DNA of 64,000 nt, from contig CANQOQ010000002.1 of assembly GCA_947625495.1 (NCBI GenBank), positions 122,306 through 186,305 of the forward strand. The letters are read 5' to 3'. Positions 1-64,000 of the stretch are shown here, piece by piece; within the stretch, counting starts at the first letter, position 1, and every line of letters starts with the position of its first letter. The notes under the pieces were generated by a model, which worked only from the letters and a program-made list of their open reading frames with translations, was not told the origin of the DNA and did not search any database. Both the position numbers and the translations under genes were made by a program. This stretch comes from Candidatus Gastranaerophilales bacterium (GTDB lineage: Bacteria > Cyanobacteriota > Vampirovibrionia > Gastranaerophilales > Gastranaerophilaceae).

Positions 1-342
1 ATCGCTTTGTGTTTCGGTAATTTTATTATAAAGTTTTTCAATACAGGTCAATTCCATATAGTCATCGCCGTCAATAAAGAAAATATATTGACCGCGTGCC
101 ATTTGAACCCCGAAATTTCTTGCTATTCCCTGTTTTAAATTTTCACTGTTTTTATAAATTACAAATCTTTTATCATTTTTTGCATATTCATTAACTATTT
201 CAAGCGTTTTATCAGTTGAATGATTATCTACAATTATAATTTCTATATCTTTAAAAGTCTGGTTTACGACACTGTCAAGTGTTTGTCTTATATACTTTTC
301 TACATTATAAACAGCTAAAATAACTGAAACTTTTACGGGCAT
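1..342 (-). CDS. glycosyltransferase family 2, N-terminal part (gene runs off the window start)
   Basis: Own reverse-strand translation from ATG at 340-342: MPVKVSVILAVYNVEKYIRQTLDSVVNQTFKDIEIIIVDNHSTDKT...FIDGDDYM. This is the typical GT2 N-terminal signature with a DxD motif. It is absent from the ORF track because it is truncated. Confidence 0.8.
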   Translation of the reverse strand, partial: MPVKVSVILAVYNVEKYIRQTLDSVVNQTFKDIEIIIVDNHSTDKTLEIVNEYAKNDKRFVIYKNSENLKQGIARNFGVQMARGQYIFFIDGDDYMELTCIEKLYNKITETQSD

Positions 343-419
343 AATTAACCTTTTATGTTGTATAATAATTAAATTTATTTTATCATTAATTAAAATAGTT
401 GGTAAATAAAATAAATAAA

Positions 420-1526
420 ATGAAAAAAGCAGCTTTCATAGTCAATGAATATAATGAAGATATATTTTTTGGCGGAGGTGAAAAAGTCAATTCTTATATC
501 ATTAAAGAACTTATCAACAGAAATTATTCAGTTGACATATATACAGCTGTTTCTTACGTAAAAACAAGTAAAATTGTTAATATCTATATAAAAGATAAAA
601 ATTTTGATAATAATTATGAAAACATATTAAAAAATTATGATTTAGTTATATCGACCAATTTGGAATATCCCTCTGAAATCACTTATTCACACAGTCATTC
701 TTATATGTGGAATAAAAATATTTTAAATTTAATGTTTGAAAAAATATTCAAAAAATCATATAAATTAAGAATTAACAGACATAAAACAGCATTAGAAAAT
801 TCAAAAAAGATAAATAAAATTGTAGTATCTTCCAATATTATAAAACGGGATTATACAAAAAATTATAAAATTCCGTTTGAAAAGATTTTTATACTGCCTC
901 CGGGCGTTGATTACAGAGAATATGAATTAAAAGAAACAAATAAAAATAATTGTTTTACATTCGGCTTAGTCGGTAAAAGCGCCATAAAAAAGGGCGTATT
1001 TACAGCATTTAAAGCAGCCGGCCGTTTAGTTTCCAAAAACAAAAATTTTAAAGTAAAAATAATAAATAAAGAATATTATAGATATCCTCTAATAAGGATT
1101 CTTTTTAAAATAATTCTATATTTATTGAGAATAAATAAAAATATAGAATTTATGCCGCTTCAAAAGAATATGGAAAATTTTTATAATTCAATAGATTGTT
1201 TATTAGTACCATCATTAAAAGAGCCTTTTGGTTTAGTCGTTACGGAAGCAATGTCATATTCCATTCCCGTAATTGTTTCATCAGTCTCGGGTGCCGGTGA
1301 TTTAATAACCGATAAAGAAAACGGAATAATTATTGATTTTTCAAATAAAAATAAATCAAAAGAATTATATAAAGCTATGGAATATATTATTAATATTTCT
1401 GATGAAGAATATAAAAAACTGTCATATAATTCTTGGAAAACAATAAAAAATATGTCTTTTGATAAGTTTGCATATGATTTTGTTAATCTTGCCGAAAAAA
1501 AATTTAATCTGGTGTCGCAACCGTAA
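420..1526 (+). CDS. glycosyltransferase, GT-B fold (GT4/Glycos_transf_1-like)
   Basis: C-terminal EPFGLVVTEAMSYSIPVIVSSVSGAGDLITDKENG motif. ATG at 420 (MKKAAF) preferred over TTG at 399. Confidence 0.8.
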   Translation: MKKAAFIVNEYNEDIFFGGGEKVNSYIIKELINRNYSVDIYTAVSYVKTSKIVNIYIKDKNFDNNYENILKNYDLVISTNLEYPSEITYSHSHSYMWNKNILNLMFEKIFKKSYKLRINRHKTALENSKKINKIVVSSNIIKRDYTKNYKIPFEKIFILPPGVDYREYELKETNKNNCFTFGLVGKSAIKKGVFTAFKAAGRLVSKNKNFKVKIINKEYYRYPLIRILFKIILYLLRINKNIEFMPLQKNMENFYNSIDCLLVPSLKEPFGLVVTEAMSYSIPVIVSSVSGAGDLITDKENGIIIDFSNKNKSKELYKAMEYIINISDEEYKKLSYNSWKTIKNMSFDKFAYDFVNLAEKKFNLVSQP

Positions 1527-1579
1527 AGTTGCTCACCTTTTCAAAACGCCACTCGCAAAGTATAAAGGAAATTATTTTA

Positions 1580-1879
1580 ATGATATTAAAGGAATTTTCA
1601 AAATATTTACAAAACAATAAAGAAGAAAATTCGGTTATTTTATTAAATAATTGGCTTATAGAGCGCCTTATGTCGCCTTCATTAAATAAAGTTGATATTA
1701 TATTAAAAACAGAATTATATTATGCAAAAAACAGCAGCGGAAAAACATTAATTATAGCAAAAAGTGAAACGGGAAGAAATTTGATGAATGCATTATATAA
1801 TTTTTCTTTAAGTTTTGAACAGTATAAACTTGCAAAATTTTTACATGACAAAAAATCGAGCGATTTTAAGCATGATTAA
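1580..1879 (+). CDS. hypothetical protein
   Basis: ORF 1529-1879. Internal ATG at 1580 is preceded by aaggaa. No recognisable domain. Confidence 0.4.
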   Translation: MILKEFSKYLQNNKEENSVILLNNWLIERLMSPSLNKVDIILKTELYYAKNSSGKTLIIAKSETGRNLMNALYNFSLSFEQYKLAKFLHDKKSSDFKHD

Positions 1880-1893
1880 AAAACAATAAAATA

Positions 1894-1914
1894 GCATGTT
1901 TACATGCCTTTTTT
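1894..1914 (+). terminator. weak hairpin plus T-run after the hypothetical ORF
   Basis: gcatg-ttta-catgc followed by cttttttg. Confidence 0.3.
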
Positions 1915-1939
1915 GTATCAAAAATTTACATCTTTAAAA

Positions 1940-2259
1940 AAACTTAAAAATGTATAAAACCTGTAGAAAACTTTTTCAAATGTTGTTTATAATTTTAAAA
2001 AATTTTAGAAAACTTTTTTATATAAAAATAAAATTAAATATTTGAACATTTAATAAACAAGTTTTAAAAAATAATCTACAAGTTTTAAACATGGCTGAAA
2101 ATCAATTATAATAATTGTTTCAAATATTTTTATACAATTTATAAAAAAGCTTATTATTACTTTTATTTTATATATATAAATTAAGTAAATAATAAAAACT
2201 TTAGTTTTTAAATTTTTCTTATATAATATATGTGTAAAAGATAAATTGAGGGTAGTTTT
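1940..2259. other. candidate replication-origin-like AT-rich region upstream of dnaN
   Basis: Very AT-rich 380-bp gap. Imperfect DnaA-box-like 9-mers: tgtagaaaa at 1963 (rc TTTTCTACA) and taatctaca at 2072. Duplicated motifs: tagaaaacttttt (1965, 2005) and acaagttttaaa (2057, 2078). Confidence 0.3.
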
Positions 2260-3375
2260 ATGCTATTTACAATAGATAAAGATTCACTTTTAAATAAATT
2301 AAAAATAGTTGAAAAAGTAACAGCTCAAAGAGGAAATGTACAGCCTGTACTCGCTAATGTTTTATTTGAAGCCGAAAATAACACACTTAATTTAAGTGCA
2401 ACCGATTTAGAAATATCAATAAAAGCAAAAACTACCGTAGCAGTGAAAAAAGAAGGTAAAATAACGCTTCCTGCAAAAAAACTTTTGGAAATTGCTGCTA
2501 AACTTCCTGATAAACCGGTTGAATTTTCACTAAATGAAGATACAAACGTTGTAAGTATAATTTGCGGAAATTCAAAATTTGAAATAATAGGAATTTCAGC
2601 TTCCGAATTTCCGAAGATTGAAGATGAAATTGCAGGCGGAACTGAAATAGAAATAGAACTTGAACCGTTATTAAAATCCATAAGAAACACGGTTTATGCA
2701 GCTGCAAATTATGAAAACAGAAACGTAATATCAGGTGTATTTTGTTTGATAAAAGGTAATTCACTTGAAATGGCAGCAACGGACGGAAACAGATTAACAA
2801 GAATTATTGAAGCCATTAAGAATAAAGATGAAAAATCAGCTAAAATAGTTATTCCGTCTAAAACTTTAAATGAATTTGTAAGAATTTGTTCATTTATAAC
2901 CGAAGAAAAAGTTATTTTAATTGTTGATAAATCAAAATTAACATTAAAGACAATGAGTTTTTCAATAAATTCAAGATTAATAGAAGGAGAATATCCTCCT
3001 TATGAACAGTTGATACCAAAAACAACAGCTAATAATTCAGTAATATCAAGAGATGAGTTAATTACTGCACTTGACAGAGTTTCAACAATGGTAAATGACA
3101 GAACAAGCATAGTAAAATTCGGTTTTAACGATAATAAGTTAACTCTAAAAGCTGAAACTCCAAATTCAGGTACTTCAGAAGACGTAATTGACTGTAATTA
3201 TACCGGAGAAGAGTTAGCAATAGCATTTAATTATAAATATGTACTTGATTCTATAAAAACAATGGAATCAAAGAATGTAAAAGTAGGATTAAACGGAAGT
3301 TTGTCAGCAACGGTATTTAAACCTGACAGCGATGAAAATTATATTTGTTTAATAATGCCTATTCAGATAAGATAA
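2260..3375 (+). CDS. dnaN: DNA polymerase III beta sliding clamp
   Basis: 371 aa with typical DnaN N-terminus (KDSLLNKLKIVEKVTAQRGNVQPVLANVLFEA..LNLSATDLEISI) and length. RBS gaggg. Confidence 0.95.
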   Translation: MLFTIDKDSLLNKLKIVEKVTAQRGNVQPVLANVLFEAENNTLNLSATDLEISIKAKTTVAVKKEGKITLPAKKLLEIAAKLPDKPVEFSLNEDTNVVSIICGNSKFEIIGISASEFPKIEDEIAGGTEIEIELEPLLKSIRNTVYAAANYENRNVISGVFCLIKGNSLEMAATDGNRLTRIIEAIKNKDEKSAKIVIPSKTLNEFVRICSFITEEKVILIVDKSKLTLKTMSFSINSRLIEGEYPPYEQLIPKTTANNSVISRDELITALDRVSTMVNDRTSIVKFGFNDNKLTLKAETPNSGTSEDVIDCNYTGEELAIAFNYKYVLDSIKTMESKNVKVGLNGSLSATVFKPDSDENYICLIMPIQIR

Positions 3376-3385
3376 AAGGTTAGAT

Positions 3386-4312
3386 ATGAAAGTAAGCGTA
3401 AAAGTTCCCGCAACAACAGCAAATTTAGGTCCCGGTTTTGATTGTTTGGGACTTGCACTTCCTTTATATAATGAGGTTGCCGTTGAAGAAACGGTTATGC
3501 CCGGAAGCGGTATTGAAATTAATATTCTTGATGAAAATGATATGTATGATGTTTTATCAATACCAAAAGATGACAATAATCTGGCTTATAAGGCAATAGA
3601 ACTTTTATATAATTTTATAGGTCAGAGTGTAAGTGACATAAAAATAACAATAAAAACAAATATACCCGTAGCAAGAGGATTAGGTTCAAGTGCTTCGGTT
3701 ATAGTAGGCGGGCTTGTTGCAGCTAATGAGTTGCTGGGCAGACCCGCTGATGATGCGGTTATTTTATCAATAGCTTCAGAGGTTGAAGGTCATCCTGATA
3801 ATGTTGCTCCTGCTATTTATGGCGGTTTTTGTATTTCTTCAATGGAAAGTGACGGAAGCGTTTCTTATTCCAAGATAGATTGGCCTAAGGATTGGAAATT
3901 AACGGTTATAATTCCTGATTATGAACTTGATACTTCTATATCAAGGTCAGTTATACCTGAAAGTATAAGCGTAAAAGATGCAGCTTTTAATGTAAGAAAG
4001 TGTGCCATGCTGGTTGATGCAGTTTATAAACAGGATTCTGAGCAATTAAAAAAATGTTTAAAAGATAAGCTTCATCAGCCATATAGAGAAAAACTCATTA
4101 AAGGTTTTAAAGAGTTAAATGAACTGCTTGAAAACAAAGAAGATATTTTAGGCTGTGTAATATCAGGTGCAGGTCCTTCTATTTTGGTTATTTCCAAAAA
4201 TGACGGGTTTGAAAAGGTTCAAAATGAAGTAAAAAATATTTTTGATGATTTTAATGTTGAATGTGATATAAGGACATTTGATGTTGAAAATCAAGGTACG
4301 ATAGTAATATAA
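3386..4312 (+). CDS. thrB: homoserine kinase
   Basis: KVPATTANLGPGFDCLGLAL and GLGSSAS GHMP-kinase motifs; 308 aa. Confidence 0.92.
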   Translation: MKVSVKVPATTANLGPGFDCLGLALPLYNEVAVEETVMPGSGIEINILDENDMYDVLSIPKDDNNLAYKAIELLYNFIGQSVSDIKITIKTNIPVARGLGSSASVIVGGLVAANELLGRPADDAVILSIASEVEGHPDNVAPAIYGGFCISSMESDGSVSYSKIDWPKDWKLTVIIPDYELDTSISRSVIPESISVKDAAFNVRKCAMLVDAVYKQDSEQLKKCLKDKLHQPYREKLIKGFKELNELLENKEDILGCVISGAGPSILVISKNDGFEKVQNEVKNIFDDFNVECDIRTFDVENQGTIVI

Positions 4313-4325
4313 AAGGAGAGATAAA

Positions 4326-5522
4326 ATGAAAAAATCTGTTAAAGATTTGGGGGATATCAAAGGAAAGAGAGCTCTTGTAAGAGTAGATATTAATGTTCCT
4401 TTGGATGAAAATAAAAATGTATCGGATGATACAAGAATACAGGCAATAATGCCAACTTTAAAATTTTTAAAAGATAAAGGTGCAAAAGTTATATTAATGG
4501 CACATTTAGGCAGACCAAAAGGCGAAAAGAATCCTGAATTCAGTTTAGCACCTGTTGCAAAATATATGTCTAAATTGCTTGGTGAAGAGGTAATGTTTAT
4601 ACCTGATGTTGATGATGCGGAAAAAATGCTTGCATCATTAAAAGACGGACAAGTGGCACTTTTAGAAAATATCAGATACTACAAAGAAGAAGAAGCAAAA
4701 GATGATGATATGACATTTGCAAATAAATTAGCTAAATTAGGTGATTTTTATGTAAATGATGCATTTGGTGCAGCACACAGAAATCATACTTCAACAGCGA
4801 AACTTGCAAGAGTTTTAAAACCTGCGGTATCAGGTTTATTAATGGAAAAAGAAATAAGATGTTTATCACAGGCTCTTGATAATCCGACTCGTCCGTTTAC
4901 GGCAGTTGTAGGGGGAGCTAAAGTTTCTTCTAAAATCGGAGTTTTAGAAAACCTATTGGATAAAGTTGACAATATGATAATAGGCGGCGGTATGGCTTAT
5001 ACTTTTGTAAAAGCTAACGGCGGTAAAATTGGTAATTCTATTTGTGAAGACGACCAATTGGATGTTGCAAGAGCAATCGAAAAGAAAGCTCAAGAAAAAG
5101 GCGTTAAACTTGTTATGGCAACTGATGTTTTGGTTACCAATGATTTTTCAGGCAACGGCGAAAATAAGTTCGTTAAAATTAATGAAATACCTGACGGATT
5201 TGAAGGCGTTGATGCAGGTTTAGAATCAAGAAAAGCATTTAGTGATGTTTTAAAATCATCAAAAACAATATTAATGAACGGTCCTGTCGGTGCTTTTGAA
5301 AATCCAAAATTTGCTGAAGGTACAAAAGCGGTTCTTCAAGCTGTTGTTGAAGCTACAAAAAACGGTGCAACCTCTGTTATAGGCGGCGGCGACAGTGTAT
5401 CGGCTGCTAAAAAATTCTTTAAAGCGGAAGACTTCACTCACGTATCAACAGGCGGCGGTGCTTCATTAGAATTTATAGAAGGTAAAGTACTTCCCGGTGT
5501 TGCCGCTTTGGATGATAAATAA
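4326..5522 (+). CDS. pgk: phosphoglycerate kinase
   Basis: RVDINVPLD, HLGRPKG and GGGDS..A motifs; 398 aa; RBS aaggagag. Confidence 0.97.
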   Translation: MKKSVKDLGDIKGKRALVRVDINVPLDENKNVSDDTRIQAIMPTLKFLKDKGAKVILMAHLGRPKGEKNPEFSLAPVAKYMSKLLGEEVMFIPDVDDAEKMLASLKDGQVALLENIRYYKEEEAKDDDMTFANKLAKLGDFYVNDAFGAAHRNHTSTAKLARVLKPAVSGLLMEKEIRCLSQALDNPTRPFTAVVGGAKVSSKIGVLENLLDKVDNMIIGGGMAYTFVKANGGKIGNSICEDDQLDVARAIEKKAQEKGVKLVMATDVLVTNDFSGNGENKFVKINEIPDGFEGVDAGLESRKAFSDVLKSSKTILMNGPVGAFENPKFAEGTKAVLQAVVEATKNGATSVIGGGDSVSAAKKFFKAEDFTHVSTGGGASLEFIEGKVLPGVAALDDK

Positions 5523-5540
5523 ATAATTTAAAAATAAATA

Positions 5541-5570
5541 AAAAAAGGAAGGATTTAATCCTTCCTTTTT
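5541..5570. terminator. bidirectional intrinsic terminator between pgk and the convergent HSP20-like gene
   Basis: Perfect 10-bp stem aaggaaggat / atccttcctt (5545-5554 / 5558-5567), 3-nt loop, flanked by an A-run and a T-run. Confidence 0.7.
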
Positions 5571-6150
5571 AATTTTTTAACGGTACTGAAATTATTAAAT
5601 CTTTTCCGTCTTTATATTTTTTTATTTTCATTTTATCCGCATTTGAAGGAAGCAGAAAATCCTGCGAGAAAGAAATATCCTGCTGTGTAGTTTTATCTTT
5701 AACTTCGCTTGAACCGAATACAGTCAGTTTTCTGCCCGTTAAATTATAGTTAATTTTATCAATGTTTCCTTGAAAAGGTTTTAAATCAACAATTACATTA
5801 AAATTATTATCTTCAAATTCCGTTCTTATTTTAACCGCATCCATCATAAATAAAGGAACGGCAAGGTCACTATAATCTATTTTAGGCAGCTCTTTTTTGA
5901 ATATATCATCAAAATGTTTCATTTCATGTCTGTATGATTTTTCCATGTCATTAAACATTTTCTTTTCAAATCTGTCTATATTGTGAGGCATAAAAAGATG
6001 ATTTCTGTAATATCTTTCTGCCATTTGGTCAAATACAAAGTAAAATGCAACAAGTCCGCCTAAAAATGTTCCGAGCATCATTGCAAGATACTTTTTCCAA
6101 TTATGATGATAATGATATTCATTATTTTTTTGTTCACAGTTTTCTTCCAT
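5569..6150 (-). CDS. membrane-anchored HSP20/alpha-crystallin-like protein
   Basis: N-terminal TM helix (YLAMMLGTFLGGLVAFYFVF). C-terminal FNVIVDLKPF...LTVFG...FSQDFLLPSNAD...LIISVPLK matches the alpha-crystallin domain pattern. Confidence 0.6.
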   Translation of the reverse strand: MEENCEQKNNEYHYHHNWKKYLAMMLGTFLGGLVAFYFVFDQMAERYYRNHLFMPHNIDRFEKKMFNDMEKSYRHEMKHFDDIFKKELPKIDYSDLAVPLFMMDAVKIRTEFEDNNFNVIVDLKPFQGNIDKINYNLTGRKLTVFGSSEVKDKTTQQDISFSQDFLLPSNADKMKIKKYKDGKDLIISVPLKN

Positions 6151-6176
6151 ATTGCTTTCCTTTCTTTTTTAAATAA

Positions 6177-6205
6177 ATTATAGTGACATGTTGAAATTTT
6201 AACAA
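6177..6205 (-). promoter_or_regulatory. sigma70-like promoter for the HSP20-like gene
   Basis: On the minus strand: TTGTTA, 17-nt spacer, TATAAT, about 25 nt upstream of the ATG at 6150. Confidence 0.4.
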
Positions 6206-6217
6206 TATACTTTTGTT

Positions 6218-6526
6218 TTAATCATTTATACAGTTATTTAAATATTCAATAGTATCCATTTTGTTATCGTATAAGAATTTTAAAAAATATAAATAGTTAA
6301 TGTCATGAGAAGAAACTGTAACGTTAATTTCAAATCCGTCAGAGCAAAACGGCTCGTAATCATAAATAACGTAGCTGTTATATTTGCTTTTCCACTCTTT
6401 TTTATCTACCAGACAGTTGTTTTCTAATGCTGTTTCTTCCAGCCACGGAATAAGATCTTTTGATATATTTTTAAACTCAATTTGGCTTCTTTGATTTAAT
6501 CCGTTAATATATTTTTCAACTAGCAT
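6218..6526 (-). CDS. hypothetical protein (102 aa)
   Basis: Isolated ORF with no recognisable motif. Confidence 0.5.
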   Translation of the reverse strand: MLVEKYINGLNQRSQIEFKNISKDLIPWLEETALENNCLVDKKEWKSKYNSYVIYDYEPFCSDGFEINVTVSSHDINYLYFLKFLYDNKMDTIEYLNNCIND

Positions 6527-6828
6527 TTTCTATACCCCGTAATAACTTTTAATTTACACACTTCCATATATCCCAAAAATGTTCAGGGATATATTAAGTT
6601 TAAATTTATTTTAAACCTGATAAAATATACCAAGGTATAATATTTTAGTTGTATAATCAGGCTATTTTTTTTAATTTAAAAAAAATAATTGTAATAATCA
6701 ATATAATAAAAAATACTATTATTATTGAGTTTTAGCCCGGATATAAAGAATATATTAAAAAAAACGGAAATAGCAAATTTTCGGTTTATAATAAAATCGA
6801 AAGTTGAGAAATAATAAAGAGGCATTAT

Positions 6829-7122
6829 ATGAATACAGTATTATTACCTATAGATGAATATTTAAATAAGTTGGAAAATGCTGATAATACAATAAAAAAT
6901 AAGATTGAAAATGAACTTGTAAATATAGGAGAAGAAGCAGTACCATCTTTGGTTGACTCGCTTCAAGTTGTAAAAGGTAAAACAAGAGGTATTGTTGCTA
7001 TGGTTCTTATCAGAATCGGTGAATCTTCAATCGACTACCTCAAAAAAGCAGCTCAAAAAAATAATGATTTTGAATGGATTGCAAATTACTTAATTACCGA
7101 AATTAAAGGTTTGGCTGCTTAA
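6829..7122 (+). CDS. small HEAT-repeat (PBS-lyase-like) protein
   Basis: IGEEAVPSLVDSLQ....GIVAMVLIRIGESSIDYL resembles HEAT_PBS repeats. RBS agagg. Confidence 0.5.
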   Translation: MNTVLLPIDEYLNKLENADNTIKNKIENELVNIGEEAVPSLVDSLQVVKGKTRGIVAMVLIRIGESSIDYLKKAAQKNNDFEWIANYLITEIKGLAA

Positions 7123-7138
7123 ATAAAAAAAATTTAAG

Positions 7139-7174
7139 AAAACCGGCTCAAAAATTATTTGGGTCGGTTTTTTG
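7139..7174 (+). terminator. intrinsic terminator
   Basis: aaaaccggctc / gggtcggtttt stem (with G-U pairs), 11-nt loop, T-run. Confidence 0.45.
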
Positions 7175-7266
7175 TATCCTTATTGTAATAAAAGGCTTGA
7201 AAACCTTGACTTTATTACTTTCTTAGAATATTATGTTAATATCAAAAAGGGATTGGGGAAATAAAT

Positions 7267-7857
7267 ATGAGAAATTCATCAATTTACAGGTCTAATCTTT
7301 CGGGTGAAAAGATTGCTTTTTTATCTGAGGTTAAAAATCAAAAAGATATGGAGCCTCAAGAAGATAATAATACACCTAAAGCCTATAAAAGATCAGGGAA
7401 ACAAAAAGAACTTGATATGCTGTGGCAGAATTTTAAAATTAATCCCAAAGAAGAAAAATCTCCGGGTGTTTATTTATTAACAGGATTTATTGCAGGTGCT
7501 TTATGCATGTTCCTAATGAATGCTATTTTAAGTTTGGGTTCTAATATTTCAAACTCAACAGCAGAATCATCTTTAGGCCAGCCAAAATTTGAAAAGAAAA
7601 TTTCAAGAAAAAATAAATTGCCTCAAATAGCTTCTTCCGCAGAAGTATTTCCTTCTATATCCGCTAATCAGGAGGAACCTAGTATTCCTGCTAATGAAAC
7701 TTATGTAGTTAAATCAGGTGATTCTATGAGCAGTATTGTTTACCACTTCTACGGTAAATATGACCCTGAAAAAATTGAAAAAATTAAGCAGGTTAACAAT
7801 TTAACCAGTGCAAACAGGCTTTCTATCGGTCAGGAACTTATTATTCCAATGAACTGA
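7267..7857 (+). CDS. LysM domain membrane protein
   Basis: One TM helix (GVYLLTGFIAGALCMFLMNAIL). C-terminal LysM: YVVKSGDSMSSIVYHFYG...NRLSIGQELIIP. Confidence 0.75.
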   Translation: MRNSSIYRSNLSGEKIAFLSEVKNQKDMEPQEDNNTPKAYKRSGKQKELDMLWQNFKINPKEEKSPGVYLLTGFIAGALCMFLMNAILSLGSNISNSTAESSLGQPKFEKKISRKNKLPQIASSAEVFPSISANQEEPSIPANETYVVKSGDSMSSIVYHFYGKYDPEKIEKIKQVNNLTSANRLSIGQELIIPMN

Positions 7858-8377
7858 TATATGTAATTTGTTTATTACCGTATACTTTGGCTTTGATTAA
7901 TTCAAAGCCATTGTTGTTTATGGATTTATCAACAGGGTGTTCCAGTATTACAATTCCGCCTTGATTTAATATGTTATTTTTTTTGATTATATCAAGCGAC
8001 TGTTCATAAAGGTCAGAGTCATAAGGCGGGTCTATAAATATTACATCTGCCTTAGTGCTTATTTTTAATATGTTTTTTAGTGAATCTCCAAAATATAAAT
8101 TTGGAGTAAGCTTTAAATTTTTATAATTTTCCTTAATTGCAAGTGCTGTTTTTCTGTCTTTTTCAAAACATATAACATTAAATCCCCTCGATAGAGCCTC
8201 CAAACCCATTATTCCGCTTCCCGAGAACATATCTATAAAGGTTTTGCCGTTAAAATCCATCATTGAAGAAAGCGTGTTAAAAATTCCCTGACGGGTTTTT
8301 GATAATGTGGGCTTAATATTATCAAAATCAGGTGTTTGAATCTTTCTTGAATTATATATTCCGCCAGTTATCTGCAT
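7841..8377 (-). CDS. rsmD: 16S rRNA (guanine966-N2)-methyltransferase
   Basis: ITGGIYNSRKIQTP...TRQGIFN, DMFSGSGIMGLEALSRG and FIDPPY motifs. Confidence 0.85.
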   Translation of the reverse strand: MQITGGIYNSRKIQTPDFDNIKPTLSKTRQGIFNTLSSMMDFNGKTFIDMFSGSGIMGLEALSRGFNVICFEKDRKTALAIKENYKNLKLTPNLYFGDSLKNILKISTKADVIFIDPPYDSDLYEQSLDIIKKNNILNQGGIVILEHPVDKSINNNGFELIKAKVYGNKQITYISSLE

Positions 8378-8379
8378 AA

Positions 8380-8907
8380 TTATAATTCTATAAGGTTATT
8401 GGGATTATTTTGACTGCTGTTTGGACTGTATGTCTTAACACTTCCTACGATGTTTACTTGATTTGTCAATAAATTTTGCGAGTAATGAGGCATTTTGTTT
8501 TGATATATAACAAGAATTACACCTTCTTTACCTTGAAATGCACGCTCAATAGCGCATGTGGTTTTACTCTCGCTGCACCAGTATACCATAGCGTCATCCA
8601 TATCCTGCTTAATATAACGGGGCATAATATCTAAATAATTATTTTTGTCTTTACCAAGCTGTTTTTGAAGTATTGCCATAGGGCTTAAAGCCTTATTTTG
8701 GAGTACTCTCTCAGAAAAAATAAACATTTCCGTATAATTTTCACTGCTTTGATTATAAGGGACATAGCATTTCTTTGATTGTACTTTATCGGGACTGTCT
8801 ACTTTATGCCAGCCTTCATTCGGAAAATTAAACTCTAATACGTCTTTTGCAAAAACTAAATTTTGAATAAGTAATAAACTTAAAATAACCAATAATAATT
8901 TTTTCAT
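8380..8907 (-). CDS. secreted hypothetical protein
   Basis: Signal peptide MKKLLLVILSLLLIQNLVFA. ATG at 8907 overlaps the NIF3 stop codon. Confidence 0.6.
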   Translation of the reverse strand: MKKLLLVILSLLLIQNLVFAKDVLEFNFPNEGWHKVDSPDKVQSKKCYVPYNQSSENYTEMFIFSERVLQNKALSPMAILQKQLGKDKNNYLDIMPRYIKQDMDDAMVYWCSESKTTCAIERAFQGKEGVILVIYQNKMPHYSQNLLTNQVNIVGSVKTYSPNSSQNNPNNLIEL

Positions 8908-9641
8908 TATATTAACTCCCACGCAGGTTTTTCAGCAGCTTTAAAAAGCTCTACATCTTCTTTTTTCAATATCTTTTCAAATATGTCGACAACAAATTTT
9001 TCGCTTTGAAAGTGACCTAAATCAATAATGGTAATTGAGTCTGTATTGATAGCCTGATGATGTTTTAAATCACCCGTAATAAATACATCAATACCGATTT
9101 TTTCCAAATCTTGTATATAATCGGCGCCCGACCCCGAGCAAAATGCAATTGAACTGTAGGTTTTCCGTTTACTGTTAACAACTCTTATTTTGGGTATATT
9201 GAAAATTTCTTTTAATTTACTGATTAATTCCTTAAAGTCTTTGTCTTCATTAAATTTTTTATATTTAATAAAATCAAAAGCGGTATCTAAGTCTTTAAAA
9301 CCGCATTTTTCGGCAAGATGTTCGCATACTCCGCCTTTTGCTATATCTAAATTTGTGTGTGCCGAGTATATTTGTATGTTATTTTTTATTGCTTCTATAA
9401 TGAACGGTTTATTTATAATCTTTATCGGGCTGAAAAAAACGGGATGATGTGAAATAATTAAATCACAGTTGGATTTTATTGCCTCTTTCACCGTATTTAT
9501 TGTTACGTCAAGAGTAAGTAAAATTCTGTTTGTTTCTTTATTTCCGAGGTTAATCTGCCAGCCTGAGTTATCCCAACTCTGCATTGTATCCGTCGGTGCA
9601 AATTCTTCTATCTTTTTTATTATTCTGTTTATTTTAGCCAT
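8907..9641 (-). CDS. Nif3-like dinuclear metal centre protein (YbgI family)
   Basis: NSGWQI, ISHHPVFF and SAHTNLD motifs; 244 aa. Confidence 0.85.
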   Translation of the reverse strand: MAKINRIIKKIEEFAPTDTMQSWDNSGWQINLGNKETNRILLTLDVTINTVKEAIKSNCDLIISHHPVFFSPIKIINKPFIIEAIKNNIQIYSAHTNLDIAKGGVCEHLAEKCGFKDLDTAFDFIKYKKFNEDKDFKELISKLKEIFNIPKIRVVNSKRKTYSSIAFCSGSGADYIQDLEKIGIDVFITGDLKHHQAINTDSITIIDLGHFQSEKFVVDIFEKILKKEDVELFKAAEKPAWELI

Positions 9642-10809
9642 AAATTCTTTCTAATATCTTAAGTGCTACGGTTTGTTTATCTGTTTTTTCTATTTTATAT
9701 GTATTTAATTTTTTATCTATAATATATATTTCATTGTAATCTGATGAGAAGCCTATATCTTTTTTCGAAATATCATTTGCGCAAATATAGTCGCAGTGCT
9801 TCTTTTGAATTTTTATTTTAGCATTTTCGATTAAATTATCACTTTCGGCGCAAAATCCTATTACTGTTTGACTTTTTGATTTTATTTTTGAAATTTCAGC
9901 TAATATATCAGGATTTTCTACAAGTTCAACAGTTAAAGGCTTACCGTCTTTTTTAATTTTCTTGTCCGATTTATTTTTAACTTTATAATCACTTACGGCT
10001 GCCGCCATAATAAGAGAATCAGCATCTTTAAATTCTTTTTTTACTGCTTTAAACATTTCATCGGCGCTTTCTAAATTGATGATTTTATAAGGCTTTTGCG
10101 CCTCAACTGTAGATATAAGAACAACATCGGCTCCCAGTTTATGCGCATTATCGGCTAAAGCAATTCCCGTTTTGCCTGAACTGTAGTTGCCTATATATCT
10201 TACGGCATCAATATTTTCTTTTGTTCCGCCTGCCGTTATTACAATTTTTTTGCCTTTTAGGATTTGTTTAGGGATTAGAATTTCTTTCGCTGCCTCAAAA
10301 ATCTTATTAATATCGGGCAGTCTTCCTTTGCCTTCAGCTCCGCAGGCAAGAAAACCCACTTCGGGTTCAATTACTTTGACATCCCTCTTTTTTAAAATTT
10401 TTAAATTTTCCTGAATTGCAGCACTTTCCCACATATTTATATTCATTGAAGGTGCTATTATAACAGGTTTTTTAAATGCGCAGAATGTTGAAGTTAATAA
10501 GTTATCGCAGATTCCGTTTGCTATTTTGGATATTGTATTGGCGCTTATCGGGGCAATAACAAATATATCCGCTTCATCAACAAGAGATATGTGCTCGGGC
10601 TTATATTCGTTTATGATGAATTGTTCAATATTTAAAGGGGTCTGGCTCAATGTTTCAAGAGTGGTTTTTGTTACAAAGTTCATTGCGTTAGGTGTAACTA
10701 CAACCCTTACTTTTGCATTGTTTCTTTTGAACAATCTTATAAGTTCACATGTTTTATAAGCCGCAATAGCTCCCGTTATACCTATTAAAACTGTTTTTCC
10801 GCTTAACAT
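9634..10809 (-). CDS. coaBC: bifunctional phosphopantothenoylcysteine decarboxylase/phosphopantothenate-cysteine ligase
   Basis: GKTVLIGITGAIAAYK flavoprotein N-terminus, PSMN motif, C-terminal ITAGGT...R.I.N.SSG ligase motifs. Confidence 0.93.
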   Translation of the reverse strand: MLSGKTVLIGITGAIAAYKTCELIRLFKRNNAKVRVVVTPNAMNFVTKTTLETLSQTPLNIEQFIINEYKPEHISLVDEADIFVIAPISANTISKIANGICDNLLTSTFCAFKKPVIIAPSMNINMWESAAIQENLKILKKRDVKVIEPEVGFLACGAEGKGRLPDINKIFEAAKEILIPKQILKGKKIVITAGGTKENIDAVRYIGNYSSGKTGIALADNAHKLGADVVLISTVEAQKPYKIINLESADEMFKAVKKEFKDADSLIMAAAVSDYKVKNKSDKKIKKDGKPLTVELVENPDILAEISKIKSKSQTVIGFCAESDNLIENAKIKIQKKHCDYICANDISKKDIGFSSDYNEIYIIDKKLNTYKIEKTDKQTVALKILERIYG

Positions 10810-11369
10810 AGATTGTTCCTTTCAGTATCAAAAATCTTTTGCAGATTGTTTAATGCTTCATCCAAATTGTCATTTATAACCTGATAATCAAAGCGCTGAC
10901 CTGCTTCAATTTCTCTTTTCGCCTCCAAAAGACGTTTTTTAATAGTTTCTTCATCTTCCGTATGTCTGCCTCTTAATCTTGTTTCAAGTGTTTCAACGGA
11001 AGGCGGCATAATAAATATACCTATTGCATCAGGCATTTTCTCTTTAACCTGCTTTGCCCCTTTAACTTCTATTTCAAGGATTAAATCAATACCTTTATTC
11101 AGCGTCTTTTCAACAAAACTTTTTTTTGTTCCATAATAATTTCCGCTAAATTCAGCCCATTCCAGAAACTCATTATTATTAACATCGGCAAGAAATTCTT
11201 CTTTTGATAAGAAAAAGTAATTTTTTCCGTCAACTTCTCCTTCTCTGGGTTTTCTTGTAGTTGCAGAGATTGAAAGTTTTATATCGGGATTCTTCTCCAA
11301 AAAAAGCTTTAAAAGAGTACCTTTCCCCACACCCGAACATCCTGCTATTATAAATAATCGTCCTGTCAT
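10803..11369 (-). CDS. gmk: guanylate kinase
   Basis: GCSGVGKGTL P-loop and ATTRKPREGEVDGKNYFF. Confidence 0.93.
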   Translation of the reverse strand: MTGRLFIIAGCSGVGKGTLLKLFLEKNPDIKLSISATTRKPREGEVDGKNYFFLSKEEFLADVNNNEFLEWAEFSGNYYGTKKSFVEKTLNKGIDLILEIEVKGAKQVKEKMPDAIGIFIMPPSVETLETRLRGRHTEDEETIKKRLLEAKREIEAGQRFDYQVINDNLDEALNNLQKIFDTERNNLC

Positions 11370-11440
11370 AATAATCCTTAAAAACTGATTTTAAAAGATT
11401 ATAACCTAATTGATGATTATATGCCAGTTTTTTATAAAAT

Positions 11441-12670
11441 TTATTCATATCTTAAAGCATCAATGGGGTTAAGAAGTGAAGCTTTGTAAGCGGGATAATA
11501 GCCGAAAGCAATACCTACAAGCCCTGAAAAACCGAGTGAAAGAATTATTGAAAACACTGAAATTGATACGCTCATTCCGTCAGAGAAAAATTCAACTGCT
11601 TTTGCCCCTATAATACCTGTTAATACACCGATTAAACCGCCTATTATAGAAAGCATAAAAGATTCTATTAAAAATTGCCAGCGAATATCTGACGCCCTCG
11701 CTCCTATTGCCATTCTTATACCTATTTCCTTCGTTCTTTCCGTAACCGATACGAGCATTATATTCATAATGCCGATACCGCCTACAAGCAGCGAAACGGA
11801 AGCTATTGAAGCTAAAAGTATGGCAAAAGTTTGGACGGTTGATTTCATTTTTTCCTGAAATTCGGCGGAATTTCTTATTTCAAAATCGTTAACCTGATTT
11901 TTACCTATATTGTGTCTGGTTTTTAAAAGTTCTTCTATATCTGTTTGAACATCATTTAGAGTGTCGCCGTCAACACCTTTTACGACAATCATACCTACGG
12001 TTCCGGGGAAACTTACGCCGAACAGTTTTTTCTGCGCCGTTGTTATGGGGATGAATATTAAATCATCCTGATCAAAAGGGCCTGTTGAACCTTTGGTTTT
12101 AAGTGTGCCTAAAACTTTAAAAGGCACGTTGCCGACTCTTATAACCTTGTTGACGGGAGATACATCGCCAAAAAGCTCTGTAGCTACAGTCGAACCTATA
12201 ACGGCAACTTTGGCGCTGTTTTTTATATCCTCAAAGGAAAAACATCTGCCTTCATCTATTTCATAATTTTTAATATATAAATATGGCGGAGTCGTCCCGT
12301 ATACAGTGGATTGCCAGTTTTGATTGCCGTACATCAATTGTTTGCTTTGATTTGAAGCAGGAGCGACAGCATCGATATTCGCTATACTTTTTTGTATGGC
12401 TATTGTGTCTTTTAATGTTAATGTGGGTCTTGAACCTATTCCCATACTTACTCCGCCTGTTCTTGCGGATGAAGAACGTATTGTCAAAAGGTTTGACCCC
12501 ATTGCTTCCATATTCTCCTGAACTTTTTTACTTGCGCCAGTTCCTATTGCAAGCATTATAATTACCGCACTTACCCCGATAATAATACCCAGACTTGTCA
12601 GGGCAGAGCGCATTTTATTCACCTTGAGTGAAATCATTGCCATTTTAATTGTCGATTTGAAATCTAACAT
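11441..12670 (-). CDS. ABC transporter permease, MacB/FtsX type
   Basis: 409 aa; N-terminal TM helix, MacB-like periplasmic domain, C-terminal FtsX block (ERTKEIGIRMAIGA). Confidence 0.85.
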   Translation of the reverse strand: MLDFKSTIKMAMISLKVNKMRSALTSLGIIIGVSAVIIMLAIGTGASKKVQENMEAMGSNLLTIRSSSARTGGVSMGIGSRPTLTLKDTIAIQKSIANIDAVAPASNQSKQLMYGNQNWQSTVYGTTPPYLYIKNYEIDEGRCFSFEDIKNSAKVAVIGSTVATELFGDVSPVNKVIRVGNVPFKVLGTLKTKGSTGPFDQDDLIFIPITTAQKKLFGVSFPGTVGMIVVKGVDGDTLNDVQTDIEELLKTRHNIGKNQVNDFEIRNSAEFQEKMKSTVQTFAILLASIASVSLLVGGIGIMNIMLVSVTERTKEIGIRMAIGARASDIRWQFLIESFMLSIIGGLIGVLTGIIGAKAVEFFSDGMSVSISVFSIILSLGFSGLVGIAFGYYPAYKASLLNPIDALRYE

Positions 12671-13387
12671 CTATGTCTGCCTTGTCCTTGTCTTCATCCA
12701 CTCTTCTTTTGGCTGGTCTGAAACTATCCTGCCGTCTTTAAAACGGATTACCCGTTTGCAGTATTCCGCAATATCAGGTTCATGTGTTACGAGTACAATA
12801 GTCTTACCCGTCTTATTATTAAGATTTACAAAAAATTCCATAACCTCGATACTGGTCTTGGTATCAAGATTACCCGTAGGCTCATCCGCCAGAATTAAAG
12901 GTGCATCGTTAACTATGGCACGGGCTATGGCAACTCTCTGCTGCTGACCGCCTGACATCTGGTTTGGCATGTGGTCTTCTCTGTTTTCCAAACCTACTAT
13001 TTTTAAAGCTTCCCTCGCCCTTTTATGGCGTTCTTCTTCAGGTACTCCTTTATATATCATCGGCAACTCTACATTATCAAGTGCGGATGTCCTTGAAATT
13101 AAATTAAATCCCTGAAAAACAAATCCGAGTTTTAAATTTCTTATATCAGACAACTCATCAGGCTTTAAAGATAATACGTCAACACCGTCAAGGTAATAAC
13201 TGCCCGAATTTGGCTTATCAAGTGTGCCTAACATATTCATGCAGGTTGATTTACCTGAACCGGATGTTCCCATAATCGCAACAAACTCGCCTTTTTCTAT
13301 ACTTAATGAAACATCATTAAGTGCATTAAAGCTTTCTTCACCTGTTTTGTAGGTTTTTATTGCATGTTTTACTTCAATAAAACTCAT
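12671..13387 (-). CDS. ABC transporter ATP-binding protein (MacB/LolD-like)
   Basis: Walker A GTSGSGKST, signature LSGGQQQR, Walker B ILADEPTGNLD. Confidence 0.92.
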   Translation of the reverse strand: MSFIEVKHAIKTYKTGEESFNALNDVSLSIEKGEFVAIMGTSGSGKSTCMNMLGTLDKPNSGSYYLDGVDVLSLKPDELSDIRNLKLGFVFQGFNLISRTSALDNVELPMIYKGVPEEERHKRAREALKIVGLENREDHMPNQMSGGQQQRVAIARAIVNDAPLILADEPTGNLDTKTSIEVMEFFVNLNNKTGKTIVLVTHEPDIAEYCKRVIRFKDGRIVSDQPKEEWMKTRTRQT

Positions 13388-13394
13388 TTCTTGC

Positions 13395-14534
13395 CTATAA
13401 TCTCGGTACTCTCATATTTTGTTTTTGCTTGCCTGATAAAACTTTGCCTGTGTATACCTTGTCGCCTGCTTTTATTTCATCCGATATTATCTGCGTATAT
13501 GATTCGTTGCTTACTCCTGTTTCGATATCAATACGGACAGGCTTGCCTTTTTTATCTATCCAAATGCCTTTTTTCTCATATTTTTGTTTATTGCCTTCAA
13601 CCGTGAATTTAAGAGCCTGATTCGGAACGGTTAAGACATTTTCTTTTTTATCGGTAATAATTGAAACATTAGCGGTCATGCCCGGTAAAAGCTTGCCCTC
13701 ATCATTTTCAACTTCAATAATAACGGTGTAAGTAACAACATTAGATTCAGTAATCGGTGATAATCTTACCTGAGTGACTTTACCCGTAAAAATACTGTCG
13801 GGGTAGCCGTCAAGAGTGTATTCAACATCCTGACCGACCTTAACTTTACCTATATCAGCTTCCGAAACACTTGTTTCAATCCGCATTTTATTGAGGTCTT
13901 CCGCAACGGTAAATAATGTAGGTGTTTGGAAGCTTGCTGCAACAGTCTGCCCTACTTCTACTTCTTTTGAAATAACAATCCCTTTAACAGGAGAGATGAT
14001 TTTTGTATATCTCATATTGGCGCTTGCCGTATCATAATTAGCTTGCGCTTGCATAATGGAAGCTTTAGATGAAGCTACTTGTGCTAAATCCGATTTATAT
14101 GCTGATTCAGCTGAATCAAGGTCATTTTTTGACACAAGATTTCTTTTATAAAGATTCTTATACCTGTTGTATGTTTTTGTATCATATTCAAGTATGGCTT
14201 GATTTTTTGCCAGAGTTGCTTTTGCATTGTTAATATTTGCAAGACTTTGTTGAAGCTGCGCTTCAAACAAAGATGTGTCAATCTGCGCCAGTAATTGCCC
14301 CTTTTCAACTTCTGAGTTATAGTCAACGTAAATTTCATTTATTAACCCCGAAACCTGTGTACCTATATCAACCGTATTTACGGGTTCAATTGTTCCCGTG
14401 GCTTCAACTATCTGAGTTATTGTTCTGGGCTTTATTTCCTGAGTTATATACTTAACTTTTCCTGTTTTTTTCATAAAAGCAAAAGGAAGTATGATTAATA
14501 TTATTATAATTATTGCGATTATTATTTTTTTCAT
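13395..14534 (-). CDS. efflux periplasmic adaptor (HlyD/MacA family membrane fusion protein)
   Basis: N-terminal anchor, coiled-coil hairpin, beta-barrel motifs (GMTANVSI). Sits in an operon with the ABC and TolC genes. Confidence 0.85.
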   Translation of the reverse strand: MKKIIIAIIIIILIILPFAFMKKTGKVKYITQEIKPRTITQIVEATGTIEPVNTVDIGTQVSGLINEIYVDYNSEVEKGQLLAQIDTSLFEAQLQQSLANINNAKATLAKNQAILEYDTKTYNRYKNLYKRNLVSKNDLDSAESAYKSDLAQVASSKASIMQAQANYDTASANMRYTKIISPVKGIVISKEVEVGQTVAASFQTPTLFTVAEDLNKMRIETSVSEADIGKVKVGQDVEYTLDGYPDSIFTGKVTQVRLSPITESNVVTYTVIIEVENDEGKLLPGMTANVSIITDKKENVLTVPNQALKFTVEGNKQKYEKKGIWIDKKGKPVRIDIETGVSNESYTQIISDEIKAGDKVYTGKVLSGKQKQNMRVPRL

Positions 14535-15949
14535 CTTTCCCCCATAGCCGTTTGAAGGTCAACGAGTGCTACATTGTACCTGAAAATATTTTGAACATAA
14601 TCTCTTTGAGCATTGTTGTAATTTTCTTTAGCGTCCTGAAGTTCTATAAAGTTGCCTAAACCTACTTCATATCTTGCGTCAGCAAGTTCATAGTTTTCAA
14701 GAGTCTGCTTAACTTTTGTGCGCATTAACGGAATATTCTTTTCAAGCTGAATCATGTTAATATAAGCATTTTGAACCTGAAAATATATGTTTTGTTTAAC
14801 TAAATCAACATTTCTTTTTGCAATTTCAAGCTGAGCCTTGCTTTCTTTAATCTTCAATTTAGTGTCCATTATATTAAGATTACTTGTGGTTAAGAATGCG
14901 CCTAAGCTTATTCCGTTAGTGGAATAATAAGAGTTATTCTGCCAGTTGTAACCGACCGAACCGGTTAAGTCGGGCAGGTATGATTTTTTTGTATAGCTTA
15001 ATGCTTCTTTAACGGCATCTTGTGTTGCCATCATGGATAGTAAATCAGGTCTGTTTTTATACGCTTTTTCTACAGATTCTTTAAGCGTATAGGGATATTT
15101 TGTAAACTTATAATTTTGCAAAATATCATTTTTTTCAACCTGCATAGTTAACACAGCGTCTTTTGGTTCTATTGTTCCGTCTTCTTTTGTTGTTGTATTT
15201 GCAATATTTATAAGGTTAATTTCCGCATAGTTTTTATCAAAATTAAAGGTTTCCGTATTTTCAATTTGATAATCGGGCGCATCTACAATATACATAGAGC
15301 TGTTTAAAGCTACAATTGCATTCTGATAAGTATTTTCGGCATTGATTAAACTTATTTTTGCATCTGATAAATATACTTCCTGATTGACCAAATCTATTTT
15401 AGAAACAAGTCCTTCATCAAAAAATGCTTTTGTTCTGTTATACTGCCTTTCATTAACTAAAACATTGGCTTTTTGGATATCAACATTTGCTTTAGCGGCA
15501 AGTACGGCATAATATGCGGATTTAACCGAGTTTGCCGTATTTAAAATCGAGTTTTCCAGGTCAAATTGTGCTGCAATTTTATAGAATTTCTGCATTTTTA
15601 CCTGTGAAAATACTTTGCCGAAACTGTATATCAGCTGGTTTAAAGATACTTGAGCGGAAACATTTTTATTGCTGTTTGAATAGTATTTTGAATCGGCATT
15701 ATTAAAGTTATAGCCTGCACTTGCCCCGATTGAAGGAAAATATCTGGCTTTGCTCTGACCTACCCTTGAATCGTACATTTCTATATACTGCTCATTAATT
15801 TGTATTTCAGGGCTGTTTTTTATGGCAAGTTCAACGCAGTCATTTATTGAAAGCGTATCTCCCGCTTTTATTTCCTCTATTGCGTAAGAAACTGTACCCG
15901 AGCAGGTTAAAATTAATATTAAACCGATTATTTTTATTTTATTAAACAT
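14531..15949 (-). CDS. TolC-family outer membrane efflux protein
   Basis: 472 aa; signal peptide; two OEP-type repeats (QYNRTKAFFDEGLVSKIDL.. and ..ADARYEVGLGNFIELQDA). Confidence 0.8.
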   Translation of the reverse strand: MFNKIKIIGLILILTCSGTVSYAIEEIKAGDTLSINDCVELAIKNSPEIQINEQYIEMYDSRVGQSKARYFPSIGASAGYNFNNADSKYYSNSNKNVSAQVSLNQLIYSFGKVFSQVKMQKFYKIAAQFDLENSILNTANSVKSAYYAVLAAKANVDIQKANVLVNERQYNRTKAFFDEGLVSKIDLVNQEVYLSDAKISLINAENTYQNAIVALNSSMYIVDAPDYQIENTETFNFDKNYAEINLINIANTTTKEDGTIEPKDAVLTMQVEKNDILQNYKFTKYPYTLKESVEKAYKNRPDLLSMMATQDAVKEALSYTKKSYLPDLTGSVGYNWQNNSYYSTNGISLGAFLTTSNLNIMDTKLKIKESKAQLEIAKRNVDLVKQNIYFQVQNAYINMIQLEKNIPLMRTKVKQTLENYELADARYEVGLGNFIELQDAKENYNNAQRDYVQNIFRYNVALVDLQTAMGER

Positions 15950-16094
15950 AATTTTCTATACTTTGTACAATTACATTATACATAAAATTGAATCACAAAG
16001 TTTATAACGATATAATTATTATTTGGTTCAAAAATGTCCGCGTAAATTTTCACGGTTTCTAAAAAATGTTACAAAATGAATGCTCGGCTGTATA

Positions 16095-16670
16095 TTATTT
16101 TATAAAAGATTTTCTTTTTTTGTATAGAATAAAGAAAAACAGAATAATAACAACGGTTACGGCAATAATAACAAGTTCGATATATTGTTTAATGGCTTCG
16201 CCAAACAGCATTAAAACTATACTTACAATAAAGAACCTTAAGCCTCTTCCGAAAAAGCTTGCGAGCATAAATTTAAAGAAATTCATACTCAAAATACCGC
16301 TTGCAATTGTGAAAACTTTATAAGGAATCGGCGTAAATGCCGAAAAGAAAACGGCAAGAGTACCGTATTTATTGTATAAAACTTCAACAGCTTCAAATTT
16401 TTCTTTTCCGCCTTTTCTAAAGAACCAGTTAAAAGCGGGTCTGCCGCCATAGTACCCGATTGAGTATCCTATAACACCTCCGAATGCCGAGGCAATTGTA
16501 CAAATTAAAGCATAAAACAATGCTTTTTTAGGATTAGCTAAATCCATTGCTATTAAAAGAAAATCAGGCGGCGGAACAAGAAAAAAACTTTCTATAAACG
16601 AGTTTAGGGCTAAACCTTGAACACCCATTGCCTGAAAAAAGTCATTCATTTTTATAAATATTTCGTGCAT
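16095..16670 (-). CDS. DedA/YqaA (VTT/SNARE-associated) family membrane protein
   Basis: ESFFLVPPPDFLLI plus multi-TM profile; 191 aa. Confidence 0.75.
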   Translation of the reverse strand: MHEIFIKMNDFFQAMGVQGLALNSFIESFFLVPPPDFLLIAMDLANPKKALFYALICTIASAFGGVIGYSIGYYGGRPAFNWFFRKGGKEKFEAVEVLYNKYGTLAVFFSAFTPIPYKVFTIASGILSMNFFKFMLASFFGRGLRFFIVSIVLMLFGEAIKQYIELVIIAVTVVIILFFFILYKKRKSFIK

Positions 16671-16700
16671 TTTATCCTCTCGATTTTGATTTTAACATAA

Positions 16701-16731
16701 AAAAAGGTTAACAATTTATGTTAACCTTTTT
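16701..16731. terminator. bidirectional terminator-like hairpin ending the dnaK-downstream island
   Basis: aaaaaggttaac / gttaaccttttt perfect 12-bp inverted repeat with a 7-nt loop. Confidence 0.55.
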
Positions 16732-16735
16732 TTAA

Positions 16736-17248
16736 AACTTGAGCTCTGGTGCAGTGGCACCTTAAAAGTTTGGTTTAACTTATTTTGAACCGGCTCTGCC
16801 GGTGCCCTGCGAAATTCCGCTGTCTTGGATTTTGCTTCATTTCTGCCCTGTCATTCGCCGTGCTTCGCACCTGCTCATTTCGGGCATTCATTACTTCGAG
16901 CTTCGCTCTACGCAAAATCCGCTGTCTTGAAATTCCTTTTCGCTCAAGCTTGTCACTCCTACGGTTTTGCCTGTCGTCGTTTAAGCTTTCGCATAACGGA
17001 TTTCATCCGTACGGAATTTCGCTTCTTGGAATTGCTGTTCGCACAACCCCTGCAACCTCGCTTTAAAAACCTTTGGTTTTTCCGCTCGGTCGGGTTGTTG
17101 CTCCCTCGGGCTCGCTCGCTTTGCTCGGCTTTGCCCTGCGCAATTCCGCTGTCTTGAAATTCCTTTTCGCTCAAGCTTGTCACTCCTAAGGCTTTGCCTG
17201 TCGTCGTTTCAGCTTTCGCATAACGGATTTCATCCGTACGGAATTTCG
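16736..17248 (-). ncRNA. candidate structured non-coding RNA or 3' UTR element downstream of dnaK (unknown family)
   Basis: G+C jumps to about 50% (32/60 counted for 16801-16860). The plus strand is about two-thirds pyrimidine. Many short GNRA/GAA-loop hairpins, internal repeats, no credible ORF. Bounded by the dnaK stop codon and a terminator. Confidence 0.3.
16911..17023. repeat. direct repeat copy A (113 nt)
   Basis: Matches 17139-17250 with about five differences. Contains the acggat-ttc-atccgt hairpin and terminal inverted 11-mers. Confidence 0.9.

Positions 17249-17250
<2 letters not shown>
17139..17250. repeat. direct repeat copy B (112 nt), abutting the dnaK stop codon
   Basis: Matches 16911-17023. 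A partial third copy of its 5' end (gccctgcg[ac]aattccgctgtcttg) lies at 16804-16829. Confidence 0.9.
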
Positions 17251-19093
<1,843 letters not shown>

Positions 19094-19217
19094 TTATCTC
19101 CGTTTCTTTATTATTTTTTTTCACTATTCTCTTTATAACATCATTTTTTTTATTCCTTGAAAAAATAAACAAAAAATTAATATTTTATTTTGAAAAAAAT
19201 TATTATAAAATTTATTT

Positions 19218-20198
19218 ATGAAAAAAATATTTAGAATTTTATTGACTGTTTTAATATCATTTGCTGTTTTTATTTGTTTTGATATGTTATTTTTTTGGTA
19301 TATTGCAAATGATAATAAGAAAATTGTTAAATCTATTGAAAGATATAAATCCGTTAAAAAAATTCCGTCTTATTTTATCAAATTAAGACCTATAAAAGAC
19401 TATTATCAGGAAAATTTAAAAAATTTAAGACCTGTTATGAATCCTGACAGTAAAATGGATTCAATTATAATTTTCGGTTGTTCTTATGCTTACGGTTATG
19501 TTTTTCCTAATGAACAAACTATATCCTATGTGATGTCAAAATATTCTAAAAGACCTATATATAATAGGGCTATTAATAGTACGGGAGTTCAGCACGTAAT
19601 TTACCAATTACGAGACGAAAATTTATATAAAACAGTTAAAACTAAACCTAAATATATATTTTATGTACTTATGGATTATAATGGTCATTTTGAAAGATTA
19701 TATTTTACAAATGTGCCTTCTATAATAGATAATTATTATTATCTTACCTATAAACAAAAAGGTAATGAACTGATAGAAAGAAAGCCGTTTTTAAATTTAT
19801 ACTATAATTTTGCAATAATAAGGCATATACAAAATAAATTAATACAAAAATGGGCTTTTTATAATTATTGGACAAAACCTAATAAAAAATTTTTTGACTT
19901 TTTTATACTCCATTTTAAAACTATTAATAAATTAATTAAATCTAACTGGGGTGAGTCAGAAGACAGTGAATTCCCTAAATTGATAATTTTGACTTTTGAA
20001 CATACTAAAAAATATATGTGGGAAGATGAACTTAAAAAAGAAGGAATTGATGTTATTGATATAGCGGATACAATAGGAGTCCATGAGTTATATAAATTAT
20101 CAAAAGGATATTTTGAACCTGAAGTTTCTCCTCATCCTAACGGAAAGGTTTGGGAAGAATTAATTCCTGAGTTGAAGAAAATATATCCTGATTTATAA
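19218..20198 (+). CDS. membrane-anchored hypothetical protein, possibly SGNH/GDSL-like
   Basis: N-terminal TM helix. IIIFGCSYAYG could be SGNH block I and SPHPNG a block V-like His. Weak call. Confidence 0.45.
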   Translation: MKKIFRILLTVLISFAVFICFDMLFFWYIANDNKKIVKSIERYKSVKKIPSYFIKLRPIKDYYQENLKNLRPVMNPDSKMDSIIIFGCSYAYGYVFPNEQTISYVMSKYSKRPIYNRAINSTGVQHVIYQLRDENLYKTVKTKPKYIFYVLMDYNGHFERLYFTNVPSIIDNYYYLTYKQKGNELIERKPFLNLYYNFAIIRHIQNKLIQKWAFYNYWTKPNKKFFDFFILHFKTINKLIKSNWGESEDSEFPKLIILTFEHTKKYMWEDELKKEGIDVIDIADTIGVHELYKLSKGYFEPEVSPHPNGKVWEELIPELKKIYPDL

Positions 20199-20206
20199 TA
20201 TTAATT

Positions 20207-20884
20207 ATGAGTATAATAAACGAATTAAAAAACGAAGTAATAATATCTGTGCAGGCAATGAAGGGTGAACCTTTATATGATGAAATTGCTATGACTGCCA
20301 TGATGAAATCCGTTATCAATGGCGGAGCAAAAGCTTTAAGACTGGCAGGTGCAAGAGATGTCAAAAATGCAAAAAAACTTTTTAATGTTCCCGTAATAGG
20401 ACTCACCAAGCCTGATAAACTCCCTGATAACTGGCTTGATGTTGTTTATATTACTCCTTCTTTAAAAGAAGTTGATGAACTTATTTCAGCCGGAGCTGAT
20501 ATTATAGCAACGGATGCTACTAAAAGACCAAGACCAAAAGAGTCTTTAGAAGAAATTGTTAAATATATCCACGGTAAAAATAAACTTATAATGGCTGATA
20601 TTTCTGATTTTGAAGAAGGACTAAACGCGCAAAACATTGGATTTGACATTATTTCAACTACTCTTTCAGGTTATACTCAATATACTAAAACATCAACTAC
20701 CTATCCTGATTTTGAACTTTTAGATAAACTTGTTAAAAACTTAAATACCCCGATAGTTTTAGAAGGCAGAATTTGGAATCCTGATGAAGTGGATAGAGCA
20801 TTTGAGCTTGGCGCACATTGCGTTGTTATAGGTTCTGCCGTTACAAGACCTCAGTTAATTACTAAAAGATTTATAGAAAGATAA
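20207..20884 (+). CDS. nanE: N-acetylmannosamine-6-phosphate 2-epimerase
   Basis: IISVQA..GEPL, VIGL.K and IIATDAT.RPRP motifs; 225 aa. Confidence 0.85.
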   Translation: MSIINELKNEVIISVQAMKGEPLYDEIAMTAMMKSVINGGAKALRLAGARDVKNAKKLFNVPVIGLTKPDKLPDNWLDVVYITPSLKEVDELISAGADIIATDATKRPRPKESLEEIVKYIHGKNKLIMADISDFEEGLNAQNIGFDIISTTLSGYTQYTKTSTTYPDFELLDKLVKNLNTPIVLEGRIWNPDEVDRAFELGAHCVVIGSAVTRPQLITKRFIER

Positions 20885-20886
20885 TT

Positions 20887-21807
20887 ATGGCAAAAATTTT
20901 ATCAATAGATGTAGGCGGAACTAAGCTCTCATATTGTATTATTGACGAAAAAGGCGAAATAATAAGCAAAATTGAAAAAACTTCTACACCTAAAAATATT
21001 GAAGATATGAAAAAAATCTTCCGTTCAATAATTTCAGATTACGAAAAAGATGTTGATTTTATAGCATTTGCAACGGCAGGCGCCGTTAATCTTTCAAATA
21101 CAAAAGTTGAATCTTCTACTCCTAATCTGCCTGAAGGGTATAATTCCATTGATTTTTCTTTGTTAAGTAAAAAACCCGTTTATGTTGAAAATGACGCAAA
21201 CGCTGCTGCGTGGGCTGAATATAAAACAGGGGCAGCAATAGGTGATAATAATACTATTATTATTACTTTAGGTACAGGTATCGGAGGCGGATTTATTATT
21301 GACGGTAAAATGCTCAGAGGTAAATCGGGAAGAGGCGGTGAAGTCGGCAGTATGAAGATTAATTCTAAAGGAAGAATATGTACTTGCCGTAGAAAGGACT
21401 GCTGGGAAAGCTACGCCTCAGGTACAGGCTTAAAAACTTCTGCAGTTGAACTTGCTTTATCTGATGATATCTTTAAAACAAGTATTTTTAAAGATAAAAC
21501 CCCTGATGAAATTACTACTTATGATATTATTGACGGGATTAAGAAAAATGATTCCTATTGCACAAAAGTTTTTGAATTATGGAAAAATGATTTAATTACG
21601 GGATTAATAGGTTTGACAAATATTTTTGACCCCGACAGCATTGTAATTTCAGGCGGTATGGGTCAATTTATTAATACATCAGAACTAGAAGAAAAAATTA
21701 ACTCAGAAATTGTTGTTTCACCTGTCAAAATTAAACTCGCCAAAACGGGTAATTTCGCAGGCATGATTGGTGCTGCTCTTTTGGCTTTTCAAAAATTTAG
21801 TGTATAA
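20887..21807 (+). CDS. ROK family sugar kinase (ManNAc kinase/glucokinase-like)
   Basis: LSIDVGGTK, ENDANAAAWAE and zinc motif CTCRRKDCWESYASG. Confidence 0.85.
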   Translation: MAKILSIDVGGTKLSYCIIDEKGEIISKIEKTSTPKNIEDMKKIFRSIISDYEKDVDFIAFATAGAVNLSNTKVESSTPNLPEGYNSIDFSLLSKKPVYVENDANAAAWAEYKTGAAIGDNNTIIITLGTGIGGGFIIDGKMLRGKSGRGGEVGSMKINSKGRICTCRRKDCWESYASGTGLKTSAVELALSDDIFKTSIFKDKTPDEITTYDIIDGIKKNDSYCTKVFELWKNDLITGLIGLTNIFDPDSIVISGGMGQFINTSELEEKINSEIVVSPVKIKLAKTGNFAGMIGAALLAFQKFSV

Positions 21808-21824
21808 TCAAATTGAGGTTGCTT

Positions 21825-22229
21825 ATGAAATTGATTTTAAATATTTTTTGTTGGATTTTAGTTGTATTTTGTTTTTATTTTCCTTTTTCGTATTATGATT
21901 CCGAAATGAATAAAAAAGAAGTGAAAATTTCACATATTCTTGTTGATTCAGAACAAAAAGCACAAGAGATAAGACAAAATATTATTGATAAAAAAATTAC
22001 TTTTGAACATGCCGCTTTTATGTATTCTATTGATCCTTCCGCTAAAGATAAAGGTAATATCGGTTATGTCATGAAAGATTTGCTGCGTGATGAATTTAAA
22101 GAAATCGCATTTAAACTCAATAAAGGTCAAGTATCTGAAGTTATTAAATCGGATGACGGCTGGCATATTATTAAAATTACTAATATTAGAAAATTTTCCG
22201 ATAAAAATTCTTTTTCATTTAATCCATAA
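21825..22229 (+). CDS. PpiC/parvulin-type peptidyl-prolyl isomerase with N-terminal anchor
   Basis: ISHILV....A..I, GNIGYV and GWHIIKI motifs. ATG at 21825 follows gagg. Confidence 0.8.
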   Translation: MKLILNIFCWILVVFCFYFPFSYYDSEMNKKEVKISHILVDSEQKAQEIRQNIIDKKITFEHAAFMYSIDPSAKDKGNIGYVMKDLLRDEFKEIAFKLNKGQVSEVIKSDDGWHIIKITNIRKFSDKNSFSFNP

Positions 22230-22303
22230 TTTGAATTTGACTTTTTGTTGAATAAAAAAATTGTTTTATATATAATTTTATTGATAAATTGAGAGGAATA
22301 AAT

Positions 22304-23005
22304 ATGGCAGTAAGAAATCAACTTCCTGAAGGTGTCGGGAAAAAGATAGTTGAAGCATTGAAAAGACAAGCTGAAACTAATATTTCACCTATTGTTGATA
22401 TTGATAATTCAGCATCAAGCAGTGTTCCCTTAAACGATATTCCGGCTGCAGAGGACGTAAATTTTGAAATACCCTCAGAACAAACAGCTGTTGATGATTT
22501 AATAGTTGAAGAATCGCCGATTGTTGACATGAATGTTTCCGATGAGCCTATACATGATGATAATAACATCGAAGTAAAAGAAACTGTCGAAGATGTACCT
22601 ATTGCTCCAAAACAGGTACAATCTTTGAATTTTACCGAAAAAACCGTTATAAAAAAAGATAAACTGCAAAAAGCTACACCTGTTGTCAGCGTTAATATAC
22701 CTTCTAATGTTGCTATTTTGAAAAATCTTATAGCTACATTACCTGCAGGTGTTTCTAAACAAACAGGTGCTCAAATCATCAGGCAGACTCTTGAAGCTAT
22801 GGGGCTTCCTATGAACAGTGTTCTTAAAGAAGCTCAGGAAGTTCAGGAAGAATTAAATACCTCGGTAAGAGAATTTATGTTAAAAATTCAAGAGTATAAA
22901 ACTAATATTTTAAGACTTGAAGAATCAGTTGACGAATACCAGAAAAATGTAGCTCAATTAAATGACCTCGTTAGTTTGTTTTTATTAACTGATAAAAATA
23001 ACTAA
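22304..23005 (+). CDS. hypothetical protein with acidic linker and C-terminal coiled coil
   Basis: ATG at 22304 follows gagagga. No recognisable domain. Confidence 0.55.
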   Translation: MAVRNQLPEGVGKKIVEALKRQAETNISPIVDIDNSASSSVPLNDIPAAEDVNFEIPSEQTAVDDLIVEESPIVDMNVSDEPIHDDNNIEVKETVEDVPIAPKQVQSLNFTEKTVIKKDKLQKATPVVSVNIPSNVAILKNLIATLPAGVSKQTGAQIIRQTLEAMGLPMNSVLKEAQEVQEELNTSVREFMLKIQEYKTNILRLEESVDEYQKNVAQLNDLVSLFLLTDKNN

Positions 23006-23760
23006 ATCTTATGGTTTACTCCGTAGCCAAACAGAGCAAAATCATATTTTACAGGGTCTTTTGAATCAAACATTTTTAAATTATTTGTTAGTTCGATAAC
23101 GCTTTCATAAGCGTTATCGTTCCGTTTTAACAGACCTAATAACCTGCTTATTTTTGCTACATGGGTATCTAATGGAATTAATAATTCAGATTTATCTATA
23201 AATTTCCATATACCTATATCAACTTCACTTTTGCGGACGAACCACCTCAAAAGCATATTTAATCTTTTTAATGCGCTCTTTTTTTCGGGGTTTGGCAGAA
23301 GGTGATAAAATCCTCTTGTTATGTTATTTTTGTCAACTCTTGCATAAAAATAATCAACAGTGCCCTGAAACATATCCCATATCTCTTTTTTATTGCCGTA
23401 TGAGTATTTAAAAAGGCTTTCTAATGTTTCATTCTCTCTGTAAAGCATGTTTAAAATCTTAAATATTTCAATTAAATCGCAGTCTTTCGAGAATCTGTAG
23501 CCGCAATTTTTTATATTGTTGTCATTTTTATCAAATGATTTTACATATTCTAAAATGTTACTGCCGGTTAAATTAAAAATATGATTCAATTTTTCAATAA
23601 AAACTTCTCTTTTCCCGTATGCAAACATAGAGGCAATGAAACCGGCTATTTCAATATCTTCTTTATTTTTGAACCTGTGTACAAATTGTACGGGATCATC
23701 TTTTATAAAATCTTTTGTTTCATATTCAAGTGCATATTTATCAAGTTCTGTTTTTATCAT
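23002..23760 (-). CDS. TIGR02757/DUF2400 family protein
   Basis: DPVQFVHRF...EIAGFIASMFAYGKRE recalls the DUF2400 N-terminus. Recalled from memory. Confidence 0.55.
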   Translation of the reverse strand: MIKTELDKYALEYETKDFIKDDPVQFVHRFKNKEDIEIAGFIASMFAYGKREVFIEKLNHIFNLTGSNILEYVKSFDKNDNNIKNCGYRFSKDCDLIEIFKILNMLYRENETLESLFKYSYGNKKEIWDMFQGTVDYFYARVDKNNITRGFYHLLPNPEKKSALKRLNMLLRWFVRKSEVDIGIWKFIDKSELLIPLDTHVAKISRLLGLLKRNDNAYESVIELTNNLKMFDSKDPVKYDFALFGYGVNHKI

Positions 23761-24191
23761 TATCTTATTTTCTCAAAATAGTCCTTTAATAATTTGGAGC
23801 ATTCTTCTTCAAGAATACCGCCTTTTACTTCTATATTATAACCCATAATACTACGCATGTCTGATTTAGAACCAAATGCACCGTTTAATAAATCATTACA
23901 TCCAAAATAAACGGCTTTTAATCTTGCCTGCAGAATGGCACTTGCACACATCGGGCATGGCTCTAGTGTTACATACATTTCACAGTCATTTAATCTCCAA
24001 TTTTTTAGTTTATGACATGCTCTTTTTATCGCAAGCATTTCTGCATGGTATATTGCGTTTTGCCTTTTTTCACGCTCATTTACCGCCATAGATATTATTT
24101 TATTATTTTTAACTATAATTGCGCCTATCGGAATATCTTTTCCTGATTTTTTTGCTTTTTCTATCGCTTTTTGCATGAATTCAAGCTTCAT
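23760..24191 (-). CDS. tadA: tRNA-specific adenosine deaminase
   Basis: HAEMLAI and PCPMCASAI zinc motifs. ATG at 24191 (MKLEFMQKAIE) preferred over the upstream ORF start. Confidence 0.9.
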   Translation of the reverse strand: MKLEFMQKAIEKAKKSGKDIPIGAIIVKNNKIISMAVNEREKRQNAIYHAEMLAIKRACHKLKNWRLNDCEMYVTLEPCPMCASAILQARLKAVYFGCNDLLNGAFGSKSDMRSIMGYNIEVKGGILEEECSKLLKDYFEKIR

Positions 24192-25893
24192 TATTAATAT
24201 TCTCCGATTCTTTAAATAAAGGTAAAACGATTTTAACTGCAAATCTGTTGTCTGTATATGATTTTAGATGTACACTTCCGTTCATGGCTTCAACAAGTCC
24301 TTTTACTATGTATAAACCAAGCCCTGTTCCTCTTGTTGTTCTTGTTGTTTTATCATCTAATCTTATAAATTTATCAAATAATGTGTTAAGTACATGTTTT
24401 TCAATAAAATCAGCCTGATTTGATATCTTTATTATTGCTCTGTCGTTTTCTGCTGCAGCTTCAATTCTTATAGGAGTATCAGGATATGCATATTTATTGG
24501 CATTGCCTAAAATATTTATTATAACCTGTTCTAATCTGTCCTTATCTGCCAGAATGTCAGGAAAGTCATTTGTTATTTCATTTTCTATCGGTCTTGTTTC
24601 TATATTTTTAACCGAATATATTGAAGCTTCAATAATATTTAATATGTTGACTCTTTCAAGATTTATATTAAGTTTAGCCCCTTCAATATCTGGAATAACA
24701 AGCAGGTCTTCTATCATCCTCGACAGTCTTTCTGATTGCTGTTTTATTATAAGTAGTGATTTATGTTTTGTTTCTTCGTCAATTTCTATATCCGTTCTCA
24801 ATAATCTTGAAGTATATCCTCTTATACTTGTTAAAGGTGTTCTTAATTCGTGGCTTACCGTATCTACAAGGTTTGAACGGAAATTATCTAATTGTTTTAA
24901 TTCTTTATTTTTTTGTTTTAGTTTTTTATATGATTCATTTATTTCGTTGACCATTTTATTAAACTCATCTGCAAGAAATATTATTTCTCTGGGTGTGAAT
25001 ATGTTTGTTAAAAGAGATATCTGTCTTTTATAGTTTCCTTTTGATATTGCTATTATTCCTTTAAATAGCTGCCTTATGTTGATATAGAGGTAGTATGTAT
25101 ATAAAAGAGTTAATAAAATAGTAATAGCAGCAGCAATCAGAAAAGAGAGAAGAATTTTTATTCTTGCTTTGTTGATTGTGGATTTTGTCAATGCTTCCGT
25201 AGTATTTACTATAATGATAAGATTGACATTATCCATTTTTAAATAGACTCTTGGTTGATTTTTAATTTCTTCAAACCTTGTTGCTATATTATTTACTAAA
25301 TTTACCGGTAATTGTTTTATACAATCATTAAAATCGGTTTCATCATAGTTATGTGAAAAAATTAAATTGCCTGATTTATCAACTACATATATTCTTCTGC
25401 CTTTTTCTTCCGATATATTATTAAAGATATTATCTTTAATTACTTTAGTATTAACTTCAGCTTTTAAATATTTATCATCGTGGATTTTTTTTATAAGCCA
25501 CAATTGTTCATTTTCGGGATTATATTCAAGATTCTGCTCGGCTTCAAAATTCTTTTGCTCTGAGGGATGAATTATCTCAAAATCTTTAAAAACATTTGAA
25601 TTAATGGCTATATCTTTTAACATTAAATTTTGAGCAGATTCTGTTTTTATATGCTTTAGTGAAATTACAATTTCATTCAGCCTGTTTTGGTCGGAATTAA
25701 TTAAAGAAAAAATATTATTTTCAATAATTCTGGCAAACATTTGTGCCGAATATCCGAGTTCTTTTCTTATAGAATGCTGGCTTACATTATTTATTACAAC
25801 CCAAGCGATAACGGAAGGAACTAAAACTCCTATAAGAGAAATTATTATAATTTGTTCAACTATTTTTAATCTTTTTCTAAACATCTTCACCAA
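24181..25893 (-). CDS. sensor histidine kinase (HAMP-HisKA-HATPase)
   Basis: Two TM segments, H-box VSHELRTPLTSI, N/G boxes (GNANKY, GTGLGLYIV). Confidence 0.9.
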   Translation of the reverse strand: MVKMFRKRLKIVEQIIIISLIGVLVPSVIAWVVINNVSQHSIRKELGYSAQMFARIIENNIFSLINSDQNRLNEIVISLKHIKTESAQNLMLKDIAINSNVFKDFEIIHPSEQKNFEAEQNLEYNPENEQLWLIKKIHDDKYLKAEVNTKVIKDNIFNNISEEKGRRIYVVDKSGNLIFSHNYDETDFNDCIKQLPVNLVNNIATRFEEIKNQPRVYLKMDNVNLIIIVNTTEALTKSTINKARIKILLSFLIAAAITILLTLLYTYYLYINIRQLFKGIIAISKGNYKRQISLLTNIFTPREIIFLADEFNKMVNEINESYKKLKQKNKELKQLDNFRSNLVDTVSHELRTPLTSIRGYTSRLLRTDIEIDEETKHKSLLIIKQQSERLSRMIEDLLVIPDIEGAKLNINLERVNILNIIEASIYSVKNIETRPIENEITNDFPDILADKDRLEQVIINILGNANKYAYPDTPIRIEAAAENDRAIIKISNQADFIEKHVLNTLFDKFIRLDDKTTRTTRGTGLGLYIVKGLVEAMNGSVHLKSYTDNRFAVKIVLPLFKESENINNEA

Positions 25894-26584
25894 ACGGAGT
25901 TAATTTGTATCCTACGTTATTTACGGTATGAAGGTAATCAGGCATTTTAGGATTATCTTCAATCTTTTGTCTTAACCCGCCCACATGGACTCTAAGCATT
26001 CTGACATCGTCATCCGAGTTATATCCCCATACTTCATCGAGTAGTACGGCAAGGGTTACCGCATTATTAAAATGCTGTATAAGGCAGTATAATATCTCAA
26101 ATTCCGTAGGAGTAAGTTTTATGCGCTTCCCTTTTATTTCTGTTTCAAGTGAATCGGGGAATAATTCAATATCTCCGATTTTTAATATTTCTTGTGCCTT
26201 TGTTTGCGCCTTATCATTATGATTTCTTCTTACAAGCGCCCTTACTCTTAATAAGACTTCCTGTATATCAAAAGGTTTTACTATATAATCATCCGCACCC
26301 GAGTCAAAACCTTGCGTTTTATCGTTTATTGTACCTTTAGCAGTGAGCATTAGTATCGGAATTTCCGGTTTTGAGTTTCTTATGTGTTTACAAACCTCGA
26401 ATCCGTTCATTTTTGGCATCATAACATCAAGCAGAATTAAATCATAATTGTTTTTTAATGCTTTTTGAAGTGCTTCTTCCCCGTCTTTTGCGCTTTCAAC
26501 TTCATATCCGCTGTGAGATAAATCAAACTCCAGAAGCTCTCTGATTTCGTTATCATCATCTGCTATTAATAATTTTTGTGACAC
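25877..26584 (-). CDS. OmpR-family response regulator
   Basis: DLILLDVMMP receiver motifs and a winged-helix C-terminus (VHVGGLRQKIE...VGYKL). Confidence 0.93.
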   Translation of the reverse strand: MSQKLLIADDDNEIRELLEFDLSHSGYEVESAKDGEEALQKALKNNYDLILLDVMMPKMNGFEVCKHIRNSKPEIPILMLTAKGTINDKTQGFDSGADDYIVKPFDIQEVLLRVRALVRRNHNDKAQTKAQEILKIGDIELFPDSLETEIKGKRIKLTPTEFEILYCLIQHFNNAVTLAVLLDEVWGYNSDDDVRMLRVHVGGLRQKIEDNPKMPDYLHTVNNVGYKLTPFGEDV

Positions 26585-26593
26585 AATAAACCC

Positions 26594-27898
26594 TCATAAC
26601 TTTTTATTATTATTGCATATAATATTATATTCATCAATAATATTATCGGCAGGTACTCTTTTGTTATTTATGTACTCAAAAACAGGTTCAAGGTACTTTT
26701 CTTCCTCTTCATTATTTTGTTTTAGGCTTAAATAAGAAATATCAAACATTTCTTTAACTAAATCAATTACTTTATGAAATCCTATTTTAGCTTCAATAGC
26801 TTTTATAGGTGATTCTTCTCGGAGTTTTATAAAATCTTCGTAGCCGTATTTTGATAATATTTTTTCACATTCCTCAATTGCACTATCTGAATACATTATG
26901 CCTTTCCAAAAAGCGGGAACAGACATTGTCATTTGAGAATTTTGCGCATCGTGGTTTCTTATTTCAACATAACTTTTTAATCTTACGTCGGGGAAATAAA
27001 GACTTATATGGTTATACCAGTCTGAAATTTCAGCTTTTAAACCGTTATAACCGTTTTCCATAAATTCTTTAAATGTTTGCGAGCAGCCGAAATATGTATT
27101 CCCTCTTTGAATAAAAATCATAGGAACATTGAGCAAAATATCTACGTAGTTATTAAATGTAAAATCTTGATTTTTTTCAAACAGTTTTCTGCTTATATAA
27201 CCGCACCTGTCTTCATCGACATTAAGCCATGAATTAGCTCTGAATGACTTATATCCTGTTAACTTGGAATCTCTTACGGGTGAATTTGCGTAAATGGCGC
27301 TTATTATCGGGCTCATTTTTAAAGCCAGAGATAACTTCCTTACGGCATCTTGTTCATTTTTGTAGTCAAAGTTAGCCTGAATACCTGCCGTTTCTCTCAT
27401 CATTACAAAGGGAGTCAATTCTTTTGTCGGGAGGTATTTTGTCATATATTCATAACGCTTTTTAGGTATTACATCAATGTTATCAAAGGTAGATACAGGC
27501 TGAATCCCCGTATTTAATACCATTGCATTAACATTTTCGGCATAATCGGATAAATTATTATAAAATTCATTTAATTTATCTGAAATGGTTTTGATATCTT
27601 TAAAGGGAAAAAGACTTAGTTCAACTTGGCTTCCCGGTTCAAGAGATATTACCCCGAAGCTGCTCTTTAGCCCCGTTAAATTATCTTCTTCATAGACTTT
27701 TTGCCAGATATTTGTGTCAAAACAGTATAAAATTTTTACCACATCTTCATATTTAACGGCTTTTTGGCTGTCTTTATATATAAGAAGCTTCTCTGATTCC
27801 ACCCCGATTTTTTGTTCTTCTTTACAGCCGGAGAAAAAAATCCCGGAAAGCTCGTTATAATTTAATGTAGAAATCTTATCATTATCTTGCAGCAGCAT
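26594..27898 (-). CDS. gshA: glutamate-cysteine ligase, GCS2 (plant/cyanobacterial) type
   Basis: 434 aa; GVESEKL, EPGSQVELS and VEIRNHD-like motifs; adjacent to gshB. Confidence 0.75.
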   Translation of the reverse strand: MLLQDNDKISTLNYNELSGIFFSGCKEEQKIGVESEKLLIYKDSQKAVKYEDVVKILYCFDTNIWQKVYEEDNLTGLKSSFGVISLEPGSQVELSLFPFKDIKTISDKLNEFYNNLSDYAENVNAMVLNTGIQPVSTFDNIDVIPKKRYEYMTKYLPTKELTPFVMMRETAGIQANFDYKNEQDAVRKLSLALKMSPIISAIYANSPVRDSKLTGYKSFRANSWLNVDEDRCGYISRKLFEKNQDFTFNNYVDILLNVPMIFIQRGNTYFGCSQTFKEFMENGYNGLKAEISDWYNHISLYFPDVRLKSYVEIRNHDAQNSQMTMSVPAFWKGIMYSDSAIEECEKILSKYGYEDFIKLREESPIKAIEAKIGFHKVIDLVKEMFDISYLSLKQNNEEEEKYLEPVFEYINNKRVPADNIIDEYNIICNNNKKL

Positions 27899-28874
27899 AT
27901 ATTCTTTCTTTTGTAAAATGTTTATTGATAATGTTTTCTAAACAAGCCATTATTTTATCTTCAAATTTAATACCGTAGTTTTGGTTAATTTCTCTTATAA
28001 AATAGCAAGGGCTTGTCACATTTATTTCAATAGCTTTTTCTTTTATAACATCAAGTCCTATGAGATAAATTCCCCTTTCAGACAATTGAGAAGCGATATG
28101 TTGAGCCATAATTTTTTCATTTTCGCTTAATTTAGCAGGTTTAAAGTATTTATCACTGTGGATAGAAAATTTAAAATTATGGTCGCCGGGGAGTTTTTGA
28201 ATACATTCATCAAGTACCGTATCACCTATAATTAATACACGTTTATCCCCTTCTTTAGCCTCAGGCAGGTATTCCTGCACCATTACCTGAACTTTACCTT
28301 CCTCCGTCATATTATTAATTATGGTTAAGAGGTTATTGTCATTTCTGTTTAAATAGTAAACTCCGCTTCCGAAACATCTGTTTAACGGCTTTAAAATAGC
28401 TTCTTTTTTTTCTTCGACATAATTCATTATAAGTTCAACCGAGCTTGTAACAATGTTATCGGGTACAAATTCGGGGAAATAATTTATATGTAATTTCTCA
28501 TTAAAGTTTTTAACTTCAACGGGATCATTAATAAGAAGCGTTTTTTCTCTGTCTACAAAGTTAAAAACGTAGCAGGCATTTATATAATTAATGTTAACGG
28601 GAGGGTCTGACCTAAAAAATACAACGTCAAAATCATTAATTAAATTTTTCTCGGGTCCTTTATTATAAAATATATTGTCTTCTTTTAAATATGATTGTCT
28701 TGAAAATACGCTTCCTTTTGCATTTTCAATAAATAAATCAGTTTTAACAGCAACCGATACTTCATAATTCCGTTTTAAAAATTCTCTAATCAGCCAAAAA
28801 TCGGTTATTAAATCATTAAATTCAAAATATTTTAATTCAAGTTCATCTATTATAAATAACAATTTTTTCGGCAT
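27882..28874 (-). CDS. gshB: glutathione synthetase (ATP-grasp)
   Basis: RSDPP, NEKL, ILKPLN..GSG, GDKRVL and EINVTSP motifs. Confidence 0.8.
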   Translation of the reverse strand: MPKKLLFIIDELELKYFEFNDLITDFWLIREFLKRNYEVSVAVKTDLFIENAKGSVFSRQSYLKEDNIFYNKGPEKNLINDFDVVFFRSDPPVNINYINACYVFNFVDREKTLLINDPVEVKNFNEKLHINYFPEFVPDNIVTSSVELIMNYVEEKKEAILKPLNRCFGSGVYYLNRNDNNLLTIINNMTEEGKVQVMVQEYLPEAKEGDKRVLIIGDTVLDECIQKLPGDHNFKFSIHSDKYFKPAKLSENEKIMAQHIASQLSERGIYLIGLDVIKEKAIEINVTSPCYFIREINQNYGIKFEDKIMACLENIINKHFTKERIYAAAR

Positions 28875-28897
28875 AAAAACCTCTTTATTAAATTAAA

Positions 28898-30286
28898 TTA
28901 AATTTTCCCCGTTATCCAGGCAAATATATCGTTATAAACAATTAATATCATTAATGCAATTAAAAGATAGAAGAAGAAATTGCTTAATTTCTCAATAAAT
29001 GTTTTGCTGACGGGTTTACCCGTAACCTTTTCGATGATTAAGAACAAAAGGTGTCCGCCGTCTAATGCGGGAATTGGCAATATATTAATTAATGCAAGGT
29101 TTAAAGATATCATTGCCGTAAGCAAAATGCCTTGGAATATGCCTTTATAAGCAATAATTTCAGTACCTATTTTTGTAATGGCTATAATACCGTTCATTTC
29201 GCTCATCGGAATTTTGCCCGTAAAAAGCTTGCCAAGACTGTATACCATTAGCCACATTGTATTATTAACATAATCAAAAGTGGATTTTACACATTGCTTT
29301 ATTGTTTTTGTTTGTGTATAGTTTTCGCTGTAGCTTTGTTCAATCCCTAAAAGCCCGTCTTTATTCGGGTATACATCAGGCAATTGAATTTCTTCATTTC
29401 CTCTTTTTACGACTATAGAAACAGGTTTTTTGGTATCTGATACTGCCATTGCCAAATCTTTTAAAGAAACGGCTTTTTCTGTTTTGTATGTTTTTGAATA
29501 ATTAATTTTATCTCTTAAATCTCTTTGTGAATCCGTTAATGCGATTTCATCAGATTTAAATTTTTCAAGTCCTACAATATTGTCAAAGGTTAATTTAACG
29601 GGTGCTTCATCCTTAAATTCGGGAAGTTTTACTACCGTTCCTTCTTTTATCAGTTCGTTTTCATTGAGTTTTGGGTTTAATTTTTTCAGTTCGTCAAGCT
29701 TCGACGTAAATATTTTTTCATCAACAAAACCGTCAAACTCTTTTGACATATTAAAAAATTTATTTACGGCAACAGGATAATCAACCTTTAAACCGTTTAT
29801 TGAATAGATAATATCACCTTTTTCAATCCCTGAATTCTTAATTGATTCAACGGCAGATGAAGCAAATCTTTCAAAACGAACCGTATAGGTATTATCAGGG
29901 AGATGTTTCCACAAAAGTCCTGTCATAAATATTAAGACATAAGCTAAAATAATATTGCAAATTACACCTGCCGAAATAACAAGAGCTCTTTGACCGACCG
30001 ATTTATTAGAAAATCTTAAGGGTGAATCCTTAGCTAGGTCGCAATCTTCTTCATCATCAGGGAATGAAACATAACCACCAAGTAAAAAGGCGTGTATTAA
30101 TATTTCCGTTTCTCCGACTTTTCTTTTAAATAAAGTAGGCCCGACAGGCAATCCGAATCCGAATTTATCTACCCTTATTCCCACTAATTTTGCTGCCAGA
30201 AAATGCCCCGCTTCATGGACTAATATCAATAAACTTATAAGTAATATCATTATTATTGAGCTTGTCAGCATGTGTAAAAAATTCAT
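28898..30286 (-). CDS. rseP: RIP metalloprotease RseP (site-2 protease, M50)
   Basis: HEAGHFLAAK, PDZ region, and C-terminal NILPIPALDGGHL. Confidence 0.88.
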   Translation of the reverse strand: MNFLHMLTSSIIMILLISLLILVHEAGHFLAAKLVGIRVDKFGFGLPVGPTLFKRKVGETEILIHAFLLGGYVSFPDDEEDCDLAKDSPLRFSNKSVGQRALVISAGVICNIILAYVLIFMTGLLWKHLPDNTYTVRFERFASSAVESIKNSGIEKGDIIYSINGLKVDYPVAVNKFFNMSKEFDGFVDEKIFTSKLDELKKLNPKLNENELIKEGTVVKLPEFKDEAPVKLTFDNIVGLEKFKSDEIALTDSQRDLRDKINYSKTYKTEKAVSLKDLAMAVSDTKKPVSIVVKRGNEEIQLPDVYPNKDGLLGIEQSYSENYTQTKTIKQCVKSTFDYVNNTMWLMVYSLGKLFTGKIPMSEMNGIIAITKIGTEIIAYKGIFQGILLTAMISLNLALINILPIPALDGGHLLFLIIEKVTGKPVSKTFIEKLSNFFFYLLIALMILIVYNDIFAWITGKI

Positions 30287-30314
30287 TTTAAAAATCTCTT
30301 TTATCTAATATAAT

Positions 30315-30980
30315 TTGTATTATATGATAAAGTTTTTTGAAAAACTACTTAATTTAATTTATATTCAACCTTGTTATTTTTGTAAATCTTCAAAAGAAGA
30401 TACCTTGTTGTGTTCAAAATGTCATGATAAGATTCATTTTCTCCCTTTGCGTGAATTAAGAAATGAAAACGGCGTAAAAATATACTCTGCCTGCCTTTAT
30501 GACGGAATTATAAAAACTTTAATAAGAGATTTTAAATATCATAATAAAAAAAATCTTGCTTCCGTTATGGCTCAATTAATGTCTGAATACTGGCAAAAAC
30601 TTAATATAAAAGATGATTTTTTATTAATTCCAGTTCCTATTCATAAATCAAGACTTAAACAGAGAAAATATAATCACATGGATATAGCGGTAAAAGAATT
30701 TTCTCTTTTAACAAGTTATAAATATAATACTGATTTTTTGATAAGAATAAAAGATACGCAAAACCAGTATAAACTCAACAGAAAAGAACGTATTGAAAAC
30801 TTAAGAAATGCTTTTGACATTGATGAGACAAAAATGCCCGACTTAGAAACTCCAATATTAATAACGGATGATATAACATCAACAGGCGCAACCTTAAATG
30901 AGATTATAAAACTCTTAAAATCAAAAGGGTATAAAAATATAACGGCATTTACCCTTTCAACTCCGGATATTTGGAATTAA
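30315..30980 (+). CDS. comF: ComF family phosphoribosyltransferase-like protein
   Basis: N-terminal CxxC...C..C zinc finger, R..NL..AF, and C-terminal ILITDDITSTGATL PRT motif. Confidence 0.8.
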   Translation: MYYMIKFFEKLLNLIYIQPCYFCKSSKEDTLLCSKCHDKIHFLPLRELRNENGVKIYSACLYDGIIKTLIRDFKYHNKKNLASVMAQLMSEYWQKLNIKDDFLLIPVPIHKSRLKQRKYNHMDIAVKEFSLLTSYKYNTDFLIRIKDTQNQYKLNRKERIENLRNAFDIDETKMPDLETPILITDDITSTGATLNEIIKLLKSKGYKNITAFTLSTPDIWN

Positions 30981-32269
30981 ATATCAAATCTTTTATAAAT
31001 TTCATTTATGTTTTTTAAATAATCGTCAATGTTAAAACACGATTTTATTTCTTCCGAAGACAGTTTTGATGTTACATCTTTATCGTTTAAAAGATTATCA
31101 ATAAAGCTTTTATTGTTATTGAAGGCGTCAAGTGCATTTCTTTGAACTATTTTATAAGCATCTTCTCTAAGCATTCCTTTTGCGCATAATTTTAATAAAA
31201 CTTTTTGCGAAAATACAATTCCGCCGAAAAGATTTGTATTTTTAAGCATATTATCCTTGTGGACAACGAGGGTTTTTATGGTTTTTTCAAGTCTTGAGAG
31301 CATATAATCAATAAGCACGGATGAATCAGGGAATATAATTCTTTCAACACTACTGTGAGATATATCTCTTTCATGCCAGAGCGGAATATTCTCCATTGCG
31401 GCAATAGAGTTAGCTCTTACAACTCTTGCGAGTCCCGATAAATTTTCGCCCGAAATGGGGTTCTTTTTATGCGGCATAGCGGATGAGCCTTTTTGCGAAG
31501 ATGTAAAACCTTCTTCAACCTCAAGCACTTCTGTCCTTTGTAAGTGTCTTAGTTCAACTGCAACTTGTTCAACGCAGGAAGCTATAAGCGCCAATGCCTG
31601 AATATATTGAGCGTGAATATCTCTTGCAATAACCTGAGTCGAAAATTTAGCAGGTTTTAACCCTAAAATATCGCATGCCAGCTGTTCAACTTTAGGACTT
31701 ATATTGCTGTATGTTCCGACAGGCCCTGAAATTTGACCCACATTAGCTTCCGACAGTGCTTTTTCAAAGTTTCTTTTATTTCTTTCAAATAAATCAATCC
31801 AGCCGCAAAGTTTTACCCCGAATGTTATAGGCTCTGCATGTACACCGTGAGAACGTCCTATACATACGGTATTTTTATGCTCTTTAGCTTTTTCTTTTAT
31901 TGTTTTTATTAAATTGTCGATATCATCAAGGATAATTTTTCCCGCAGCTTTCATTTGAAGCGCAAGAGCAGTATCAATGACATCGGAGCTTGTCATTCCC
32001 ATGTGGATATATCTTGAATTTTCGCCTACATTTTCATTAACGTTTGTTAAAAATGCAATAACGTCGTGATGAACCTGACTTTCAATCTCGTCGATTCTTT
32101 CTACGGAAAAGGAAGCCTTATTTATGATATCATTTAAAACTTCGTCACTTATTTCACCAAGCTTATTATAAGCTTTTACAACGGCAAGTTCTACATCAAG
32201 ATAGTATTTAAACTTGGTTTCAATATCCCAAATTTTTTTCATTTTTTCTCTTGAATATCTCTCAATCAT
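30977..32269 (-). CDS. purB: adenylosuccinate lyase
   Basis: MIERYSREKM start, SSAMPHKKNP signature. The upstream 18 codons of the ORF are judged non-coding. Confidence 0.95.
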   Translation of the reverse strand: MIERYSREKMKKIWDIETKFKYYLDVELAVVKAYNKLGEISDEVLNDIINKASFSVERIDEIESQVHHDVIAFLTNVNENVGENSRYIHMGMTSSDVIDTALALQMKAAGKIILDDIDNLIKTIKEKAKEHKNTVCIGRSHGVHAEPITFGVKLCGWIDLFERNKRNFEKALSEANVGQISGPVGTYSNISPKVEQLACDILGLKPAKFSTQVIARDIHAQYIQALALIASCVEQVAVELRHLQRTEVLEVEEGFTSSQKGSSAMPHKKNPISGENLSGLARVVRANSIAAMENIPLWHERDISHSSVERIIFPDSSVLIDYMLSRLEKTIKTLVVHKDNMLKNTNLFGGIVFSQKVLLKLCAKGMLREDAYKIVQRNALDAFNNNKSFIDNLLNDKDVTSKLSSEEIKSCFNIDDYLKNINEIYKRFDI

Positions 32270-32355
32270 TATTACTTCCTTTTTTAACTTTTTTATTTTA
32301 CAATAACTCCATACAGAGTTCAAGGAATGGAAATAACGCTAAGGAGAGTATAAAG

Positions 32356-33867
32356 ATGGAAAGACAGCCCTTCTTTTATGATATAACGCTTAGAGACGGC
32401 AACCAATCTCTTAAAAAGCCTTGGAACACCTTTGAAAAGGAAATCATATTCAATAATCTGATAGAACTTGGAGCTCAAGGTATAGAAGTAGGTTTTGCTG
32501 CGGCATCCGATATGGATTTTGAAGCCTGCTCAAGATTAGCTTCAATTGCGCCTGATAATACAGTTATTTCTGCCCTTGCAAGAACGGTTAAAAATGATAT
32601 TTTAAAGGCTTTTGAATCAATAAGAAACGCAAAGAAAAAGAGGATTCACACTTTTATAGCTATGAGCCCTTTTAATATGCGATATGTATTGAATAAATCA
32701 CCTGAAGAAGTTAAAAAGACGGCAATTGAAGCTGTTGGATATGCAAAAAGCCTTGTAGGAAATGGCGGAGAGGTACAATTCTCGGTTGAACACTTCGGCG
32801 ATTGCTGTGAAAATATAGATTTTGTTATAGATTCACTTAAAGAGATTGTAAAAGCAGGTGCAAGCGTTATTAATTTACCTAATACGGTAGAAAGAACCTG
32901 CCCTTCAAGATTTGTTAATCTTGTTGAAAAGGTTTATAATGCGCTTCCGAAGGATATAATAATTTCGGTTCACAACCATAATGACCTTGGAATGGCAACA
33001 GCCACAACGGTTGAAAGTTATTTTAAAGGTGCTGTACAGCTTGAATGTGCATTAAACGGGCTTGGAGAAAGAGCGGGAAATACAAATATGTATGAAGTTG
33101 CAGTTGCTCTCCATAATCTCGGCGTGGATGTACCTTTAAATTTATCTAAAATATACGAACTTGCACTTGTAATATCCGATATGTCGGATGTAAAAATATA
33201 TGAAAAAGCGCCTTTAATAGGGCCTGAAGCACTATCACACAGAAGCGGCATACACCAAGACGGTGCCGTAAAAACCAAAGATATGGAAAAAGGTGCATAT
33301 AGACCTATTCATCCGTCTTTAATAGGCAGAAAAGATGATGAAAAACTCGGATTTACTTCGCAATCGGGTAAAACCGCCATATTTGAAATTATTACGGAGG
33401 CAGGTTATCCTATTACACTTTCCGAGGCGCAAAGAATTGTTCCCGTTGCCAAGGAAGAAGCCGAAAAAATCGGAGAACTTACAACACGCAATATTATTGA
33501 TATCTACTACAATAATGTTCTTAATGTTAAAGGTGCATTCAGGTTATGCAATCTTGAAAAACTTGAAGACGAAAAAATTAAACTCAGATTTATGTATAAA
33601 GATAAAGAATACAATATTGAAGTATCTGGTAACGGGCCTGTTGATGCTTGTATTAAAGCTGTTCAAAAGGCAGGATTCGATTGTGAGTTCTTAAATTATG
33701 AACAAAAAGCTTTGAATATGGGTTCTGACGCAAGTGCTATGACTATTATGCAGTTTAAAGCACCGAACGGACAGACCGTTATTTCCAGAGGTTGTGATGA
33801 AAGTACCGTTAAAGCTAATATTAAAGCCATATTTAACGGACTTAACATTATTGAAAATATGAAGTAA
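32356..33867 (+). CDS. leuA: 2-isopropylmalate synthase
   Basis: ATG at 32356 follows aaggagag. DITLRDGNQ, HNHNDLG and a C-terminal LeuA dimer/regulatory domain. Confidence 0.92.
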   Translation: MERQPFFYDITLRDGNQSLKKPWNTFEKEIIFNNLIELGAQGIEVGFAAASDMDFEACSRLASIAPDNTVISALARTVKNDILKAFESIRNAKKKRIHTFIAMSPFNMRYVLNKSPEEVKKTAIEAVGYAKSLVGNGGEVQFSVEHFGDCCENIDFVIDSLKEIVKAGASVINLPNTVERTCPSRFVNLVEKVYNALPKDIIISVHNHNDLGMATATTVESYFKGAVQLECALNGLGERAGNTNMYEVAVALHNLGVDVPLNLSKIYELALVISDMSDVKIYEKAPLIGPEALSHRSGIHQDGAVKTKDMEKGAYRPIHPSLIGRKDDEKLGFTSQSGKTAIFEIITEAGYPITLSEAQRIVPVAKEEAEKIGELTTRNIIDIYYNNVLNVKGAFRLCNLEKLEDEKIKLRFMYKDKEYNIEVSGNGPVDACIKAVQKAGFDCEFLNYEQKALNMGSDASAMTIMQFKAPNGQTVISRGCDESTVKANIKAIFNGLNIIENMK

Positions 33868-33870
33868 TTT

Positions 33871-35913
33871 ATGAAAAAATTATTTAAAATATTATTAATA
33901 TTATGTTTATTTTTAAATTACACCCTTCCCGTATCGGCATTTTCATCAGGGTTTATTCTGCACGAGAAAATTATTGATGAGATTCAAACCGAAAATGTTG
34001 TTTCAAAAGATGTTGAAAAAAGGCTAAAATCTTCAATTGCAAAGGTATATGGCGAAAATCAAAAAGACGAAATATATATAAATATATTAAAAATAATAAA
34101 AGAAACAAGATTAAAACGCAGTGATTCTTTAAAAAGAGAAGACTTAAAACGCAGTGATGACTGGTATAAAGATGAAATTATATATATGTTTTATGTTGAC
34201 CAGTTTGGCGTCGGCAGTGATAATCTGCCTAATACATTCAGAAAAACTGCCCAAATGCTTCCTTATTTAAAAGATTTAGGTGTAACAACAATTTATATGC
34301 TGCCTTTCGTGGATTCACCAATGGGAGATGCGGGATTTGACGTGAGAAACCCTAGAGATGTCCGTAAAGACTTAGGCGGTATGAGCGAATTTAAATACTT
34401 TATTCGTGAAGCAAAAAATCATGGGCTGAAAATAAAATCAGACTTAGTGCTGAATCACTTTTCCGATAGTCATGAATGGTTTAATGAGATAAAGAACGGT
34501 AATTTGGATAAGTTGGATTACTTCCTTGTAACGGATAAGGAACCCGAAAAAACGATATATAAAGATGAAAAACTCGGGTATATCGCTGAATATAAACACG
34601 ACAGCGGAAAAATCTCAAAAAGAAGGCTTATATTCCCCGAAATAACGGATTCTCATTACCGAAAAGAAACAATAAACGGCAAAGACTACTATTTTTACCA
34701 TACTTTTTATCCGTTTCAACTTGATATCAACTGGGAAAATCCGAAAGTATTGTATTACAATTTGGAAACAATAGCGTTTTGGGCAAATATAGGAATTGAT
34801 ATATTCAGAATGGATGCTATACCGTACCTTATAAAAGAAGAAGGCACCAACGGTGAAAACAGTCCTAAAACACATGAAATAATAAAGATTTTAAGTACGT
34901 TTTTGCAGGAAATTGCGCCTCGTTCCGTTATTCAATCCGAGGCATGCCAGCCTCCTAAAAAGATAGTTCCTTATTTTGGCAGTGAAAAACAGGTGGAACT
35001 AAATATATCGGGAGAAAATAAGCATTTATTAAGAACAAATGAAGTTCAAATAGCTTACCATTTTCCTTACATGCCTGCAATATGGGCTTCTTTGGTATCG
35101 GGTAACAGTTCATATTTCTGGCAGATACATAAAAAAACTCCTCAAATACCTGCTTCAAGCGAATGGGCAGTATTCTTAAGGGTGCATGATGAACTTACGC
35201 TTGAAATGGTAAATAATCAAATTCGTGAACTTATATATGACGGTTTGGCGGATAAGGGTGCAGAGTTTAGAAAAGGCTACGGCGTAAGCGGCAGAATGGC
35301 TGATTTCTTGGATAATGACCCTGAACGTATTAATATGGCATTTTCAATTCTTCTTTCTTTAAAAGGGATTCCCGTAATATATTACGGTGACGAAATAGGA
35401 AGCCGTAATAACTATTCTTTTGCCCAAAGAAGGGCTAAATACAGAGAAAGAAAAAATAAAACAAAAAACGGCGAAAAAACAGAAATGCTGTCTTATTTTG
35501 ACAGCAGAGACATTCATAGAGGTGCAATTAAAAAATCTGCTTTTTATAGAGCTATGAATAATTCCAATAACTTTAATTCAAGAATTTATAAAAAAGTTAA
35601 AAGATTAATTCAGGTAAGAAAAGCCTATCCTACACTGTCTAGAGGTGATTTTAGCGAGGTCAAATCAAGTAAAAAAGAGGTTTTATCTTATTTAAGAAAA
35701 GGAAAAAATGACAGAATACTTATAATTAATAATCTTTCCGATGACAGAATTTATACGGAGCTTGAATCTTCTGACTTTAATTTCGATAAGTTATCGGGTG
35801 AAATTGAAATGAAAGAATTAATTTCGATGAAAAATAAAGTCTTAAAAATTGATAATAAAAAATTAATAGTAAGATTAAGACCTTATGAGTCTTTGTGGTT
35901 AAGTTTTCCTTAA
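33871..35913 (+). CDS. GH13 alpha-amylase family enzyme (TreS/amylosucrase-like) with signal peptide
   Basis: DWYKDEIIY, DLVLNHFSD, FRMDAIPYL and RVHDELTLEMV catalytic-region motifs. Confidence 0.85.
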   Translation: MKKLFKILLILCLFLNYTLPVSAFSSGFILHEKIIDEIQTENVVSKDVEKRLKSSIAKVYGENQKDEIYINILKIIKETRLKRSDSLKREDLKRSDDWYKDEIIYMFYVDQFGVGSDNLPNTFRKTAQMLPYLKDLGVTTIYMLPFVDSPMGDAGFDVRNPRDVRKDLGGMSEFKYFIREAKNHGLKIKSDLVLNHFSDSHEWFNEIKNGNLDKLDYFLVTDKEPEKTIYKDEKLGYIAEYKHDSGKISKRRLIFPEITDSHYRKETINGKDYYFYHTFYPFQLDINWENPKVLYYNLETIAFWANIGIDIFRMDAIPYLIKEEGTNGENSPKTHEIIKILSTFLQEIAPRSVIQSEACQPPKKIVPYFGSEKQVELNISGENKHLLRTNEVQIAYHFPYMPAIWASLVSGNSSYFWQIHKKTPQIPASSEWAVFLRVHDELTLEMVNNQIRELIYDGLADKGAEFRKGYGVSGRMADFLDNDPERINMAFSILLSLKGIPVIYYGDEIGSRNNYSFAQRRAKYRERKNKTKNGEKTEMLSYFDSRDIHRGAIKKSAFYRAMNNSNNFNSRIYKKVKRLIQVRKAYPTLSRGDFSEVKSSKKEVLSYLRKGKNDRILIINNLSDDRIYTELESSDFNFDKLSGEIEMKELISMKNKVLKIDNKKLIVRLRPYESLWLSFP

Positions 35914-35992
35914 TTAATATTTCTTTATATAAATAAAAAATGCTAAAGAAATAATCCTATGATACCGATATATTCCATGGTATGGAGTATGT

Positions 35993-38020
35993 ATGGCAGA
36001 TTCTGTAAATAATAACGGCATAGATAACGCTTATAAATATAATAATCCCGAAATATCCAAATATGATACAGATAATGACGGAAAAATTTCCGTATTTGAA
36101 GTTGAGCAAATAACTGATGAAAATTCTAAGTCGGAATTGGCTGTTTTGCTTGAAAATGATATGACCGAACAGTATAGTGAAGAAATAACCGAAGAAAAAA
36201 TACAATCACTTGAAAGCAAATTATCGGAGGCAAAAAATAAACAAGGTGTAGTAGGTTCACTTTGGAACGGAATAAAAAATATAACCGGACTCGGTTCAAG
36301 TACAAATAAGTGCGAACAAGCTATCGAGGATTATAAAAACGGAAAAATCAGCTACGATGAAGCAGAAAGTATAATTTCGGGCTTTGACTCCAAACAGGAA
36401 AGTTCTGTAAATCTTGCAGCAAATATATTAACAGGTGTAGCGGCGACTTTAGTAGTTGGTTCTGCGGTATTAACAGGCGGACTGTCACTGGGTGTAATAG
36501 CAGGTGCAGCTGCAGTCGGAGCAGGAACAAAGGCTGGACTTAAATTTTTAGACAGAGCCACAAATAAAGTAGAAGGTGATGCTGCAGATGCCAAACAAAT
36601 AGCTAAAGATTCACTATCAGGTGCCGTGGATGGTGCGGTTTCCGTTGCAACAATGGGAATGGGAACTACTGCTGTTACTGCAAAGACCGCGGTTCAACAA
36701 ACACTAAAAGAAACCGTAAAACAAGGAATAATTTCAGGTGCTAAAGCAGGTGCCGTTTCAGGTGCCGTAACAGGTGCAAGTGACTATACCATTGAAGCCG
36801 TTTTAGAAGAAGATGTTGAATTTAATGCTCAAGATTTAGCTAAAAGTACATTAATGAATGCGGCAGGCGGTGCTATAGCAGGTGGTGCCATGGGCGGAAT
36901 TTCTTCCGGCATTCAATATAAAAAAGCCTTTAAAATAGCTAATGAATTGAAAGATCAAACAAATAAAATGCATGAAACCTATTCATCATATATTGATGAA
37001 GCTCAAGAGCAGATATCAAATGAGTTTTCCGAGCTTACAAGTGTTAAAAATGAAAATATTACCGCAAGAGTTAAAAGTAAAAATTCGGTTTTAAGTAAAT
37101 TGGCAAAAAAATATGATAGCGGCGAACTCAAATCTACGTCAATGGAAGATTGTATAGATGCAATAGGAGATGCATACGGAACAAGAATTCAGATGGAAAA
37201 TCTCCGGCCGAATGAAGCAAAAGAAATTATTGAAGATTGTTTATACGGTTATAATATCACATACGAACAGTTTATAAAGTATATGAATGGTGATACTTCT
37301 ACTCTTGATGATGCTGGTATTAATACTATTAATGAAATAAAAGATACCGTTATTGATTTACTAAAAGAACGCCAATCGCAGGAAGTTGTTGATCAGCTTA
37401 TTGATGCGATAGGTAACGGCAGAATGACTATTACCGAATTAAACAATTACGGTGATAATATTTCTTCTTATTTTACCGCAAAACAATTGCAGGAAATAGC
37501 TGATGCGTACTACATTGCAACAGGAAATAAACTTGAACTCGTTTCATTAGATAATTTCCATAATGCTTCAGGGTCAAAAGTTACCATAGATGATAGTTTT
37601 GATTATACAATAAATTTAGATACAAAAGGTGCAGTAAAAGATTCAGGATATGCGTCATCTCAAATGAATGTTAAACACAAATTCGCTGACGGTACAATAG
37701 GTAACGGCGAACTTCAAATCCGTGGTACCGAAGTAAATAAATTTGCTGATGTGGAGCATATTCCCTATGATATAAAAACAGGTAAGATTAAAGCTTCTGA
37801 TGAAACTTATTCTGATATTTATAAAATTATAGAAAAAATGTCTGATAAAACTTATACAAAATATAATGAATTCCTTACTAAAACATATCAATATTTAAGG
37901 CTAAAAGAGCTTGGGATTGAAACTGCTCCTCCTGTATTTAGTGATAAATCACTTTCTGAAGAAGCACTCAGATTATTAAGCCCCGAAGGTTTATTGGAAA
38001 TAAGTGCAAGAAAACACTGA
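35993..38020 (+). CDS. polymorphic-toxin-like protein: EF-hand loop, Gly/Ala-rich glycine-zipper region, C-terminal RelA/SpoT-like (RSH/toxSAS-like) domain
   Basis: DTDNDGKISVFE (aa 25-36). Gly/Ala-rich helices at aa ~140-310. RVKSKNSVLSKL (359), DAYGTRI (393), GYASSQ (552) and ELQIRGTEVNKFADVEHIPYD (573) occur in the canonical RSH synthetase order. No signal peptide. Confidence 0.7.
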   Translation: MADSVNNNGIDNAYKYNNPEISKYDTDNDGKISVFEVEQITDENSKSELAVLLENDMTEQYSEEITEEKIQSLESKLSEAKNKQGVVGSLWNGIKNITGLGSSTNKCEQAIEDYKNGKISYDEAESIISGFDSKQESSVNLAANILTGVAATLVVGSAVLTGGLSLGVIAGAAAVGAGTKAGLKFLDRATNKVEGDAADAKQIAKDSLSGAVDGAVSVATMGMGTTAVTAKTAVQQTLKETVKQGIISGAKAGAVSGAVTGASDYTIEAVLEEDVEFNAQDLAKSTLMNAAGGAIAGGAMGGISSGIQYKKAFKIANELKDQTNKMHETYSSYIDEAQEQISNEFSELTSVKNENITARVKSKNSVLSKLAKKYDSGELKSTSMEDCIDAIGDAYGTRIQMENLRPNEAKEIIEDCLYGYNITYEQFIKYMNGDTSTLDDAGINTINEIKDTVIDLLKERQSQEVVDQLIDAIGNGRMTITELNNYGDNISSYFTAKQLQEIADAYYIATGNKLELVSLDNFHNASGSKVTIDDSFDYTINLDTKGAVKDSGYASSQMNVKHKFADGTIGNGELQIRGTEVNKFADVEHIPYDIKTGKIKASDETYSDIYKIIEKMSDKTYTKYNEFLTKTYQYLRLKELGIETAPPVFSDKSLSEEALRLLSPEGLLEISARKH

Positions 38021-38048
38021 CAAAAAAAATAGTTATATGTTTTAAATA

Positions 38049-38057
38049 TGTTATAAT
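38049..38057 (+). promoter_or_regulatory. possible extended -10 element (TGtTATAAT) ahead of the 145-aa ORF
   Basis: tgttataat at 38049-38057. Such strings are frequent by chance in AT-rich DNA. Confidence 0.25.
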
Positions 38058-38071
38058 ATAAGGATAAAAAA

Positions 38072-38509
38072 ATGAATATAAATAATAACAATAATCAAAT
38101 AAATACTTCGTTTTCAGGGTTGTTAAAAAAAGATTTAAATAAAATGACAAAAGATGAAAAAATGGATATATTAGTTGAAAAAGCTTCAAACCTTCTGGTA
38201 CAGAGAGCCGAAAGGGAAGTACCCGATAACGGGAAGTTCAGCAGAATTTTTGTTGCTTTTGATATTCCTGATACTCAAAATGAAGCATTAATCAGTTTTG
38301 AACATGATGAAATCGAACCTAAGGATATGAGAAGACTTTCTATTGGCGTTCACAGAGCTAACAGTGACAGAATTACTTCAAAATATATCGTTAAAGGTAC
38401 TAAAAAGGAATTAATTGAATATTTAAAGAAAACTGAATTTAAAAAAGAATTTACGGATACTGTTAATTCGCTTTCTCACTCCGTTGATAACTATTATTCT
38501 TCATTATAA
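38072..38509 (+). CDS. hypothetical cytoplasmic protein, candidate immunity/antitoxin for the RSH-domain protein
   Basis: 145 aa; RBS aagga; no signal peptide; no known motif. Function is inferred from position only. Confidence 0.5.
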   Translation: MNINNNNNQINTSFSGLLKKDLNKMTKDEKMDILVEKASNLLVQRAEREVPDNGKFSRIFVAFDIPDTQNEALISFEHDEIEPKDMRRLSIGVHRANSDRITSKYIVKGTKKELIEYLKKTEFKKEFTDTVNSLSHSVDNYYSSL

Positions 38510-38581
38510 TAAACTATATACTTGTAAAATATCTTTGAAGCAATTACAATAAAGTGAGTTTAGTTTTGAGGATATTTTAAT

Positions 38582-40498
38582 ATGGGAAATTGTGAAGAAC
38601 AAAAAAAATCACATTTTACAAGTTTAGAAGCAAAGTCAATAATAAATGAGGCTTTAAAAGTATTAGGGAAAAAACATCTGGCATTTATAGCACATGCAAA
38701 CAGTTTTCCTGCTGAAACGGGTAAAAATACCGGATTTGGCAGTGTTAATTCAAATGCGGCAAAAAAGTTAATTGATTTTTTATCAGGCGTATTTACCGAT
38801 ATTCAGCTTGGACCTGCAGGAAAAACAAAATCTATTGATGCTTCGCCGTATACGGGTACAATTTTTTCAAATAACCCTTTATTTATAGATTTAGAGCAAC
38901 TGACAACCGATGAATGGTTTAATATTCTGTCGCTTGAAACTTATGACAGAATTGTTGAAAATAATCCGAATAAAAATACAAACAGAACAGCTTATTCATA
39001 TATTTTTGATGCACAGGATGAAGCATTAAAAGAGGCTTTTGAAAACTTTAAAAAAGTTAACTGCCCCGATTTAAAAAATCAGTTTGAAAAGTATAAAGAA
39101 GATAATAAATTCTGGCTTGAAAAAGATTCTTTGTATGAAGCTTTAACAGTTGAACACAACAACGATTATTGGCCTATGTGGAATTCGGAGGTTGATAAAA
39201 ATCTTCTTAATCCTCAAAATGAAGAACAAAAAGCTCAATATACACAAAGAATAAAAGAACTTAAAGAACAGTATAAAGATGTAATAGAGTATTATTCATT
39301 CTGCCAGTTCTTAATTTATGTTCAAAATAATAAATCAAGACAGTATGCCCAGACAAAAGGTATGAAAATGATAGCCGACAGGCAAGTTGCATTTTCAGAC
39401 CGTGATAATTGGGCATATCAGTCATATTTCTTAAAAGGCTGGTACTTGGGATGTCCGCCTGATTATTTCTCGGAAGACGGTCAAATGTGGGGATTCCCCG
39501 TAATGGATCCTGAAAAGCTCTTTAATCAAGACGGCTCACTTGCTGAAGGCGGATTGTTAATGAAAGAGCTTTATAAGAAAATGTTTACCGAAAACCCCGG
39601 CGGTGTAAGAATTGACCACATGGTAGGTTTAATTGACCCTTGGGTTTATGTTGCGGGCAAAAAACCTAAAATAGAAGAAGGTGCGGGCAGATTATATTCA
39701 TCTCCCGAACATCCCGTTTTATCAAGATATGCTATTGCAACTAAAGATGACTTAAATTATGAAGTTGAAGCCGATAAAGAAGAAAGAATACTTAAGTTAA
39801 CCGAAGAACAGGTTAAACGCTACGGTGCGCTTGTCGAAAAAATAGTTATCGGTGCCGCTAAAGAAGTCGGACTTGATAAAGATTCCATTGTTTGCGAGGA
39901 TTTGGGCACTTTGACTTATCCTGTTGTAAGTGTTATGAAAGAATATGACCTTCAAGGTATGAAATTGATTCAGTTTGTTGTACCTGAAAAGCCTGATCAC
40001 CCTTACAGATGTAAAAATATTACTCCGAGAAGCTGGGCTATGGTCGGTACTCACGATAATGAACCTATTGCAATGTGGGCTGACGCTACGGTTAATACGG
40101 AAGCAGGGTATTTAAACGGTAAAAATCTTGCTGAGGACTTATGGCCTGATGCTGATGATGAAGAAAGAGAAGCAATTGCCGTAAGAATTTCTAAAGATGC
40201 TCCTTTCTTAACTCAAACCAAGTTTGTTGAGTTATTTGCCTGCAAGGCTGAAAATATTCAGATTTTCTTTACCGACTTTTTAGGGTTGTATGATGTATAT
40301 AACCGCCCCGGAACTTCAGGTGATAAAAACTGGTCATTAAGAATTCCCGATAACTATGATGAAGTTTATGCAAATAATTTAAGAGAAGGTAAAGCATTAA
40401 ATCTTCCTTTAATCTTAAAGCTTGCCATAGAAGCAAGAGGGCATGAGTTTGCTTCTCAACATCAGGATGTTATCCAAAAACTTGAAAGTATAATATAG
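38582..40498 (+). CDS. malQ: 4-alpha-glucanotransferase (GH77)
   Basis: GSVNS, SPY.G, WGFPV, VRIDHMVGL and VGTHDN motifs; 638 aa. Confidence 0.85.
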   Translation: MGNCEEQKKSHFTSLEAKSIINEALKVLGKKHLAFIAHANSFPAETGKNTGFGSVNSNAAKKLIDFLSGVFTDIQLGPAGKTKSIDASPYTGTIFSNNPLFIDLEQLTTDEWFNILSLETYDRIVENNPNKNTNRTAYSYIFDAQDEALKEAFENFKKVNCPDLKNQFEKYKEDNKFWLEKDSLYEALTVEHNNDYWPMWNSEVDKNLLNPQNEEQKAQYTQRIKELKEQYKDVIEYYSFCQFLIYVQNNKSRQYAQTKGMKMIADRQVAFSDRDNWAYQSYFLKGWYLGCPPDYFSEDGQMWGFPVMDPEKLFNQDGSLAEGGLLMKELYKKMFTENPGGVRIDHMVGLIDPWVYVAGKKPKIEEGAGRLYSSPEHPVLSRYAIATKDDLNYEVEADKEERILKLTEEQVKRYGALVEKIVIGAAKEVGLDKDSIVCEDLGTLTYPVVSVMKEYDLQGMKLIQFVVPEKPDHPYRCKNITPRSWAMVGTHDNEPIAMWADATVNTEAGYLNGKNLAEDLWPDADDEEREAIAVRISKDAPFLTQTKFVELFACKAENIQIFFTDFLGLYDVYNRPGTSGDKNWSLRIPDNYDEVYANNLREGKALNLPLILKLAIEARGHEFASQHQDVIQKLESII

Positions 40499-40506
40499 GA
40501 AATAAA

Positions 40507-40866
40507 ATGCACGAGTTAAAAGTGGAATCTACATTCTCGGCTGCTCACCACCTTTTAAATTATAACGGTGAATGTGAGAATCAGCACGGGCATAACTGGA
40601 AGGTTGAAGCTTATTTCAGAGGTTCAACCCTTGATAAATCAAATCTTCTGATTGATTTTAAAGTCTTAAAAAAAGAACTTAGTTCAATCCTTGATTTACT
40701 TGACCATAAGGATATTAACACTCTTAAAGAGTTTGACGGAGTAAGTCCTTCAAGTGAGATTATCTCAAAATTTATTTATAAAAAATTGAAAGAAAAAATC
40801 CCTCAAACTTTTAAAGTATCGGTATGGGAAACGGAAAAGGCTTGTGCGAGCTATTTTGAGGATTAA
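40507..40866 (+). CDS. queD: 6-carboxy-5,6,7,8-tetrahydropterin synthase
   Basis: FSAAHHL...CENQHGHNW motif; 119 aa. Confidence 0.9.
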   Translation: MHELKVESTFSAAHHLLNYNGECENQHGHNWKVEAYFRGSTLDKSNLLIDFKVLKKELSSILDLLDHKDINTLKEFDGVSPSSEIISKFIYKKLKEKIPQTFKVSVWETEKACASYFED

Positions 40867-40868
40867 AA

Positions 40869-41723
40869 ATGGGTATAATTCAAGCGATAATTATGGGGAT
40901 AGTTCAGGGATTAAGCGAGTTTCTTCCGGTATCAAGCTCTGCTCACCTTGTTATTACTTCTAATCTTTACAAAGTATTAAAAAACATCCCTATCCAAGAG
41001 CAGCAGACTCAGGAAATTTTTCTTGATATTATGCTTCATTTGGGTACTTTAATCGCCGTTTTAATCTTCTTTAGAAAAGACATTATAAGTATTATAAAAG
41101 CTTTTTTATCTGCGATAAAAACAAAAGATTTTTCTAATCAGGATGCTAAACTTTCGCTATATATAATCTTTGGTACGGTAATAACCGTATTAATAGCGTA
41201 TCCTTTAAATACCGTTGCGGAAAAACTTGTTTTTGCTCCATGTATTGTAGGTATTTTATTAATAATAACGGGCTGTTTACTGTTTTTTAGCGAACGATAT
41301 TCCAAGAATCTATCTAAAAAATCAGCTGATATAGATACAAAAACAGCTATATTTATGGCAATAGCACAAGGTATAGCTGCGCTTCCGGGGTTTTCCCGTT
41401 CGGGGCTTACAATTGCCGCAGGGCTTTTAAATAAGCAGCAAAGAGTTACCGCTGCAAGATATTCTTTTCTTTTAAGTATACCAATCATTCTCGGTGCTTC
41501 TATGTTGTACCCTCTTATTAAAATAGATTTAAATGAACTCTATTCATACAATTGGACTTCAATTATAACAGGAACAATAGTTTCCGCTATAGTCGGGTAC
41601 CTTTGTATTAAATACTTTCTTAAATTTGTCGGAAAATATTCACTTGCATTTTTCGGATATTACTGCATAATAATAGGTGTGTTTACTTTTGTGTTTTTTA
41701 ATTTTGCTGCAAAAGGGGTTTAA
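40869..41723 (+). CDS. uppP: undecaprenyl-diphosphate phosphatase
   Basis: GIVQGLSEFLPVSSSAHL and PGFSRSG motifs. Confidence 0.93.
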   Translation: MGIIQAIIMGIVQGLSEFLPVSSSAHLVITSNLYKVLKNIPIQEQQTQEIFLDIMLHLGTLIAVLIFFRKDIISIIKAFLSAIKTKDFSNQDAKLSLYIIFGTVITVLIAYPLNTVAEKLVFAPCIVGILLIITGCLLFFSERYSKNLSKKSADIDTKTAIFMAIAQGIAALPGFSRSGLTIAAGLLNKQQRVTAARYSFLLSIPIILGASMLYPLIKIDLNELYSYNWTSIITGTIVSAIVGYLCIKYFLKFVGKYSLAFFGYYCIIIGVFTFVFFNFAAKGV

Positions 41724-41726
41724 TAA

Positions 41727-42530
41727 ATGGATAAAACAATTGATTTTATAAGGGATAAGATTGGCAATTTTGAGCCTGAGATAGGTATAATATTGGGTTC
41801 AGGGCTTGGAGACTTTGCGGATGAATTTCAGGGGAAGGTAATTCCTTATAGTGAAATACCTGAGTTTGAAGCTTCACATGTCGAGGGGCATAAAGGACAG
41901 CTTGTATTTGCCGAGGTATGCGGTAAAAAAACCGTTATGATGCAGGGCAGATACCATTTTTATGAAGGTTATTCTCTTGCTACCGTTACTTATCCCGTTA
42001 AGGTTATGAAAAAACTCGGGGTTAAAATCCTTATAATAACAAATGCCGCAGGTGCGGTTACTAAAGAATATACCCCCGGAGATTTGATGTTTATTACGGA
42101 TCATATTAATTTTATGGGAACAAATCCTTTAATAGGCAGAAATGATGATACATTGGGTACTCGTTTCCCTGATATGAGCGAAGTATATTCAAAAGAACTT
42201 ATTGAAAAAGCGGAAAATATAGCAAAAAAACTTAATATCAAATATCAAAAAGGGATATATGTTGCAACAACAGGTCCAAGCTATGAAACGCCCGCAGAGA
42301 TAAGAATGTTTTCTCTCTTAGGGGCAAATGCAGTCGGAATGTCTACCGTTCCCGAAGCTATTGTAGCTAATTATTGCGGATTAAAGGTGTTAGGGATAAG
42401 CTGCCTTACAAATTATGCGGCAGGAACCACGAATAATCCTTTGAACCATCAGGAAGTTATAGATACGGCAAACAAGGTTAAGGAAAACTTTAAAAATCTT
42501 TTAATTGAGCTTATTGAAAAGGTTTATTAA
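41727..42530 (+). CDS. purine nucleoside phosphorylase (PunA/trimeric type)
   Basis: LGSGLG, VEGHKG.LVF, GRYHFYEG and GMSTVPE motifs. Confidence 0.9.
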   Translation: MDKTIDFIRDKIGNFEPEIGIILGSGLGDFADEFQGKVIPYSEIPEFEASHVEGHKGQLVFAEVCGKKTVMMQGRYHFYEGYSLATVTYPVKVMKKLGVKILIITNAAGAVTKEYTPGDLMFITDHINFMGTNPLIGRNDDTLGTRFPDMSEVYSKELIEKAENIAKKLNIKYQKGIYVATTGPSYETPAEIRMFSLLGANAVGMSTVPEAIVANYCGLKVLGISCLTNYAAGTTNNPLNHQEVIDTANKVKENFKNLLIELIEKVY

Positions 42531-44896
42531 TTAATATCAACGACGCTCACGCCGTCGCCGCCTTCGGCGTTTTCGCCCGCTCTGAATTTAGCGACATAAG
42601 GTGAGTGCATAAGATATTCTCTTATGACCTGTTTTAATGCTCCGGTGCCGTGTCCGTGGATAATGTATACGGGGCTTAAATTATAAAGGCTTGCTTTATC
42701 AAGATATTTTTCTATTTCATCAAGTGCTTCTTCACACCTGTAGCCTCTTAAATCCAAAGTCTGAGATAAGGAATGTCTTTCAAATGAAAAATCTTTTTTA
42801 TATACGCCTTTTGCTTTCTGTTCTCTTTTTATTAAAGATTTATTTAAAACCGCTAGTTTATTTTGTTTTATCTTTGTTTTTAACTGCCCTAATTGAATTA
42901 ATACATTTTTATTCTTATCGGGAAGTTCTAAAATTGTGACTTCCTGATTCAGGTCGGTAATCATAACGATATCGCCTGCTTTTGCTTTTGTCCAGTCAAT
43001 AGGAGTATATTTTTCGGCTATTTCGTCTTCATCTTTTCTGAAATCAGAGCGCATTACCGTTTCAATATTTGCCAGACGGTTAAAGCTTCTTCTTGCAATT
43101 TTCTCTGATTTTTCTTCCCGCATTTGTTTAAGTATGTCTTTTATTTCATCACGGGCTTCATTTATTGAGGTTTCATATTTCTTTTTGTATATTCCGATAT
43201 TTTTCTTTTTTTCTTTTTTTATTTCATTTAATTTATCGTTAAGACTTTGTTCCAATCGTTTAACATTTTCTTCTTTTTCTTTAATAATGAGTTTAGAGTC
43301 AGAGAGCTCCTGCTGAGTTTTTTGGAGTTCTTCAAGAACTTTTGCGCTTGTATCTTTTTCATTAAAGTAAATATCTTTGGCATTATTAATAATTTCTTCT
43401 TTTAAACCGAGATTTTTACTTATTGATATAGCGTTACTGGCACCGGGTATTCCTATTAAGAGTTTATAGGTCGGTTCAAGCGTATTAATATTAAATTCTA
43501 CTGAAGCATTAATAAATCCTTCTTTTAAATATGCAAGAGATTTGAGTTCTCCAAAATGCGTTGTTGCAATGATAAAAGAATTTTTGTTTTTAAGATATTC
43601 AAGTATGCTTTGAGCCAGTGAAGCACCTTCTTTTGGGTCTGTTCCCGCTGATATTTCGTCAAATAATACAAGAGTTTCTTCATCTGAATGATTAATTATA
43701 TTAACAATATTTGTCATGTGAGAAGAAAAAGTTGAAAGGTTTTGAATTATGCTCTGTTCATCTCCAATATCCGCAAATACTTTTTTAAACGGATATATTT
43801 GAGCTTCATAGCACGGAATATGAAGTCCTGCTTTTGTCATAAGTACAAAAAGCCCGACGGTTTTAAGTACAACAGTTTTTCCGCCCGTATTTGAACCTGT
43901 TATTATCATGCAGTTTTTATTCGGGTTCATATAAAAATCATTTTCAACAATTTCTTTTTTTGATTTTATTAACACGGGGTTTTTCATCATTTTGATATTA
44001 ATTAATTTTTCCGATGAAATTTCAGCTGCCGTTCCGTCAAATGATGCGGAATATTTTGCTTTTGCAAAAATAAAGTCGAGCTCGACAAGTTCATTTAGCG
44101 AGTTTTCTATATCTTCAAATGCGCTTCCTATTTCATTTGAAAGAGATTTAAGTATTTTTTCGATTTCAATGTTAATTTCGATTTCCGTTTGTCTTATTTT
44201 ATTGTTGAGTCCTACCAGTATTTCAGGCTCAATAAAGAAAGTTTGACTGCTTTGCGAGATATCGTGAACAATACCTGATACCTTGTTTTTACATTCGGCT
44301 TTAACCTGAAAAACAGTTCTGCCTTCCCTTTGGGTATATATACTGTCTTGCAGACAGCTTGTAAAATCGGAATTTTGAAGTAGAGACGAAACAACCGTTT
44401 TCACATTAGAATTTGTATCTCTCAGTGTTTGATACAGTCCTTTTAATTTTTGAGTTGCATCTTCTTTTACGGTCAGTGCGGGAGTAAATGTATTAAATAT
44501 TTTGTCTTCAAGTTCTTTATTCGGAAATAAATTATTTTTTAATTCCGATAATTCTTTATAATCTTTTGAAATACTCTCAAGAAAGTTTTTCATTAATCTT
44601 GTTGTTTTAAGGATTCTTGCAGAGTTTATTATTTCTTCTTCACTTAGCCTTAAGTGTTTTTTTGCGTCTTCAAGACTTTTTTTTATGTTATAAATATTGT
44701 CTAAAGGAACATTAAGCGCATTATTTATAATTTGTCTTGCCTGCGAAGTTAATAAAAGTTCATGAGTTATAAGGAAGGGTTCATCAAAAATTTGAGCATT
44801 CAAACACCTTTCCTTACCTAAATAACTTACTGCAAATTCAGAAAGGTATGAAAGTACTTTGTCAAATTCAAGAATTTTTATAGCTTTATTTTTCAT
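42527..44896 (-). CDS. mutS2: endonuclease MutS2 (MutS domain V plus Smr)
   Basis: ITGSNTGGKT Walker A, DEISAGTDP, C-terminal Smr (LDLRGYR...IIHGHGTGALK). Confidence 0.93.
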   Translation of the reverse strand: MKNKAIKILEFDKVLSYLSEFAVSYLGKERCLNAQIFDEPFLITHELLLTSQARQIINNALNVPLDNIYNIKKSLEDAKKHLRLSEEEIINSARILKTTRLMKNFLESISKDYKELSELKNNLFPNKELEDKIFNTFTPALTVKEDATQKLKGLYQTLRDTNSNVKTVVSSLLQNSDFTSCLQDSIYTQREGRTVFQVKAECKNKVSGIVHDISQSSQTFFIEPEILVGLNNKIRQTEIEINIEIEKILKSLSNEIGSAFEDIENSLNELVELDFIFAKAKYSASFDGTAAEISSEKLINIKMMKNPVLIKSKKEIVENDFYMNPNKNCMIITGSNTGGKTVVLKTVGLFVLMTKAGLHIPCYEAQIYPFKKVFADIGDEQSIIQNLSTFSSHMTNIVNIINHSDEETLVLFDEISAGTDPKEGASLAQSILEYLKNKNSFIIATTHFGELKSLAYLKEGFINASVEFNINTLEPTYKLLIGIPGASNAISISKNLGLKEEIINNAKDIYFNEKDTSAKVLEELQKTQQELSDSKLIIKEKEENVKRLEQSLNDKLNEIKKEKKKNIGIYKKKYETSINEARDEIKDILKQMREEKSEKIARRSFNRLANIETVMRSDFRKDEDEIAEKYTPIDWTKAKAGDIVMITDLNQEVTILELPDKNKNVLIQLGQLKTKIKQNKLAVLNKSLIKREQKAKGVYKKDFSFERHSLSQTLDLRGYRCEEALDEIEKYLDKASLYNLSPVYIIHGHGTGALKQVIREYLMHSPYVAKFRAGENAEGGDGVSVVDIN

Positions 44897-44911
44897 AAAA
44901 ATATTATAAAC

Positions 44912-44949
44912 AAAAAAAGGACAGATAAGAAATCTTATCTGCCCTTTTT
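44912..44949 (-). terminator. intrinsic terminator after hup
   Basis: ggacagataag / cttatctgccc stem with one mismatch, 4-nt loop, U-run on the minus-strand transcript. Confidence 0.65.
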
Positions 44950-44964
44950 AAACTTATAAAATAA

Positions 44965-45258
44965 CTATTTTCTTGCAGCTACTTTACCGTCAACAATTTC
45001 TTTGAATTTTTTACCAGCAGTAAATACGGGAGCTGTTTTAGCAGCGATTTTAATTTTAGCGCCTGTTTGAGGGTTACGGCCTGTTCTTGCAGCTCTTTTT
45101 CTAGCTTCCCAAGTACCGAAACCTACTAATGTTACTTTTTTACCTTTAGCAACTGTTTTTTCAACTGTTGACATAATTGCATTTATTACTTCTGCTGCAT
45201 CTTTTTGAGTAACTTTTGCTTTTTTTGATACTTCTTGTACTAATTCTTCTTTGTTCAT
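44965..45258 (-). CDS. hup: HU family DNA-binding protein
   Basis: MNKEELV...GFGTWEARKRAARTGRNPQTG..I.I. Confidence 0.93.
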   Translation of the reverse strand: MNKEELVQEVSKKAKVTQKDAAEVINAIMSTVEKTVAKGKKVTLVGFGTWEARKRAARTGRNPQTGAKIKIAAKTAPVFTAGKKFKEIVDGKVAARK

Positions 45259-45367
45259 GGTATAAAACCCCTTTCCTTAAATATAAATATAACACTTCTT
45301 ATTATAGCTATTTTTTAGAACTAGTCAATAGCTAACTTTCAATACTGTTATAATTTATAGCGAGAGG

Positions 45368-46870
45368 CTATTTATTTTTCATCGTTGGAAAGGCAATAAC
45401 ATCACGGATGGTGGTTGAATCGGTTAATAACATAACAAGTCTGTCGATACCCATACCCATACCGCCTGTCGGAGGCATTCCGTATTCTAATGCGTTAATA
45501 AAATCCTCATCTATATCGCAGGCTTCTTCATCACCTTGAGCTTTTTGTAGTGCCTGTGCTTCAAACCTTTCACGCTGGTCTATTGGGTCAGTCAGTTCCG
45601 AGAATGCATTGGCAAGTTCCCACCCGTTGACTTTTGATTCAAAACGTTCCGTTAAACGGGGATTATTTCTGTGAACTTTTGCTAACGGCGAGATTTCTCT
45701 CGGGTAGTCCATTATATGTACGGGCTGAATTATATAGGGTTCTACTTTATCTTCAAAAACGGCTTCAACAATTTTGCCCCAGTTCATATTTTCTTCAAGT
45801 TCAACGCCTAATTTTTCGGCAGCCGCTTTTGCTTCATCAGCTGTCATAAATTCTGCAAAATCAACTCCCGTTGCTTCTTTTATAGAACCTATCATTGTTT
45901 TTCTGTCCCACGGCGGAGTTAAATCTATTTCGTTTTCTCCGTACTTAATTTTTGTTGTGCCGAGAACTTCTTTTGCAACGAAGGCAACCATATTTTCGGT
46001 TAATTCCATCATATCGTTATAGTCTACGTATGCTTGATAAAGTTCTATAGTCGTAAATTCAGGGTTATGCAGTGAGTCTATACCTTCATTTCTGAAACAG
46101 CGGTTGATTTCAAAAATCTTTTCGGATAATCCGCCGACCATAAGTCTTTTTAAGTGGAGCTCGGGGGCTATTCTCATATACATCGGGATATCTAAAGCAT
46201 TATGGTGTGTTTCAAAGGGTCTTGCATTTGCTCCGCCTGCTTGCGAGTGCAGCATTGGTGTTTCAACTTCCAAAAATCCTTTTGAGGTTAAATATTCTCT
46301 GATTTTTTGAATGATTAATCCCCTTTTTCTGAAGGTTTCTTTAACTTCTTCATTCATAATCATATCGACATATCTTTGGCGGTAACGTGTTTCAACGTCA
46401 GTTAATCCGTGGAACTTTTCGGGCAGCGGTTTTAGTGATTTTGTTAAAATCTCAAAATCAATTGTTTTTAAGCTTAATTCACCTCTCGGGGTTCTTCTTA
46501 TGTCGCCCGTAAACCCTACAATGTCACCTATATCAATCACTTTTAAAAGTTTTATTTTTTCTTCATCAATGTTTTGTTTATGAGAGAATATTTGGATTTT
46601 GCCTGTATCATCCATAAGGTCAATAAACATGCCTGAATTTCTGATTGCCATAACTCTGCCTGCTACGCTGTAGCGGTCAGTTGTTTCCTCGCCTGAGGCA
46701 AGGTCTTTATATTTTTCCTGTAATTCTTTAGCTGATGCGGTTTTATTAAATTTATAAGGATAAGGGTTTATTCCTTTTTCTCTTAAATCGTTTGCTTTTT
46801 GTATTCTTGTTTGCCTTATTGTGTCTATTGATGATGTTGTTTCTTTAGTATCCTGCATATTACTCTCCAA
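45368..46870 (-). CDS. lysS: lysine-tRNA ligase (class II)
   Basis: OB-fold N-terminus, FLEVETPML, FRNEG and GMGIDRL motifs. Confidence 0.97.
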   Translation of the reverse strand: MESNMQDTKETTSSIDTIRQTRIQKANDLREKGINPYPYKFNKTASAKELQEKYKDLASGEETTDRYSVAGRVMAIRNSGMFIDLMDDTGKIQIFSHKQNIDEEKIKLLKVIDIGDIVGFTGDIRRTPRGELSLKTIDFEILTKSLKPLPEKFHGLTDVETRYRQRYVDMIMNEEVKETFRKRGLIIQKIREYLTSKGFLEVETPMLHSQAGGANARPFETHHNALDIPMYMRIAPELHLKRLMVGGLSEKIFEINRCFRNEGIDSLHNPEFTTIELYQAYVDYNDMMELTENMVAFVAKEVLGTTKIKYGENEIDLTPPWDRKTMIGSIKEATGVDFAEFMTADEAKAAAEKLGVELEENMNWGKIVEAVFEDKVEPYIIQPVHIMDYPREISPLAKVHRNNPRLTERFESKVNGWELANAFSELTDPIDQRERFEAQALQKAQGDEEACDIDEDFINALEYGMPPTGGMGMGIDRLVMLLTDSTTIRDVIAFPTMKNK

Positions 46871-46926
46871 ATTATTCTTTCAGTAAAATTCTATCATTAA
46901 CATATAATTTGTGTAATAATTAAAAA

Positions 46927-47805
46927 ATGAATATTTTAATCCCCGAAGAATTAGCGATAAAAAAGCCAAATAGCGAACTTCTAAAAATTATAAACAGTAA
47001 AAAATTCAATGACCGTGTGCTTTATGAAATAAATTCCGATTTTCATAATATTAAAATAATAGAAAATGAAATCGGGCGGTTTTTGCATTATAAAGACACC
47101 TATCAGGCAGGGTTTATTGAAACGGAGTTTTATAAAGGCAATCTGCCTTATATTAATTATTTTTTGATTTCTTATTTATTGAATCCTAGAATTGAGAAAA
47201 TTTTGCTTGTGGGATTGGGAACGGGGAAATTAATCAATGATTTTGAATTTCTTTTTGATAATCTTAAAACAATTGACTGCGTTGATATAGAAGAAAATAT
47301 ATATGATATTGCGGTTAATTATTTTGATTTTAAACAGCCCGAAAAATTTAATTTTATTTTGCAAGACGGCATAACATACCTTCGTAATTGCCCCAAAAAG
47401 TACGATTTAATTATAGTTGACGTTGCAAATAATGACGGGATAGACTTAAGATTTTTATCTGACGAGTACTTTTGCGCAGTAAAAAAATGTTTAAAAAAAG
47501 ACGGAATTTTTGTTTCCAATATGTGTGCAAGCCCTGATTTTGAGAATCCTGAAAATATTTTTTTCAAAAAATATTTCCCGATATATAAAAAATATTTTGG
47601 CTGTAATTTAGTTTTTAAAGGCGATTATTCCGATAAAATTTACTATAAATCGTTTTTTAATATTGATGAAAGAGTAATGGATATAACAAATGTGATAATT
47701 TTTTCATCGGACAAAAAATATTCTTTAAAACACGACTATGAAAAAGCGGAAAAATTGGGTGTAAATATTAAAAATTATTTGAAAGATTTATCACAAATTG
47801 AATAA
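46927..47805 (+). CDS. spermidine synthase-like SAM-dependent methyltransferase-fold protein
   Basis: LLVGLGTG, VDIEE and YDLIIVDV motifs. Confidence 0.5.
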   Translation: MNILIPEELAIKKPNSELLKIINSKKFNDRVLYEINSDFHNIKIIENEIGRFLHYKDTYQAGFIETEFYKGNLPYINYFLISYLLNPRIEKILLVGLGTGKLINDFEFLFDNLKTIDCVDIEENIYDIAVNYFDFKQPEKFNFILQDGITYLRNCPKKYDLIIVDVANNDGIDLRFLSDEYFCAVKKCLKKDGIFVSNMCASPDFENPENIFFKKYFPIYKKYFGCNLVFKGDYSDKIYYKSFFNIDERVMDITNVIIFSSDKKYSLKHDYEKAEKLGVNIKNYLKDLSQIE

Positions 47806-47853
47806 TAGCTTTATTTGTATTAAAATTAAATCAAAGTATAAAGGGATAGAGAA

Positions 47854-49182
47854 GTGGCAGCAAGACCCACAGTAGCAATAGTAGGACGTCCGAATGTCGG
47901 TAAATCGACATTCGTTAACAGGCTTTTGGGTGCAAGAAAATCGATTGTTGATGATAAGGCAGGCGTTACCCGTGACCGTATTTATTTTGACGTTGAATGG
48001 ATGGATAAGCATTTTACCGTAATTGATACGGGCGGTATAATCCCCGGTGACGAAGATGAAATAATGGTTAATATTTACGCACAGGCAAAAGCTGCCTGTG
48101 ATGAAGCAGATAAAATCATTTTCATTGTCGATGGTTTAGAGGGTATTCACCCCGTTGATTATGATATAGCCAATATTTTAAGAAAAAGCGGAAAAGAAGT
48201 ATTTCTCGCCGTTAATAAGCTGGATTCTCCCGAAAAATTTATTAATATCACGGATTTCTATTCACTTGCACTAGGTGAACCTGTTGCAATATCCGCACTT
48301 CACGGCTCTGGTGGTGTTGGTGACCTTTTAGAACTTGTTACAAAAGATTTTAACTATGATATAGAAGAAGAAAAATCAGAACATATAAGAATCGCAATAG
48401 TTGGTAAGCCTAATGTGGGTAAATCCTCTATAGTTAACGCTCTTTTAAATAAAGAAAGAGTTATTGTTTCAAATGTATCAGGTACGACACGTGATGCAAT
48501 AGATTCTAAAGTTAAATATGAGGGCGAAGAATTTATTCTTGTTGATACGGCAGGTATCAGGAAAAAATCAAAAGTCGATTGGGGAATAGAAAAATTTGCC
48601 GTAGACAGGTCCATAAGAGCCATTAGAAATTGTGATATTGCGGTTCTTGTTATTGATGCAACGGAAGGAATCTCGGATCAGGATAAAAAAATTGCGGGCA
48701 CTATAATTGATTCGGGCAAGGGTATGATTCTTGCAATAAATAAATGGGATTTAATTGAAGATAAAAAATCCTCCACCATTAATAAGTTTGAAAAAGAAAT
48801 AGAAAACGAAATGCCTTTTCTGAGTTATGTTCCTAAAGTATTTATCAGCGCAAAAACCAAGCAGAGATTGGTTAACATATATAAGTTAACAAAAGAAGTA
48901 TATGCTGAAACGACAAAAAGAATTTCAACAAGCATATTGAACAAGGTTGTTTTAGACGCTATATCAATGAATCCTCCTGTAAGCATAAGAGGTAAAAGAT
49001 TAAAATTGTTCTATATTACTCAGGTTAAAACTCAGCCGCCTTCTTTTGTCTTATTTATTAATAATGAAGATTTATTAAAGGATAACTATGTTAAATATCT
49101 CGAAAATAAAATGAGAGAAGCATTCGGATTTAAAGGCAGTCCCATTAAAATTTCTGCCAGAGAAAAGGGAGAGAAAAAATGA
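47854..49182 (+). CDS. der: ribosome biogenesis GTPase Der (EngA)
   Basis: Two G domains (GRPNVGKST and GKPNVGKSS) plus a KH-like C-terminus. GTG start. Confidence 0.95.
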   Translation: MAARPTVAIVGRPNVGKSTFVNRLLGARKSIVDDKAGVTRDRIYFDVEWMDKHFTVIDTGGIIPGDEDEIMVNIYAQAKAACDEADKIIFIVDGLEGIHPVDYDIANILRKSGKEVFLAVNKLDSPEKFINITDFYSLALGEPVAISALHGSGGVGDLLELVTKDFNYDIEEEKSEHIRIAIVGKPNVGKSSIVNALLNKERVIVSNVSGTTRDAIDSKVKYEGEEFILVDTAGIRKKSKVDWGIEKFAVDRSIRAIRNCDIAVLVIDATEGISDQDKKIAGTIIDSGKGMILAINKWDLIEDKKSSTINKFEKEIENEMPFLSYVPKVFISAKTKQRLVNIYKLTKEVYAETTKRISTSILNKVVLDAISMNPPVSIRGKRLKLFYITQVKTQPPSFVLFINNEDLLKDNYVKYLENKMREAFGFKGSPIKISAREKGEKK

Positions 49183-49790
49183 TTGAAGTTATTAATACTA
49201 CGTTAGTAATTGCTTTAGTTTCTTATATCATAGGCTCTATACCTACAGGATATATTATTGTGAAATTATTAAAAGGTATTGATATAAGAACAATAGGTTC
49301 AGGGTCAACAGGTGCTACAAATGTTAAAAGGGTGCTTGGTACTAAATGGTTTTTTATTGTAATGCTGTTGGATGCTCTAAAAGGTGCTATCCCTGTTTTA
49401 ATCGCAGTTAATTATCATAATTTTGTTCATTTTAAAGGATTGACACCCGTAGTTGCGGCATTATTTGTAATTATAGGACACAGTAAATCAATTTTCTTAA
49501 AATTTACGGGCGGAAAATCCGTTGCAGCAGGAATTGGAACTATTCTGGCTTTATGCTGGCCTGTCGGTCTGATTATTGCAGGTGTCTGGGCTATTGTTAC
49601 ATATTTATCAAAATATGTGTCTCTGGGTTCTATTGTTGCGGTTGCTATTGCTCCTGTATTAATGAATTCTTTTGATCAGAATATTTATTATATATGTTTT
49701 TCTGCAATAGGCGCAATTTATGTCATATTAATGCACAAGGAAAATATAAAAAGATTAATAGCCGGAACGGAAAATAAAGTCAGAAAATAA
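49179..49790 (+). CDS. plsY: glycerol-3-phosphate acyltransferase PlsY
   Basis: GSIPTGYI, GSGSTGATN and GGKSVA motifs. Confidence 0.93.
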   Translation: MIEVINTTLVIALVSYIIGSIPTGYIIVKLLKGIDIRTIGSGSTGATNVKRVLGTKWFFIVMLLDALKGAIPVLIAVNYHNFVHFKGLTPVVAALFVIIGHSKSIFLKFTGGKSVAAGIGTILALCWPVGLIIAGVWAIVTYLSKYVSLGSIVAVAIAPVLMNSFDQNIYYICFSAIGAIYVILMHKENIKRLIAGTENKVRK

Positions 49791-51289
49791 TGGCAAAGTA
49801 TAACGGATTAAAAATAGTTTCAAAAGTTGAAGTTGATTCAAAAGAAGCATTGAGTATAGTTTATACCCCAGGGGTTGCAGCTTCCTGCATTGAAATAAAA
49901 AATAACCCCGAAACTTCTTATGACTATACGAACAGAGAAAATTCAGTTGCCGTTATATCTTTTGACTATGAAAGTTCTTTAAATCGTGCAATATTTTTAA
50001 AGAGTACACTTTCTATTGACGCTTATCCGTTTGAAATATCTTCAAAAGCTTCTGATAAGATTAAACTCGTTGTTGAAAATATTGAACCTTCATTCGGTGC
50101 CGTGGATTTAAGCCTGATCGAGGAATATGTTAAAAATATTGATTTTAACGTCAAAATACCTGTTTTAAAAGGTAAAACCGGCAATTTAAAAGAGTTTTTC
50201 CTGTGTGTATCCAAGAATTTATTTATGTTCAGCTATGATAAACTTGAAGGAAGCAATAGCGAAAAATCACTGCAATTAAGAAAAATGGCAGGCGGGGTTA
50301 TTGAAATTGAACTTACGGAAGAAAAACAAAAAAAGCCCGTAGGGATTGTTTCAGACGGCAGTGCCGTTTTGGGCTTAGGGGATATAAAAGGGCTTGCAGG
50401 GCTTCCCGTTATGGAAGGGAAAGCTGTTTTGTTTCAGCAATTAGGCGAAGTTAGTGCAATGCCTCTATGCTTAAAAACTCAAAATGCCGATGAAATTGTT
50501 GAAACGGTTCTGCTGCTTCAAAATTCATTTTCGGGAATAAATTTAGAGGATATTAAGGCTCCGAGGTGTTTTGAAGTAGAAAATAAGCTTATTGAAAAAG
50601 CGGATATACCGATATTCCACGATGACCAGCATGGTACAGCTGTTGTTGTGGCTGCTGCATTATTAAATGCGCTTGTGCTTGCCGATAAAAAAATAGAAGA
50701 CGTAAAAATTATATTTTCGGGTGCAGGTGCTGCCGCTATTGCCGTTTGTAAGCTTATTCTTGCTCTGGGTGCTAAAAATGTCGTTATGTTCGATATAGAT
50801 GGTGCTATTTATAAAGGCAGAAAGCAAAATAACTTCGCCCACGATGAAATTTCAAATTATACAAATTCAGATTGTGTAAAAACACCTCTTAAAGAGCAGA
50901 TAAAAGGTGCTGACGTATTTATAGGACTTAGCGCCCCTGATATTTTAAATGAAGAAATGATAAAATCAATGAATAAAAACCCGATTATATTTGCTCTTGC
51001 AAACCCTGTACCTGAAATCATGCCTGATAAGGCGAAAGAATTTGGTGCATTTATTTCGGCATCAGGCAGAAGCGACTTTCCTAATCAAATAAATAATTCT
51101 TTGGTTTTTCCGGGGCTTTTTAAAGGTGTTTTGGAGCATAATATAAAAAAGATTACAACTCAAATGAAACTTAATTGCGCTTTTGCTCTTGCTTCTTTGG
51201 TTAAAGATGATGAATTAAATCCCGATTATATACTTCCTGATGCACTTGATATGAGAGTACCAAATGTAATTTCAGAGAATGTGGTTTAA
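49790..51289 (+). CDS. NAD(P)-dependent malic enzyme with an atypical ~130-aa insertion in the N-terminal domain
   Basis: YTPGVA, DGSAVLGLGDIKG, PVMEGK, NLEDIKAPRCFE, HDDQHGTA and GAGAAA motifs. The block is interrupted between aa 57 and 189. Confidence 0.85.
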   Translation: MAKYNGLKIVSKVEVDSKEALSIVYTPGVAASCIEIKNNPETSYDYTNRENSVAVISFDYESSLNRAIFLKSTLSIDAYPFEISSKASDKIKLVVENIEPSFGAVDLSLIEEYVKNIDFNVKIPVLKGKTGNLKEFFLCVSKNLFMFSYDKLEGSNSEKSLQLRKMAGGVIEIELTEEKQKKPVGIVSDGSAVLGLGDIKGLAGLPVMEGKAVLFQQLGEVSAMPLCLKTQNADEIVETVLLLQNSFSGINLEDIKAPRCFEVENKLIEKADIPIFHDDQHGTAVVVAAALLNALVLADKKIEDVKIIFSGAGAAAIAVCKLILALGAKNVVMFDIDGAIYKGRKQNNFAHDEISNYTNSDCVKTPLKEQIKGADVFIGLSAPDILNEEMIKSMNKNPIIFALANPVPEIMPDKAKEFGAFISASGRSDFPNQINNSLVFPGLFKGVLEHNIKKITTQMKLNCAFALASLVKDDELNPDYILPDALDMRVPNVISENVV

Positions 51290-51353
51290 ATTTTATTCAC
51301 TTTCTTTATTCATATTTTAATTTATGGTAGAATTTAAAAGAATTGGGGATAAT

Positions 51354-52673
51354 ATGAAGCTTAGTTTAAAAGAGATAGTGAATGCCGTTGGGGCAGAAGT
51401 TTTAAAAGGCGGTTCTGATAACTTTGAATATAGTTTTTCAACAGATACAAGAACAATAAAGGAATGTGATTTATATATCCCTTTAAAAGGCGAGAATTTT
51501 GACGGTGCCGTATTTATTGATAAAGCCCTTGAAAACGGGGCTAAAGGTTATTTTACTTCAGATAAAAGTAAAATTTTAAATAATGCGGAAGTCATTTTAT
51601 ATACAAATGACACAAAAGAAGCTTATTTAAAGCTTGCTAATTATCATAAAAATAAAATTAACCCCTGCACAATAGCCGTAACGGGCAGCAGCGGAAAGAC
51701 AACCGTTAAAGAAATGCTCTACAGCGTCTTTAAAAATGCGGGAGAAACCGTAAAATCCATTTTGAACCATAATAATGAAATAGGATTGTGCCAAACACTT
51801 TCTGACATTGATAAAAATACTAAATACCTTATTGTCGAGATGGGTATGAGAGGCTTTGGCGAAATTGAATTATTATCAAAATATACACAGCCTGATATTG
51901 CAATAATCGTAAATTCGGGAAGCGCCCATATAGGAAGGCTTGGTTCACTTTTAAATATTGCAAAAGCCAAGTTTGAAATAGCTAAATATCTTAAATCGGA
52001 CGGTATATTAATTGCGCATGATAATCCATTAATTAAAGAGGTTAATGATAATAAGCATAAAACAATATATTTTTCGCTTGAAGATAAAAATCTTGAAATA
52101 ACGGAAATGACGGCTGAAAACTCTGAATTTATATATAAGGGAAATGAATATAAATTAAATGTTTCGGGTGAACACAATATACAAAATGCCCTGAGTGTTA
52201 TTGAAGCAGGTTTATATGCAGGGTTAAATCCCGATATAATTGCAAAAGGGCTTTTTGAATTTTCACCGATAGAAAAAAGATGGGATATAGAGGATATAAA
52301 AGGATTTAAAGTTATAAATGACAGCTATAATTCTAATCCTGACTCGGTTAAAGCTGCATTGAAAACCTTTTTAACTCATACTCCTTCTCCTAAAGCAGTT
52401 GTGCTTGGTGATATGGGAGAACTTGGCAGGGACGAGAAAAAATACCATAAAGAAGTCGGTAAATTTCTTGATAACCTTGAATGTGATTATGTTCTGACGG
52501 TGGGTGAACTGGCTGAATATATAGTTTCAGCAAAAAATAAAACAATTCATTTTAATTCAAAAAAAGAGCTTGCGGATTATATAAAAGAAAATCTGCCAAA
52601 GCATTCAAATATTCTTTTAAAGGCTTCAAGGTTTATGAAATTTGAAGAAATTATTGAGGAGCTGAAGAAATAA
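51354..52673 (+). CDS. murF: UDP-N-acetylmuramoyl-tripeptide-D-alanyl-D-alanine ligase
   Basis: VTGSSGKTT, Mur ligase middle and C domains, dcw context. ATG at 51354 preferred. Confidence 0.9.
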   Translation: MKLSLKEIVNAVGAEVLKGGSDNFEYSFSTDTRTIKECDLYIPLKGENFDGAVFIDKALENGAKGYFTSDKSKILNNAEVILYTNDTKEAYLKLANYHKNKINPCTIAVTGSSGKTTVKEMLYSVFKNAGETVKSILNHNNEIGLCQTLSDIDKNTKYLIVEMGMRGFGEIELLSKYTQPDIAIIVNSGSAHIGRLGSLLNIAKAKFEIAKYLKSDGILIAHDNPLIKEVNDNKHKTIYFSLEDKNLEITEMTAENSEFIYKGNEYKLNVSGEHNIQNALSVIEAGLYAGLNPDIIAKGLFEFSPIEKRWDIEDIKGFKVINDSYNSNPDSVKAALKTFLTHTPSPKAVVLGDMGELGRDEKKYHKEVGKFLDNLECDYVLTVGELAEYIVSAKNKTIHFNSKKELADYIKENLPKHSNILLKASRFMKFEEIIEELKK

Positions 52674-52674
52674 T

Positions 52675-53649
52675 ATGGGATTCAATATATTAATAATAGT
52701 TTCAATGCTTGTTGCATTCGTTTTAACTTTATTATTCGGTGTTGTGTATATTGATTTTCTAAAAAAAAGAATGATGACGCAGTATATACTTGAAGATGCG
52801 CCTGAACGCCATGCACAAAAAGCAGGTACACCTACAACAGGCGGAGTTTTTATTGTATTTTCTATTATTCAAGCTTCACTTGCGGCATTGACTATGAATC
52901 AAAGTCTTACGACTTCGGCACTTATAGTTTTAATAACATTTTTATTTTTTATGCTTGCCGGGTTAAAAGATGATTACGGAAAAATAAGCCATAAAGAGAA
53001 TAAAGCAGGGCTTTCACCGAGAAATAAACTGTTCTTTCAAATTGCTATTGCTATTTTACCTGCGGTTTATATGACGCTTTCGGGTCAAACATATTTAAAT
53101 ATAGGACAATACAGTATTGATTTACATTACCTGTATCCGTTTTTTGTAATATTTTTTATGACGGGTGTATCAAATGCAGTTAATTTAACGGACGGACTTG
53201 ACGGTTTGGCATCATCAAATACTGCCGTTGCCATGATTATGTGTACTATAATTTCTGTTATCTCAGGCAGAACGGATTTAGCTATCATATCATCGGCTGT
53301 TGTTGGAAGCTGTATTGCTTTTTTATATTTTAATCGTTATCCCGCAAAAGTATTTATGGGCGATACAGGCTCTTTGGCACTCGGAGGACTTCTCGCAACT
53401 ATTGCTGTTATGGGCAAATTTGAACTTTGGATTTTATTTATAGGTTTTGTTTTCTTTTGTGAAACAATGTCTGTTATAATACAAGTTATAAGCTTTAAAT
53501 TAACAGGGAAAAGAGTTTTTAAAATGAGTCCTATTCATCATCATTTTGAACTTTCAGGCTGGAGCGAAAATAAAATAGTAATTGTATTTTCTTTAGTAAG
53601 TTTAATAATGGGTTCAATTGCCGCAATTTTATTTAAAATTTTATGGTAG
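52675..53649 (+). CDS. mraY: phospho-N-acetylmuramoyl-pentapeptide transferase
   Basis: PTTGG, NAVNLTDGLDGLA and HHHFE motifs. Confidence 0.96.
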   Translation: MGFNILIIVSMLVAFVLTLLFGVVYIDFLKKRMMTQYILEDAPERHAQKAGTPTTGGVFIVFSIIQASLAALTMNQSLTTSALIVLITFLFFMLAGLKDDYGKISHKENKAGLSPRNKLFFQIAIAILPAVYMTLSGQTYLNIGQYSIDLHYLYPFFVIFFMTGVSNAVNLTDGLDGLASSNTAVAMIMCTIISVISGRTDLAIISSAVVGSCIAFLYFNRYPAKVFMGDTGSLALGGLLATIAVMGKFELWILFIGFVFFCETMSVIIQVISFKLTGKRVFKMSPIHHHFELSGWSENKIVIVFSLVSLIMGSIAAILFKILW

Positions 53650-53656
53650 GTATGGT

Positions 53657-55006
53657 ATGAAAAGAAAGTGGATTGATAAAAAAGTTTTAATATTAGGTTT
53701 ATCTAAAAGCGGTGTATCAGCAGCTAAATACCTTTCATCAAAAGGCGCAGACTGTTTTGTGACGGAATTTAAACCTTTAGATGATAAAAATAAAGAGCTT
53801 GCACAGGAACTTGAAAAACTTGATATTAAGTTAGAAACAGGCGGACACAGTGACGAGTTTATAAACGATTCATATATCGCAATTACAAGCCCCGGGATTC
53901 CGCCTAAAAGCGAAATCTTCCAAAGGCTTAAGGAAAAAAATATTCCCGTAATAGGTGAAGTTGAACTTGCATACTTGGAAGCTGATGCGCCTTTTATTGC
54001 AATAACAGGTACAAACGGCAAAACTACAACTACGTATTTAACTTCACATATTTTAGAAAGTGAATATAAAGCTCCCGTTTGCGGTAACATTGGAGTTCCT
54101 CCGACATCACTTTTAGGTGAAAAAATTGATTATTTTGTTTGTGAAGTAAGTTCATTTCAGCTTGCAACGGCGCCCGCTTTTAAACCGCAAATAGCCTGCT
54201 TTTTAACTTTTACTCCCGACCACATCGATTGGCACGGCTCTTTAGAAAAGTATTTTGAAGCGAAAATAAGTTTGTTTGATGATAAAAAACAACCGTTATA
54301 TGCGGTTTTTAGCGGTGCGGATGAAAAAATTTATGAATTTTCAAAAACATACTCGGGTGAAAAATTTATATATGCAAAAGAACTCGAAAATAATTGCTGT
54401 TACCTGAAAAACGGAAAAATTTATTTTAAACGTGATAAAGAAGAAGAAATAATAAGTATTGATGAAATATCGCTCGTGGGTGAACATAATTACCAAAATA
54501 TTATGTGTGCGGTAGTTATAGCTAAATTAACCGGAGTTTCTAATGAAAATATAAGAGAAAGAATAAAGTCGTTTAAAGCTGTAGAACACAGAATAGAATA
54601 TGTAGCGGATATTCAAGGCAAGTCATTCTATAACGATTCAAAGGCAACAAACCCCGAAGCTTCTTTTGTCGCTATTAAATCTTTTGAAGGGAAAAATCTT
54701 ACTTTGATAGCCGGCGGAAGAGATAAAAATACTGATTTAACCGAGTTTTGCAAAGACTATATTAACAAATACGTTTCAACGGTTATTTTGATAGGTGAAG
54801 CTGCTCAAAGATTCAGAGAGAATATGGAAAAAAACGGTTTTAATAATATAATATCCGCAAACTCGCTTGAAGAAGCGGTGGATATATCTTTAACTCTTGA
54901 CACTCAGGTAGTGTTGTTATCACCTGCCTGTGCAAGTTATGATATGTTTAACAGTTACGAACACAGAGGAGAAGTATTTAAAAAATATGTCACGTCCAAG
55001 ATATAA
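53657..55006 (+). CDS. murD: UDP-N-acetylmuramoylalanine-D-glutamate ligase
   Basis: VLILGLSKSG, ITGTNGKTTT and NDSKATN motifs. ATG at 53657. Confidence 0.93.
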   Translation: MKRKWIDKKVLILGLSKSGVSAAKYLSSKGADCFVTEFKPLDDKNKELAQELEKLDIKLETGGHSDEFINDSYIAITSPGIPPKSEIFQRLKEKNIPVIGEVELAYLEADAPFIAITGTNGKTTTTYLTSHILESEYKAPVCGNIGVPPTSLLGEKIDYFVCEVSSFQLATAPAFKPQIACFLTFTPDHIDWHGSLEKYFEAKISLFDDKKQPLYAVFSGADEKIYEFSKTYSGEKFIYAKELENNCCYLKNGKIYFKRDKEEEIISIDEISLVGEHNYQNIMCAVVIAKLTGVSNENIRERIKSFKAVEHRIEYVADIQGKSFYNDSKATNPEASFVAIKSFEGKNLTLIAGGRDKNTDLTEFCKDYINKYVSTVILIGEAAQRFRENMEKNGFNNIISANSLEEAVDISLTLDTQVVLLSPACASYDMFNSYEHRGEVFKKYVTSKI

Positions 55007-56132
55007 TAAACAGGAACAAGTCGTCAAAAATACGGTAATGTTATCTAATCATGACGGTACTTTGGTAACTATAGTTATATTCCTTTCCGTAATAGGTTTG
55101 CTGGCTATATTTTCGGCAGGTGCGCCAAAATGTATTCAGCAGGGAACTTCTTCCACTTATTTTGTTGCAAGACAGTTTATCTGGTTTATACTTGGTTTAA
55201 TTGCAATGTTTATGCTCAGTAATGTAAATTATAAAGTGTATGATAAATTATCCGTTCCTTTTGCATGGATTATAATATTGTTATTAGCGGGAGTTCATTT
55301 TGCAGGTACTACCGTAAACGGGGCGCAAAGGTGGTTAACTATAGGACCTGTTCAGTTCCAGCCGTCAGAAGCCTCAAAACTTGCAGTTATAATGCTCCTG
55401 TCGAGTGCTTTTTCAAAAAATATAAAAATATTTGATTTTTCGCAGTTTAAATATTTTATCCCCATAATAATAATGGTAGGATTTATCTTTTTACAGCCAA
55501 ACCTCAGTATGGTAATAATCTTGGCTTTATCTTCATTGTTTATGTATTTTGCCGGCGGCGGGTCAATAAAACTTATTATTACAATGTGTGTTCTTGGTGT
55601 TTTAGGTGTAAGCACCATGATAAGATCATTTCAAATGCAGAGAATACTCACATGGCTTCACCCCGAACGTGACCCTTACGGCGCAGGATATAACATTATT
55701 CAGGCTATGCTTGCCTTTGTTGCAGGCGGTTTCTTCGGTGAAGGCTACGGGAATTCAAGGCAGAAACTCGGCTGGCTGCCTGAAGGACATACTGATTTTA
55801 TTTATTCCGTTTTAGCTGAAGAATTTGGTTTCTTAGGCTGTTTAATTATAATCGGTCTATTTCTCGCCTTTCTGCAAAGAGGTATATTAATATCGGTTAA
55901 ATGCGAAGATGTTTTCGGCAAACTTCTTGCAGGCGGTATAACTATATCAATATGTTTACAGGCATTTATAAATATTTCCGTTGCAAGTTCAATGCTTCCT
56001 GCAACCGGTGTTCCGCTCCCGTTTATAAGCTACGGGGGTACTTCTTTATTTATAACTATGTGTATGGTCGGAATATTATTAAATATTTCAAAAAAAAGAA
56101 TAAGAATGATTACACAGTATGATGAACAGTAA
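54987..56132 (+). CDS. ftsW: SEDS family peptidoglycan polymerase FtsW/RodA
   Basis: QPSE..K, LQPNLS, PE.HTDFI and LPFISYGGTS motifs. dcw position. Confidence 0.88.
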   Translation: MSRPRYNKQEQVVKNTVMLSNHDGTLVTIVIFLSVIGLLAIFSAGAPKCIQQGTSSTYFVARQFIWFILGLIAMFMLSNVNYKVYDKLSVPFAWIIILLLAGVHFAGTTVNGAQRWLTIGPVQFQPSEASKLAVIMLLSSAFSKNIKIFDFSQFKYFIPIIIMVGFIFLQPNLSMVIILALSSLFMYFAGGGSIKLIITMCVLGVLGVSTMIRSFQMQRILTWLHPERDPYGAGYNIIQAMLAFVAGGFFGEGYGNSRQKLGWLPEGHTDFIYSVLAEEFGFLGCLIIIGLFLAFLQRGILISVKCEDVFGKLLAGGITISICLQAFINISVASSMLPATGVPLPFISYGGTSLFITMCMVGILLNISKKRIRMITQYDEQ

Positions 56133-57243
56133 AAAAAATTATTTTATTTCAGGCGGCGGTACGGGAGGACATATATATCCCGCTTTTACCGTTGTTGAAA
56201 AACTCCTGAAAGATGAAGAAACATCTAAAATATATTTTGTCGGGAATCCTGATAACTTAGAATATGATATCGCTAAAAACTACCCTGATGTTGAGTTTCT
56301 GCCCGTAAAAGTATCGGGTATGCCGAGAAAAATAAGTTTTTCATTAATAAAATGGGCAATAGAATTATTTTTTGCCTGCTTAAAATCAATGTCTTATATA
56401 AAAAAATACAAACCTGATGCCGTTTTTACAACAGGCGGTTATGTAAGTGCTCCTATTGTTATTGCTTCAATATTAAAAAAAATTCCTTATATGATACACG
56501 ATTGTGATTCCGTTCCGGGGCTTGTATCTAAAATGGCGGCACCAAAGGCAAAATATGTTTCCGTTGCATTTGAAAACTCTAAAAATATTCTCAAATCAAA
56601 TAATATAAAGTTTAACGGAAATCCTGTAAGAGAAGCATTTTTTACCGTAACAAAAGATGAAGCAAGAGAAAAATTAAATATCTCTAAAGAAAAAAAAGTT
56701 ATATTCGCAATGGGCGGTTCTCAAGGCGCTAAAACGATTAACAGCGCATTGATTGATATTTTAAAGACGCTTGCCGATAATAACAATAATTATATTATTC
56801 TGCAGACAGGCAAGAAAAAATTTGATGAAGTATTGTCTGAACTTGATGAAAAATTTACGGAATATAAAAATTATAATAATATACTTATTAAGCCTTATTT
56901 TGATGAAATGGTATATCCGCTTAAAGCTTGCGATATAGTAATAGCAAGGGCAGGCAGTGTAAGTTTGTCCGAAATTCTTCAATGTCATTTGGCTTCAATA
57001 TTGGTTCCGTATCCTTATGCCGCTCAAGACCACCAAAGGAAAAATGCCAAAGAAATGACAGACAGAGGAACTGCCCTGTATTTGGAAGATTCGGACTGCA
57101 GTGGAAATAACCTTTTAAACAAAATAAATGAACTTTTAAATGATGAAAATAAACTAATGCAAATGCGTAAAAAGGCGGAAGAATTTGCCAAAACAAACCC
57201 GACTCAAGAAATAGTTAATCAATTAAAAAGTATAGCGCAATGA
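56119..57243 (+). CDS. murG: undecaprenyldiphospho-muramoylpentapeptide beta-N-acetylglucosaminyltransferase
   Basis: GGGTGGHIYPA, GGSQGA and RAGS.S..E motifs. Confidence 0.93.
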   Translation: MMNSKKNYFISGGGTGGHIYPAFTVVEKLLKDEETSKIYFVGNPDNLEYDIAKNYPDVEFLPVKVSGMPRKISFSLIKWAIELFFACLKSMSYIKKYKPDAVFTTGGYVSAPIVIASILKKIPYMIHDCDSVPGLVSKMAAPKAKYVSVAFENSKNILKSNNIKFNGNPVREAFFTVTKDEAREKLNISKEKKVIFAMGGSQGAKTINSALIDILKTLADNNNNYIILQTGKKKFDEVLSELDEKFTEYKNYNNILIKPYFDEMVYPLKACDIVIARAGSVSLSEILQCHLASILVPYPYAAQDHQRKNAKEMTDRGTALYLEDSDCSGNNLLNKINELLNDENKLMQMRKKAEEFAKTNPTQEIVNQLKSIAQ

Positions 57244-58433
57244 TTTTAACATATAAAAAAGCAGTAAAATTGCTGCAATCACAGGGTAAATTTCATATAA
57301 ATTTAGGACTTGAAAGAATAAAAAGGGTTCTAAAGTATTTTGATAACCCTCAAAATAAAATAAAGATAATCCATATTGCAGGAACAAACGGCAAAGGGTC
57401 GGTGTGCTCCGCTCTTTCAAATATATTATATTCAAACGGTCTAAAAACGGGACTTTATACAAGCCCTCATTTGGTTGAATATACAGAAAGAATAAAAATT
57501 AATAACGAAAAGATAACACAAGATGATTTTGCATTGTATATTACAAGAATATGCAAGCAGGCAGATTTTGTCGGAATTAATTTGACTGAGTTTGAAATAC
57601 TGACAAGTGCTGCATTTTTATATTTTTACGAAAAAAAAGTTGATATAGCCGTTATAGAAACGGGACTTGGCGGCAGGTTTGATGCTACTAATACATCGGA
57701 GAATAAAATTCTTGCCGTTATAACTTCAATTTCCTTAGACCATACCGACAGACTGGGTGACAGTATAGAGAAAATCGCATTTGAAAAAGCAGGTATTATT
57801 AATGATTATTCAAATGTTGTAATTTCCGCTCAAAATAAAGGTTTTGACGTTATTGAAAAGTATTGTATCGAACATAATGCTAAACTTTATACTGCTTTTG
57901 ATAGAGAAATACCTTATAAAATACCGTTATTAGGATTATATCAGACCGAAAATATGTCTTTAGTTTTAAAATGTGTAGAAGTATTAAATGAAAATGGCTT
58001 TTCTATAACAAAAGAAGCGGTTGAAAAAGGTTTAAAAACTTTAAAATGGGGTGCAAGGCTTGAATATTTGAAAGAAAAAAATATTTTAATTGACGGAGCT
58101 CACAATCCTGATGCGGCTTTAGCTTTAAGAAAAAGTCTTGATTATTATTTCCCGAAGCAAAAACGCACTTTTATTTATTCAACTTTAAGCACAAAAAATT
58201 ATAAAGAAATAGCTGAAATTCTTTTTAGAAAAGAAGATGAAATATTCTATATTGAATTTAACCACAAAGACTGCGTTTTATATGATGACTATGTAAAAAA
58301 TACCATATTGCCTTGCCAAATAGAAAAAATTGATTTGGAAAATCTTGATAATGTATTAAAAAAAGATTCCTTAAAAATAGTGACAGGAAGTCTTTATATG
58401 ATTGGCAGTATATATAAAAAGCTAAAAAAATGA
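57240..58433 (+). CDS. folC: bifunctional folylpolyglutamate synthase/dihydrofolate synthase
   Basis: IHIAGTNGKGSV, TSPHL and E.GLGGR.D motifs. Confidence 0.88.
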   Translation: MILTYKKAVKLLQSQGKFHINLGLERIKRVLKYFDNPQNKIKIIHIAGTNGKGSVCSALSNILYSNGLKTGLYTSPHLVEYTERIKINNEKITQDDFALYITRICKQADFVGINLTEFEILTSAAFLYFYEKKVDIAVIETGLGGRFDATNTSENKILAVITSISLDHTDRLGDSIEKIAFEKAGIINDYSNVVISAQNKGFDVIEKYCIEHNAKLYTAFDREIPYKIPLLGLYQTENMSLVLKCVEVLNENGFSITKEAVEKGLKTLKWGARLEYLKEKNILIDGAHNPDAALALRKSLDYYFPKQKRTFIYSTLSTKNYKEIAEILFRKEDEIFYIEFNHKDCVLYDDYVKNTILPCQIEKIDLENLDNVLKKDSLKIVTGSLYMIGSIYKKLKK

Positions 58434-58445
58434 TATTATTGGTTT

Positions 58446-59270
58446 ATGAAAAAAACATATAAAATAATAGGTTTTATAATACTGATACTCGGGGCAATAT
58501 CAATGCTTCTTCCGTTTATTTATATGATTTCATTATCATTTATGACTGATAAACAGATAATATCGGGAACGACTGAATTTATAGCTCATCCCTCTACTTT
58601 TGAGCATTATAAATATGTAGTAAATAACGTAGATATAATAAAATATTTTTATAACAGTATGTTCGTTGCAATTGCAACAACAATAGGTCAGGTATTAATT
58701 GCCTCAATGGCAGGGTACGCTTTTGCTCGATTTGAATTTAGATATAAAGAAATATTGTTCTTTCTAATCCTTGTATCAATGATGATACCGCCTCAGGTAA
58801 ATATAGTGCCTTTGTTTTTTATAATGAAACAGTTTCATTGGATAGATACATATTGGGCATTAATAGTTCCGGGGCTTTTTGGTGGGTTTGGAGTATTTAT
58901 GATGAGGCAGTGGTTTAAATCCATGCCTGATGATATGGAATCATCGGCGAAGATAGACGGGTGTAACACTTTTGAAGTGTTTTATAAAATAGCTCTGCCA
59001 TTGGCGCTTCCTGCAATTGTTACACTTGCTATATTTACATTTATTACAACATGGAACAGTTTTATGTGGCCGTTAATTGTGACAAATTCAGATTCTATGA
59101 GAACATTGCCTTTAGGATTAGCTAATTTTAAGGGAAGTTTTAGAGAAGTAACAGACTGGGGAGCATTAACCGCATATAGTGTAATTTGTTGTATTCCCGT
59201 TATAGGTGTGTTTTTACTTGGCAGAAAGTATTTTATAAACGATATTCTTTCGGGCGGAATAAAAGAGTAA
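58446..59270 (+). CDS. carbohydrate ABC transporter permease (MalG/UgpE-like), orphan
   Basis: Six TM helices and EAA loop (SAKIDGCNTFEVFYKIALPLALPA). No partner genes are nearby. Confidence 0.88.
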   Translation: MKKTYKIIGFIILILGAISMLLPFIYMISLSFMTDKQIISGTTEFIAHPSTFEHYKYVVNNVDIIKYFYNSMFVAIATTIGQVLIASMAGYAFARFEFRYKEILFFLILVSMMIPPQVNIVPLFFIMKQFHWIDTYWALIVPGLFGGFGVFMMRQWFKSMPDDMESSAKIDGCNTFEVFYKIALPLALPAIVTLAIFTFITTWNSFMWPLIVTNSDSMRTLPLGLANFKGSFREVTDWGALTAYSVICCIPVIGVFLLGRKYFINDILSGGIKE

Positions 59271-59293
59271 AATTTTAAATACTGATTAACAAA

Positions 59294-59768
59294 ATAATGT
59301 AATAATAATGAATATTTTTACAATTATTTACATACAGCTAAAATCATGTTCAAATCATGGTTTTAGCGGTTTTAAACTTTGCGAAAAGAGCTGATTTTAT
59401 TGATAAAGGATTGAAGAACTCAAAAAAAGATTTATACTGAAAATATAACAAACTTTAAAAAAAGACTATTGATAAATGGATGAGAATATACATTCCGTTG
59501 CTAACATAATAATGAAAAAAATATCAGGAAAGGAGAAAATAAATGGGAACTTGGGATGAGTCTGAACATCCACGTGATGACGAAGGGAAATTTACATATA
59601 AAAATGGAGGTAGTGATAGTGTTAAATCCGATGAAGAAAAAATGCAAAGACGAGCAGACCTTCTATATCCGTCAATGAAAGATAAAGAACCCAAAACAGA
59701 TTATTCAACTGTCGGACTTGAAAATTACAAAAAAGAAAAAGATTCTGTTACCGGCGGAGCTGCAAATA
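59294..59768 (+). repeat. 475-bp module copy 1 (249-bp leader plus the first 75 codons of the muramidase gene)
   Basis: Aligns colinearly with 61207-61680 with one indel and about a dozen substitutions by hand alignment. Confidence 0.9.
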
Positions 59769-60244
59769 CGGAAGATTGGCAAAAAGATAAGGATTTTAAT
59801 AAAATTTTAGAATATTTATATCCGCAAGAAGGAGGATATAGTAATAGAAAAGCAGATTTAGGCGGACCTACAAAACTTGGGGTTACTCAGACTACTTATG
59901 ACTGGTATAATAAACGTAATAAAATTCCGACTCAGAATGTGAAAAATATAACTAAAGGGGAAGCAACAAAAATATATTATGATTATTTTTGGAAAGAATC
60001 TGGTGCTAGTTCAATTAAAGATAAGGGTATGGCATTGATGTATTTTGATGCTGCCGTTAATCATGGTCCATATTATGCAAAAAAATATTATAAAGAATCA
60101 AATGGCAATTATAATAAGTTTGTTGAACTACGGAAACAACATTATGAGCGTATGAAAAATAATATACCTCAACAAAAAGAAAATTATAATGGTTGGATTA
60201 ACAGATTAAATAATATAGATAAATATATAGAAAAGAATTATTAA
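59543..60244 (+). CDS. GH108-like N-acetylmuramidase with conserved 75-aa N-terminal module (effector candidate 1)
   Basis: YPQEGGYSNRKADLGGPTKLGVTQ (GH108 EGGY catalytic motif). C-terminal YFD..VN.G / GW.NRL segment is PG_binding_3-like. RBS aggaaaggag. No signal peptide. Confidence 0.8.
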   Translation: MGTWDESEHPRDDEGKFTYKNGGSDSVKSDEEKMQRRADLLYPSMKDKEPKTDYSTVGLENYKKEKDSVTGGAANTEDWQKDKDFNKILEYLYPQEGGYSNRKADLGGPTKLGVTQTTYDWYNKRNKIPTQNVKNITKGEATKIYYDYFWKESGASSIKDKGMALMYFDAAVNHGPYYAKKYYKESNGNYNKFVELRKQHYERMKNNIPQQKENYNGWINRLNNIDKYIEKNY

Positions 60245-60251
60245 ATATAAA

Positions 60252-60671
60252 TTATTTGTTTATTTCACTTAAATATTTTCGGATAGTAATTAGTTTTTCT
60301 AAATATTGTTTTGAATTTTGGCATTTTATACTTGAACTTACTAAATATGGTTCTGCATAGTTCTGATTTTCAAATAAATTTTTTAATAATAAATTATTAT
60401 TTTTAATATATGTTTCCCAACTTAAATTAGACTCTGATAATAATTTATATTTATCCTTAGTAAGTATTTTTTTTAAAAGTTTTAATTCTTTATTGATTTC
60501 TTTATTGTATAAATTAATTGCTTGATAATTACATTCAGCCATATAAAAATCTGACTGATTGTTTGTATTTAGACAATTAAGTCTGGTTCTTTCTATATCA
60601 TCTGTTATATTAGCAAAAGAACAATTATTTGTTAATATCAAAATTATAAATACAATAAAAAACTTTTTCAT
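60252..60671 (-). CDS. secreted DUF1311/LprI-like protein (candidate muramidase immunity 1)
   Basis: Signal peptide MKKFFIVFIILILTNNCSFA. C..T......MAEC......Y.KEIN.....L......LL.ES...W..Y......C pattern of PF07007. ATG at 60671 preferred. Confidence 0.65.
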   Translation of the reverse strand: MKKFFIVFIILILTNNCSFANITDDIERTRLNCLNTNNQSDFYMAECNYQAINLYNKEINKELKLLKKILTKDKYKLLSESNLSWETYIKNNNLLLKNLFENQNYAEPYLVSSSIKCQNSKQYLEKLITIRKYLSEINK

Positions 60672-60769
60672 AAAAATAATTATAATAATTAGTATGTATA
60701 AAGACAATAGTAAATAAGTTAGGTTTAACTTCATCTAGAAAATATTAAACATTCAACAAGAAAACGTAA

Positions 60770-61138
60770 TTAAAATTCAAAAACAGGTTTTCTAAATTTA
60801 CGTTTTTCGTACCATCTAGCAAAGCGAAGTTTATTTTTGTAATCGTAAATATACTGTACTTTTTTATCTTTTAAACAAGAATACACTCCGCCTTTATTTT
60901 TAAAAAGAGCATAACTCCAATAATAGTGTTTAATAATTTTGAAGCAATTATTTTCATAAGCAAATTTTTTAACATAGTCAGGACTATCAGAAGCATCTAT
61001 TCTATCTAAAACATAATATTTATAGGCTTCATCTCCACTCATTTCTTCAAGCTCGGCAAGGGCTTTATTTGAAGACGAAGGAAAACAATTCAGTATAGAA
61101 ACCAAAATTACAGATAAAATGATAAAAAACTTTTTCAT
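60770..61138 (-). CDS. secreted/lipoprotein-like hypothetical protein
   Basis: Signal peptide MKKFFIILSVILVSILNC. Shares an upstream promoter module with the 62230-62769 gene. Confidence 0.55.
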   Translation of the reverse strand: MKKFFIILSVILVSILNCFPSSSNKALAELEEMSGDEAYKYYVLDRIDASDSPDYVKKFAYENNCFKIIKHYYWSYALFKNKGGVYSCLKDKKVQYIYDYKNKLRFARWYEKRKFRKPVFEF

Positions 61139-61210
61139 AGTAATAATTATAATAGTTCAAGTATAAAAAAACAATAGACAACAGCTTGTAGTTTTAATAC
61201 AACATAATAA
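61139..61210. repeat. conserved upstream (promoter) module of minus-strand island genes, copy 1
   Basis: aaaaaaacaatagaca[ag]cagcttgtagttttaatacaacataataa is repeated at 62796-62841 with one mismatch. The proximal part is more diverged. Confidence 0.8.
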
Positions 61211-61680
61211 TGTAATAATAATGAATATTTTTACAATCATTTACATACAGCTGAAATCATGTTCAAATCATGGTTTTAGCGGTTTTAAACTTTGCGAAAA
61301 GAGCTGATTTTATTGATAAAGGATTGAAGAACTCAAAAAAAGATTTATACTGAAAATATAATAAACTTTATAAAAAGACTATTGATAAAGGGATGTGAAT
61401 ATACATTGCGTTACTAACATAATAATGAAAAAATATCAGGAAAGGAGAAAATAAATGGGAACATGGGATGAGTCTGAGCATCCACGTGATGAAAATGGAA
61501 AATTTACATACAAAAACGGAGGTAGTGATAGTGTTAAATCCGAAGAAGAAAAAATGCAAAGACGAGCAGACCTTCTATATCCGTCAATGAAAGATAAAGA
61601 ACCAAAAACAGATTATTCAACTGTCGGACTTGAAAATTACAAAAAAGAAAAAGATTTTGTTACCGGCGGAGCTGCAAATA
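61207..61680 (+). repeat. 475-bp module copy 2
   Basis: See 59294-59768. Confidence 0.9.
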
Positions 61681-62201
61681 TTCAAATGGATAATGAAGAA
61701 TATATAAAAAATTTAAAAAATTTAGCTCAAACTGATTCGGATTTAAGATTTTTAAACAGTTTAGATTATATTTTAAAAGAAGAAGGAGGATATAATAATT
61801 ATAAAGGAGATAAACCAACAAATTTAGGAGTAACTCAAGATATTTATAATATATATAGAAAAGAAAAAGGTTTACCTTCCCAAGATGTGAAAAAAATTAA
61901 TATAAAAGAAGCAACTCAAATTTATCATAAATATTTTTGGAAACCATCTAAAGCAGATAAACTTCAACATCCTTTAGATTTAGTTTATTTTGATATGTAT
62001 ATTAATAGTAATCCTAGGGAAGCGAAAAATGTATTAAATCGTTCTGATAACGATGTTTATAAATTTATAGAAAATCGTAGAAAATTTTATGATGATGTTA
62101 TTAAGTCAAAACCAATAAAGGAAAAATTTAGAAAAGGCTGGTATAATCGACTTGATAATTTAAAAAAATATATTGATGAGTACTATGCGAGTATAAAATA
62201 A
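61455..62201 (+). CDS. GH108-like N-acetylmuramidase with the same N-terminal module and a diverged catalytic domain (effector candidate 2)
   Basis: First 75 aa are 71/75 identical to the 59543 gene. Then LKEEGGYNNYKGDKPTNLGVTQ, FWKPS, VYFD and GWYNRLDNLKKYI. Confidence 0.8.
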   Translation: MGTWDESEHPRDENGKFTYKNGGSDSVKSEEEKMQRRADLLYPSMKDKEPKTDYSTVGLENYKKEKDFVTGGAANIQMDNEEYIKNLKNLAQTDSDLRFLNSLDYILKEEGGYNNYKGDKPTNLGVTQDIYNIYRKEKGLPSQDVKKINIKEATQIYHKYFWKPSKADKLQHPLDLVYFDMYINSNPREAKNVLNRSDNDVYKFIENRRKFYDDVIKSKPIKEKFRKGWYNRLDNLKKYIDEYYASIK

Positions 62202-62215
62202 TTAAAGAATAAATT

Positions 62216-62245
62216 ACCTGATAACTCTATTATGAATTATCAGGT
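62216..62245. terminator. 9-bp inverted repeat spanning the convergent gene ends
   Basis: acctgataa (62216-62224) / ttatcaggt (62237-62245), 12-nt loop. It overlaps the stop codon of the minus-strand gene. Confidence 0.4.
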
Positions 62246-62769
62246 ATTCTGTCCGTATGAATTTTATAAACCCATTTTAAAAATTCTGCACGGTTTTTAA
62301 TTAATTCTTCATAATCACTTGCTGCTATATCAAAATACATTGTGCCTCCGTGATTAAAAATAAATTCATTAATAATATCATTATCTTTTTTACTTTGTTG
62401 TAACCATAGATTTTGACTGTCTTTAATGAGTTTATATTGTTCTTTTGTTGTTGATTGCTCCAATAATTTTATATATTTGTCTATTTCTTTTTCCCATTCT
62501 TTTGTTGCGTAATATATGCAATTTCTTGAATCTGCTGCATTATCAGTTTTATATATACAGCTTTGTTCGTTTATATCAATAGGATTGTCGAAATTTGTGA
62601 GTTTGTTATTTAATTCATTAATCAGTTTAACTTCTGCCTTTAATTTTTTATTTTCTGCTATTAAATTTGTATATTTTTTATCATCAATTGATTTTTTAAC
62701 AAAAAAACCTAGAGCAAAAGATGATAATAATAACAATAATGAAATTAATACAATAATAAGCTTTTTCAT
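62230..62769 (-). CDS. secreted DUF1311/LprI-like protein (candidate muramidase immunity 2)
   Basis: Signal/anchor MKKLIIVLISLLLLLSSFALGFF. C....(11)..C.....KEWEKEIDKY...L........L..SQ..W......GGTM......RAEFL fits PF07007 well. Confidence 0.75.
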   Translation of the reverse strand: MKKLIIVLISLLLLLSSFALGFFVKKSIDDKKYTNLIAENKKLKAEVKLINELNNKLTNFDNPIDINEQSCIYKTDNAADSRNCIYYATKEWEKEIDKYIKLLEQSTTKEQYKLIKDSQNLWLQQSKKDNDIINEFIFNHGGTMYFDIAASDYEELIKNRAEFLKWVYKIHTDRIPDNS

Positions 62770-62841
62770 AAGATAATTATAGTAATTCAATTTTAAAAAA
62801 ACAATAGACAGCAGCTTGTAGTTTTAATACAACATAATAAT
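62770..62841. repeat. conserved upstream (promoter) module, copy 2
   Basis: See 61139-61210. Confidence 0.8.
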
Positions 62842-62936
62842 AAAAAAATGTCATAAAAATTAGTACAAGCAGGTCGGGAATTACAAGAGCAAGAACAAAT
62901 AGAACCGTATTTTATAGTGTATTATGTTATAATACA

Positions 62937-63233
62937 TTGTCAATTATTGTGCCATTGCCATACGTAATACAATTTTATTCATTTAACGAAGTTGATATAA
63001 AAGATAATATACTTGAGATGTTTTTGCAATTAAGCATACCTACAATTATTGCAGCAATAATAAAAATAATGATTGAATTTCAAAAAGATGAAAATAAAAT
63101 AAAAAAATTAAATATTGTCAGGAAAATACTCAATATAATATCAGCAATTTATTTATTACTTTATGAACTCTTTCTTATATTTGTAATTATTGTAGTAAAG
63201 AGTATGGGGAATGCAGGTCCTTGGCAGAATTAA
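62937..63233 (+). CDS. possible small two-TM membrane protein
   Basis: TTG start directly after TGtTATAAT (62925-62933), with an alternative ATG at 63018. Two hydrophobic helices. Weak coding evidence. Confidence 0.3.
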   Translation: MSIIVPLPYVIQFYSFNEVDIKDNILEMFLQLSIPTIIAAIIKIMIEFQKDENKIKKLNIVRKILNIISAIYLLLYELFLIFVIIVVKSMGNAGPWQN

Positions 63234-63334
63234 TAATTCAAGTATTAAAAAATTAAATATAAAGTTTTAAATGGATTAATTGATAGAATGGCAAAAGAGA
63301 AAAAGTTATTTCTTACACCTGACGGAGAATAAAA

Positions 63335-63850
63335 TCACTTTATATCTTTTTCATATTTGCATAAAGCACTATAATATATTTCTCCATTAACAAACCCTGA
63401 ATAATCGGGACAAACTCCATAATCATTTATTTTGTCAGTCAATAATTTACCGTTTCTATCGTATTGTTTTATATGTATAAGACATAAAACATTTACATTA
63501 CAGTACGCTTCATATTTTATTAATTCATAATTTACCGAAACACCATCAACATCATATAAGGGATTTTCGACTGAATTAAATATTTTAAACCAACCCAGTA
63601 TTGAATACTTATTTTTAGTTATGGATTTTTTATCCAAATAAATATCTTTTGTTAATTGTAACCATTTCTCATCATTAGAAAGTTTGTAATTTGTTTCTGC
63701 TAAATGATTTATTTTGTCTTGTAAATATTTTCTTTCTGCATTCCAATCACTAATTTTCTCATCATCAACCGACTTTTTTACAAAAAAACCTAAAGTAAAA
63801 GACGATAATAATAACAATAATGATATTAATACAATAATAAGTTTTTTCAT
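63335..63850 (-). CDS. secreted protein, possibly Adhesin_E-like beta domain
   Basis: The N-terminal 30 aa are nearly identical to those of the 62230-62769 gene. C-terminal GWFKI....Y.....Y.C.....(L)......Y...GK........C pattern recalls surface-adhesin protein E-like domains (from memory). Confidence 0.5.
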   Translation of the reverse strand: MKKLIIVLISLLLLLSSFTLGFFVKKSVDDEKISDWNAERKYLQDKINHLAETNYKLSNDEKWLQLTKDIYLDKKSITKNKYSILGWFKIFNSVENPLYDVDGVSVNYELIKYEAYCNVNVLCLIHIKQYDRNGKLLTDKINDYGVCPDYSGFVNGEIYYSALCKYEKDIK

Positions 63851-63978
63851 AATGTAATTATAATAATTAATAAATACAATGACAATAGTTCAGTATATAG
63901 TTTGATTTGGGTTAGCGTAATTTAACAACAATAAAAAAGTAAGTTATTTCTTACACCGGATGATTAATAAAAACAATT

Positions 63979-64000
63979 CTAGTTTTTCTCATATTTACAT
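63979..64000 (-). CDS. 3' end of a further paralog of the 63335-63850 gene (runs off the window)
   Basis: Reverse translation gives ...CKYEKN-stop versus ...CKYEKDIK-stop. The shared 3' flank aagttatttcttacacc lies at 63941 and 63303. Confidence 0.3.

Follow-up and report, generated by a model that had tools for sequence, protein, structure and literature searches.

The island behind dnaK is probably a five-member array of a BOX/REP-like, non-autonomous and non-coding repeat family of the Gastranaerophilaceae. It lies in a 64,000-nucleotide stretch of DNA (the window) from a 51-contig MAG that is 97% complete.

Composition and anatomy of the island

We observed a G+C content of 0.47-0.58 across positions 16750-17250 (100-nt windows), compared to ~0.24-0.39 in the flanks and 0.313 in the genome. 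The pyrimidine fraction of the plus strand was 0.64 in the island, and the purine-rich strand was the dnaK-sense strand. An earlier note on this DNA had described a pyrimidine-skewed island of ~50% G+C, and these values agree with it. The dnaK CDS in the ORF list spans 17249-19090 on the minus strand and ends with a TAG at 17249-17251. The first repeat was said to overlap this stop codon by one base, and the G at 17249 does double as the first base of the array. From here the array fills the interval to a terminator-like hairpin on the minus strand (~16699-16733; inverted repeat and fold). This hairpin, also remarked on earlier as a strong one before dedA, has a perfect 16-bp stem that is preceded by an A-run and followed by a T-run, and so should be able to work as a terminator both ways. 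The sister genome G054 has retained it, and it likely marks the 3' end of the dnaK transcript. The neighbouring gene (16095-16670, minus strand), outside the element, encodes a DedA/VTT-domain membrane protein (Pfam PF09335, E = 3.6e-14). Because the array lies between the dnaK stop and the terminator, we infer that it is most likely co-transcribed as a 515-nt, very stable dnaK 3' UTR. A translated extension and small proteins were rejected, since the dnaK frame meets further stops and the ORFs inside the island gave zero Pfam matches.

Two direct copies of 112 nt (16915-17026 and 17142-17253) were 96% identical, and a 21-26-nt piece was present three times (at 16812, 16914 and 17141), as the note had seen. 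Its two repeats of ~113 nt were thus real, but the island as a whole consists of five units placed head to tail with no filler, in the dnaK-sense order D-C-D-B-A. All five are on the minus strand. Unit D1 (type D; ~98 nt plus a 2-nt spacer) occupies 17150-17249 by segmentation and covariance model R1 (match 17152-17249, 114 bits). It is laid out as 5' GCG, the arm GAAAUUCC, CGUA, a P2 hairpin, a P3 hairpin, the arm GGAAUUUC and AAGA-CA. Unit C (type C, 127 nt; 17023-17149 by unit segmentation) has arms GGAAUUGC/GCAAUUCC and an inner long stem GCAACAACCC/GGGGUUGUGC that encloses an AAAAACC-AAA-GGUUUUU hairpin; its homologues were found behind groEL and elsewhere. The second type D unit, D2 (16923-17022; R1 match 16925-17022, 113.6 bits), is 96% identical to D1. 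Unit B (type B, 102 nt) was placed at 16821-16922 by segmentation, with a weak R1 match at 16823-16922; it has arms GGAUUUUGC/GCAAAAUCC and the mini-hairpins GAGC-GAA-GCUC and GUGC-GAA-GCAC. The array closes with an A module at 16736-16820 that is truncated on its 3' side and was recognised by its recurrence at other loci. This module runs from a 5' arm through CGCAGG to a long, AT-richer hairpin (GGCACC...GGUGCC). It also terminates arrays at C2:107792-108071, C14 and C19, and two copies lie behind rpsN at C46. Genome G008 has full-length versions, in which a larger unit contains the A module as its P2 domain.

We extracted 51 self-closed units. A general unit of 85-140 nt starts with 5' GCG, a 7-9-nt arm and CG-Y-A, continues with a short P2 and a longer P3, and ends with the complementary arm followed by AAGA and 1-2 nt. 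Because every unit has complementary arms, P2 and P3, each can fold independently as a closed three-stem domain. Arrays comprise 1-5 units of several types, all in one orientation within an array, and commonly end with a 3'-truncated unit. In the array of the window, each arm was the perfect complement of its own partner and not of its neighbours' arms. We therefore rejected a hairpin across unit junctions as the main structure, since arms in mixed arrays match their own unit, and likewise a core site of the tyrosine-recombinase type (8-bp arms, 8-nt spacer). A hammerhead-like reading of the X stem-loop (GAUGAGAAC...GUUCGA) was also discarded; its core motifs misfit and it had no Rfam match.

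Conserved fold and dispersal of the units

The dnaK-sense strand folded with z = -8.3 compared to shuffles, and the opposite strand folded almost as well (z = -7.2). In alignment A1, 96.5% of cells were paired compared to 81.8% in shuffles (0 of 500 shuffles reached 96.5%), with double changes at 16 of 24 pairs. Alignment A2 comprised 48 distinct units, including matches from other genera of the family; 96.2% of its cells were paired compared to 72.5% in shuffles and 10-49% in slid controls, and double changes occurred at 21 of 24 pairs. These data show that the three-stem fold is preserved through compensatory changes. Covariation across homologous units, which the earlier note had named as a check, now backs its claim that the unit ends (the 11-nt complementary ends GCGAAATTCCG / CGGAATTTCGC) pair to close a domain of ~100 nt. 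Among unit types the 7-9-nt terminal arms covary, and the flanking motifs GCG, CG-Y-A and AAGA are constant. G-U accounted for ~2% of paired cells, so that compensation was almost purely Watson-Crick. Because G-U pairs are this rare and both strands fold, the evidence does not decide between RNA, single-stranded DNA and both strands as the form in which the structure matters.

This genome gave 27 BLAST matches on at least 12 contigs, at ~22 loci. Within the genus, units were present in 20 of 24 genomes sampled by BLAST; across the order, the covariance model found them in 101 of 201 genomes and 25 of 49 genera. These copy numbers are lower bounds, because the MAG is in 51 contigs and repeats lie at contig ends. 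Other units followed terminators or tRNA genes or lay within other repeats and within the coding region of a toxin, and some were nested within the loops of other hairpins. A permissive cmscan with Rfam 15 of the island and 28 other family loci returned no family match, in line with the note's failure to recognise one; the hits were limited to the terminator hairpin (E = 0.05) and two genuine tRNAs beside units. ARAGORN found no tRNA- or tmRNA-like fold in 22 extended islands, also at a relaxed threshold, and with no cloverleaf in these islands we dismissed a tRNA-like element. We searched the literature on Melainabacteria repeats and found nothing relevant on the family.

Junctions and turnover of the arrays

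We observed that array starts keep a precise register. For nineteen arrays (~16 unique), the first base was the G of a TAG stop closing an ORF of 130 codons or more; a further 7 began directly behind a hairpin and T-run. In this genome the stop-codon hosts were dnaK, groEL (two copies), nusG, rplL and rny, with the junction TA/GCG; at rpsN the TAG is occupied by an A-type module, and at rpmJ the TGA is followed by a 5'-truncated unit. With 22 arrays, 6 or more would begin at a stop codon by chance with a probability of ~2e-8. In every stop-codon-anchored array, the purine-rich strand was the sense strand of the upstream ORF. Any resemblance of the dnaK and groEL ends to the unit junction, judged by eye, was weak and inconsistent, and such pseudo-sites were set aside. 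We found no target-site duplication at the 26 arrays beginning at stop codons or T-runs, and no duplication of the gene end at stop-codon arrays. A filled-versus-empty comparison for the H repeat and a toxin paralogue showed at most 1-2 ambiguous duplicated bases. Long duplications were confined to tRNA-linked copies: 12 of 42 tRNA genes have an inserted element followed by a copy of the last 12-21 nt of the tRNA, mostly beginning at T-loop position 57/58. At the three clearest loci (tRNA-Gly, tRNA-Asp and tRNA-Lys), the copied tRNA end continues through the terminator. Neither any classical transposition mechanism nor plain insertion tolerance explains the nucleotide-exact register at stop codons and T-runs.

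Orthologous sites differed in both presence and content. Behind dnaK, 10 of 30 congeners were filled (9 TAG, 1 TAA) and 20 were empty (14 TAA, 6 TAG). Filled dnaK sites carried differing arrays and were spread over at least 4 separate well-supported clades; there were also decayed remnants. At groEL, 16 sites were filled, all with TAG, and 13-14 were empty (3 TAG, the others TAA). Filled and empty sites differed in their use of TAG and TAA (Fisher p = 4e-8, uncorrected for phylogeny). With its first base at TA/GCG, an array turns a TAA-type stop into TAG. At dnaK, the sister species G054 has the order C-D-C-D-A compared to D-C-D-B-A here. The array-free relative L028, a Ca. Gastranaerophilales MAG with a 96% identical DnaK, has TAA TAA and its own terminator at the empty site, with the dedA/VTT gene directly after dnaK. 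These differences in presence and unit order at orthologous sites are array turnover.

A dedicated cis-regulatory RNA of dnaK (a thermosensor, an sRNA precursor or a dnaK-specific stabiliser) would suit an array that lies directly after dnaK in sense orientation, has a very stable fold and recurs at the dnaK stop in several clades. We regard it as very improbable. The 20 congeners without an array include L028, the sister species has another unit order, more than 20 unrelated loci share identical unit types, and no Rfam family was matched. Dispersal and the empty orthologous sites have already largely refuted dedicated dnaK cis-regulation. The proposal of the earlier note for a dnaK-linked structured 3' UTR or ncRNA (stabiliser, sRNA source or thermosensor) is not supported in the sense of a dnaK-specific element, given the same units at ~22 loci and in 25 genera; such an element is further contradicted by filled sites that bear other units. 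The note had also held that a mobile MITE would occur at dozens of unrelated intergenic sites with target-site duplications: the dispersal was found, but the duplications were absent.

Origin of the arrays and known repeat systems

We searched for a mobilising enzyme among the Y1 and RT families. The Y1 transposase (PF01797/Y1_Tnp, RAYT) was absent from this genome; PF01797 was present in 14 of 52 genomes of the genus, but not in the element-rich ones. We rejected RAYT/IS200 mobilisation because Y1 is absent here and uncorrelated with element load across the genus. Reverse transcriptase (RVT_1) was absent from this 97%-complete genome and from those congeners richest in elements, and its presence was uncorrelated with element numbers. 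The RT of the sister genome (~290 aa) adjoins a DnaB-like ATPase, has no units nearby and resembles a defence gene; mobilisation as a retroelement was rejected on the absence of RVT_1 here and of units beside that RT. As the MAG is fragmented, a mobilising gene could be absent from the assembly. Because the arrays lack target duplications, we infer mobility solely from presence/absence and dispersal.

If the island is an array of a mobile BOX/REP-like family, new arrays would be seeded at the ends of expression units, at TA/GCG of the stop or after a terminator T-run, with the purine-rich strand always in the sense of the transcript ahead of the array. They would then grow, shrink and swap units by recombination between conserved unit junctions. 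Copy-choice or microhomology events and a structure-specific single-strand recombinase are candidate routes of spread. A sense strand rich in G and poor in C would create no Rho-loading sites, which may be why this orientation is tolerated. Once transcribed, an array may, in the manner of REP, form a barrier to 3'-to-5' exonucleases.

Selection by the host for a function, in place of selfish spread, could also account for the enrichment behind chaperone and ribosomal-protein genes. The units would then be generic 3'-UTR or intercistronic RNA modules behind highly expressed genes that stabilise or process the upstream message or sequester an RNA-binding protein, with dispersal being secondary. 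The hosts are indeed markedly biased to abundant housekeeping messages (dnaK, groEL, nusG-rplK, rplL, rpsN-rpsH, rpmJ-rpsM and rny), every stop-codon array has its purine-rich strand in the ORF sense, compensatory change has kept the structure over 25 genera, and groEL has units in 16 of 29 congeners. We nevertheless hold this reading to be rather unlikely. Many lineages have lost the dnaK array or let it decay with no replacement, the type and number of units at a given gene vary, and units lie in repeats, behind tRNAs, in a toxin gene and also beyond terminators, where transcription should be low. The near-lack of G-U pairs is also unusual for a structure selected as RNA. That same feature would fit a single-stranded DNA element whose three-stem fold is the substrate of a folded-ssDNA recombinase, as integron attC sites are for IntI and REP/IS200 hairpins for Y1 transposases. 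Such a substrate would explain arms that are variable in sequence and constant in structure, which here covary within the unit between fixed GCG, CG-Y-A and AAGA motifs, and it would explain strand-specific insertion, the orientation being strictly strand-specific. Units nested in the loops of other hairpins point the same way, as does the abundance of GCGAAGC and GNA-type mini-hairpins, which are very stable in DNA. No candidate enzyme emerged from the Y1 and RT families searched, Y1 being absent here with no correlation across the genus, and the arrays showed no cleavage sites or target duplications. The units also lack attC core motifs and cassette genes: their ends read GCG.../...AAGA and not as RYYYAAC...GTTRRRY boxes, with no ORFs between units, and an integron attC site was rejected. 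Overall, we consider a DNA substrate of this kind a doubtful alternative.

The junctions could also mark RNA 3' ends and not DNA sites. The RNA of a unit would become attached to other RNAs at their 3' ends, and then be copied back into the chromosome. Acceptors would be messages cut in the A site after the UA of the stop, U-run-terminated transcripts and pre-tRNAs. This would account for junctions exactly at TA/G and at T-run ends, for hosts that are the most abundant RNAs and for a final array unit that is usually 3'-truncated. It would also account for the tRNA-end copies at 12 of 42 tRNA genes, mostly from T-loop position 57/58, where reverse transcriptases stop on modified tRNA. The absence of RT from this genome and from those congeners richest in elements, the defence-like character of the only nearby RT type and its lack of neighbouring units, the lack of gene-end duplication at stop-codon arrays and the several undocumented steps required make such a route quite improbable. 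If true, it would be a bacterial analogue of SINE/LINE chimera formation, by an enzyme unrecognised in these genomes.

A repeat family of the BOX/REP type remains our preferred reading. In 36 cases, BOX elements of Streptococcus pneumoniae (boxA-boxB(n)-boxC) provide an upstream CDS with its stop codon (Croucher et al. 2011, PMC3049150). Like BOX, the units are small, non-coding, modular interspersed repeats that vary in module number, have paired ends and fold tightly (z = -8.3 for the dnaK-sense strand of this island), lack a transposase of their own, lie near gene 3' ends, supply stop codons (~16 unique cases here) and are confined to one bacterial lineage. Phylum and composition differ, so that homology to boxA/B/C is unlikely. 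Unlike BOX, which is a single A...C frame with internal B copies, each unit is self-closed and placed head to tail; the strong purine-strand bias, the G+C content far above the genome average and the anchoring at terminator T-runs and behind tRNA genes also differ. With REP, BIME and REPIN sequences, the units share G+C-rich extragenic hairpins between stop and terminator or between cistrons, probable co-transcription, mosaic clusters and a GTAG-like motif beside a stem. REP elements stabilise upstream mRNA. They are 20-40-nt single palindromes headed by GTAG/GGAG, whereas the units are 85-140 nt with three stems and carry CG-Y-A-G inside the closing stem and not at the palindrome head. Units run head to tail in one orientation, unlike the alternately inverted BIME, and there is no RAYT in the genome, with Y1 genes uncorrelated with element load.

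Like the MITEs Correia and ERIC, the units are ~100-150 nt, dispersed, non-autonomous and probably often co-transcribed with their neighbours, and they have pairing inverted termini, every unit being bounded by complementary arms of 7-9 nt. Unlike MITEs, they are not AT-rich, arrays show no target-site duplication, and the terminal arms differ between unit types yet stay complementary. The Y1 and RT families searched gave no parent IS with matching ends. The earlier note's alternative of a pair of MITE/REP-like insertions was therefore right about a dispersed, non-autonomous, hairpin-forming element but not about a pair, as the array has five units with neither target-site duplication nor RAYT/Y1. 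Mycobacterial MIRUs are reportedly tandem direct repeats within operons, with units of 46-101 bp, and are said to be gene-oriented, to overlap flanking stop codons and to vary in copy number between strains. They carry short in-frame ORFs thought to permit translational coupling. Here, in contrast, further stops follow in the frame of the dnaK stop codon and a conserved fold defines the units. Class C group II introns reportedly insert just downstream of intrinsic terminators and point the same way as the terminated transcript. A preference for terminator-adjacent sites is the single feature in common: the ~100-nt units have no ribozyme domains, intron boundaries or RT ORF, and neither an Rfam match to a group II intron nor RVT_1 was found in this genome.

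These data remove the thermosensor or sRNA reading of the island as a false lead. They point to what is apparently an undescribed, large repeat family in non-photosynthetic gut relatives of cyanobacteria. Its structure is conserved across at least 25 genera, it is placed to the single nucleotide at points where translation and transcription of the most highly expressed genes end, and it converts stop codons to TAG. Because many copies lie at contig ends, the family breaks MAG assemblies; its arrays are strain-variable markers. If the precision reflects mechanism and not selection, the family would offer a tractable case for how BOX/REP-type repeats find gene ends. The arrays may also influence the stability of chaperone and ribosomal-protein mRNAs.

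Composition and fold of the dnaK array

The island 3' of dnaK (window 16736-17250) had a G+C content of 0.47-0.58 in 100-nt windows, compared to ~0.24-0.39 in its flanks and a genome mean of 0.313, and its plus strand was 64% pyrimidine. A repeat search recovered two direct copies of 112 nt (16915-17026 and 17142-17253; 96% identity), a 21-nt piece occurring three times in the island, the complementary 11-mers GCGAAATTCCG and CGGAATTTCGC, and a perfect 16-bp hairpin with an A-run and a T-run (16698-16734). The DnaK ORF (17249..19090, minus strand; protein 96% identical to DnaK of a Candidatus Gastranaerophilales MAG) shares base 17249 of its TAG with the repeat, and the gene after the hairpin encodes a VTT/DedA domain. 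Because composition, repeats, TAG overlap and hairpin were all found again, the earlier note's account of the island was accurate.

We observed that the island is made of five consecutive units without remainder. In the dnaK sense these are D1 (17150-17249), C (17023-17149), D2 (16923-17022), B (16821-16922) and a truncated A (16736-16820). A full unit begins with GCG, an arm of 7-9 nt, CG-Y-A and a short hairpin (P2), followed by a longer, often branched P3 hairpin with GAA or GAAA loops, the complementary arm, and AAGA plus 1-2 bases. The arms are perfect complements in D (GAAAUUCC/GGAAUUUC), C (GGAAUUGC/GCAAUUCC) and B (GGAUUUUGC/GCAAAAUCC), and in the window array they showed no complementarity to the arms of the adjacent unit. 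The folded domain is therefore the unit and not the junction. The whole stretch of 566 nt folded far more stably than its shuffles (z = -8.3); the complementary strand (z = -7.2) and folding under DNA parameters (z = -6.8) came close to this value.

Alignment of 17 type-D units (A1; consensus of 24 pairs) gave standard pairs in 96.5% of cells compared to 81.8% in shuffles (0/500 shuffles reached 96.5%), with both-side changes in 16/24 pairs (slid controls 12-49%). A second alignment (A2) held 48 distinct units, including some from other genera of the family, and was biased towards R1, the covariance model of the type-D unit to which it was fitted; it gave standard pairs in 96.2% of cells compared to 72.5% in shuffles, and both-side changes in 21/24 pairs (250 cells; slid controls 10-49%). 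These data show that the unit structure is under selection. G-U pairs made up only ~2% of cells and both strands fold equally, which is compatible with a role of the fold in RNA, in single-stranded DNA, or in both strands.

Dispersal of the units and start sites of arrays

Within the own genome, a 97%-complete MAG in 51 contigs, segments of the island had 27 matches, spread over at least 12 contigs. Iterative BLAST gave ~22 loci (3.5 kb), a lower bound because two loci lie at contig ends. By BLAST, the family was present in 20/24 congeners sampled and in 0/16 genomes of the order outside the genus. The more sensitive R1 model, with at most 20 candidates scored per genome, detected it in 101/201 genomes of the order (25/49 genera), the positive genera falling almost all within the same taxonomic family. 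No Rfam family was matched by the island or by 28 other unit loci, ARAGORN found no tRNA-like gene, and ORFs inside the island had no Pfam match. The family is dispersed and is not specific to dnaK.

Loci from the own genome and 68 fetched loci were oriented by their purine-rich strand, and the first unit of each array was classed. Nineteen array starts (~16 unique) lay on the G of a TAG ending an ORF of 130 or more codons in the same sense, and 7 lay immediately 3' of a hairpin and T-run; the remainder were within other repeats or 3' of a small stem-loop, X. Own-genome hosts at stop codons were dnaK, groEL (2 copies), nusG (before rplK), rplL and rny; rpsN (before rpsH) carried an A-type module at its TAG, and rpmJ (before rpsM) a 5'-truncated unit after its TGA. 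The probability that 6 or more of 22 arrays start exactly on a stop is ~2e-8, taking ~1,800 stops in ~225 kb of non-coding DNA. No target duplication flanked the 26 arrays with starts at stop codons or T-runs. The two full-length groEL genes (C14:17672-19321 and C19:7132-8781; C numbers before a colon denote contigs) have 3' ends 89% identical and a different array behind each; the pair could represent paralogy or, in a MAG with an estimated contamination of 2.7%, a mixture of strains.

We compared the dnaK stop region in 30 genomes of the genus. Units lay exactly at the stop in 10 (nine reading TAG then CG..., one TAA then CGG), and the first unit varied among D, C, B, a 5'-truncated D and two decayed remnants. 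The stop was empty in 20 (14 TAA, 6 TAG); in one MAG (L028; dnaK 96% identical), TAA TAA is followed by its own terminator and dedA, with no array. Filled sites fell into at least four separate, well-supported clades of the dnaK tree, and empty TAG sites were concentrated in a clade that also has filled members, a pattern consistent with arrays having been gained and lost several times. In the sister species G054 (97% identity) the order before the same terminator is C-D-C-D-A, compared to D-C-D-B-A here, so units are rapidly gained, lost or exchanged with the TA/G register kept. A dnaK-specific regulatory role, along the lines of the dnaK-linked RNA that the earlier note had offered as one of two readings, is very unlikely, given the dispersal of the units and the 20 empty congeners. 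In the congener G017 (L169), a different ~120-nt tandem repeat (GTCATTGTTTTTAGGAATCGCGAAAACACAGGACGAGAAATAGATTTCTTAACG...), unrelated to the units, lies 3' of dnaK.

At groEL, 16 of the 29-30 loci fetched had units at the stop, all reading TAG then CG..., and the empty stops were TAG in 3 and TAA in 10 or 11. Element presence was strongly associated with TAG (Fisher p = 4e-8, shared ancestry uncorrected); genome-wide stop usage was TAA 71%, TAG 17% and TGA 12%. Two readings are possible: the G that begins the element takes the place of the last A of TAA, or an element read as CG... inserts after AG. Both put the junction at the stop codon.

Nested and tRNA-linked units

Units were also nested within loops of other hairpins. 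A separate repeat of ~130 nt, H (gtccgaRYaaaattttacgataagcc ... ttgcgacactagattaaat), occurred empty (C15:19188-19319, C3:121906-122033, C2:17111-17238, C1:126044-126177) or filled, with a 104-nt unit always inserted at the same position of a hairpin loop (C1:109100-109330, C1:210596-210823, C2:40138-40361, C2:55637-55878, C6:39191-39496). H often stands immediately upstream of genes in sense orientation and had no Rfam match. In genome G008, a unit is nested in the AT-rich loop of an A module. A type-B unit just past the window's right end (C2:188376-188490) interrupts a polymorphic-toxin paralogue, breaking its conserved N-terminal WDESEHPRD...GKFT module and adding in-frame stops; three sister paralogues (C2:181850, 183760 and 187110) are intact, and a homologous gene in G007 (L139) carries a unit at the equivalent position.

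Twelve of 42 tRNA genes had their own last 12-21 nt directly repeated 85-206 nt downstream, with a purine-rich, G+C-rich element of ~95-190 nt in between. This element often combined X with a unit-like body ending in ...CAAGAC, and such elements formed several sequence families, some with units of the dnaK-array family. The repeat started mostly at T-loop position 57/58 and extended through the downstream terminator in the three clearest loci (tRNA-Gly, C2:52247-52318; tRNA-Asp, C10:45946-46023; tRNA-Lys, C18:8555-8630); further examples were C21:15706-15794, C18:1189-1272, C16:31619-31702, C1:10235-10310, C4:89269-89342, C17:3366-3441 and C27:208-283. The tRNA-end repeat is the sole clear insertion signature in the family, and the dnaK array does not carry it. 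X, a conserved stem-loop (GAUGAGAAC-hairpin-GUUCGA) with covarying stems, stands before units behind tRNAs and terminators (C21:6530-6900, C17:3460-3790, C4:89370-89410). Contigs C21 and C17 each carry two tandem copies of the entire block, which runs from the terminator or tRNA end through a spacer and X to the unit. Adjoining pth, a divergent AT-richer unit with arms GAAAUUUCU/AGAAAUUUC forms 4 tandem copies with a period of 103 nt (C4:86100-86550).

Candidate mobilising enzymes and possible roles

Y1 transposases (RAYT/IS200 type) were absent from the own 97%-complete genome and occurred in 14/52 congeners, the element-rich ones having none, which argues against Y1 as the mobiliser. No reverse transcriptase was found in the own genome, and its presence across congeners does not track element load. 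The G054 reverse transcriptase (~287 aa; L209 495-2298) lies directly 3' of a DnaB-C-like ATPase gene with no units nearby, and roughly ten congeners have a similar enzyme of ~295-300 aa; the arrangement looks like a defence-type RT pair.

The best-supported reading is a family of BOX/REP-like non-autonomous structured repeats. Pneumococcal BOX elements are modular and tightly folded with paired ends, lie near gene 3' ends, and provide the stop codon of 36 CDSs (Croucher et al., PMC3049150). BOX is the closest analogue of the units in modularity, paired-end fold, gene-3'-end position and stop codon supply. Two other readings are serious alternatives or complements to BOX/REP-like repeats: a generic module of 3' UTRs that benefits the host, and a system that recombines single-strand DNA in a structure-specific way through a putative enzyme. 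None of these three readings accounts for array placement that is exact to the nucleotide where translation or transcription ends. A process templated by RNA 3' ends would account for it, but it lacks an enzyme. The sense bias may arise because antisense insertions within operons, being C-rich and Rho-loading, are selected against, or because insertion itself is strand-specific.

Lying between the dnaK stop and the terminator, the array is predicted to be transcribed as the dnaK 3' UTR. REP elements are known as exonuclease barriers, and by analogy the array may act as one.

Follow-up and report, generated by a model that had tools for sequence, protein, structure and literature searches.

A RelA/SpoT-homologue domain in a probable accessory, hypervariable toxin-immunity cassette of gut Gastranaerophilales

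The small alarmone synthetases RelP and RelQ are stand-alone cytoplasmic enzymes of ~210 aa that form homotetramers and have no known partner gene, and in CapRel, a toxSAS protein, the antitoxin is a domain fused to the toxin. Toxins with the RelA/SpoT-homologue (RSH) fold are a recent and growing theme that takes in T6SS Tas1/Apk1, phage MuF Apk2, toxSAS and the exported alarmone synthetases. RSH toxins occur fused to diverse export domains, and some make only (p)ppGpp yet are toxic (PMC12691689), among them the T7SS-associated AaEAS of Amycolatopsis azurea, which inhibits growth although (p)ppGpp is its sole product (Ahmad et al. 2025; PMC12691689). Tas1/Apk1-Tis1 and Apk2 are (p)ppApp synthetases that are neutralised by cognate immunity proteins, those of the binding type being strain-specific, and their signature residues are summarised as RYT in syn2, GxN in syn3 and YH in syn4 (PMC12226406). 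Several toxSAS toxins pyrophosphorylate tRNA (PMC12691689).

Here we describe a two-gene locus in a 64,000-nt stretch of DNA (the window) from a Candidatus Gastranaerophilales bacterium (Melainabacteria). The locus, whose features are collected in Table 1, had been noticed in a preliminary description as a 675-aa and a 145-aa reading frame separated by 51 nt and placed between a GH13 gene and malQ, and frames, spacing and placement were all found as described. GGAG precedes the ATG of the longer frame by 5 nt; the 145-aa frame, said to have its own ribosome-binding site, has AAGGA 7 nt ahead of its ATG. We consider it probable, with moderate confidence, that this accessory, hypervariable cassette of a gut Gastranaerophilales bacterium encodes a toxin of polymorphic-toxin build, with a new delivery module, and its immunity protein.

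Table 1. Features of the cassette and its borders (positions in the window)
Feature	Position	Strand	Basis
675-aa polymorphic-toxin-like protein: N-terminal module, linker, C-terminal RSH domain	35993..38020	+	ORF, ATG start
Candidate immunity protein of 145 aa, with a helix, a sheet of four strands and further helices	38072..38509	+	ORF, ATG start
GH13 (TreS-like) flanking gene	33871..35913	+	PF00128 E 1e-49; TIGR02456 E 7.5e-111, below its cutoff
GH77 4-alpha-glucanotransferase (malQ), flanking gene	38582..40498	+	PF02446 E 2e-65
Accessory two-gene cassette, GH13 stop codon to conserved malQ promoter-like element	35914..38521	+	empty sites in relatives
Putative sigma-28 (FliA)-like promoter motif, TAAAGAAA-N12-ACCGATAT	35944..35971	+	motif search
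malQ promoter-like element TTGTAA-17-TACAAT, right border of the insert	38522..38550	+	conserved across sites
Conserved N-terminal module, aa 71-311: helical head, then Gly/Ala-rich region with glycine zippers	36203..36925	+	phmmer
EF-hand-like Ca2+-binding loop, aa 22-40, YDTDNDGKISVFEVE	36056..36112	+	Pfam, below cutoffs
Hydrophobic stretch, aa 141-177, possible transmembrane hairpin	36413..36523	+	Kyte-Doolittle
C-terminal RSH synthetase-like domain, aa ~346-675	37028..38017	+	AlphaFold, Foldseek, profile
Syn1 motif, R359-x-K361-xxx-S365-xxx-K369	37067..37099	+	regular expression; aligns to RelP RVKSFESIVNK
Syn2 motif, D393-AYG-T-R398 (D393-xx-G396-x-R398), catalytic Asp	37169..37186	+	regular expression
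Family-specific ~150-aa insertion between Syn2 and Syn3	37196..37642	+	alignment
Syn3 motif, G552-Y-A-S-S-Q557, GYxSxH position	37646..37663	+	regular expression
Syn4 block, E573-LQIRG...EH..YD593, catalytic Glu	37709..37771	+	regular expression; aligns to RelP EIQIRTIAMDFWASLEHKIY

Comparison of occupied and empty sites in species whose malQ is 81-99% identical marks the pair as a true accessory insert, since in four related species the GH13 stop codon leads to malQ across a spacer of only 81-90 bp from which the pair is missing. Seven loci have the pair in place between GH13 and malQ, and in two others it lies upstream of malQ with no GH13 gene detected; the malQ promoter-like element ('CTTGTAAAAT...') is kept in occupied and empty sites alike. 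The two flanking genes are thus neighbours where the insert is lacking, a point that the preliminary description had left to synteny, and the pair is no universal core feature of these genomes, being absent from the same four species. Against the conspecific genome L014, nucleotide identity is ~98% in the flanks and drops to 63-92% exactly over 36000-38500 (87% in the N-terminal module, 73% in the RSH domain and 81% in the small frame), the identity breakpoints coincide with the cassette borders, and a 285-nt indel falls precisely at the junction of module and toxin domain. Amino acid identity between these conspecifics is 64-75% in the cassette versus 99% in the flanks. Synonymous divergence (dS) is 0.09-0.12 in the flanks, 0.40 in the N-terminal module, 0.94 in the RSH domain and 0.50 in the small frame, that is, 4-9 times higher in the cassette; dN/dS is 0.04-0.07 in the flanks and 0.19-0.34 in the parts of the cassette, every gene-wide value lying below 1, a point against the toxin-immunity reading. 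Divergence limited to the cassette, together with raised synonymous divergence, indicates imported alleles, and the concentration of within-species variation in the toxin and immunity genes through recombination is what is expected of a polymorphic toxin. Compared with two related genomes, identity is 75-89% for the flanking proteins, 46-64% for the toxin and 55-60% for the small protein. With one chromosomal position that is occupied in some genomes, empty in others and divergent in allele between conspecifics, the cassette offers a clean natural experiment.

The 145-aa protein, which has 24 homologues and an AlphaFold model with a pLDDT of 87, gave no match in Pfam, NCBIfam, PADLOC or PHROGs, in keeping with the earlier remark that it lacks a recognisable domain, and no significant match among PDB structures. 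A homologue stands directly downstream of the toxin gene in 17 of 17 loci with an RSH-bearing homologue, and this pairing recurs in three unrelated genomic contexts; at one locus (L102) the small gene carries an in-frame stop. Divergence of the 145-aa gene tracks the RSH domain and not the N-terminal part: in partial Mantel tests its correlation with the RSH domain, given the N-terminal module, was 0.73 (p = 4e-4), and that with the module, given the RSH domain, was 0.23 (p = 0.13). This co-variation could partly reflect physical linkage. The partner is absent after ADPRT, PRTase and the other non-RSH carriers of the module that were examined, so that the downstream gene changes with the toxin domain, as in polymorphic toxins. 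A distant homologue also follows a kinase-like C-terminus, and the partner family is therefore not strictly RSH-specific. Orphan copies of toxin or immunity gene were not found in the window.

The 675-aa protein has 111 homologues, those with names all coming from Candidatus Gastranaerophilales. The four RSH motifs that had been read from its sequence (at R359, D393, G552 and E573) lie at exactly those residues, in canonical Syn1-Syn4 order and with the catalytic Asp and Glu kept. R359, K361, S365, K369, D393, G396, G552, Y553, E573, Q575, R577, E588, H589 and Y592 do not vary across an alignment of 74 homologues, which is conservation far beyond chance. Two positions deviate: residue 557 is Q instead of H, and residue 578 is G instead of T. 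The same description had placed the domain in PF04607, and here the searches were divided. A Pfam/NCBIfam scan of the protein gave no RelA_SpoT match, and two homologues, with PF04607 scores of 25.7-26.0 bits, stayed below its cutoff of 27. The family profile and the predicted structure did point to this fold. The six best PDB matches of the profile are all small alarmone synthetases, aligned in two collinear blocks at marginal E-values (0.0017-0.04, with RelP at 0.0017). In the AlphaFold model (mean pLDDT 73) aa 310-675 have a pLDDT >90, and the top 25 Foldseek matches of the C-terminal domain in the PDB are all RelP/RelQ, with probabilities of 0.51-1.00 (most of the first 18 reaching 1.00) and target-normalised TM-scores of 0.40-0.61; the best viral structure match is a phage RelA/SpoT protein. 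In view of the missing direct match, the RSH assignment rests on motifs, family profile and predicted structure, and on these grounds we count the domain as a divergent member of the RSH superfamily, because the PF04607 gathering score is an operational and not a biochemical threshold.

The proposed toxSAS/Tas1-like character of the domain holds as far as the RSH fold is concerned but not for the likeness to Tas1, since the nearest relatives are of RelP/RelQ type and the residues are guanosine-type. The syn2 G-T-R, syn3 S-x-Q and syn4 I-R of this domain resemble the guanosine-type AVR, SxH and IR, and the RYT, GxN and YH of the Apk enzymes are not present in it. These residues favour a guanosine-type acceptor, that is, a (p)ppGpp-type activity rather than that of Tas1/Apk1, with the proviso that syn2, syn3 and syn4 signature residues do not set specificity by themselves (PMC12226406). 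The insertion between Syn2 and Syn3 has a conserved K458, Q461 and 'ITELNNYG..SSYFT' block, with N485 and Y486 invariant; it is acidic (pI 4.2) and missing from RelP/RelQ, in which both profile blocks are contiguous. The RSH domain as a whole is likewise acidic, with a pI of 4.8 (median 4.9 in 109 homologues). An acidic surface is expected to argue against tRNA binding.

The N-terminal part of the protein raises the question of how such a domain might leave the cell. The EF-hand-like loop matches Pfam EF-hand_1/6/5 at E-values of 2e-4 to 2.5e-3, all under the cutoffs, and is kept in some close homologues. The hydrophobic stretch (Kyte-Doolittle mean over 19 residues of 1.3-1.9, centred on aa 146-170) is unique within the protein and the first hydrophobic segment from its N-terminus, so a Sec-type signal peptide is lacking, as had been claimed. 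Glycines 245/249/253/257/261, 293/297/301 and 210/214/222 are nearly invariant in the alignment of 74 homologues. The model has a pLDDT of ~30 over aa 140-308, and Foldseek found no PDB fold match for the module. Pfam found no known secretion or trafficking domain in the protein, of the kind polymorphic toxins carry, and no PAAR/Rhs or MuF domain at E<=1; known pre-toxin junction motifs (VENN, PT-TG) were not found, and PHROGs returned a single weak match with no function assigned there. The region thus differs from all export domains catalogued in PMC12691689, which agrees with the earlier impression that it fits no known RSH-toxin architecture. A phmmer search of 1.84 billion representatives (E<=1e-3) placed the module in at least 356 protein clusters. 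RSH motifs occur in only ~10 of 133 new representatives, and most of the proteins with the module end in other C-termini, including ADPrib_exo_Tox (five proteins, best E 2.6e-17), PRTase-CE, a polymorphic-toxin DSP-PTPase (Tc-R-P phosphatase), ApoL, HD, DnaJ and a kinase-like domain, besides many unknowns. A single N-terminal module joined to differing C-terminal domains is a hallmark of polymorphic toxins. We infer that the module serves export and/or insertion into the target membrane, and from these searches it appears to be previously undescribed, lineage-specific and common to hundreds of candidate effectors. It may have a role of its own other than delivery, because many carriers consist of the module only (270-345 aa) or lack an adjacent small gene.

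From the sequence we infer toxicity, a reaction product, immunity by binding and an export route. The N-terminal module, with its EF-hand-like loop in the helical head, hydrophobic hairpin and three glycine zippers, would mediate export and/or membrane insertion and would be joined by a linker of variable length to an RSH-fold pyrophosphokinase with every catalytic motif intact, which would enter a neighbouring bacterium. There it would use ATP to pyrophosphorylate a purine nucleotide at its 3'-OH, and with a guanosine-type acceptor favoured this could become runaway (p)ppGpp synthesis, leading to growth arrest or drained nucleotide pools. The 145-aa protein would bind and block its cognate RSH domain and so spare the producer. 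The hypervariability of the cassette, a partner that varies together with the RSH domain, and a module shared with exotoxin C-termini support the toxin-immunity module that the preliminary description had proposed, and every computational check that it had suggested turned out favourable.

The same small partner gene, tightly spaced at 51 nt, would suit a toxin-antitoxin pair, and the accessory, hypervariable nature of the locus would also suit a defence island; we think it unlikely that the pair is an intracellular toxin-antitoxin or abortive-infection module of toxSAS type, in which the RSH protein would be anchored by its glycine zippers in its own membrane and freed from a 145-aa antitoxin by phage or stress. 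FaRel2, CapRel and PhRel act in this manner (PMC12691689), and the lack of a recognisable secretion signal would fit. Against this, PADLOC is blank for both proteins, no further defence genes were found near the cassette and no relatives on the viral contigs searched, and the acidic surface is unlike what we would expect of a tRNA-modifying toxSAS. Moreover, the ~310-aa module is also found on ADP-ribosyltransferase exoenzyme and polymorphic-toxin phosphatase domains, and such sharing is typical of exported effectors, unlike known toxSAS.

If the cassette is instead an exported toxin with its immunity gene, as we favour, its route is of interest. No secretion-system genes were found beside it, which tells against this reading; a MacB/HlyD/OEP set lies ~20 kb off. 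The sigma-28-like motif is the sole match in the window, with 0.19 expected by chance, and in at least 8 distinct loci the orthologous gene has the same motif, TAAAG-W3-N11/12-NNCGATAW, 6-34 nt ahead of its start codon. Two Gastranaerophilales flagellin loci showed no such motif upstream. Even where the flagellum is incomplete, some Gastranaerophilales keep its type III export apparatus (PMC4040986). We speculate, as quite an improbable extension, that the module defines an undescribed delivery system of gut Melainabacteria, with at least 356 protein clusters whose payloads are for the most part of no known type, independent of T5SS, T6SS, T7SS, MuF, eCIS and Sec, in which the module inserts in membranes and carries the enzyme across, and that its RSH members are transcribed from sigma-28-type promoters and exported by the flagellar type III apparatus.

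The conserved upstream element, the stable place between GH13 and malQ in several species, the closeness of the structure to housekeeping RelP/RelQ with guanosine-type residues, and the existence of stand-alone RSH relatives of ~340 aa in other Gastranaerophilales might instead suggest a lineage-specific signalling enzyme, a membrane-associated alarmone synthetase that is not toxic and has a regulatory partner, making (p)ppGpp in its own cell and perhaps tied to glycogen/maltodextrin metabolism or motility. This is very unlikely: the pair is missing in close species with an intact GH13-malQ junction, exotoxin-type domains sit on the same module, and conspecific identities of 64-75% with a dS of up to 0.94 are hard to reconcile with such a role. 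Equally doubtful is an effector aimed at the animal host, at protists or at the medium around the cells, for instance an exported alarmone synthetase that works extracellularly, with the 145-aa protein as export chaperone or safeguard against premature activity instead of competition-type immunity; the eukaryote-directed flavour of ADPrib_exo_Tox, DnaJ, ApoL and DSP-PTPase, the several carriers without an adjacent small gene, the Ca2+ loop with the acidic surface, and the extracellular alarmone synthetase SaEAS of Streptomyces would fit, but the partner gene follows the RSH domain and not the module, competition among kin would be expected to make toxin and partner diversify together within a species, as they do here, and enzymes of the SaEAS type carry Sec signals and lack a partner gene (PMC12691689).

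Read as a toxin-immunity cassette, the locus carries the RSH-toxin theme into non-photosynthetic cyanobacterial relatives of the animal gut; our literature search found no paper naming both Melainabacteria and small alarmone synthetases. The putative delivery module attached to the RSH toxin is absent from any catalogue, and since it is common to hundreds of candidate effectors, it gives entry to the competition of uncultured bacteria and to a new pool of toxin domains. The RelP/RelQ-like signature also bears on whether overproduction of (p)ppGpp alone can serve as a weapon.

Among known systems, RelP/RelQ (SAS2/SAS1; PDB 6ewz, 6fgj, 5ded, 5dec) are the best structural and profile matches of the RSH domain and share its collinear Syn1-Syn4 and catalytic Asp and Glu. 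Unlike them, this is a ~330-aa domain with a large insertion, fused to a ~310-aa module, with Q for H in Syn3 and G for T after ExQxR. Tas1/Apk1-Tis1 (T6SS PAAR, Pseudomonas aeruginosa PA14) and the Apk2 MuF phage toxins likewise have a C-terminal RSH-fold domain, matched here by a candidate immunity gene, but our protein has neither PAAR/Rhs nor MuF and lacks the Apk signatures, and Tas1 is outside its top 50 Foldseek matches, whereas RelP/RelQ are within them. As in toxSAS (FaRel, FaRel2, PhRel, CapRel), an RSH enzyme gene lies beside a candidate neutralising partner; unlike those compact intracellular proteins, this one combines an acidic catalytic domain with a long N-terminal module and has no PADLOC match, and it does not fall within the toxSAS. 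The exported alarmone synthetases have Sec signals, WXG/LXG, XopAD, MuF, DUF4157 or Rhs/PAAR at their N-termini, none of which is seen here. AaEAS nevertheless comes close: its RSH synthetase domain is the C-terminal part of a larger protein with an N-terminus that determines export, its putative immunity gene is a small ORF downstream, and its (p)ppGpp-only product matches the guanosine-type signature of the 675-aa protein; the differences are a diderm Melainabacterium as host and the ~150-aa Syn2-Syn3 insertion. Classical polymorphic toxins have known trafficking domains, junction motifs and orphan arrays, which this locus lacks, and many members of the present family are module-only. Nevertheless, the conserved N-terminus, breakpoint at the junction, variable C-termini and co-changing downstream gene are features that the cassette shares with CdiA-CT/CdiI, Rhs and LXG systems (Zhang et al. 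2012, PMC3482391).

The two genes between the GH13 gene and malQ are, in the reading that we hold to be moderately probable, a polymorphic toxin-immunity cassette, in which an RSH (RelA/SpoT-homologue) pyrophosphokinase with a RelP/RelQ-like signature would be delivered as a toxin by an undescribed glycine-zipper module at the N-terminus of the 675-aa protein (N-module, aa 71-311), the 145-aa protein providing immunity. A preliminary description had proposed a toxin and its immunity gene, and every computational test available supports that interpretation. The four synthetase motifs (Syn1-Syn4) that it named lie at exactly those residues in a motif search, and R359, K361, S365, K369, D393, G396, G552, Y553, E573, Q575, R577, E588, H589 and Y592 are invariant across an alignment of 74 homologues. 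When both cassette proteins were run through hmmscan with the Pfam, NCBIfam, PADLOC and PHROGs profiles, nothing informative was returned apart from sub-threshold EF-hand matches and one PHROG of unknown function, and single-sequence phmmer of the 675-aa protein against the PDB returned nothing relevant. The Pfam RelA_SpoT profile, suggested earlier as a check, did not match the 675-aa protein itself and came just under threshold for some homologues (25.7-26 bits against a cutoff of 27). The 74-homologue profile, searched against the PDB, had top matches that were all small alarmone synthetases (RelP/YwaC at E 0.0017, then 2be3, 3l9d and RelQ/YjbM), in two collinear blocks comprising Syn1-2 and Syn3-4. 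Between Syn2 and Syn3 lies a family-specific insertion of ~150 aa (aa 402-550), to which we attribute the modest E-values; K458, Q461, N485 and Y486 are invariant within the insertion, the latter two as part of an 'ITELNNYG..SSYFT' block. AlphaFold2, supplied with the homologue alignment, modeled aa 310-675 with pLDDT >90, and the structural comparison that had been recommended gave RelP/RelQ structures as all of the first 25 Foldseek matches to the PDB (probability up to 1.00, target-normalised TM-score 0.40-0.61); the best match among viral models was a phage RelA/SpoT protein. From motifs, profile and predicted fold, we conclude that the C-terminal domain is a divergent RSH synthetase, predicted to be catalytically intact. 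The 675-aa protein has 111 homologues; only a few of these have a source named to a particular taxon, and in those it is Candidatus Gastranaerophilales. Other Gastranaerophilales (L077, L082, L083, L084, L085, L087 and L090) encode, within a few kb of malQ, stand-alone RSH-like proteins of ~340 aa that lack both the N-module and the 145-aa partner; these proteins carry the family's peculiarities (the ENY block, ExQxxG and a C-terminal Y..Y.R.KE), and the toxin domain may descend from them as a cellular ancestor or be their paralogue.

Signatures have been described that separate Apk1/Tas1 and Apk2, the adenosine 3′-pyrophosphokinase toxins, from guanosine-type RSH enzymes (Paulet et al. 2025, PMC12226406). 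At Syn2 the 675-aa protein reads G-T-R, against RYT in Apk and AVR in guanosine-type enzymes; at Syn3 it reads S-x-Q, against GxN and SxH; and at Syn4 its I-R is to be compared with YH and IR. By these residues the protein leans toward the guanosine type, in agreement with its structural neighbors, which are RelP/RelQ and not Tas1, and this is a lean only because swapping the signature residues does not convert specificity (PMC12226406). Even exported RSH enzymes whose sole product is (p)ppGpp strongly inhibit growth when they are in the cytoplasm (Ahmad et al. 2025, PMC12691689), which makes a (p)ppGpp-type toxin plausible by analogy. The RSH domain is acidic (pI 4.8; median 4.9 over 109 homologues), and tRNA was ranked low as a target for that reason, a heuristic and weak argument.

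The ORF coordinates, their 51-nt spacing and the GH13 and malQ flanks in the preliminary description were all borne out by ORF calls and profile annotation (see table). Outside the cassette, the window carries ordinary chromosomal genes (dnaN, pgk, dnaK, lysS, der, a mur/ftsW cluster, mutS2 and a MacB/HlyD/OEP set). G+C is ~30-38% across the window with no compositional break found at the cassette, and tblastn of both cassette proteins found no second copy or orphan fragment there. A search with the malQ protein against one genome per species (GTDB representatives) yielded 80 loci, which were then searched for GH13, both toxin halves and the small ORF. Among loci with malQ 81-99% identical, seven have the order GH13-toxin-small ORF-malQ (L014, a conspecific genome, and L015, L018, L030, L049, L051 and L055), in two the pair precedes malQ with no detectable GH13 (L029 and L054), and four have an empty site in which malQ follows GH13 after 81-90 bp (L016, L026, L040 and L075). 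The proposed insertion between GH13 and malQ is thus confirmed by four species in which these genes adjoin. In the junction sequences the cassette is bounded on one side by the stop codon of GH13 and on the other by a promoter-like element of malQ, 'CTTGTAAAAT...TA(T/C)AAT', which is conserved at occupied and empty sites alike; neither repeats nor mobility genes were found flanking the cassette. Some occupied sites contain an extra 150-370 nt between the small ORF and malQ, with a conserved 'TTCACGATAAGCT(A/G)AAAGTGTGAGT' in L015 and L055. The distant homologues P0084, P0087 and P0108 occupy unrelated genomic contexts, with the small ORF downstream every time. Six malQ-bearing records labeled 'uncultured Muribaculaceae bacterium' (L027, L030, L034, L052, L054 and L093), two of which carry the cassette (L030 and L054), have malQ 81-86% identical to that of Gastranaerophilales (63% for L093), and these bins have probably been assigned to the wrong taxon. 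Elsewhere in the window, two paralogous GH108 genes lie 1.2 kb apart, and the longest ORFs of the divergent adenylosuccinate lyase and HMGL/LeuA-like genes overlap by ~70 nt at their 5′ ends; since homologues begin at aa 11-12 and aa 2-33, respectively, the true starts are probably further in.

Coordinates of the cassette, its surroundings and related features in other loci
Feature	Sequence	Coordinates	Strand	Remarks
675-aa protein gene	window	35993-38020	+	Shine-Dalgarno-like GGAG at 35984-35987
145-aa small ORF	window	38072-38509	+	Shine-Dalgarno-like AAGGA at 38060-38064
GH13 alpha-amylase-family gene, TreS-resembling	window	33871-35913		upstream of pair; Pfam/NCBIfam
malQ, GH77 4-alpha-glucanotransferase	window	38582-40498		downstream of pair; Pfam/NCBIfam
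Motif TAAAGAAA-N12-ACCGATAT	window	35944-35971		21 nt upstream of 675-aa start codon
MacB-type ABC permease, HlyD-family adaptor, OEP/TolC-like outer-membrane protein	window	11441-15949	-	tripartite exporter
Adenylosuccinate lyase ORF	window	30977-32323	-	longest ORF
HMGL/LeuA-like ORF	window	32251-33867	+	longest ORF
GH108 (lysozyme-like) genes	window	59543-60244; 61455-62201		paralogous
Extra stretch before malQ	L015; L055	6650-7000; 6850-7000
Stand-alone RSH-like protein	L077	14282-15352
Stand-alone RSH-like protein	L082	11610-12695	-
RSH toxin	L102	60-2039
145-aa homologue	L102	2122-2511		in-frame stop
272-aa ORF	L102	2545-3363		stand-alone
P0107	L095	4418-6307		kinase-like C-terminus
138-aa distant 145-aa homologue	L095	6403-6819		25% identity, E 3e-10
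Motif TAAAGAAA-N11-GCCGATAA	L030	4221		orthologue upstream
Motif TAAAGTTT-N11-GCCGATAT	L018	4249		orthologue upstream
Similar motifs	L004; L029; L049; L055	6192; 3770; 4339; 4285
708-aa coiled-coil + Gly-rich protein	L060	9096-11219		just downstream of malQ
328-aa protein, helical termini, variable center	L027	1344-2327
'TATATAC(T)TTTAT..TATATA'	L006; L008; L010; L011	~7940-7975; ~7945-7975; ~4030-4055; ~3230-3260		upstream of distant N-module genes

The cassette has diverged far more than its surroundings. In comparisons with two other species, identity is 75-89% for the flanking proteins, 46-64% for the toxin and 55-60% for the small ORF. Compared with the conspecific L014, nucleotide identity is ~98% on both sides of the cassette, ~87% over the N-module, 63-78% over the RSH domain and 67-87% over the small ORF, and is back at 99% by position 38500; a 285-nt indel marks the junction of module and linker. 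Between these two genomes, dS is 0.09-0.12 for the flanking genes GH13, malQ and PTPS (dN/dS 0.04-0.07), 0.40 for the N-module (dN/dS 0.19), 0.94 for the RSH domain (dN/dS 0.24) and 0.50 for the 145-aa ORF (dN/dS 0.34). This excess of synonymous divergence points to old, divergent alleles imported by recombination, and not merely to fast evolution. Such hypervariability, its breakpoints falling at the borders of the cassette and at the junction with the toxin domain, is reportedly the hallmark of polymorphic toxin-immunity loci. A phage-borne (MuF-like) origin is not supported, a scan of viral contigs with the family alignment having found no relatives.

The 145-aa protein, described earlier as lacking a recognizable domain, indeed matches no Pfam, NCBIfam, PADLOC or PHROGs family, and has 24 detectable homologues. 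Its predicted fold (pLDDT 87) is a helix followed by a four-stranded antiparallel sheet and further helices. Searches of the PDB gave no sequence match and no significant fold match (the best, Pur-alpha/Whirly-like, had E 0.07), and on these searches a known immunity fold, an HD-type alarmone hydrolase and a T3SS chaperone were rejected. The family profile finds a copy directly downstream of the toxin gene in 17 of 17 RSH-bearing loci examined; the non-RSH carriers P0106 (ADPRT), P0109, P0110 and P0111 are without one. Over pairwise identities from 13 distinct loci (78 pairs, permutation p), the 145-aa protein tracks the RSH domain when the N-module is controlled (partial r 0.73, p 4e-4) and does not track the N-module when the RSH domain is controlled (partial r 0.23, p 0.13); physical linkage could contribute to the correlation with the RSH domain. 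Overall, these comparisons favor the 145-aa protein as a putative immunity factor against the catalytic domain over a chaperone of the N-module. A synthetase with a dedicated neighbor would also be found in an intracellular toxSAS toxin-antitoxin or abortive-infection module, which we consider unlikely for a protein whose N-terminal half recurs on unrelated C-termini. One N-module protein with a kinase-like C-terminus ('DHNIINGKIIDFG', with a GxGxxG-like loop), P0107, is followed by a distant homologue of the partner; this could reflect a versatile immunity fold like that of the SUKH-type families, or recognition by the partner of a feature common to both enzymes. In L102, the in-frame stop of the 145-aa homologue behind the RSH toxin is possibly a pseudogene or an error in a 2.5x-coverage contig, and the next ORF, with ADP-ribosyltransferase-like STS and EEE motifs, is possibly an orphan toxin module.

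The motif preceding the toxin gene is the sole such site in the window and recurs, with variations, upstream of orthologues (see table; also L003/L015). The sigma-28/FliA consensus is TAAAGTTT-N11-GCCGATAA, to which we take the toxin-gene motifs to be a near-perfect match. The generalized form, TAAAG-W3-N11/12-NNCGATAW, precedes the RSH toxin gene by 6-34 nt in at least eight distinct loci, where it is conserved; 1.28 Mb of Gastranaerophilales DNA contains 26 matches to it, about half of them at the RSH toxin gene. Two other ORFs behind good motifs, in L060 and L027, have no Pfam match. Flagella are complete in part of the Gastranaerophilales, other members having kept just some of the genes (PMC4040986), and in Campylobacter the flagellar apparatus exports non-flagellar proteins (PMC2764114). 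However, the motif has no exact match upstream of the flagellins fetched (L012 and five contigs with flagellin P0328), which show only a related '(G/A)CCGTCAA' element. Distant N-module genes share a different, partly palindromic upstream element, 'TATATAC(T)TTTAT..TATATA', perhaps an operator or another type of promoter. We treat a flagellar export route for the 675-aa protein as a hypothesis of low probability. The tripartite exporter ~20 kb from the cassette showed no link to the toxin.

Delivery would depend on the N-module. The reported absence of a signal peptide holds, in that no N-terminal hydrophobic segment was found; the sole strongly hydrophobic stretch is aa 141-177. Residues 11-135 are predicted to form a helical bundle, within which YDTDNDGKISVFEVE resembles an EF-hand loop (sub-threshold in Pfam, E 2e-4), and the Gly/Ala-rich aa 140-310, modeled at low confidence, contain a hydrophobic hairpin and three glycine zippers with nearly invariant glycines (G210/214/222, G245/249/253/257/261 and G293/297/301). 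Glycine zippers are typical of membrane-inserting and channel-forming proteins, and of several bacteriocins and effectors, from which we infer, by analogy, that the N-module may serve to insert into a membrane or to cross it. The RelP/RelQ-like structure and signature would also suit an alarmone synthetase that is membrane-associated and physiological, a reading that is quite improbable for a gene with empty sites in related species. A search with aa 71-311 against 1.84 billion cluster representatives gave 356 clusters at E<=1e-3, 201 of them at E<=1e-10, and a metagenome scan with a tight N-module alignment gave 3 loci. RSH motifs occur in only ~10 of 133 new members; among non-RSH members, an ADPrib_exo_Tox C-terminus (Pfam) is present in 4 of the 67 members scanned and in P0106 (best E 2.6e-17), and other Pfam C-termini are PRTase-CE, polymorphic-toxin DSP-PTPase (Tc-R-P), PTP-NADK, ApoL, HD and DnaJ, the majority having no Pfam assignment. 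A host- or milieu-directed effector would fit the exotoxin-type C-termini of other carriers, and is quite improbable beside a partner that tracks the catalytic domain. Many members of 270-345 aa consist of the module and a short conserved tail (e.g., '..ANS..S..YK(L/I).N.R...' in P0159, P0163, P0166, P0176, P0179, P0194 and P0208), which suggests that the glycine-zipper module is able to act alone, perhaps as a pore former.

The N-module matched no known trafficking domain or solved structure (Pfam; Foldseek against the PDB). Exported alarmone synthetases use a Sec signal, WXG/LXG, XopAD, MuF, DUF4157 or Rhs/PAAR (PMC12691689), and the N-module is none of these, in line with the earlier claim that the N-terminal region fits no RSH-toxin architecture. 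RSH toxins on modular carriers are a known kind of system; new here are the N-module that serves as carrier, the lineage in which the cassette occurs and an RSH subfamily with the Syn2-Syn3 insertion.

What the first reader, a model, noticed from the sequence alone, without database searches (positions are those of the whole stretch)
59271..64000. Mosaic island of GH108 muramidases convergently paired with signal-peptide DUF1311/LprI-like proteins: candidate peptidoglycan-targeting effector-immunity cassettes
Seen: two plus-strand genes (59543-60244, 61455-62201) have GH108-type catalytic regions (EGGY...LGVTQ, FWK, YFD, GW.NRL) but no signal peptide. Each faces a minus-strand gene (60252-60671, 62230-62769). 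These have a signal peptide and the cysteine/helix pattern of DUF1311 (PF07007). That is the family of M. tuberculosis LprI, a described lysozyme inhibitor. Further small secreted proteins follow, and at least one more paralog runs off the window end. The island starts right after an orphan ABC permease at the end of the dcw-folC block, and it contains several reused sequence modules. Established knowledge: periplasmic immunity proteins next to cell-wall-degrading effectors are the hallmark of antibacterial effector systems such as T6SS Tse/Tsi and Tge/Tgi. GH108 enzymes are otherwise phage endolysins, or TtsA-type muramidases used for protein release. Inference: this is a polymorphic muramidase/LprI-like inhibitor system. 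The pairing, the convergent rather than operonic arrangement, and the unknown export route are not something I know as described.
Basis: partly seen in the sequence, partly recalled or inferred. Interest (0 to 1): 0.8.

Follow-up and report, generated by a model that had tools for sequence, protein, structure and literature searches.

The report
Phage-linked polymorphic cell-wall effector/immunity island
A gut relative of cyanobacteria carries a swap-able set of cell-wall-cutting enzymes, each paired with its own periplasmic antidote, and their shared N-terminal tag copies motifs of phage head proteins, which suggests delivery inside phage particles rather than by a classical secretion system.

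Summary
Window 59543-60244 and 61455-62201 are GH108 muramidases without signal peptides. Each converges on an LprI/DUF1311-like exported protein, and promoter and N-terminal modules are reused at 96% identity.

The effector/immunity reading is supported and broadened. The organism is a Gastranaerophilales (Melainabacteria) MAG. In related genomes the same ~75-aa N-terminal module is fused to GH108, GH24 lysozyme, M23 peptidase, Tox-PL1, lipase and unknown domains. Each toxin class is followed by its own family of exported partner (21/24; 0/20000 permutations). The island also holds an orphan immunity gene and three displaced toxin 3' remnants that kept their immunity genes.

The new part concerns the N-terminal module, which has two motifs:
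- WxExxHPRDxxGKF, which recurs 3-15+ times in giant phage/ICE polyvalent proteins.
- R[AE]D[IL]LYP[ST]M, otherwise found only at the extreme C-terminus of the scaffold-like head protein of a temperate BPP-1/epsilon15-like podophage family.

In that family's prophages these cassettes sit between terminase and portal.

Best explanation (inferred): the enzymes are capsid-loaded cargo ejected into the next cell's periplasm, and the partners give immunity or superinfection exclusion. No phage genes lie in the window itself. It is a new variant of polymorphic toxin systems.

The parts
59288..59542 (+). Conserved upstream module (promoter/5' leader), copy 1, of the effector genes
   Evidence: 96% identical to 61201-61454 and ~96% identical to the same locus in sister MAG L004. 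A promoter-like site lies at 59317-59344, a consensus match only.
59543..60244 (+). Effector 1 (233 aa). HPRD leader motif at aa 1-23 (59543-59611). Scaffold-tail-like motif RADLLYPSMKDK at aa 37-48 (59651-59686). TGGAAN junction at aa 70-75 (59750-59767). GH108 muramidase domain at aa 78-233.
   Evidence: Pfam GH108 E 6.8e-22. AF2 model with disordered linkers and a confident GH108 domain. Foldseek matches to SagA, TtsA and NMB1012. 44% identical over the whole domain to a stand-alone prophage GH108. Motifs.
60252..60671 (-). Cognate immunity candidate 1: LprI/DUF1311-like protein with a cleavable-type signal peptide (139 aa, family I2)
   Evidence: LprI E 0.004, below threshold. Same BLAST family as the 62230-62769 protein; 7 of 8 members hit LprI; two invariant Cys. 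The profile hits PDB 6ar7 at E 3e-9. Its stop codon lies 7 nt from the effector's stop codon.
60655..60710 (-). 56-nt promoter module shared by all four minus-strand immunity genes. Other copies: 61122-61177, 62752-62807, 63833-63888.
   Evidence: Direct repeat family D4. Promoter-like sites TTGTCT-17-TATAAT at 60707-60679 and TTGTCA-17-TATAAT at 63885-63857.
60770..61138 (-). Orphan immunity gene (122 aa, signal peptide, family I1). In other genomes this is the partner family of Tox-PL1/Gln_amidase effectors.
   Evidence: I1 is the first downstream convergent gene of all 8 effectors of BLAST cluster E1. E1 holds P0038 (PF15644), and the Pfam census counts 8 Gln_amidase members. No Tox-PL1 effector is adjacent in the window. 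No Pfam hit.
61201..61454 (+). Conserved upstream module, copy 2
   Evidence: Repeat D2.
61455..62201 (+). Effector 2 (248 aa). Same N-terminal module (leader 61455-61523, LYPSM motif 61563-61598, TGGAAN 61662-61679) on a divergent GH108 domain.
   Evidence: Pfam GH108 E 2.8e-18. Identity to copy 1 falls from ~95% to ~60% just after TGGAAN. 36% identical to the prophage GH108.
62230..62769 (-). Cognate immunity candidate 2: membrane-anchored LprI/DUF1311 protein (179 aa, family I2)
   Evidence: PF07007 LprI E 5e-9, above the cut-off. PDB 6ar7 E 2.6e-5. A hairpin at 62215-62246 lies between the convergent genes.
62860..62934 (+). 3' remnant of an effector of the unknown 'E0' toxin class
   Evidence: tblastn: 60% identical to the C-terminus of L023 E0 (E 2.6e-5). 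A longer match to L032 (E 1e-8) is interrupted by stops.
62937..63233 (+). Small transmembrane protein of family I9, the same-strand partner of E0 effectors. The N-terminal codons seem lost (TTG start).
   Evidence: 57-60% identical to the L012 and L023 I9 proteins, E 1e-24 to 3e-29. DNA is 79-82% identical to those loci.
63255..63332 (+). 3' remnant (last 25 codons plus stop) of a GH24 lysozyme effector
   Evidence: 88% identical to the C-terminus of P0032 (KYKVLNGLIDRMAKEKKLFLTPDGE), E 2e-8.
63335..63850 (-). Membrane-anchored protein (171 aa, family I0), the partner family of GH24 effectors. It converges on the GH24 remnant with 2 nt between the stops.
   Evidence: I0 is the first downstream gene of 5 of 6 GH24 effectors. 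Its TM/promoter module is shared with 62593-62807.
63941..63967 (+). Second GH24 3' remnant (KLFLTPDD*), followed by the 3' end of a further convergent gene that runs off the window
   Evidence: Repeat D6 with 63303-63362. Read from the sequence. The IMG/VR contig L178 has a GH24 effector ending LFLTPDD.

Best explanation
The island is an array of polymorphic effector/immunity cassettes. They belong to the accessory gene pool of a temperate BPP-1/epsilon15-like podophage family that infects Gastranaerophilales.

Each effector is a complete phage-type cell-envelope enzyme (GH108 here; GH24, M23, Tox-PL1, lipase and others elsewhere) placed behind a ~75-aa, largely disordered N-terminal module. 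That module carries two motifs. The first is W-x-E-x-x-HPRD-x-x-GKF, which also punctuates virion- or conjugation-delivered polyvalent proteins. The second is one or two copies of the peptide that forms the conserved C-terminal tail of the phage's scaffold-like head protein.

Inferred mechanism: the tail-mimic peptide, possibly together with the HPRD motif, recruits the enzyme into assembling procapsids. The enzyme is then ejected with the DNA into the envelope of the next cell. There it cuts peptidoglycan, either to aid entry or to damage non-immune cells. The convergently transcribed signal-peptide or membrane-anchored partners sit in the periplasm and neutralise incoming enzyme of their own class. 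That protects kin and lysogens, an immunity or superinfection exclusion of the T4 gp5-lysozyme/Spackle kind. For GH108 the partner is LprI-like.

Recombination at the TGGAAN junction swaps toxin-plus-immunity cassettes and leaves orphan immunity genes and toxin 3' stubs behind.

Shown: domain identities, module reuse, toxin/partner covariation, remnants, motif sharing and its specificity, and the position of cassettes between terminase and portal in relatives.
Inferred: encapsidation, ejection into the periplasm, inhibition by the partners, and which phage serves this particular genome.
For: Polymorphic toxin architecture:
- The same leader is fused to GH108, GH24, Lipase_3, PF15644 Tox-PL1 and unknown domains.
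- A census of 51 leader proteins gave Gln_amidase 8, Phage_lysozyme 7, M23 5, GH108 5, LPD3 3 and ATLF 1.
- Identity drops from ~95% to ~60% right after TGGAAN, both between the two window copies and against sister MAG L004, which has a GH24 allele at the same site.

Cognate pairing:
- The first downstream gene is LprI-like I2 for 5 of 5 GH108 effectors, I1 for 8 of 8 effectors in the Tox-PL1 BLAST cluster, and I0 for 5 of 6 GH24 effectors.
- 21 of 24 pairs are modal, with 0 of 20000 permutations reaching that.
- Partner arrays of up to 4 paralogs occur.
- The window holds an orphan immunity gene and three toxin 3' remnants.

Phage link, HPRD motif:
- A leader profile finds 731 proteins. Many are 1000-7300 aa with 3 to at least 15 copies of the motif between domains, and they carry Phage_Mu_F, Zeta_toxin, ART-PolyVal and ADPrib_exo_Tox.
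- In phage contigs, small motif-bearing proteins lie among portal, MuF, protease and capsid genes.

Phage link, scaffold-tail motif:
- The strict motif [DN][ILT]L[YF]P[STNDI][MT] occurs in 15 of 60 leader proteins.
- It occurs in 4 of 1021 other ORFs of the same loci, and all 4 are leaderless effector variants.
- It occurs in 17 of 915 ORFs of portal-family phage contigs, always at the extreme C-terminus of the phrog_458 protein encoded between portal and major capsid protein.
- It occurs in 0 of 984 ORFs of unrelated phage contigs.
- Every complete phrog_458 homologue among the 48 found ends in REDILYP[ST]M, [AP]A[DQE][IV]LYG or a related tail; two are cut by contig ends.
- 31 of 40 non-redundant leader proteins carry an [RP][AE]DIL[YF] motif, against 15 of 437 background ORFs (p 2e-29). 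The two effector classes mirror the two main tail classes and follow the lineage of the adjacent prophage.

Position in prophages:
- Cassettes sit directly after the terminase large subunit or between it and the portal in L021, L028, L031, L036, L037, L178, L183, L185 and L186.

Enzyme origin:
- The window GH108 domain aligns end to end at 44% identity with a stand-alone GH108 in that slot.
- M23 effector domains are 35-41% identical to the M23 domain of the phage's 742-745-aa protein, which sits where an internal virion protein would be expected.

Structure:
- The leader region is weakly structured or disordered and the enzyme domain is confident.
Against: - No terminase, portal or capsid gene lies in the 64-kb window. 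None of the 120 best terminase homologues is on a 220,007-bp contig. A cognate phage in this genome is therefore unproven.
- None of 49 IMG/VR contigs of the phage family has an HPRD-motif protein within 10 kb of the portal. The in-phage occupants of the slot are often leaderless: L191 GH108, and the L183 and L186 E0 proteins.
- The function of the scaffold tail (capsid binding or protease site) is assumed by analogy. PHROGs labels the family 'protease'.
- Two intact effectors with their own promoters outside any prophage are not obviously expected for virion cargo.
- No experiment or complex model supports encapsidation or inhibition.
- Related MAGs are not independent samples, so the covariation statistics are optimistic.
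Confidence: 0.5

Rival explanations
1. These are genuine polymorphic antibacterial effector/immunity cassettes, but they are exported by a cellular route unrelated to phage particles. Candidates are an unrecognised secretion system that reads the HPRD leader, or release by lysis followed by colicin/pesticin-like uptake through the disordered N-terminal region. The similarity to phage proteins would then reflect only the phage origin of the parts.
For: - The E/I architecture and covariation hold regardless of route.
- The window island lies between housekeeping genes, has its own promoters, and has no phage genes within 64 kb.
- Most loci are scattered next to unrelated chromosomal genes.
- The N-terminal region is disordered, like bacteriocin translocation domains.
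- Periplasmic immunity to a muramidase toxin has the pesticin/Pim precedent (own knowledge).
- LprI-type immunity is predicted for T6SS lysozyme-like effectors.
Against: - No secretion-system marker domain is present in the effectors.
- The leader motif is abundant in phage and ICE proteins of Gram-positive hosts as well, which argues against a TonB- or outer-membrane-specific signal.
- The second motif is otherwise exclusive to the phage scaffold-like tail.
- Cassettes recurrently sit between terminase and portal.
- T6SS genes elsewhere in the genome were not looked for, so their absence is not shown.
Confidence: 0.27
2. The plus-strand genes are phage lysis enzymes, that is endolysin variants, stranded in a decayed prophage region. 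The exported partners are lysis accessories such as spanin- or antiholin-like regulators, not immunity proteins.
For: - In intact prophages of the family the terminase-portal slot can hold a plain GH108 of 156 aa without a partner, 44% identical to the window domain.
- GH108, GH24 and M23 are classic endolysin domains, and PHROGs calls the window proteins endolysin.
- The effectors lack signal peptides, like holin-dependent endolysins. The weak NCBIfam hit is 'holin-associated N-acetylmuramidase'.
- Some partners have an N-terminal TM segment plus a coiled coil, as i-spanins do.
Against: - The window holds two intact enzymes, three remnants and six partner genes of five families, with no holin, terminase, portal or capsid gene.
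- Partner family tracks enzyme class, and partners occur in arrays of 3-4 paralogs. Spanins do not behave this way.
- The GH108 partners hit the lysozyme-inhibitor family LprI.
- Toxin classes include Tox-PL1, lipase, ATLF-like and unknown domains.
- Partners are convergent with their own promoter module.
- An endolysin needs no 75-aa conserved leader.
Confidence: 0.1
3. These are housekeeping or specialised peptidoglycan-remodelling muramidases of the TtsA/SagA type, which open the wall for a machine or for protein release. The periplasmic inhibitors would keep them in check and there would be no role in conflict.
For: The best structural matches are SagA and TtsA. The island follows the dcw-folC cell-wall gene block.
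Against: - Extreme polymorphism, allele replacement at one site between sister genomes, orphan partners and truncated remnants are not expected for housekeeping genes.
- The same leader sits on unrelated toxin domains.
- No associated machine genes are adjacent.
Confidence: 0.04

Closest known systems
MuF-type polymorphic toxins of temperate phages and the 'phage capsid-like' delivery class of polymorphic toxin systems (Zhang et al. 2012, PMC3482391; Jamet et al. 2017, PMC5576092)
   Same: - Conserved N-terminal part, variable C-terminal toxin and adjacent immunity gene.
- Location in the head-assembly region of prophages next to the portal or terminase.
- Tox-PL1 is among the toxins.
- Encapsidation is proposed in that literature too, but not demonstrated.
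   Different: - There is no MuF domain (PF04233) in these proteins. The constant part is only ~75 aa, made of two short motifs.
- The toxins target the envelope and the immunity proteins are periplasmic or membrane-bound rather than cytoplasmic.
- The host is a diderm melainabacterium.
- Many cassettes lie outside prophages.
Polyvalent proteins of phages and conjugative elements (Iyer et al. 2017, PMC5512222)
   Same: The WxExxHPRDxxG[KR]F motif of the leader is the one that recurs between the domains of these giant proteins. LPD3 domains occur behind the same leader in some small proteins.
   Different: Here the motif is used once, at the extreme N-terminus of a small single-enzyme protein with a cognate immunity gene. 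I found no mention of the motif in that paper.
T6SS peptidoglycan-hydrolase effectors with LprI/DUF1311-type predicted immunity (Pantoea hcp/vgrG islands, PMC9796082; WHIX effectors, PMC12135965)
   Same: - GH108 or lysozyme-like toxin domains.
- Neighbouring signal-peptide LprI-domain proteins predicted as immunity.
- Orphan immunity genes.
   Different: - The effectors have no VgrG, PAAR, MIX, FIX or WHIX domain. T6SS genes elsewhere in the window or genome were not searched for.
- The N-terminal module is different.
- The arrangement is convergent rather than operonic.
- The system is linked to phage.
Phage T4 tail lysozyme gp5 and its periplasmic inhibitor Spackle (PMC7677548)
   Same: A virion-delivered lysozyme is neutralised by a signal-peptide protein in the periplasm of an already-infected or immune cell. 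This is the working analogy for what the partners do.
   Different: - There is no sequence relation. The PHROG 'spackle' hit is E 0.25, which is noise.
- gp5 is a structural tail protein, not a capsid cargo.
- T4 shows no polymorphic cassette system.
Capsid-targeting or cargo-loading peptides: T4 internal-protein capsid-targeting sequence, the C-terminal tail of the HK97 protease, P22 scaffold C-terminus, encapsulin cargo-loading peptides (own knowledge, not checked here)
   Same: A short peptide borrowed from or shared with a head-assembly protein directs an unrelated protein into an HK97-fold shell.
   Different: Binding of the R[AE]DILYP[ST]M tail to the PF20911 capsid protein is untested. 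The peptide is internal and sometimes duplicated in the effectors, but C-terminal in the scaffold-like protein.
Pesticin/Pim and colicin M-type bacteriocins (own knowledge)
   Same: - The toxin is a muramidase (pesticin) or blocks peptidoglycan synthesis (colicin M).
- It lacks a signal peptide.
- It has an unstructured N-terminal region.
- It has a periplasmic immunity protein encoded alongside.
   Different: There is no receptor-binding or TonB-box domain. The leader motif also occurs in Gram-positive phage proteins.
GH108 muramidases TtsA (S. Typhi) and SagA (Brucella)
   Same: Same fold and catalytic motif.
   Different: Those are single conserved genes serving toxin release or T4SS assembly, without a leader, polymorphism or immunity partner.

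Membership tests
Glycoside hydrolase family 108 (PF05838) | Profile match above the curated threshold | tested here: met
   78.2 and 66.7 bits against a cut-off of 21.2.
Glycoside hydrolase family 108 (PF05838) | Conserved EGGY catalytic motif | tested here: met
   E96, G97, G98 and Y99 are nearly invariant in a 30-sequence alignment. Both window proteins carry QEGGY or EEGGY.
Glycoside hydrolase family 108 (PF05838) | GH108 fold | tested here: met
   AF2 domain pLDDT >90. Foldseek matches to SagA 7dnp, TtsA 6v40 and NMB1012 2is5 at probability 1.0, with target TM-scores of 0.68 and 0.63.
Glycoside hydrolase family 108 (PF05838) | N-acetylmuramidase activity | not testable with these tools
   Needs an enzyme assay.
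LprI / DUF1311 (PF07007) | Profile match above the curated threshold | tested here: inconclusive
   62230-62769 scores 36.9 bits against a cut-off of 22, so the feature is met. 60252-60671 scores 17.8 bits, so it is not met on its own. Both are in one BLAST family in which 7 of 8 members hit LprI at E<0.01.
LprI / DUF1311 (PF07007) | Exported helical domain with a conserved Cys pair | tested here: met
   N-terminal signal peptide or TM anchor, and two invariant Cys, in the family alignment. The profile hits DUF1311-like PDB 6ar7 at E 3e-9.
LprI / DUF1311 (PF07007) | Inhibits a lysozyme or muramidase | not testable with these tools
   Only genomic covariation with GH108 is available: 5 of 5 intact pairs plus 2 remnants.
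Polymorphic toxin systems (sensu Zhang et al. 2012) | Conserved N-terminal module with interchangeable C-terminal toxin domains | tested here: met
   The junction lies at TGGAAN.
Polymorphic toxin systems (sensu Zhang et al. 2012) | Cognate immunity gene adjacent and covarying with toxin type | tested here: met
   21 of 24 pairs are modal, with 0 of 20000 permutations reaching that.
Polymorphic toxin systems (sensu Zhang et al. 2012) | Orphan or displaced toxin C-termini with immunity cassettes | tested here: met
   Window 62860-63233, 63255-63850 and 63941-64000, plus the orphan at 60770-61138.
Polymorphic toxin systems (sensu Zhang et al. 2012) | Defined trafficking route specified by the N-terminal module | tested here: inconclusive
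   Motif sharing with phage proteins and position in prophage head modules point to encapsidation. This is not shown.
MuF polymorphic toxins | N-terminal Phage_Mu_F domain (PF04233) | tested here: not met
   No MuF hit in the window proteins at E<=1. MuF is present only in large polyvalent proteins that share the HPRD motif.
MuF polymorphic toxins | Encoded in a prophage head-assembly module | tested here: inconclusive
   Not met in the window. Met for related cassettes in at least 9 loci.
T6SS effector/immunity pairs | T6SS marker domain or adaptor on or beside the effector (VgrG, PAAR, Hcp, MIX/FIX/WHIX, DUF4123 and others) | tested here: not met
   No such domain in the island proteins. The rest of the genome was not examined.
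Phage lysis cassette | Endolysin with holin or spanin genes inside a prophage with structural genes | tested here: not met
   No terminase or portal in the window. Partners covary with enzyme class and form arrays. A plain GH108 does occupy the equivalent slot in prophage L191.

The most novel reading that the evidence does not exclude
The ~75-aa N-terminal module is a portable, bipartite cargo-loading signal for phage capsids. One part is a pan-phage W-x-E-x-x-HPRD-x-x-GKF element, which would also explain the punctuation of polyvalent proteins. The other is a lineage-specific mimic of the scaffold protein's C-terminal capsid-binding tail.

A family of temperate podophages of gut Melainabacteria would use this signal to load interchangeable envelope-degrading enzymes that are injected into the next cell. 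Host chromosomes would store exchangeable enzyme/inhibitor cassettes, and their arrays of periplasmic inhibitors would act as an entry-blocking anti-phage and anti-kin immunity.
Probability: 0.35. Interest if true: 0.85.

Novelty: new variant of a known kind. Interest (0 to 1): 0.68.

Why it matters
If the reading is right it matters in four ways.

1. It describes a polymorphic effector/immunity system in Melainabacteria, an uncultured gut lineage. I found no earlier description of one, although this was not searched for systematically.
2. It gives a testable function to an extremely conserved short motif that occurs hundreds of times in phage and conjugative-element polyvalent proteins. I could not find that motif named in the searchable literature.
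3. It proposes a simple rule, mimicry of the scaffold tail, by which phages or their hosts load foreign enzymes into capsids. That rule could be used to predict virion-delivered effectors from sequence and to engineer protein cargo into phage particles.
4. It suggests that arrays of periplasmic lysozyme, peptidase and amidase inhibitors can act as an entry-level immunity layer.

Even on the conservative reading, it documents that LprI-type proteins pair specifically with GH108 enzymes across many genomes.

Tried and rejected
- A second homologue search with only the 77-aa N-terminal module returned 3 proteins and added little.
- Pfam, PHROGs and NCBIfam have no model for the leader. The only trace was a weak hit of residues 3-18 to phrog_30637, which turned out to be a portal-motif-protease fusion profile.
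- Literature searches for the HPRD motif, for MuF/cargo/encapsidation and inside the polyvalent-protein and MuF-toxin papers found no description of either motif.
- tblastn of terminase, portal and neighbouring phage proteins against the window found nothing.
- I looked for a terminase on the window's 220,007-bp contig through the contig lengths of the best 120 of 2244 terminase homologues. None matched. This is uninformative rather than negative.
- The HPRD motif was absent within 10 kb of the portal in 49 IMG/VR contigs of the phage family. The idea that this phage family's own virion proteins use the HPRD motif was therefore dropped.
- The conserved position of the prophage downstream of rlmH, in genomes whose housekeeping proteins are only 65-75% identical, first suggested a domesticated element. 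A serine recombinase next to the packaging genes in L133 (read from its N-terminal sequence; no profile search) makes site-specific integration equally likely.
- tRNA and Rfam scans of the window were empty.
- The spanin reading of the TM plus coiled-coil partners was considered and ranked low (see rivals).
- No structure prediction of the partner families was run. Their homologues come from fetched loci that the tool would not accept, and a single-sequence model was judged not worth a job.

Full report
**1. What is in the window**

The region lies after a dcw-type block (murD, ftsW, murG, folC) and a lone ABC permease. G+C falls from about 0.32 to 0.18-0.25.

Two plus-strand genes, 59543-60244 and 61455-62201, encode 233- and 248-aa proteins. 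Their C-terminal ~155 residues are GH108 muramidase domains.
- Pfam gives E 6.8e-22 and 2.8e-18.
- The EGGY motif is conserved.
- The AlphaFold model has pLDDT >90 from residue 78. Its best PDB matches are SagA, TtsA and NMB1012.
- Their N-termini are charged and have no signal peptide.

Each gene converges on a minus-strand gene, with stop codons 7 and 28 nt apart.
- 62230-62769 is a membrane-anchored LprI/DUF1311 protein (E 5e-9).
- 60252-60671 has a cleavable-type signal peptide and a sub-threshold LprI hit. It belongs to the same BLAST family, in which 7 of 8 members hit LprI and two cysteines are invariant.

The reused modules are real.
- 59288-59768 and 61201-61680 are 96% identical. This stretch covers the upstream region and the first 75 codons.
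- A 56-nt promoter module precedes all four minus-strand genes.

**2. Organism and family**

The first protein is identical to one from a 220-kb MAG contig. Named relatives come from Candidatus Gastranaerophilales.

The first homologue search already showed that the N-terminal ~75 residues occur on other C-terminal domains. These are GH24 phage lysozyme, Lipase_3, PF15644 (papain-fold toxin 1 / glutamine deamidase) and unknown domains.

A scan of species-representative genomes with a profile of the N-terminal module gave 72 loci. Most are in Gastranaerophilales/Melainabacteria gut MAGs, often several per genome.

A Pfam census of 51 such proteins gave Gln_amidase 8, Phage_lysozyme 7, Peptidase_M23 5, GH108 5, LPD3 3, ATLF 1 and about 20 without a hit.

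DNA identity drops from ~95% to ~60% immediately after the codons for TGGAAN (59750-59767). This holds between the two window copies. It also holds between the window and the same chromosomal site in a sister MAG, which carries a GH24 allele there.

This is the architecture of a polymorphic toxin: a constant N-terminal module, a recombination junction and an interchangeable toxin.

**3. The partners are cognate**

I clustered the toxin domains and the downstream small genes from all loci.

| Toxin class | First downstream gene | Count |
|---|---|---|
| GH108 | convergent LprI-like family I2 | 5/5, plus two GH108 remnants |
| Tox-PL1 BLAST cluster (E1) | family I1 | 8/8 |
| GH24 | family I0 | 5/6 |
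| M23 BLAST cluster (E2) | mostly I3 | 3/5 |

- 21 of 24 pairs are modal, and 0 of 20000 label permutations reach that. The MAGs are related, so this overstates independence.
- Partners carry signal peptides or N-terminal membrane anchors.
- Partners occur in tandem arrays of up to four paralogs.

With these families in hand, the rest of the window island resolves into further cassettes.
- 60770-61138 is an orphan I1 gene with no Tox-PL1 effector beside it.
- 62860-62934 is the 3' stub of an effector of an unknown class (E0). It is followed by its same-strand TM partner at 62937-63233.
- 63255-63332 is the last 25 codons of a GH24 effector (88% identical to P0032, E 2e-8). It converges on the I0 gene 63335-63850.
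- 63941-63967 is a second GH24 stub (KLFLTPDD*), ahead of a gene that runs off the window.

Sister assemblies show the island ending with a degraded GH24 paralog and another I1 gene before typA/bipA. They also break inside the repeats.

Displaced toxin ends that keep their immunity genes are a hallmark of polymorphic toxin loci.

**4. The N-terminal module points to phage heads: first motif**

A profile of residues 1-51 searched against 1.84 billion representative proteins found 731 hits.
- Some are small proteins with the motif at the extreme N-terminus.
- Many are proteins of 1000-7300 aa in which [DEK][WF]xExxHPRDxxG[KRQ][FW] recurs 3 to at least 15 times between domains.
- Examples carry Phage_Mu_F, Zeta_toxin, ART-PolyVal and ADP-ribosyltransferase domains. 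These are the polyvalent proteins of phages and conjugative elements (PMC5512222).

I found no mention of the motif in that paper or in the MuF-toxin paper.

In IMG/VR contigs, small motif-bearing proteins are interleaved with portal, MuF-like head-morphogenesis, protease and capsid genes. L076 is an example. In Firmicutes loci L057 and L062, ORF order and sizes suggest the same arrangement, though those neighbours were not run through a profile search.

**5. Second motif**

Six Melainabacteria loci have leader-effector cassettes on contigs that also carry a phage terminase. In five of them the cassette lies directly downstream of the terminase large subunit. In L037 a leader-M23 effector and its partner lie between the terminase and a PF12236 portal.

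That portal retrieved 49 IMG/VR contigs; the full-length ones are 35-43 kb. Their gene order is small and large terminase, a ~67-aa gene, portal, a ~200-255-aa acidic protein (phrog_458), PF20911 major capsid protein, Bbp16, tail tubular proteins and internal virion proteins. This is a BPP-1/epsilon15-like podophage layout.

The phrog_458 protein occupies the scaffold position. It ends in a conserved tail.
- REDILYP[ST]M in one group.
- [AP]A[DQE][IV]LYG in another.
- TA[ESA]DWYP[SNE]M in a third.

The effectors carry the same peptide once or twice in their linkers. Examples are RADLLYPSMKDK in both window proteins, SREDILYPTMKDK elsewhere, and TPADILYG or RPADILYH in others.

Specificity is high. 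A strict pattern occurs as follows:
- 15 of 60 leader proteins;
- 4 of 1021 other ORFs of the same loci, all four being leaderless effector variants;
- 17 of 915 ORFs of the phage contigs, always at the C-terminal end of phrog_458;
- 0 of 984 ORFs of unrelated phage contigs.

A looser pattern is present in 31 of 40 non-redundant leader proteins, against 15 of 437 background ORFs (p 2e-29).

The effector variant follows the lineage of the adjacent prophage in the few cases that can be checked. Class-1 tails go with L028, L031 and L036. Class-2 tails go with L037 and L058.

**6. The phage slot**

Longer prophage contexts show the cluster integrated downstream of rlmH. The host genomes' housekeeping proteins are only 65-75% identical, whereas the terminase is 83-87% identical.

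The interval between terminase and portal is variable.

| Content of the slot | Locus |
|---|---|
| empty | L189 |
| plain 156-aa GH108 without leader or partner | L191 |
| E0-type protein plus a multi-TM protein | L183, L186 |
| GH24 effector plus membrane partners | L178 |
| Tox-PL1 effector with LFPTM/LYPSM motifs plus I1 and an orphan LprI gene | L185 |
| leader-effector cassettes | L021, L028, L031, L036, L037 |

- The L191 GH108 aligns end to end with the window domain at 44% identity.
- M23 effector domains resemble the M23 domain of the phage's 742-745-aa protein, which sits where an internal virion protein would be expected (35-41% identity).
- The enzymes therefore look phage-derived.

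**7. Most likely mechanism**

Taken together, the best-supported model has four steps.
1. The N-terminal module recruits a phage-type envelope enzyme into procapsids by mimicking the tail of the scaffold-like protein. The HPRD motif would act as a more general docking or processing element.
2. The enzyme leaves the capsid on infection and acts in the periplasm of the recipient.
3. The exported partners neutralise it there, giving kin immunity or superinfection exclusion in the manner of T4 gp5 and Spackle (PMC7677548).
4. Cassettes are exchanged at the TGGAAN junction.

Domain identities, covariation, remnants, motif sharing and genomic position are shown. Encapsidation, periplasmic delivery and inhibition are inferred.

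**8. Weak points**

- The window contains no phage structural gene.
- A cognate prophage in this genome was not found, though it was hardly testable.
- Free phage contigs of the family lack HPRD proteins near the portal.
- Several in-phage slot occupants lack the leader.
- The role of the scaffold tail rests on analogy with P22, T7, HK97 and encapsulin systems, which is my own knowledge. PHROGs labels the family 'protease'.

**9. Rivals**

- A non-phage export route, either an unknown secretion system or lysis release with bacteriocin-like uptake, remains plausible at about 0.27. It keeps the E/I biology and discards the capsid step.
- A lysis-cassette reading (about 0.1) is favoured by the plain GH108 in the same slot. 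It is disfavoured by partner covariation, partner arrays, LprI homology, non-lytic toxin classes and the absence of phage genes here.
- A housekeeping-remodelling reading is unlikely.

**10. Comparison and novelty**

GH108 effector domains and LprI-type predicted immunity proteins are already described for T6SS islands. The pairing is therefore not new.

The system is not a member of the MuF toxin family, because there is no MuF domain. It shows no T6SS marker domain on or beside its effectors. It works most like the phage-capsid class of polymorphic toxins.

As far as I could find, the following are new:
- the minimal bipartite leader;
- its link to the polyvalent-protein motif and to a scaffold tail;
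- the periplasmic immunity repertoire;
- the lineage in which it occurs.

I rate it a new variant of a known kind, with interest 0.68.

Noticed in passing
P0123 (7334 aa) and other proteins: Giant polyvalent proteins carry the WxExxHPR[DG]xxG[KR][FW] motif at least 15 times at roughly 200-450-aa spacing, as if it marked every cargo module. I found no published name or function for it.
   Followed up: partly
phrog_30637; L076:39-2580; L086:11212-13206: The PHROG profile phrog_30637 is a portal-motif-protease fusion. The HPRD motif sits right after the portal domain (profile positions 288-303). In L076 a motif protein overlaps the portal gene's end. This is consistent with cargo attached at the capsid-interior side of the portal.
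   Followed up: partly
L183, L186, L191, L031, L036 (prophage left end): The podophage cluster sits downstream of rlmH (SPOUT methyltransferase) in L183, L191, L031 and L036, but not in L186, which has a different upstream neighbourhood. Housekeeping proteins of L183 versus L031/L036 are only 65-75% identical, while the terminase is 83-87% identical. Either the phage has a conserved attachment site or the element is old and vertically inherited.
   Followed up: partly
Alignment A2 members: One leader-bearing protein carries a serum amyloid A (PF00277) domain at E 3e-18 and another an anthrax-lethal-factor-like (ATLF) domain. I did not identify which loci these come from or examine them.
   Followed up: no
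L187:17213-17770(-) and L187:20190-20567(-): Two minus-strand signal-peptide genes are inserted inside the plus-strand tail/internal-virion module of a prophage. They may be further immunity-like morons.
   Followed up: no
L183:11387-13089; L186:11365-13100: The unknown E0 toxin class ends in a conserved ...GR.LQ..G.I.PYF.IY.V.I motif. In prophages it is paired with a 248-262-aa polytopic membrane protein in an overlapping operon. It could be a toxin/immunity pair or a novel lysin/holin pair.
   Followed up: no
window 60244-60252, 62201-62230, 63332-63335: The stop codons of convergent effector/immunity pairs are only 2-28 nt apart, and a single hairpin (62215-62246) overlaps one gene end. Transcripts must overlap, which could give antisense coupling of toxin and immunity expression.
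   Followed up: no
L003 (ends at about window 61308); many loci at contig ends: Short-read assemblies break inside the repeated promoter/leader module. These islands are therefore systematically fragmented and probably under-counted in MAGs.
   Followed up: partly
L038 ('Treponema sp.' MAG) versus L022 (roe deer MAG): The leader protein in a contig binned as Treponema has the same upstream-extended N-terminus as one from a roe-deer rumen MAG that carries several other leader loci. The 5.5-kb contig is probably misbinned.
   Followed up: no
window 58446-59270: A lone ABC-transporter permease (BPD_transp_1, E 5e-23) has no adjacent ATPase or binding protein. It lies directly before the island, and the arrangement is conserved in the sister MAG L004.
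   Followed up: no
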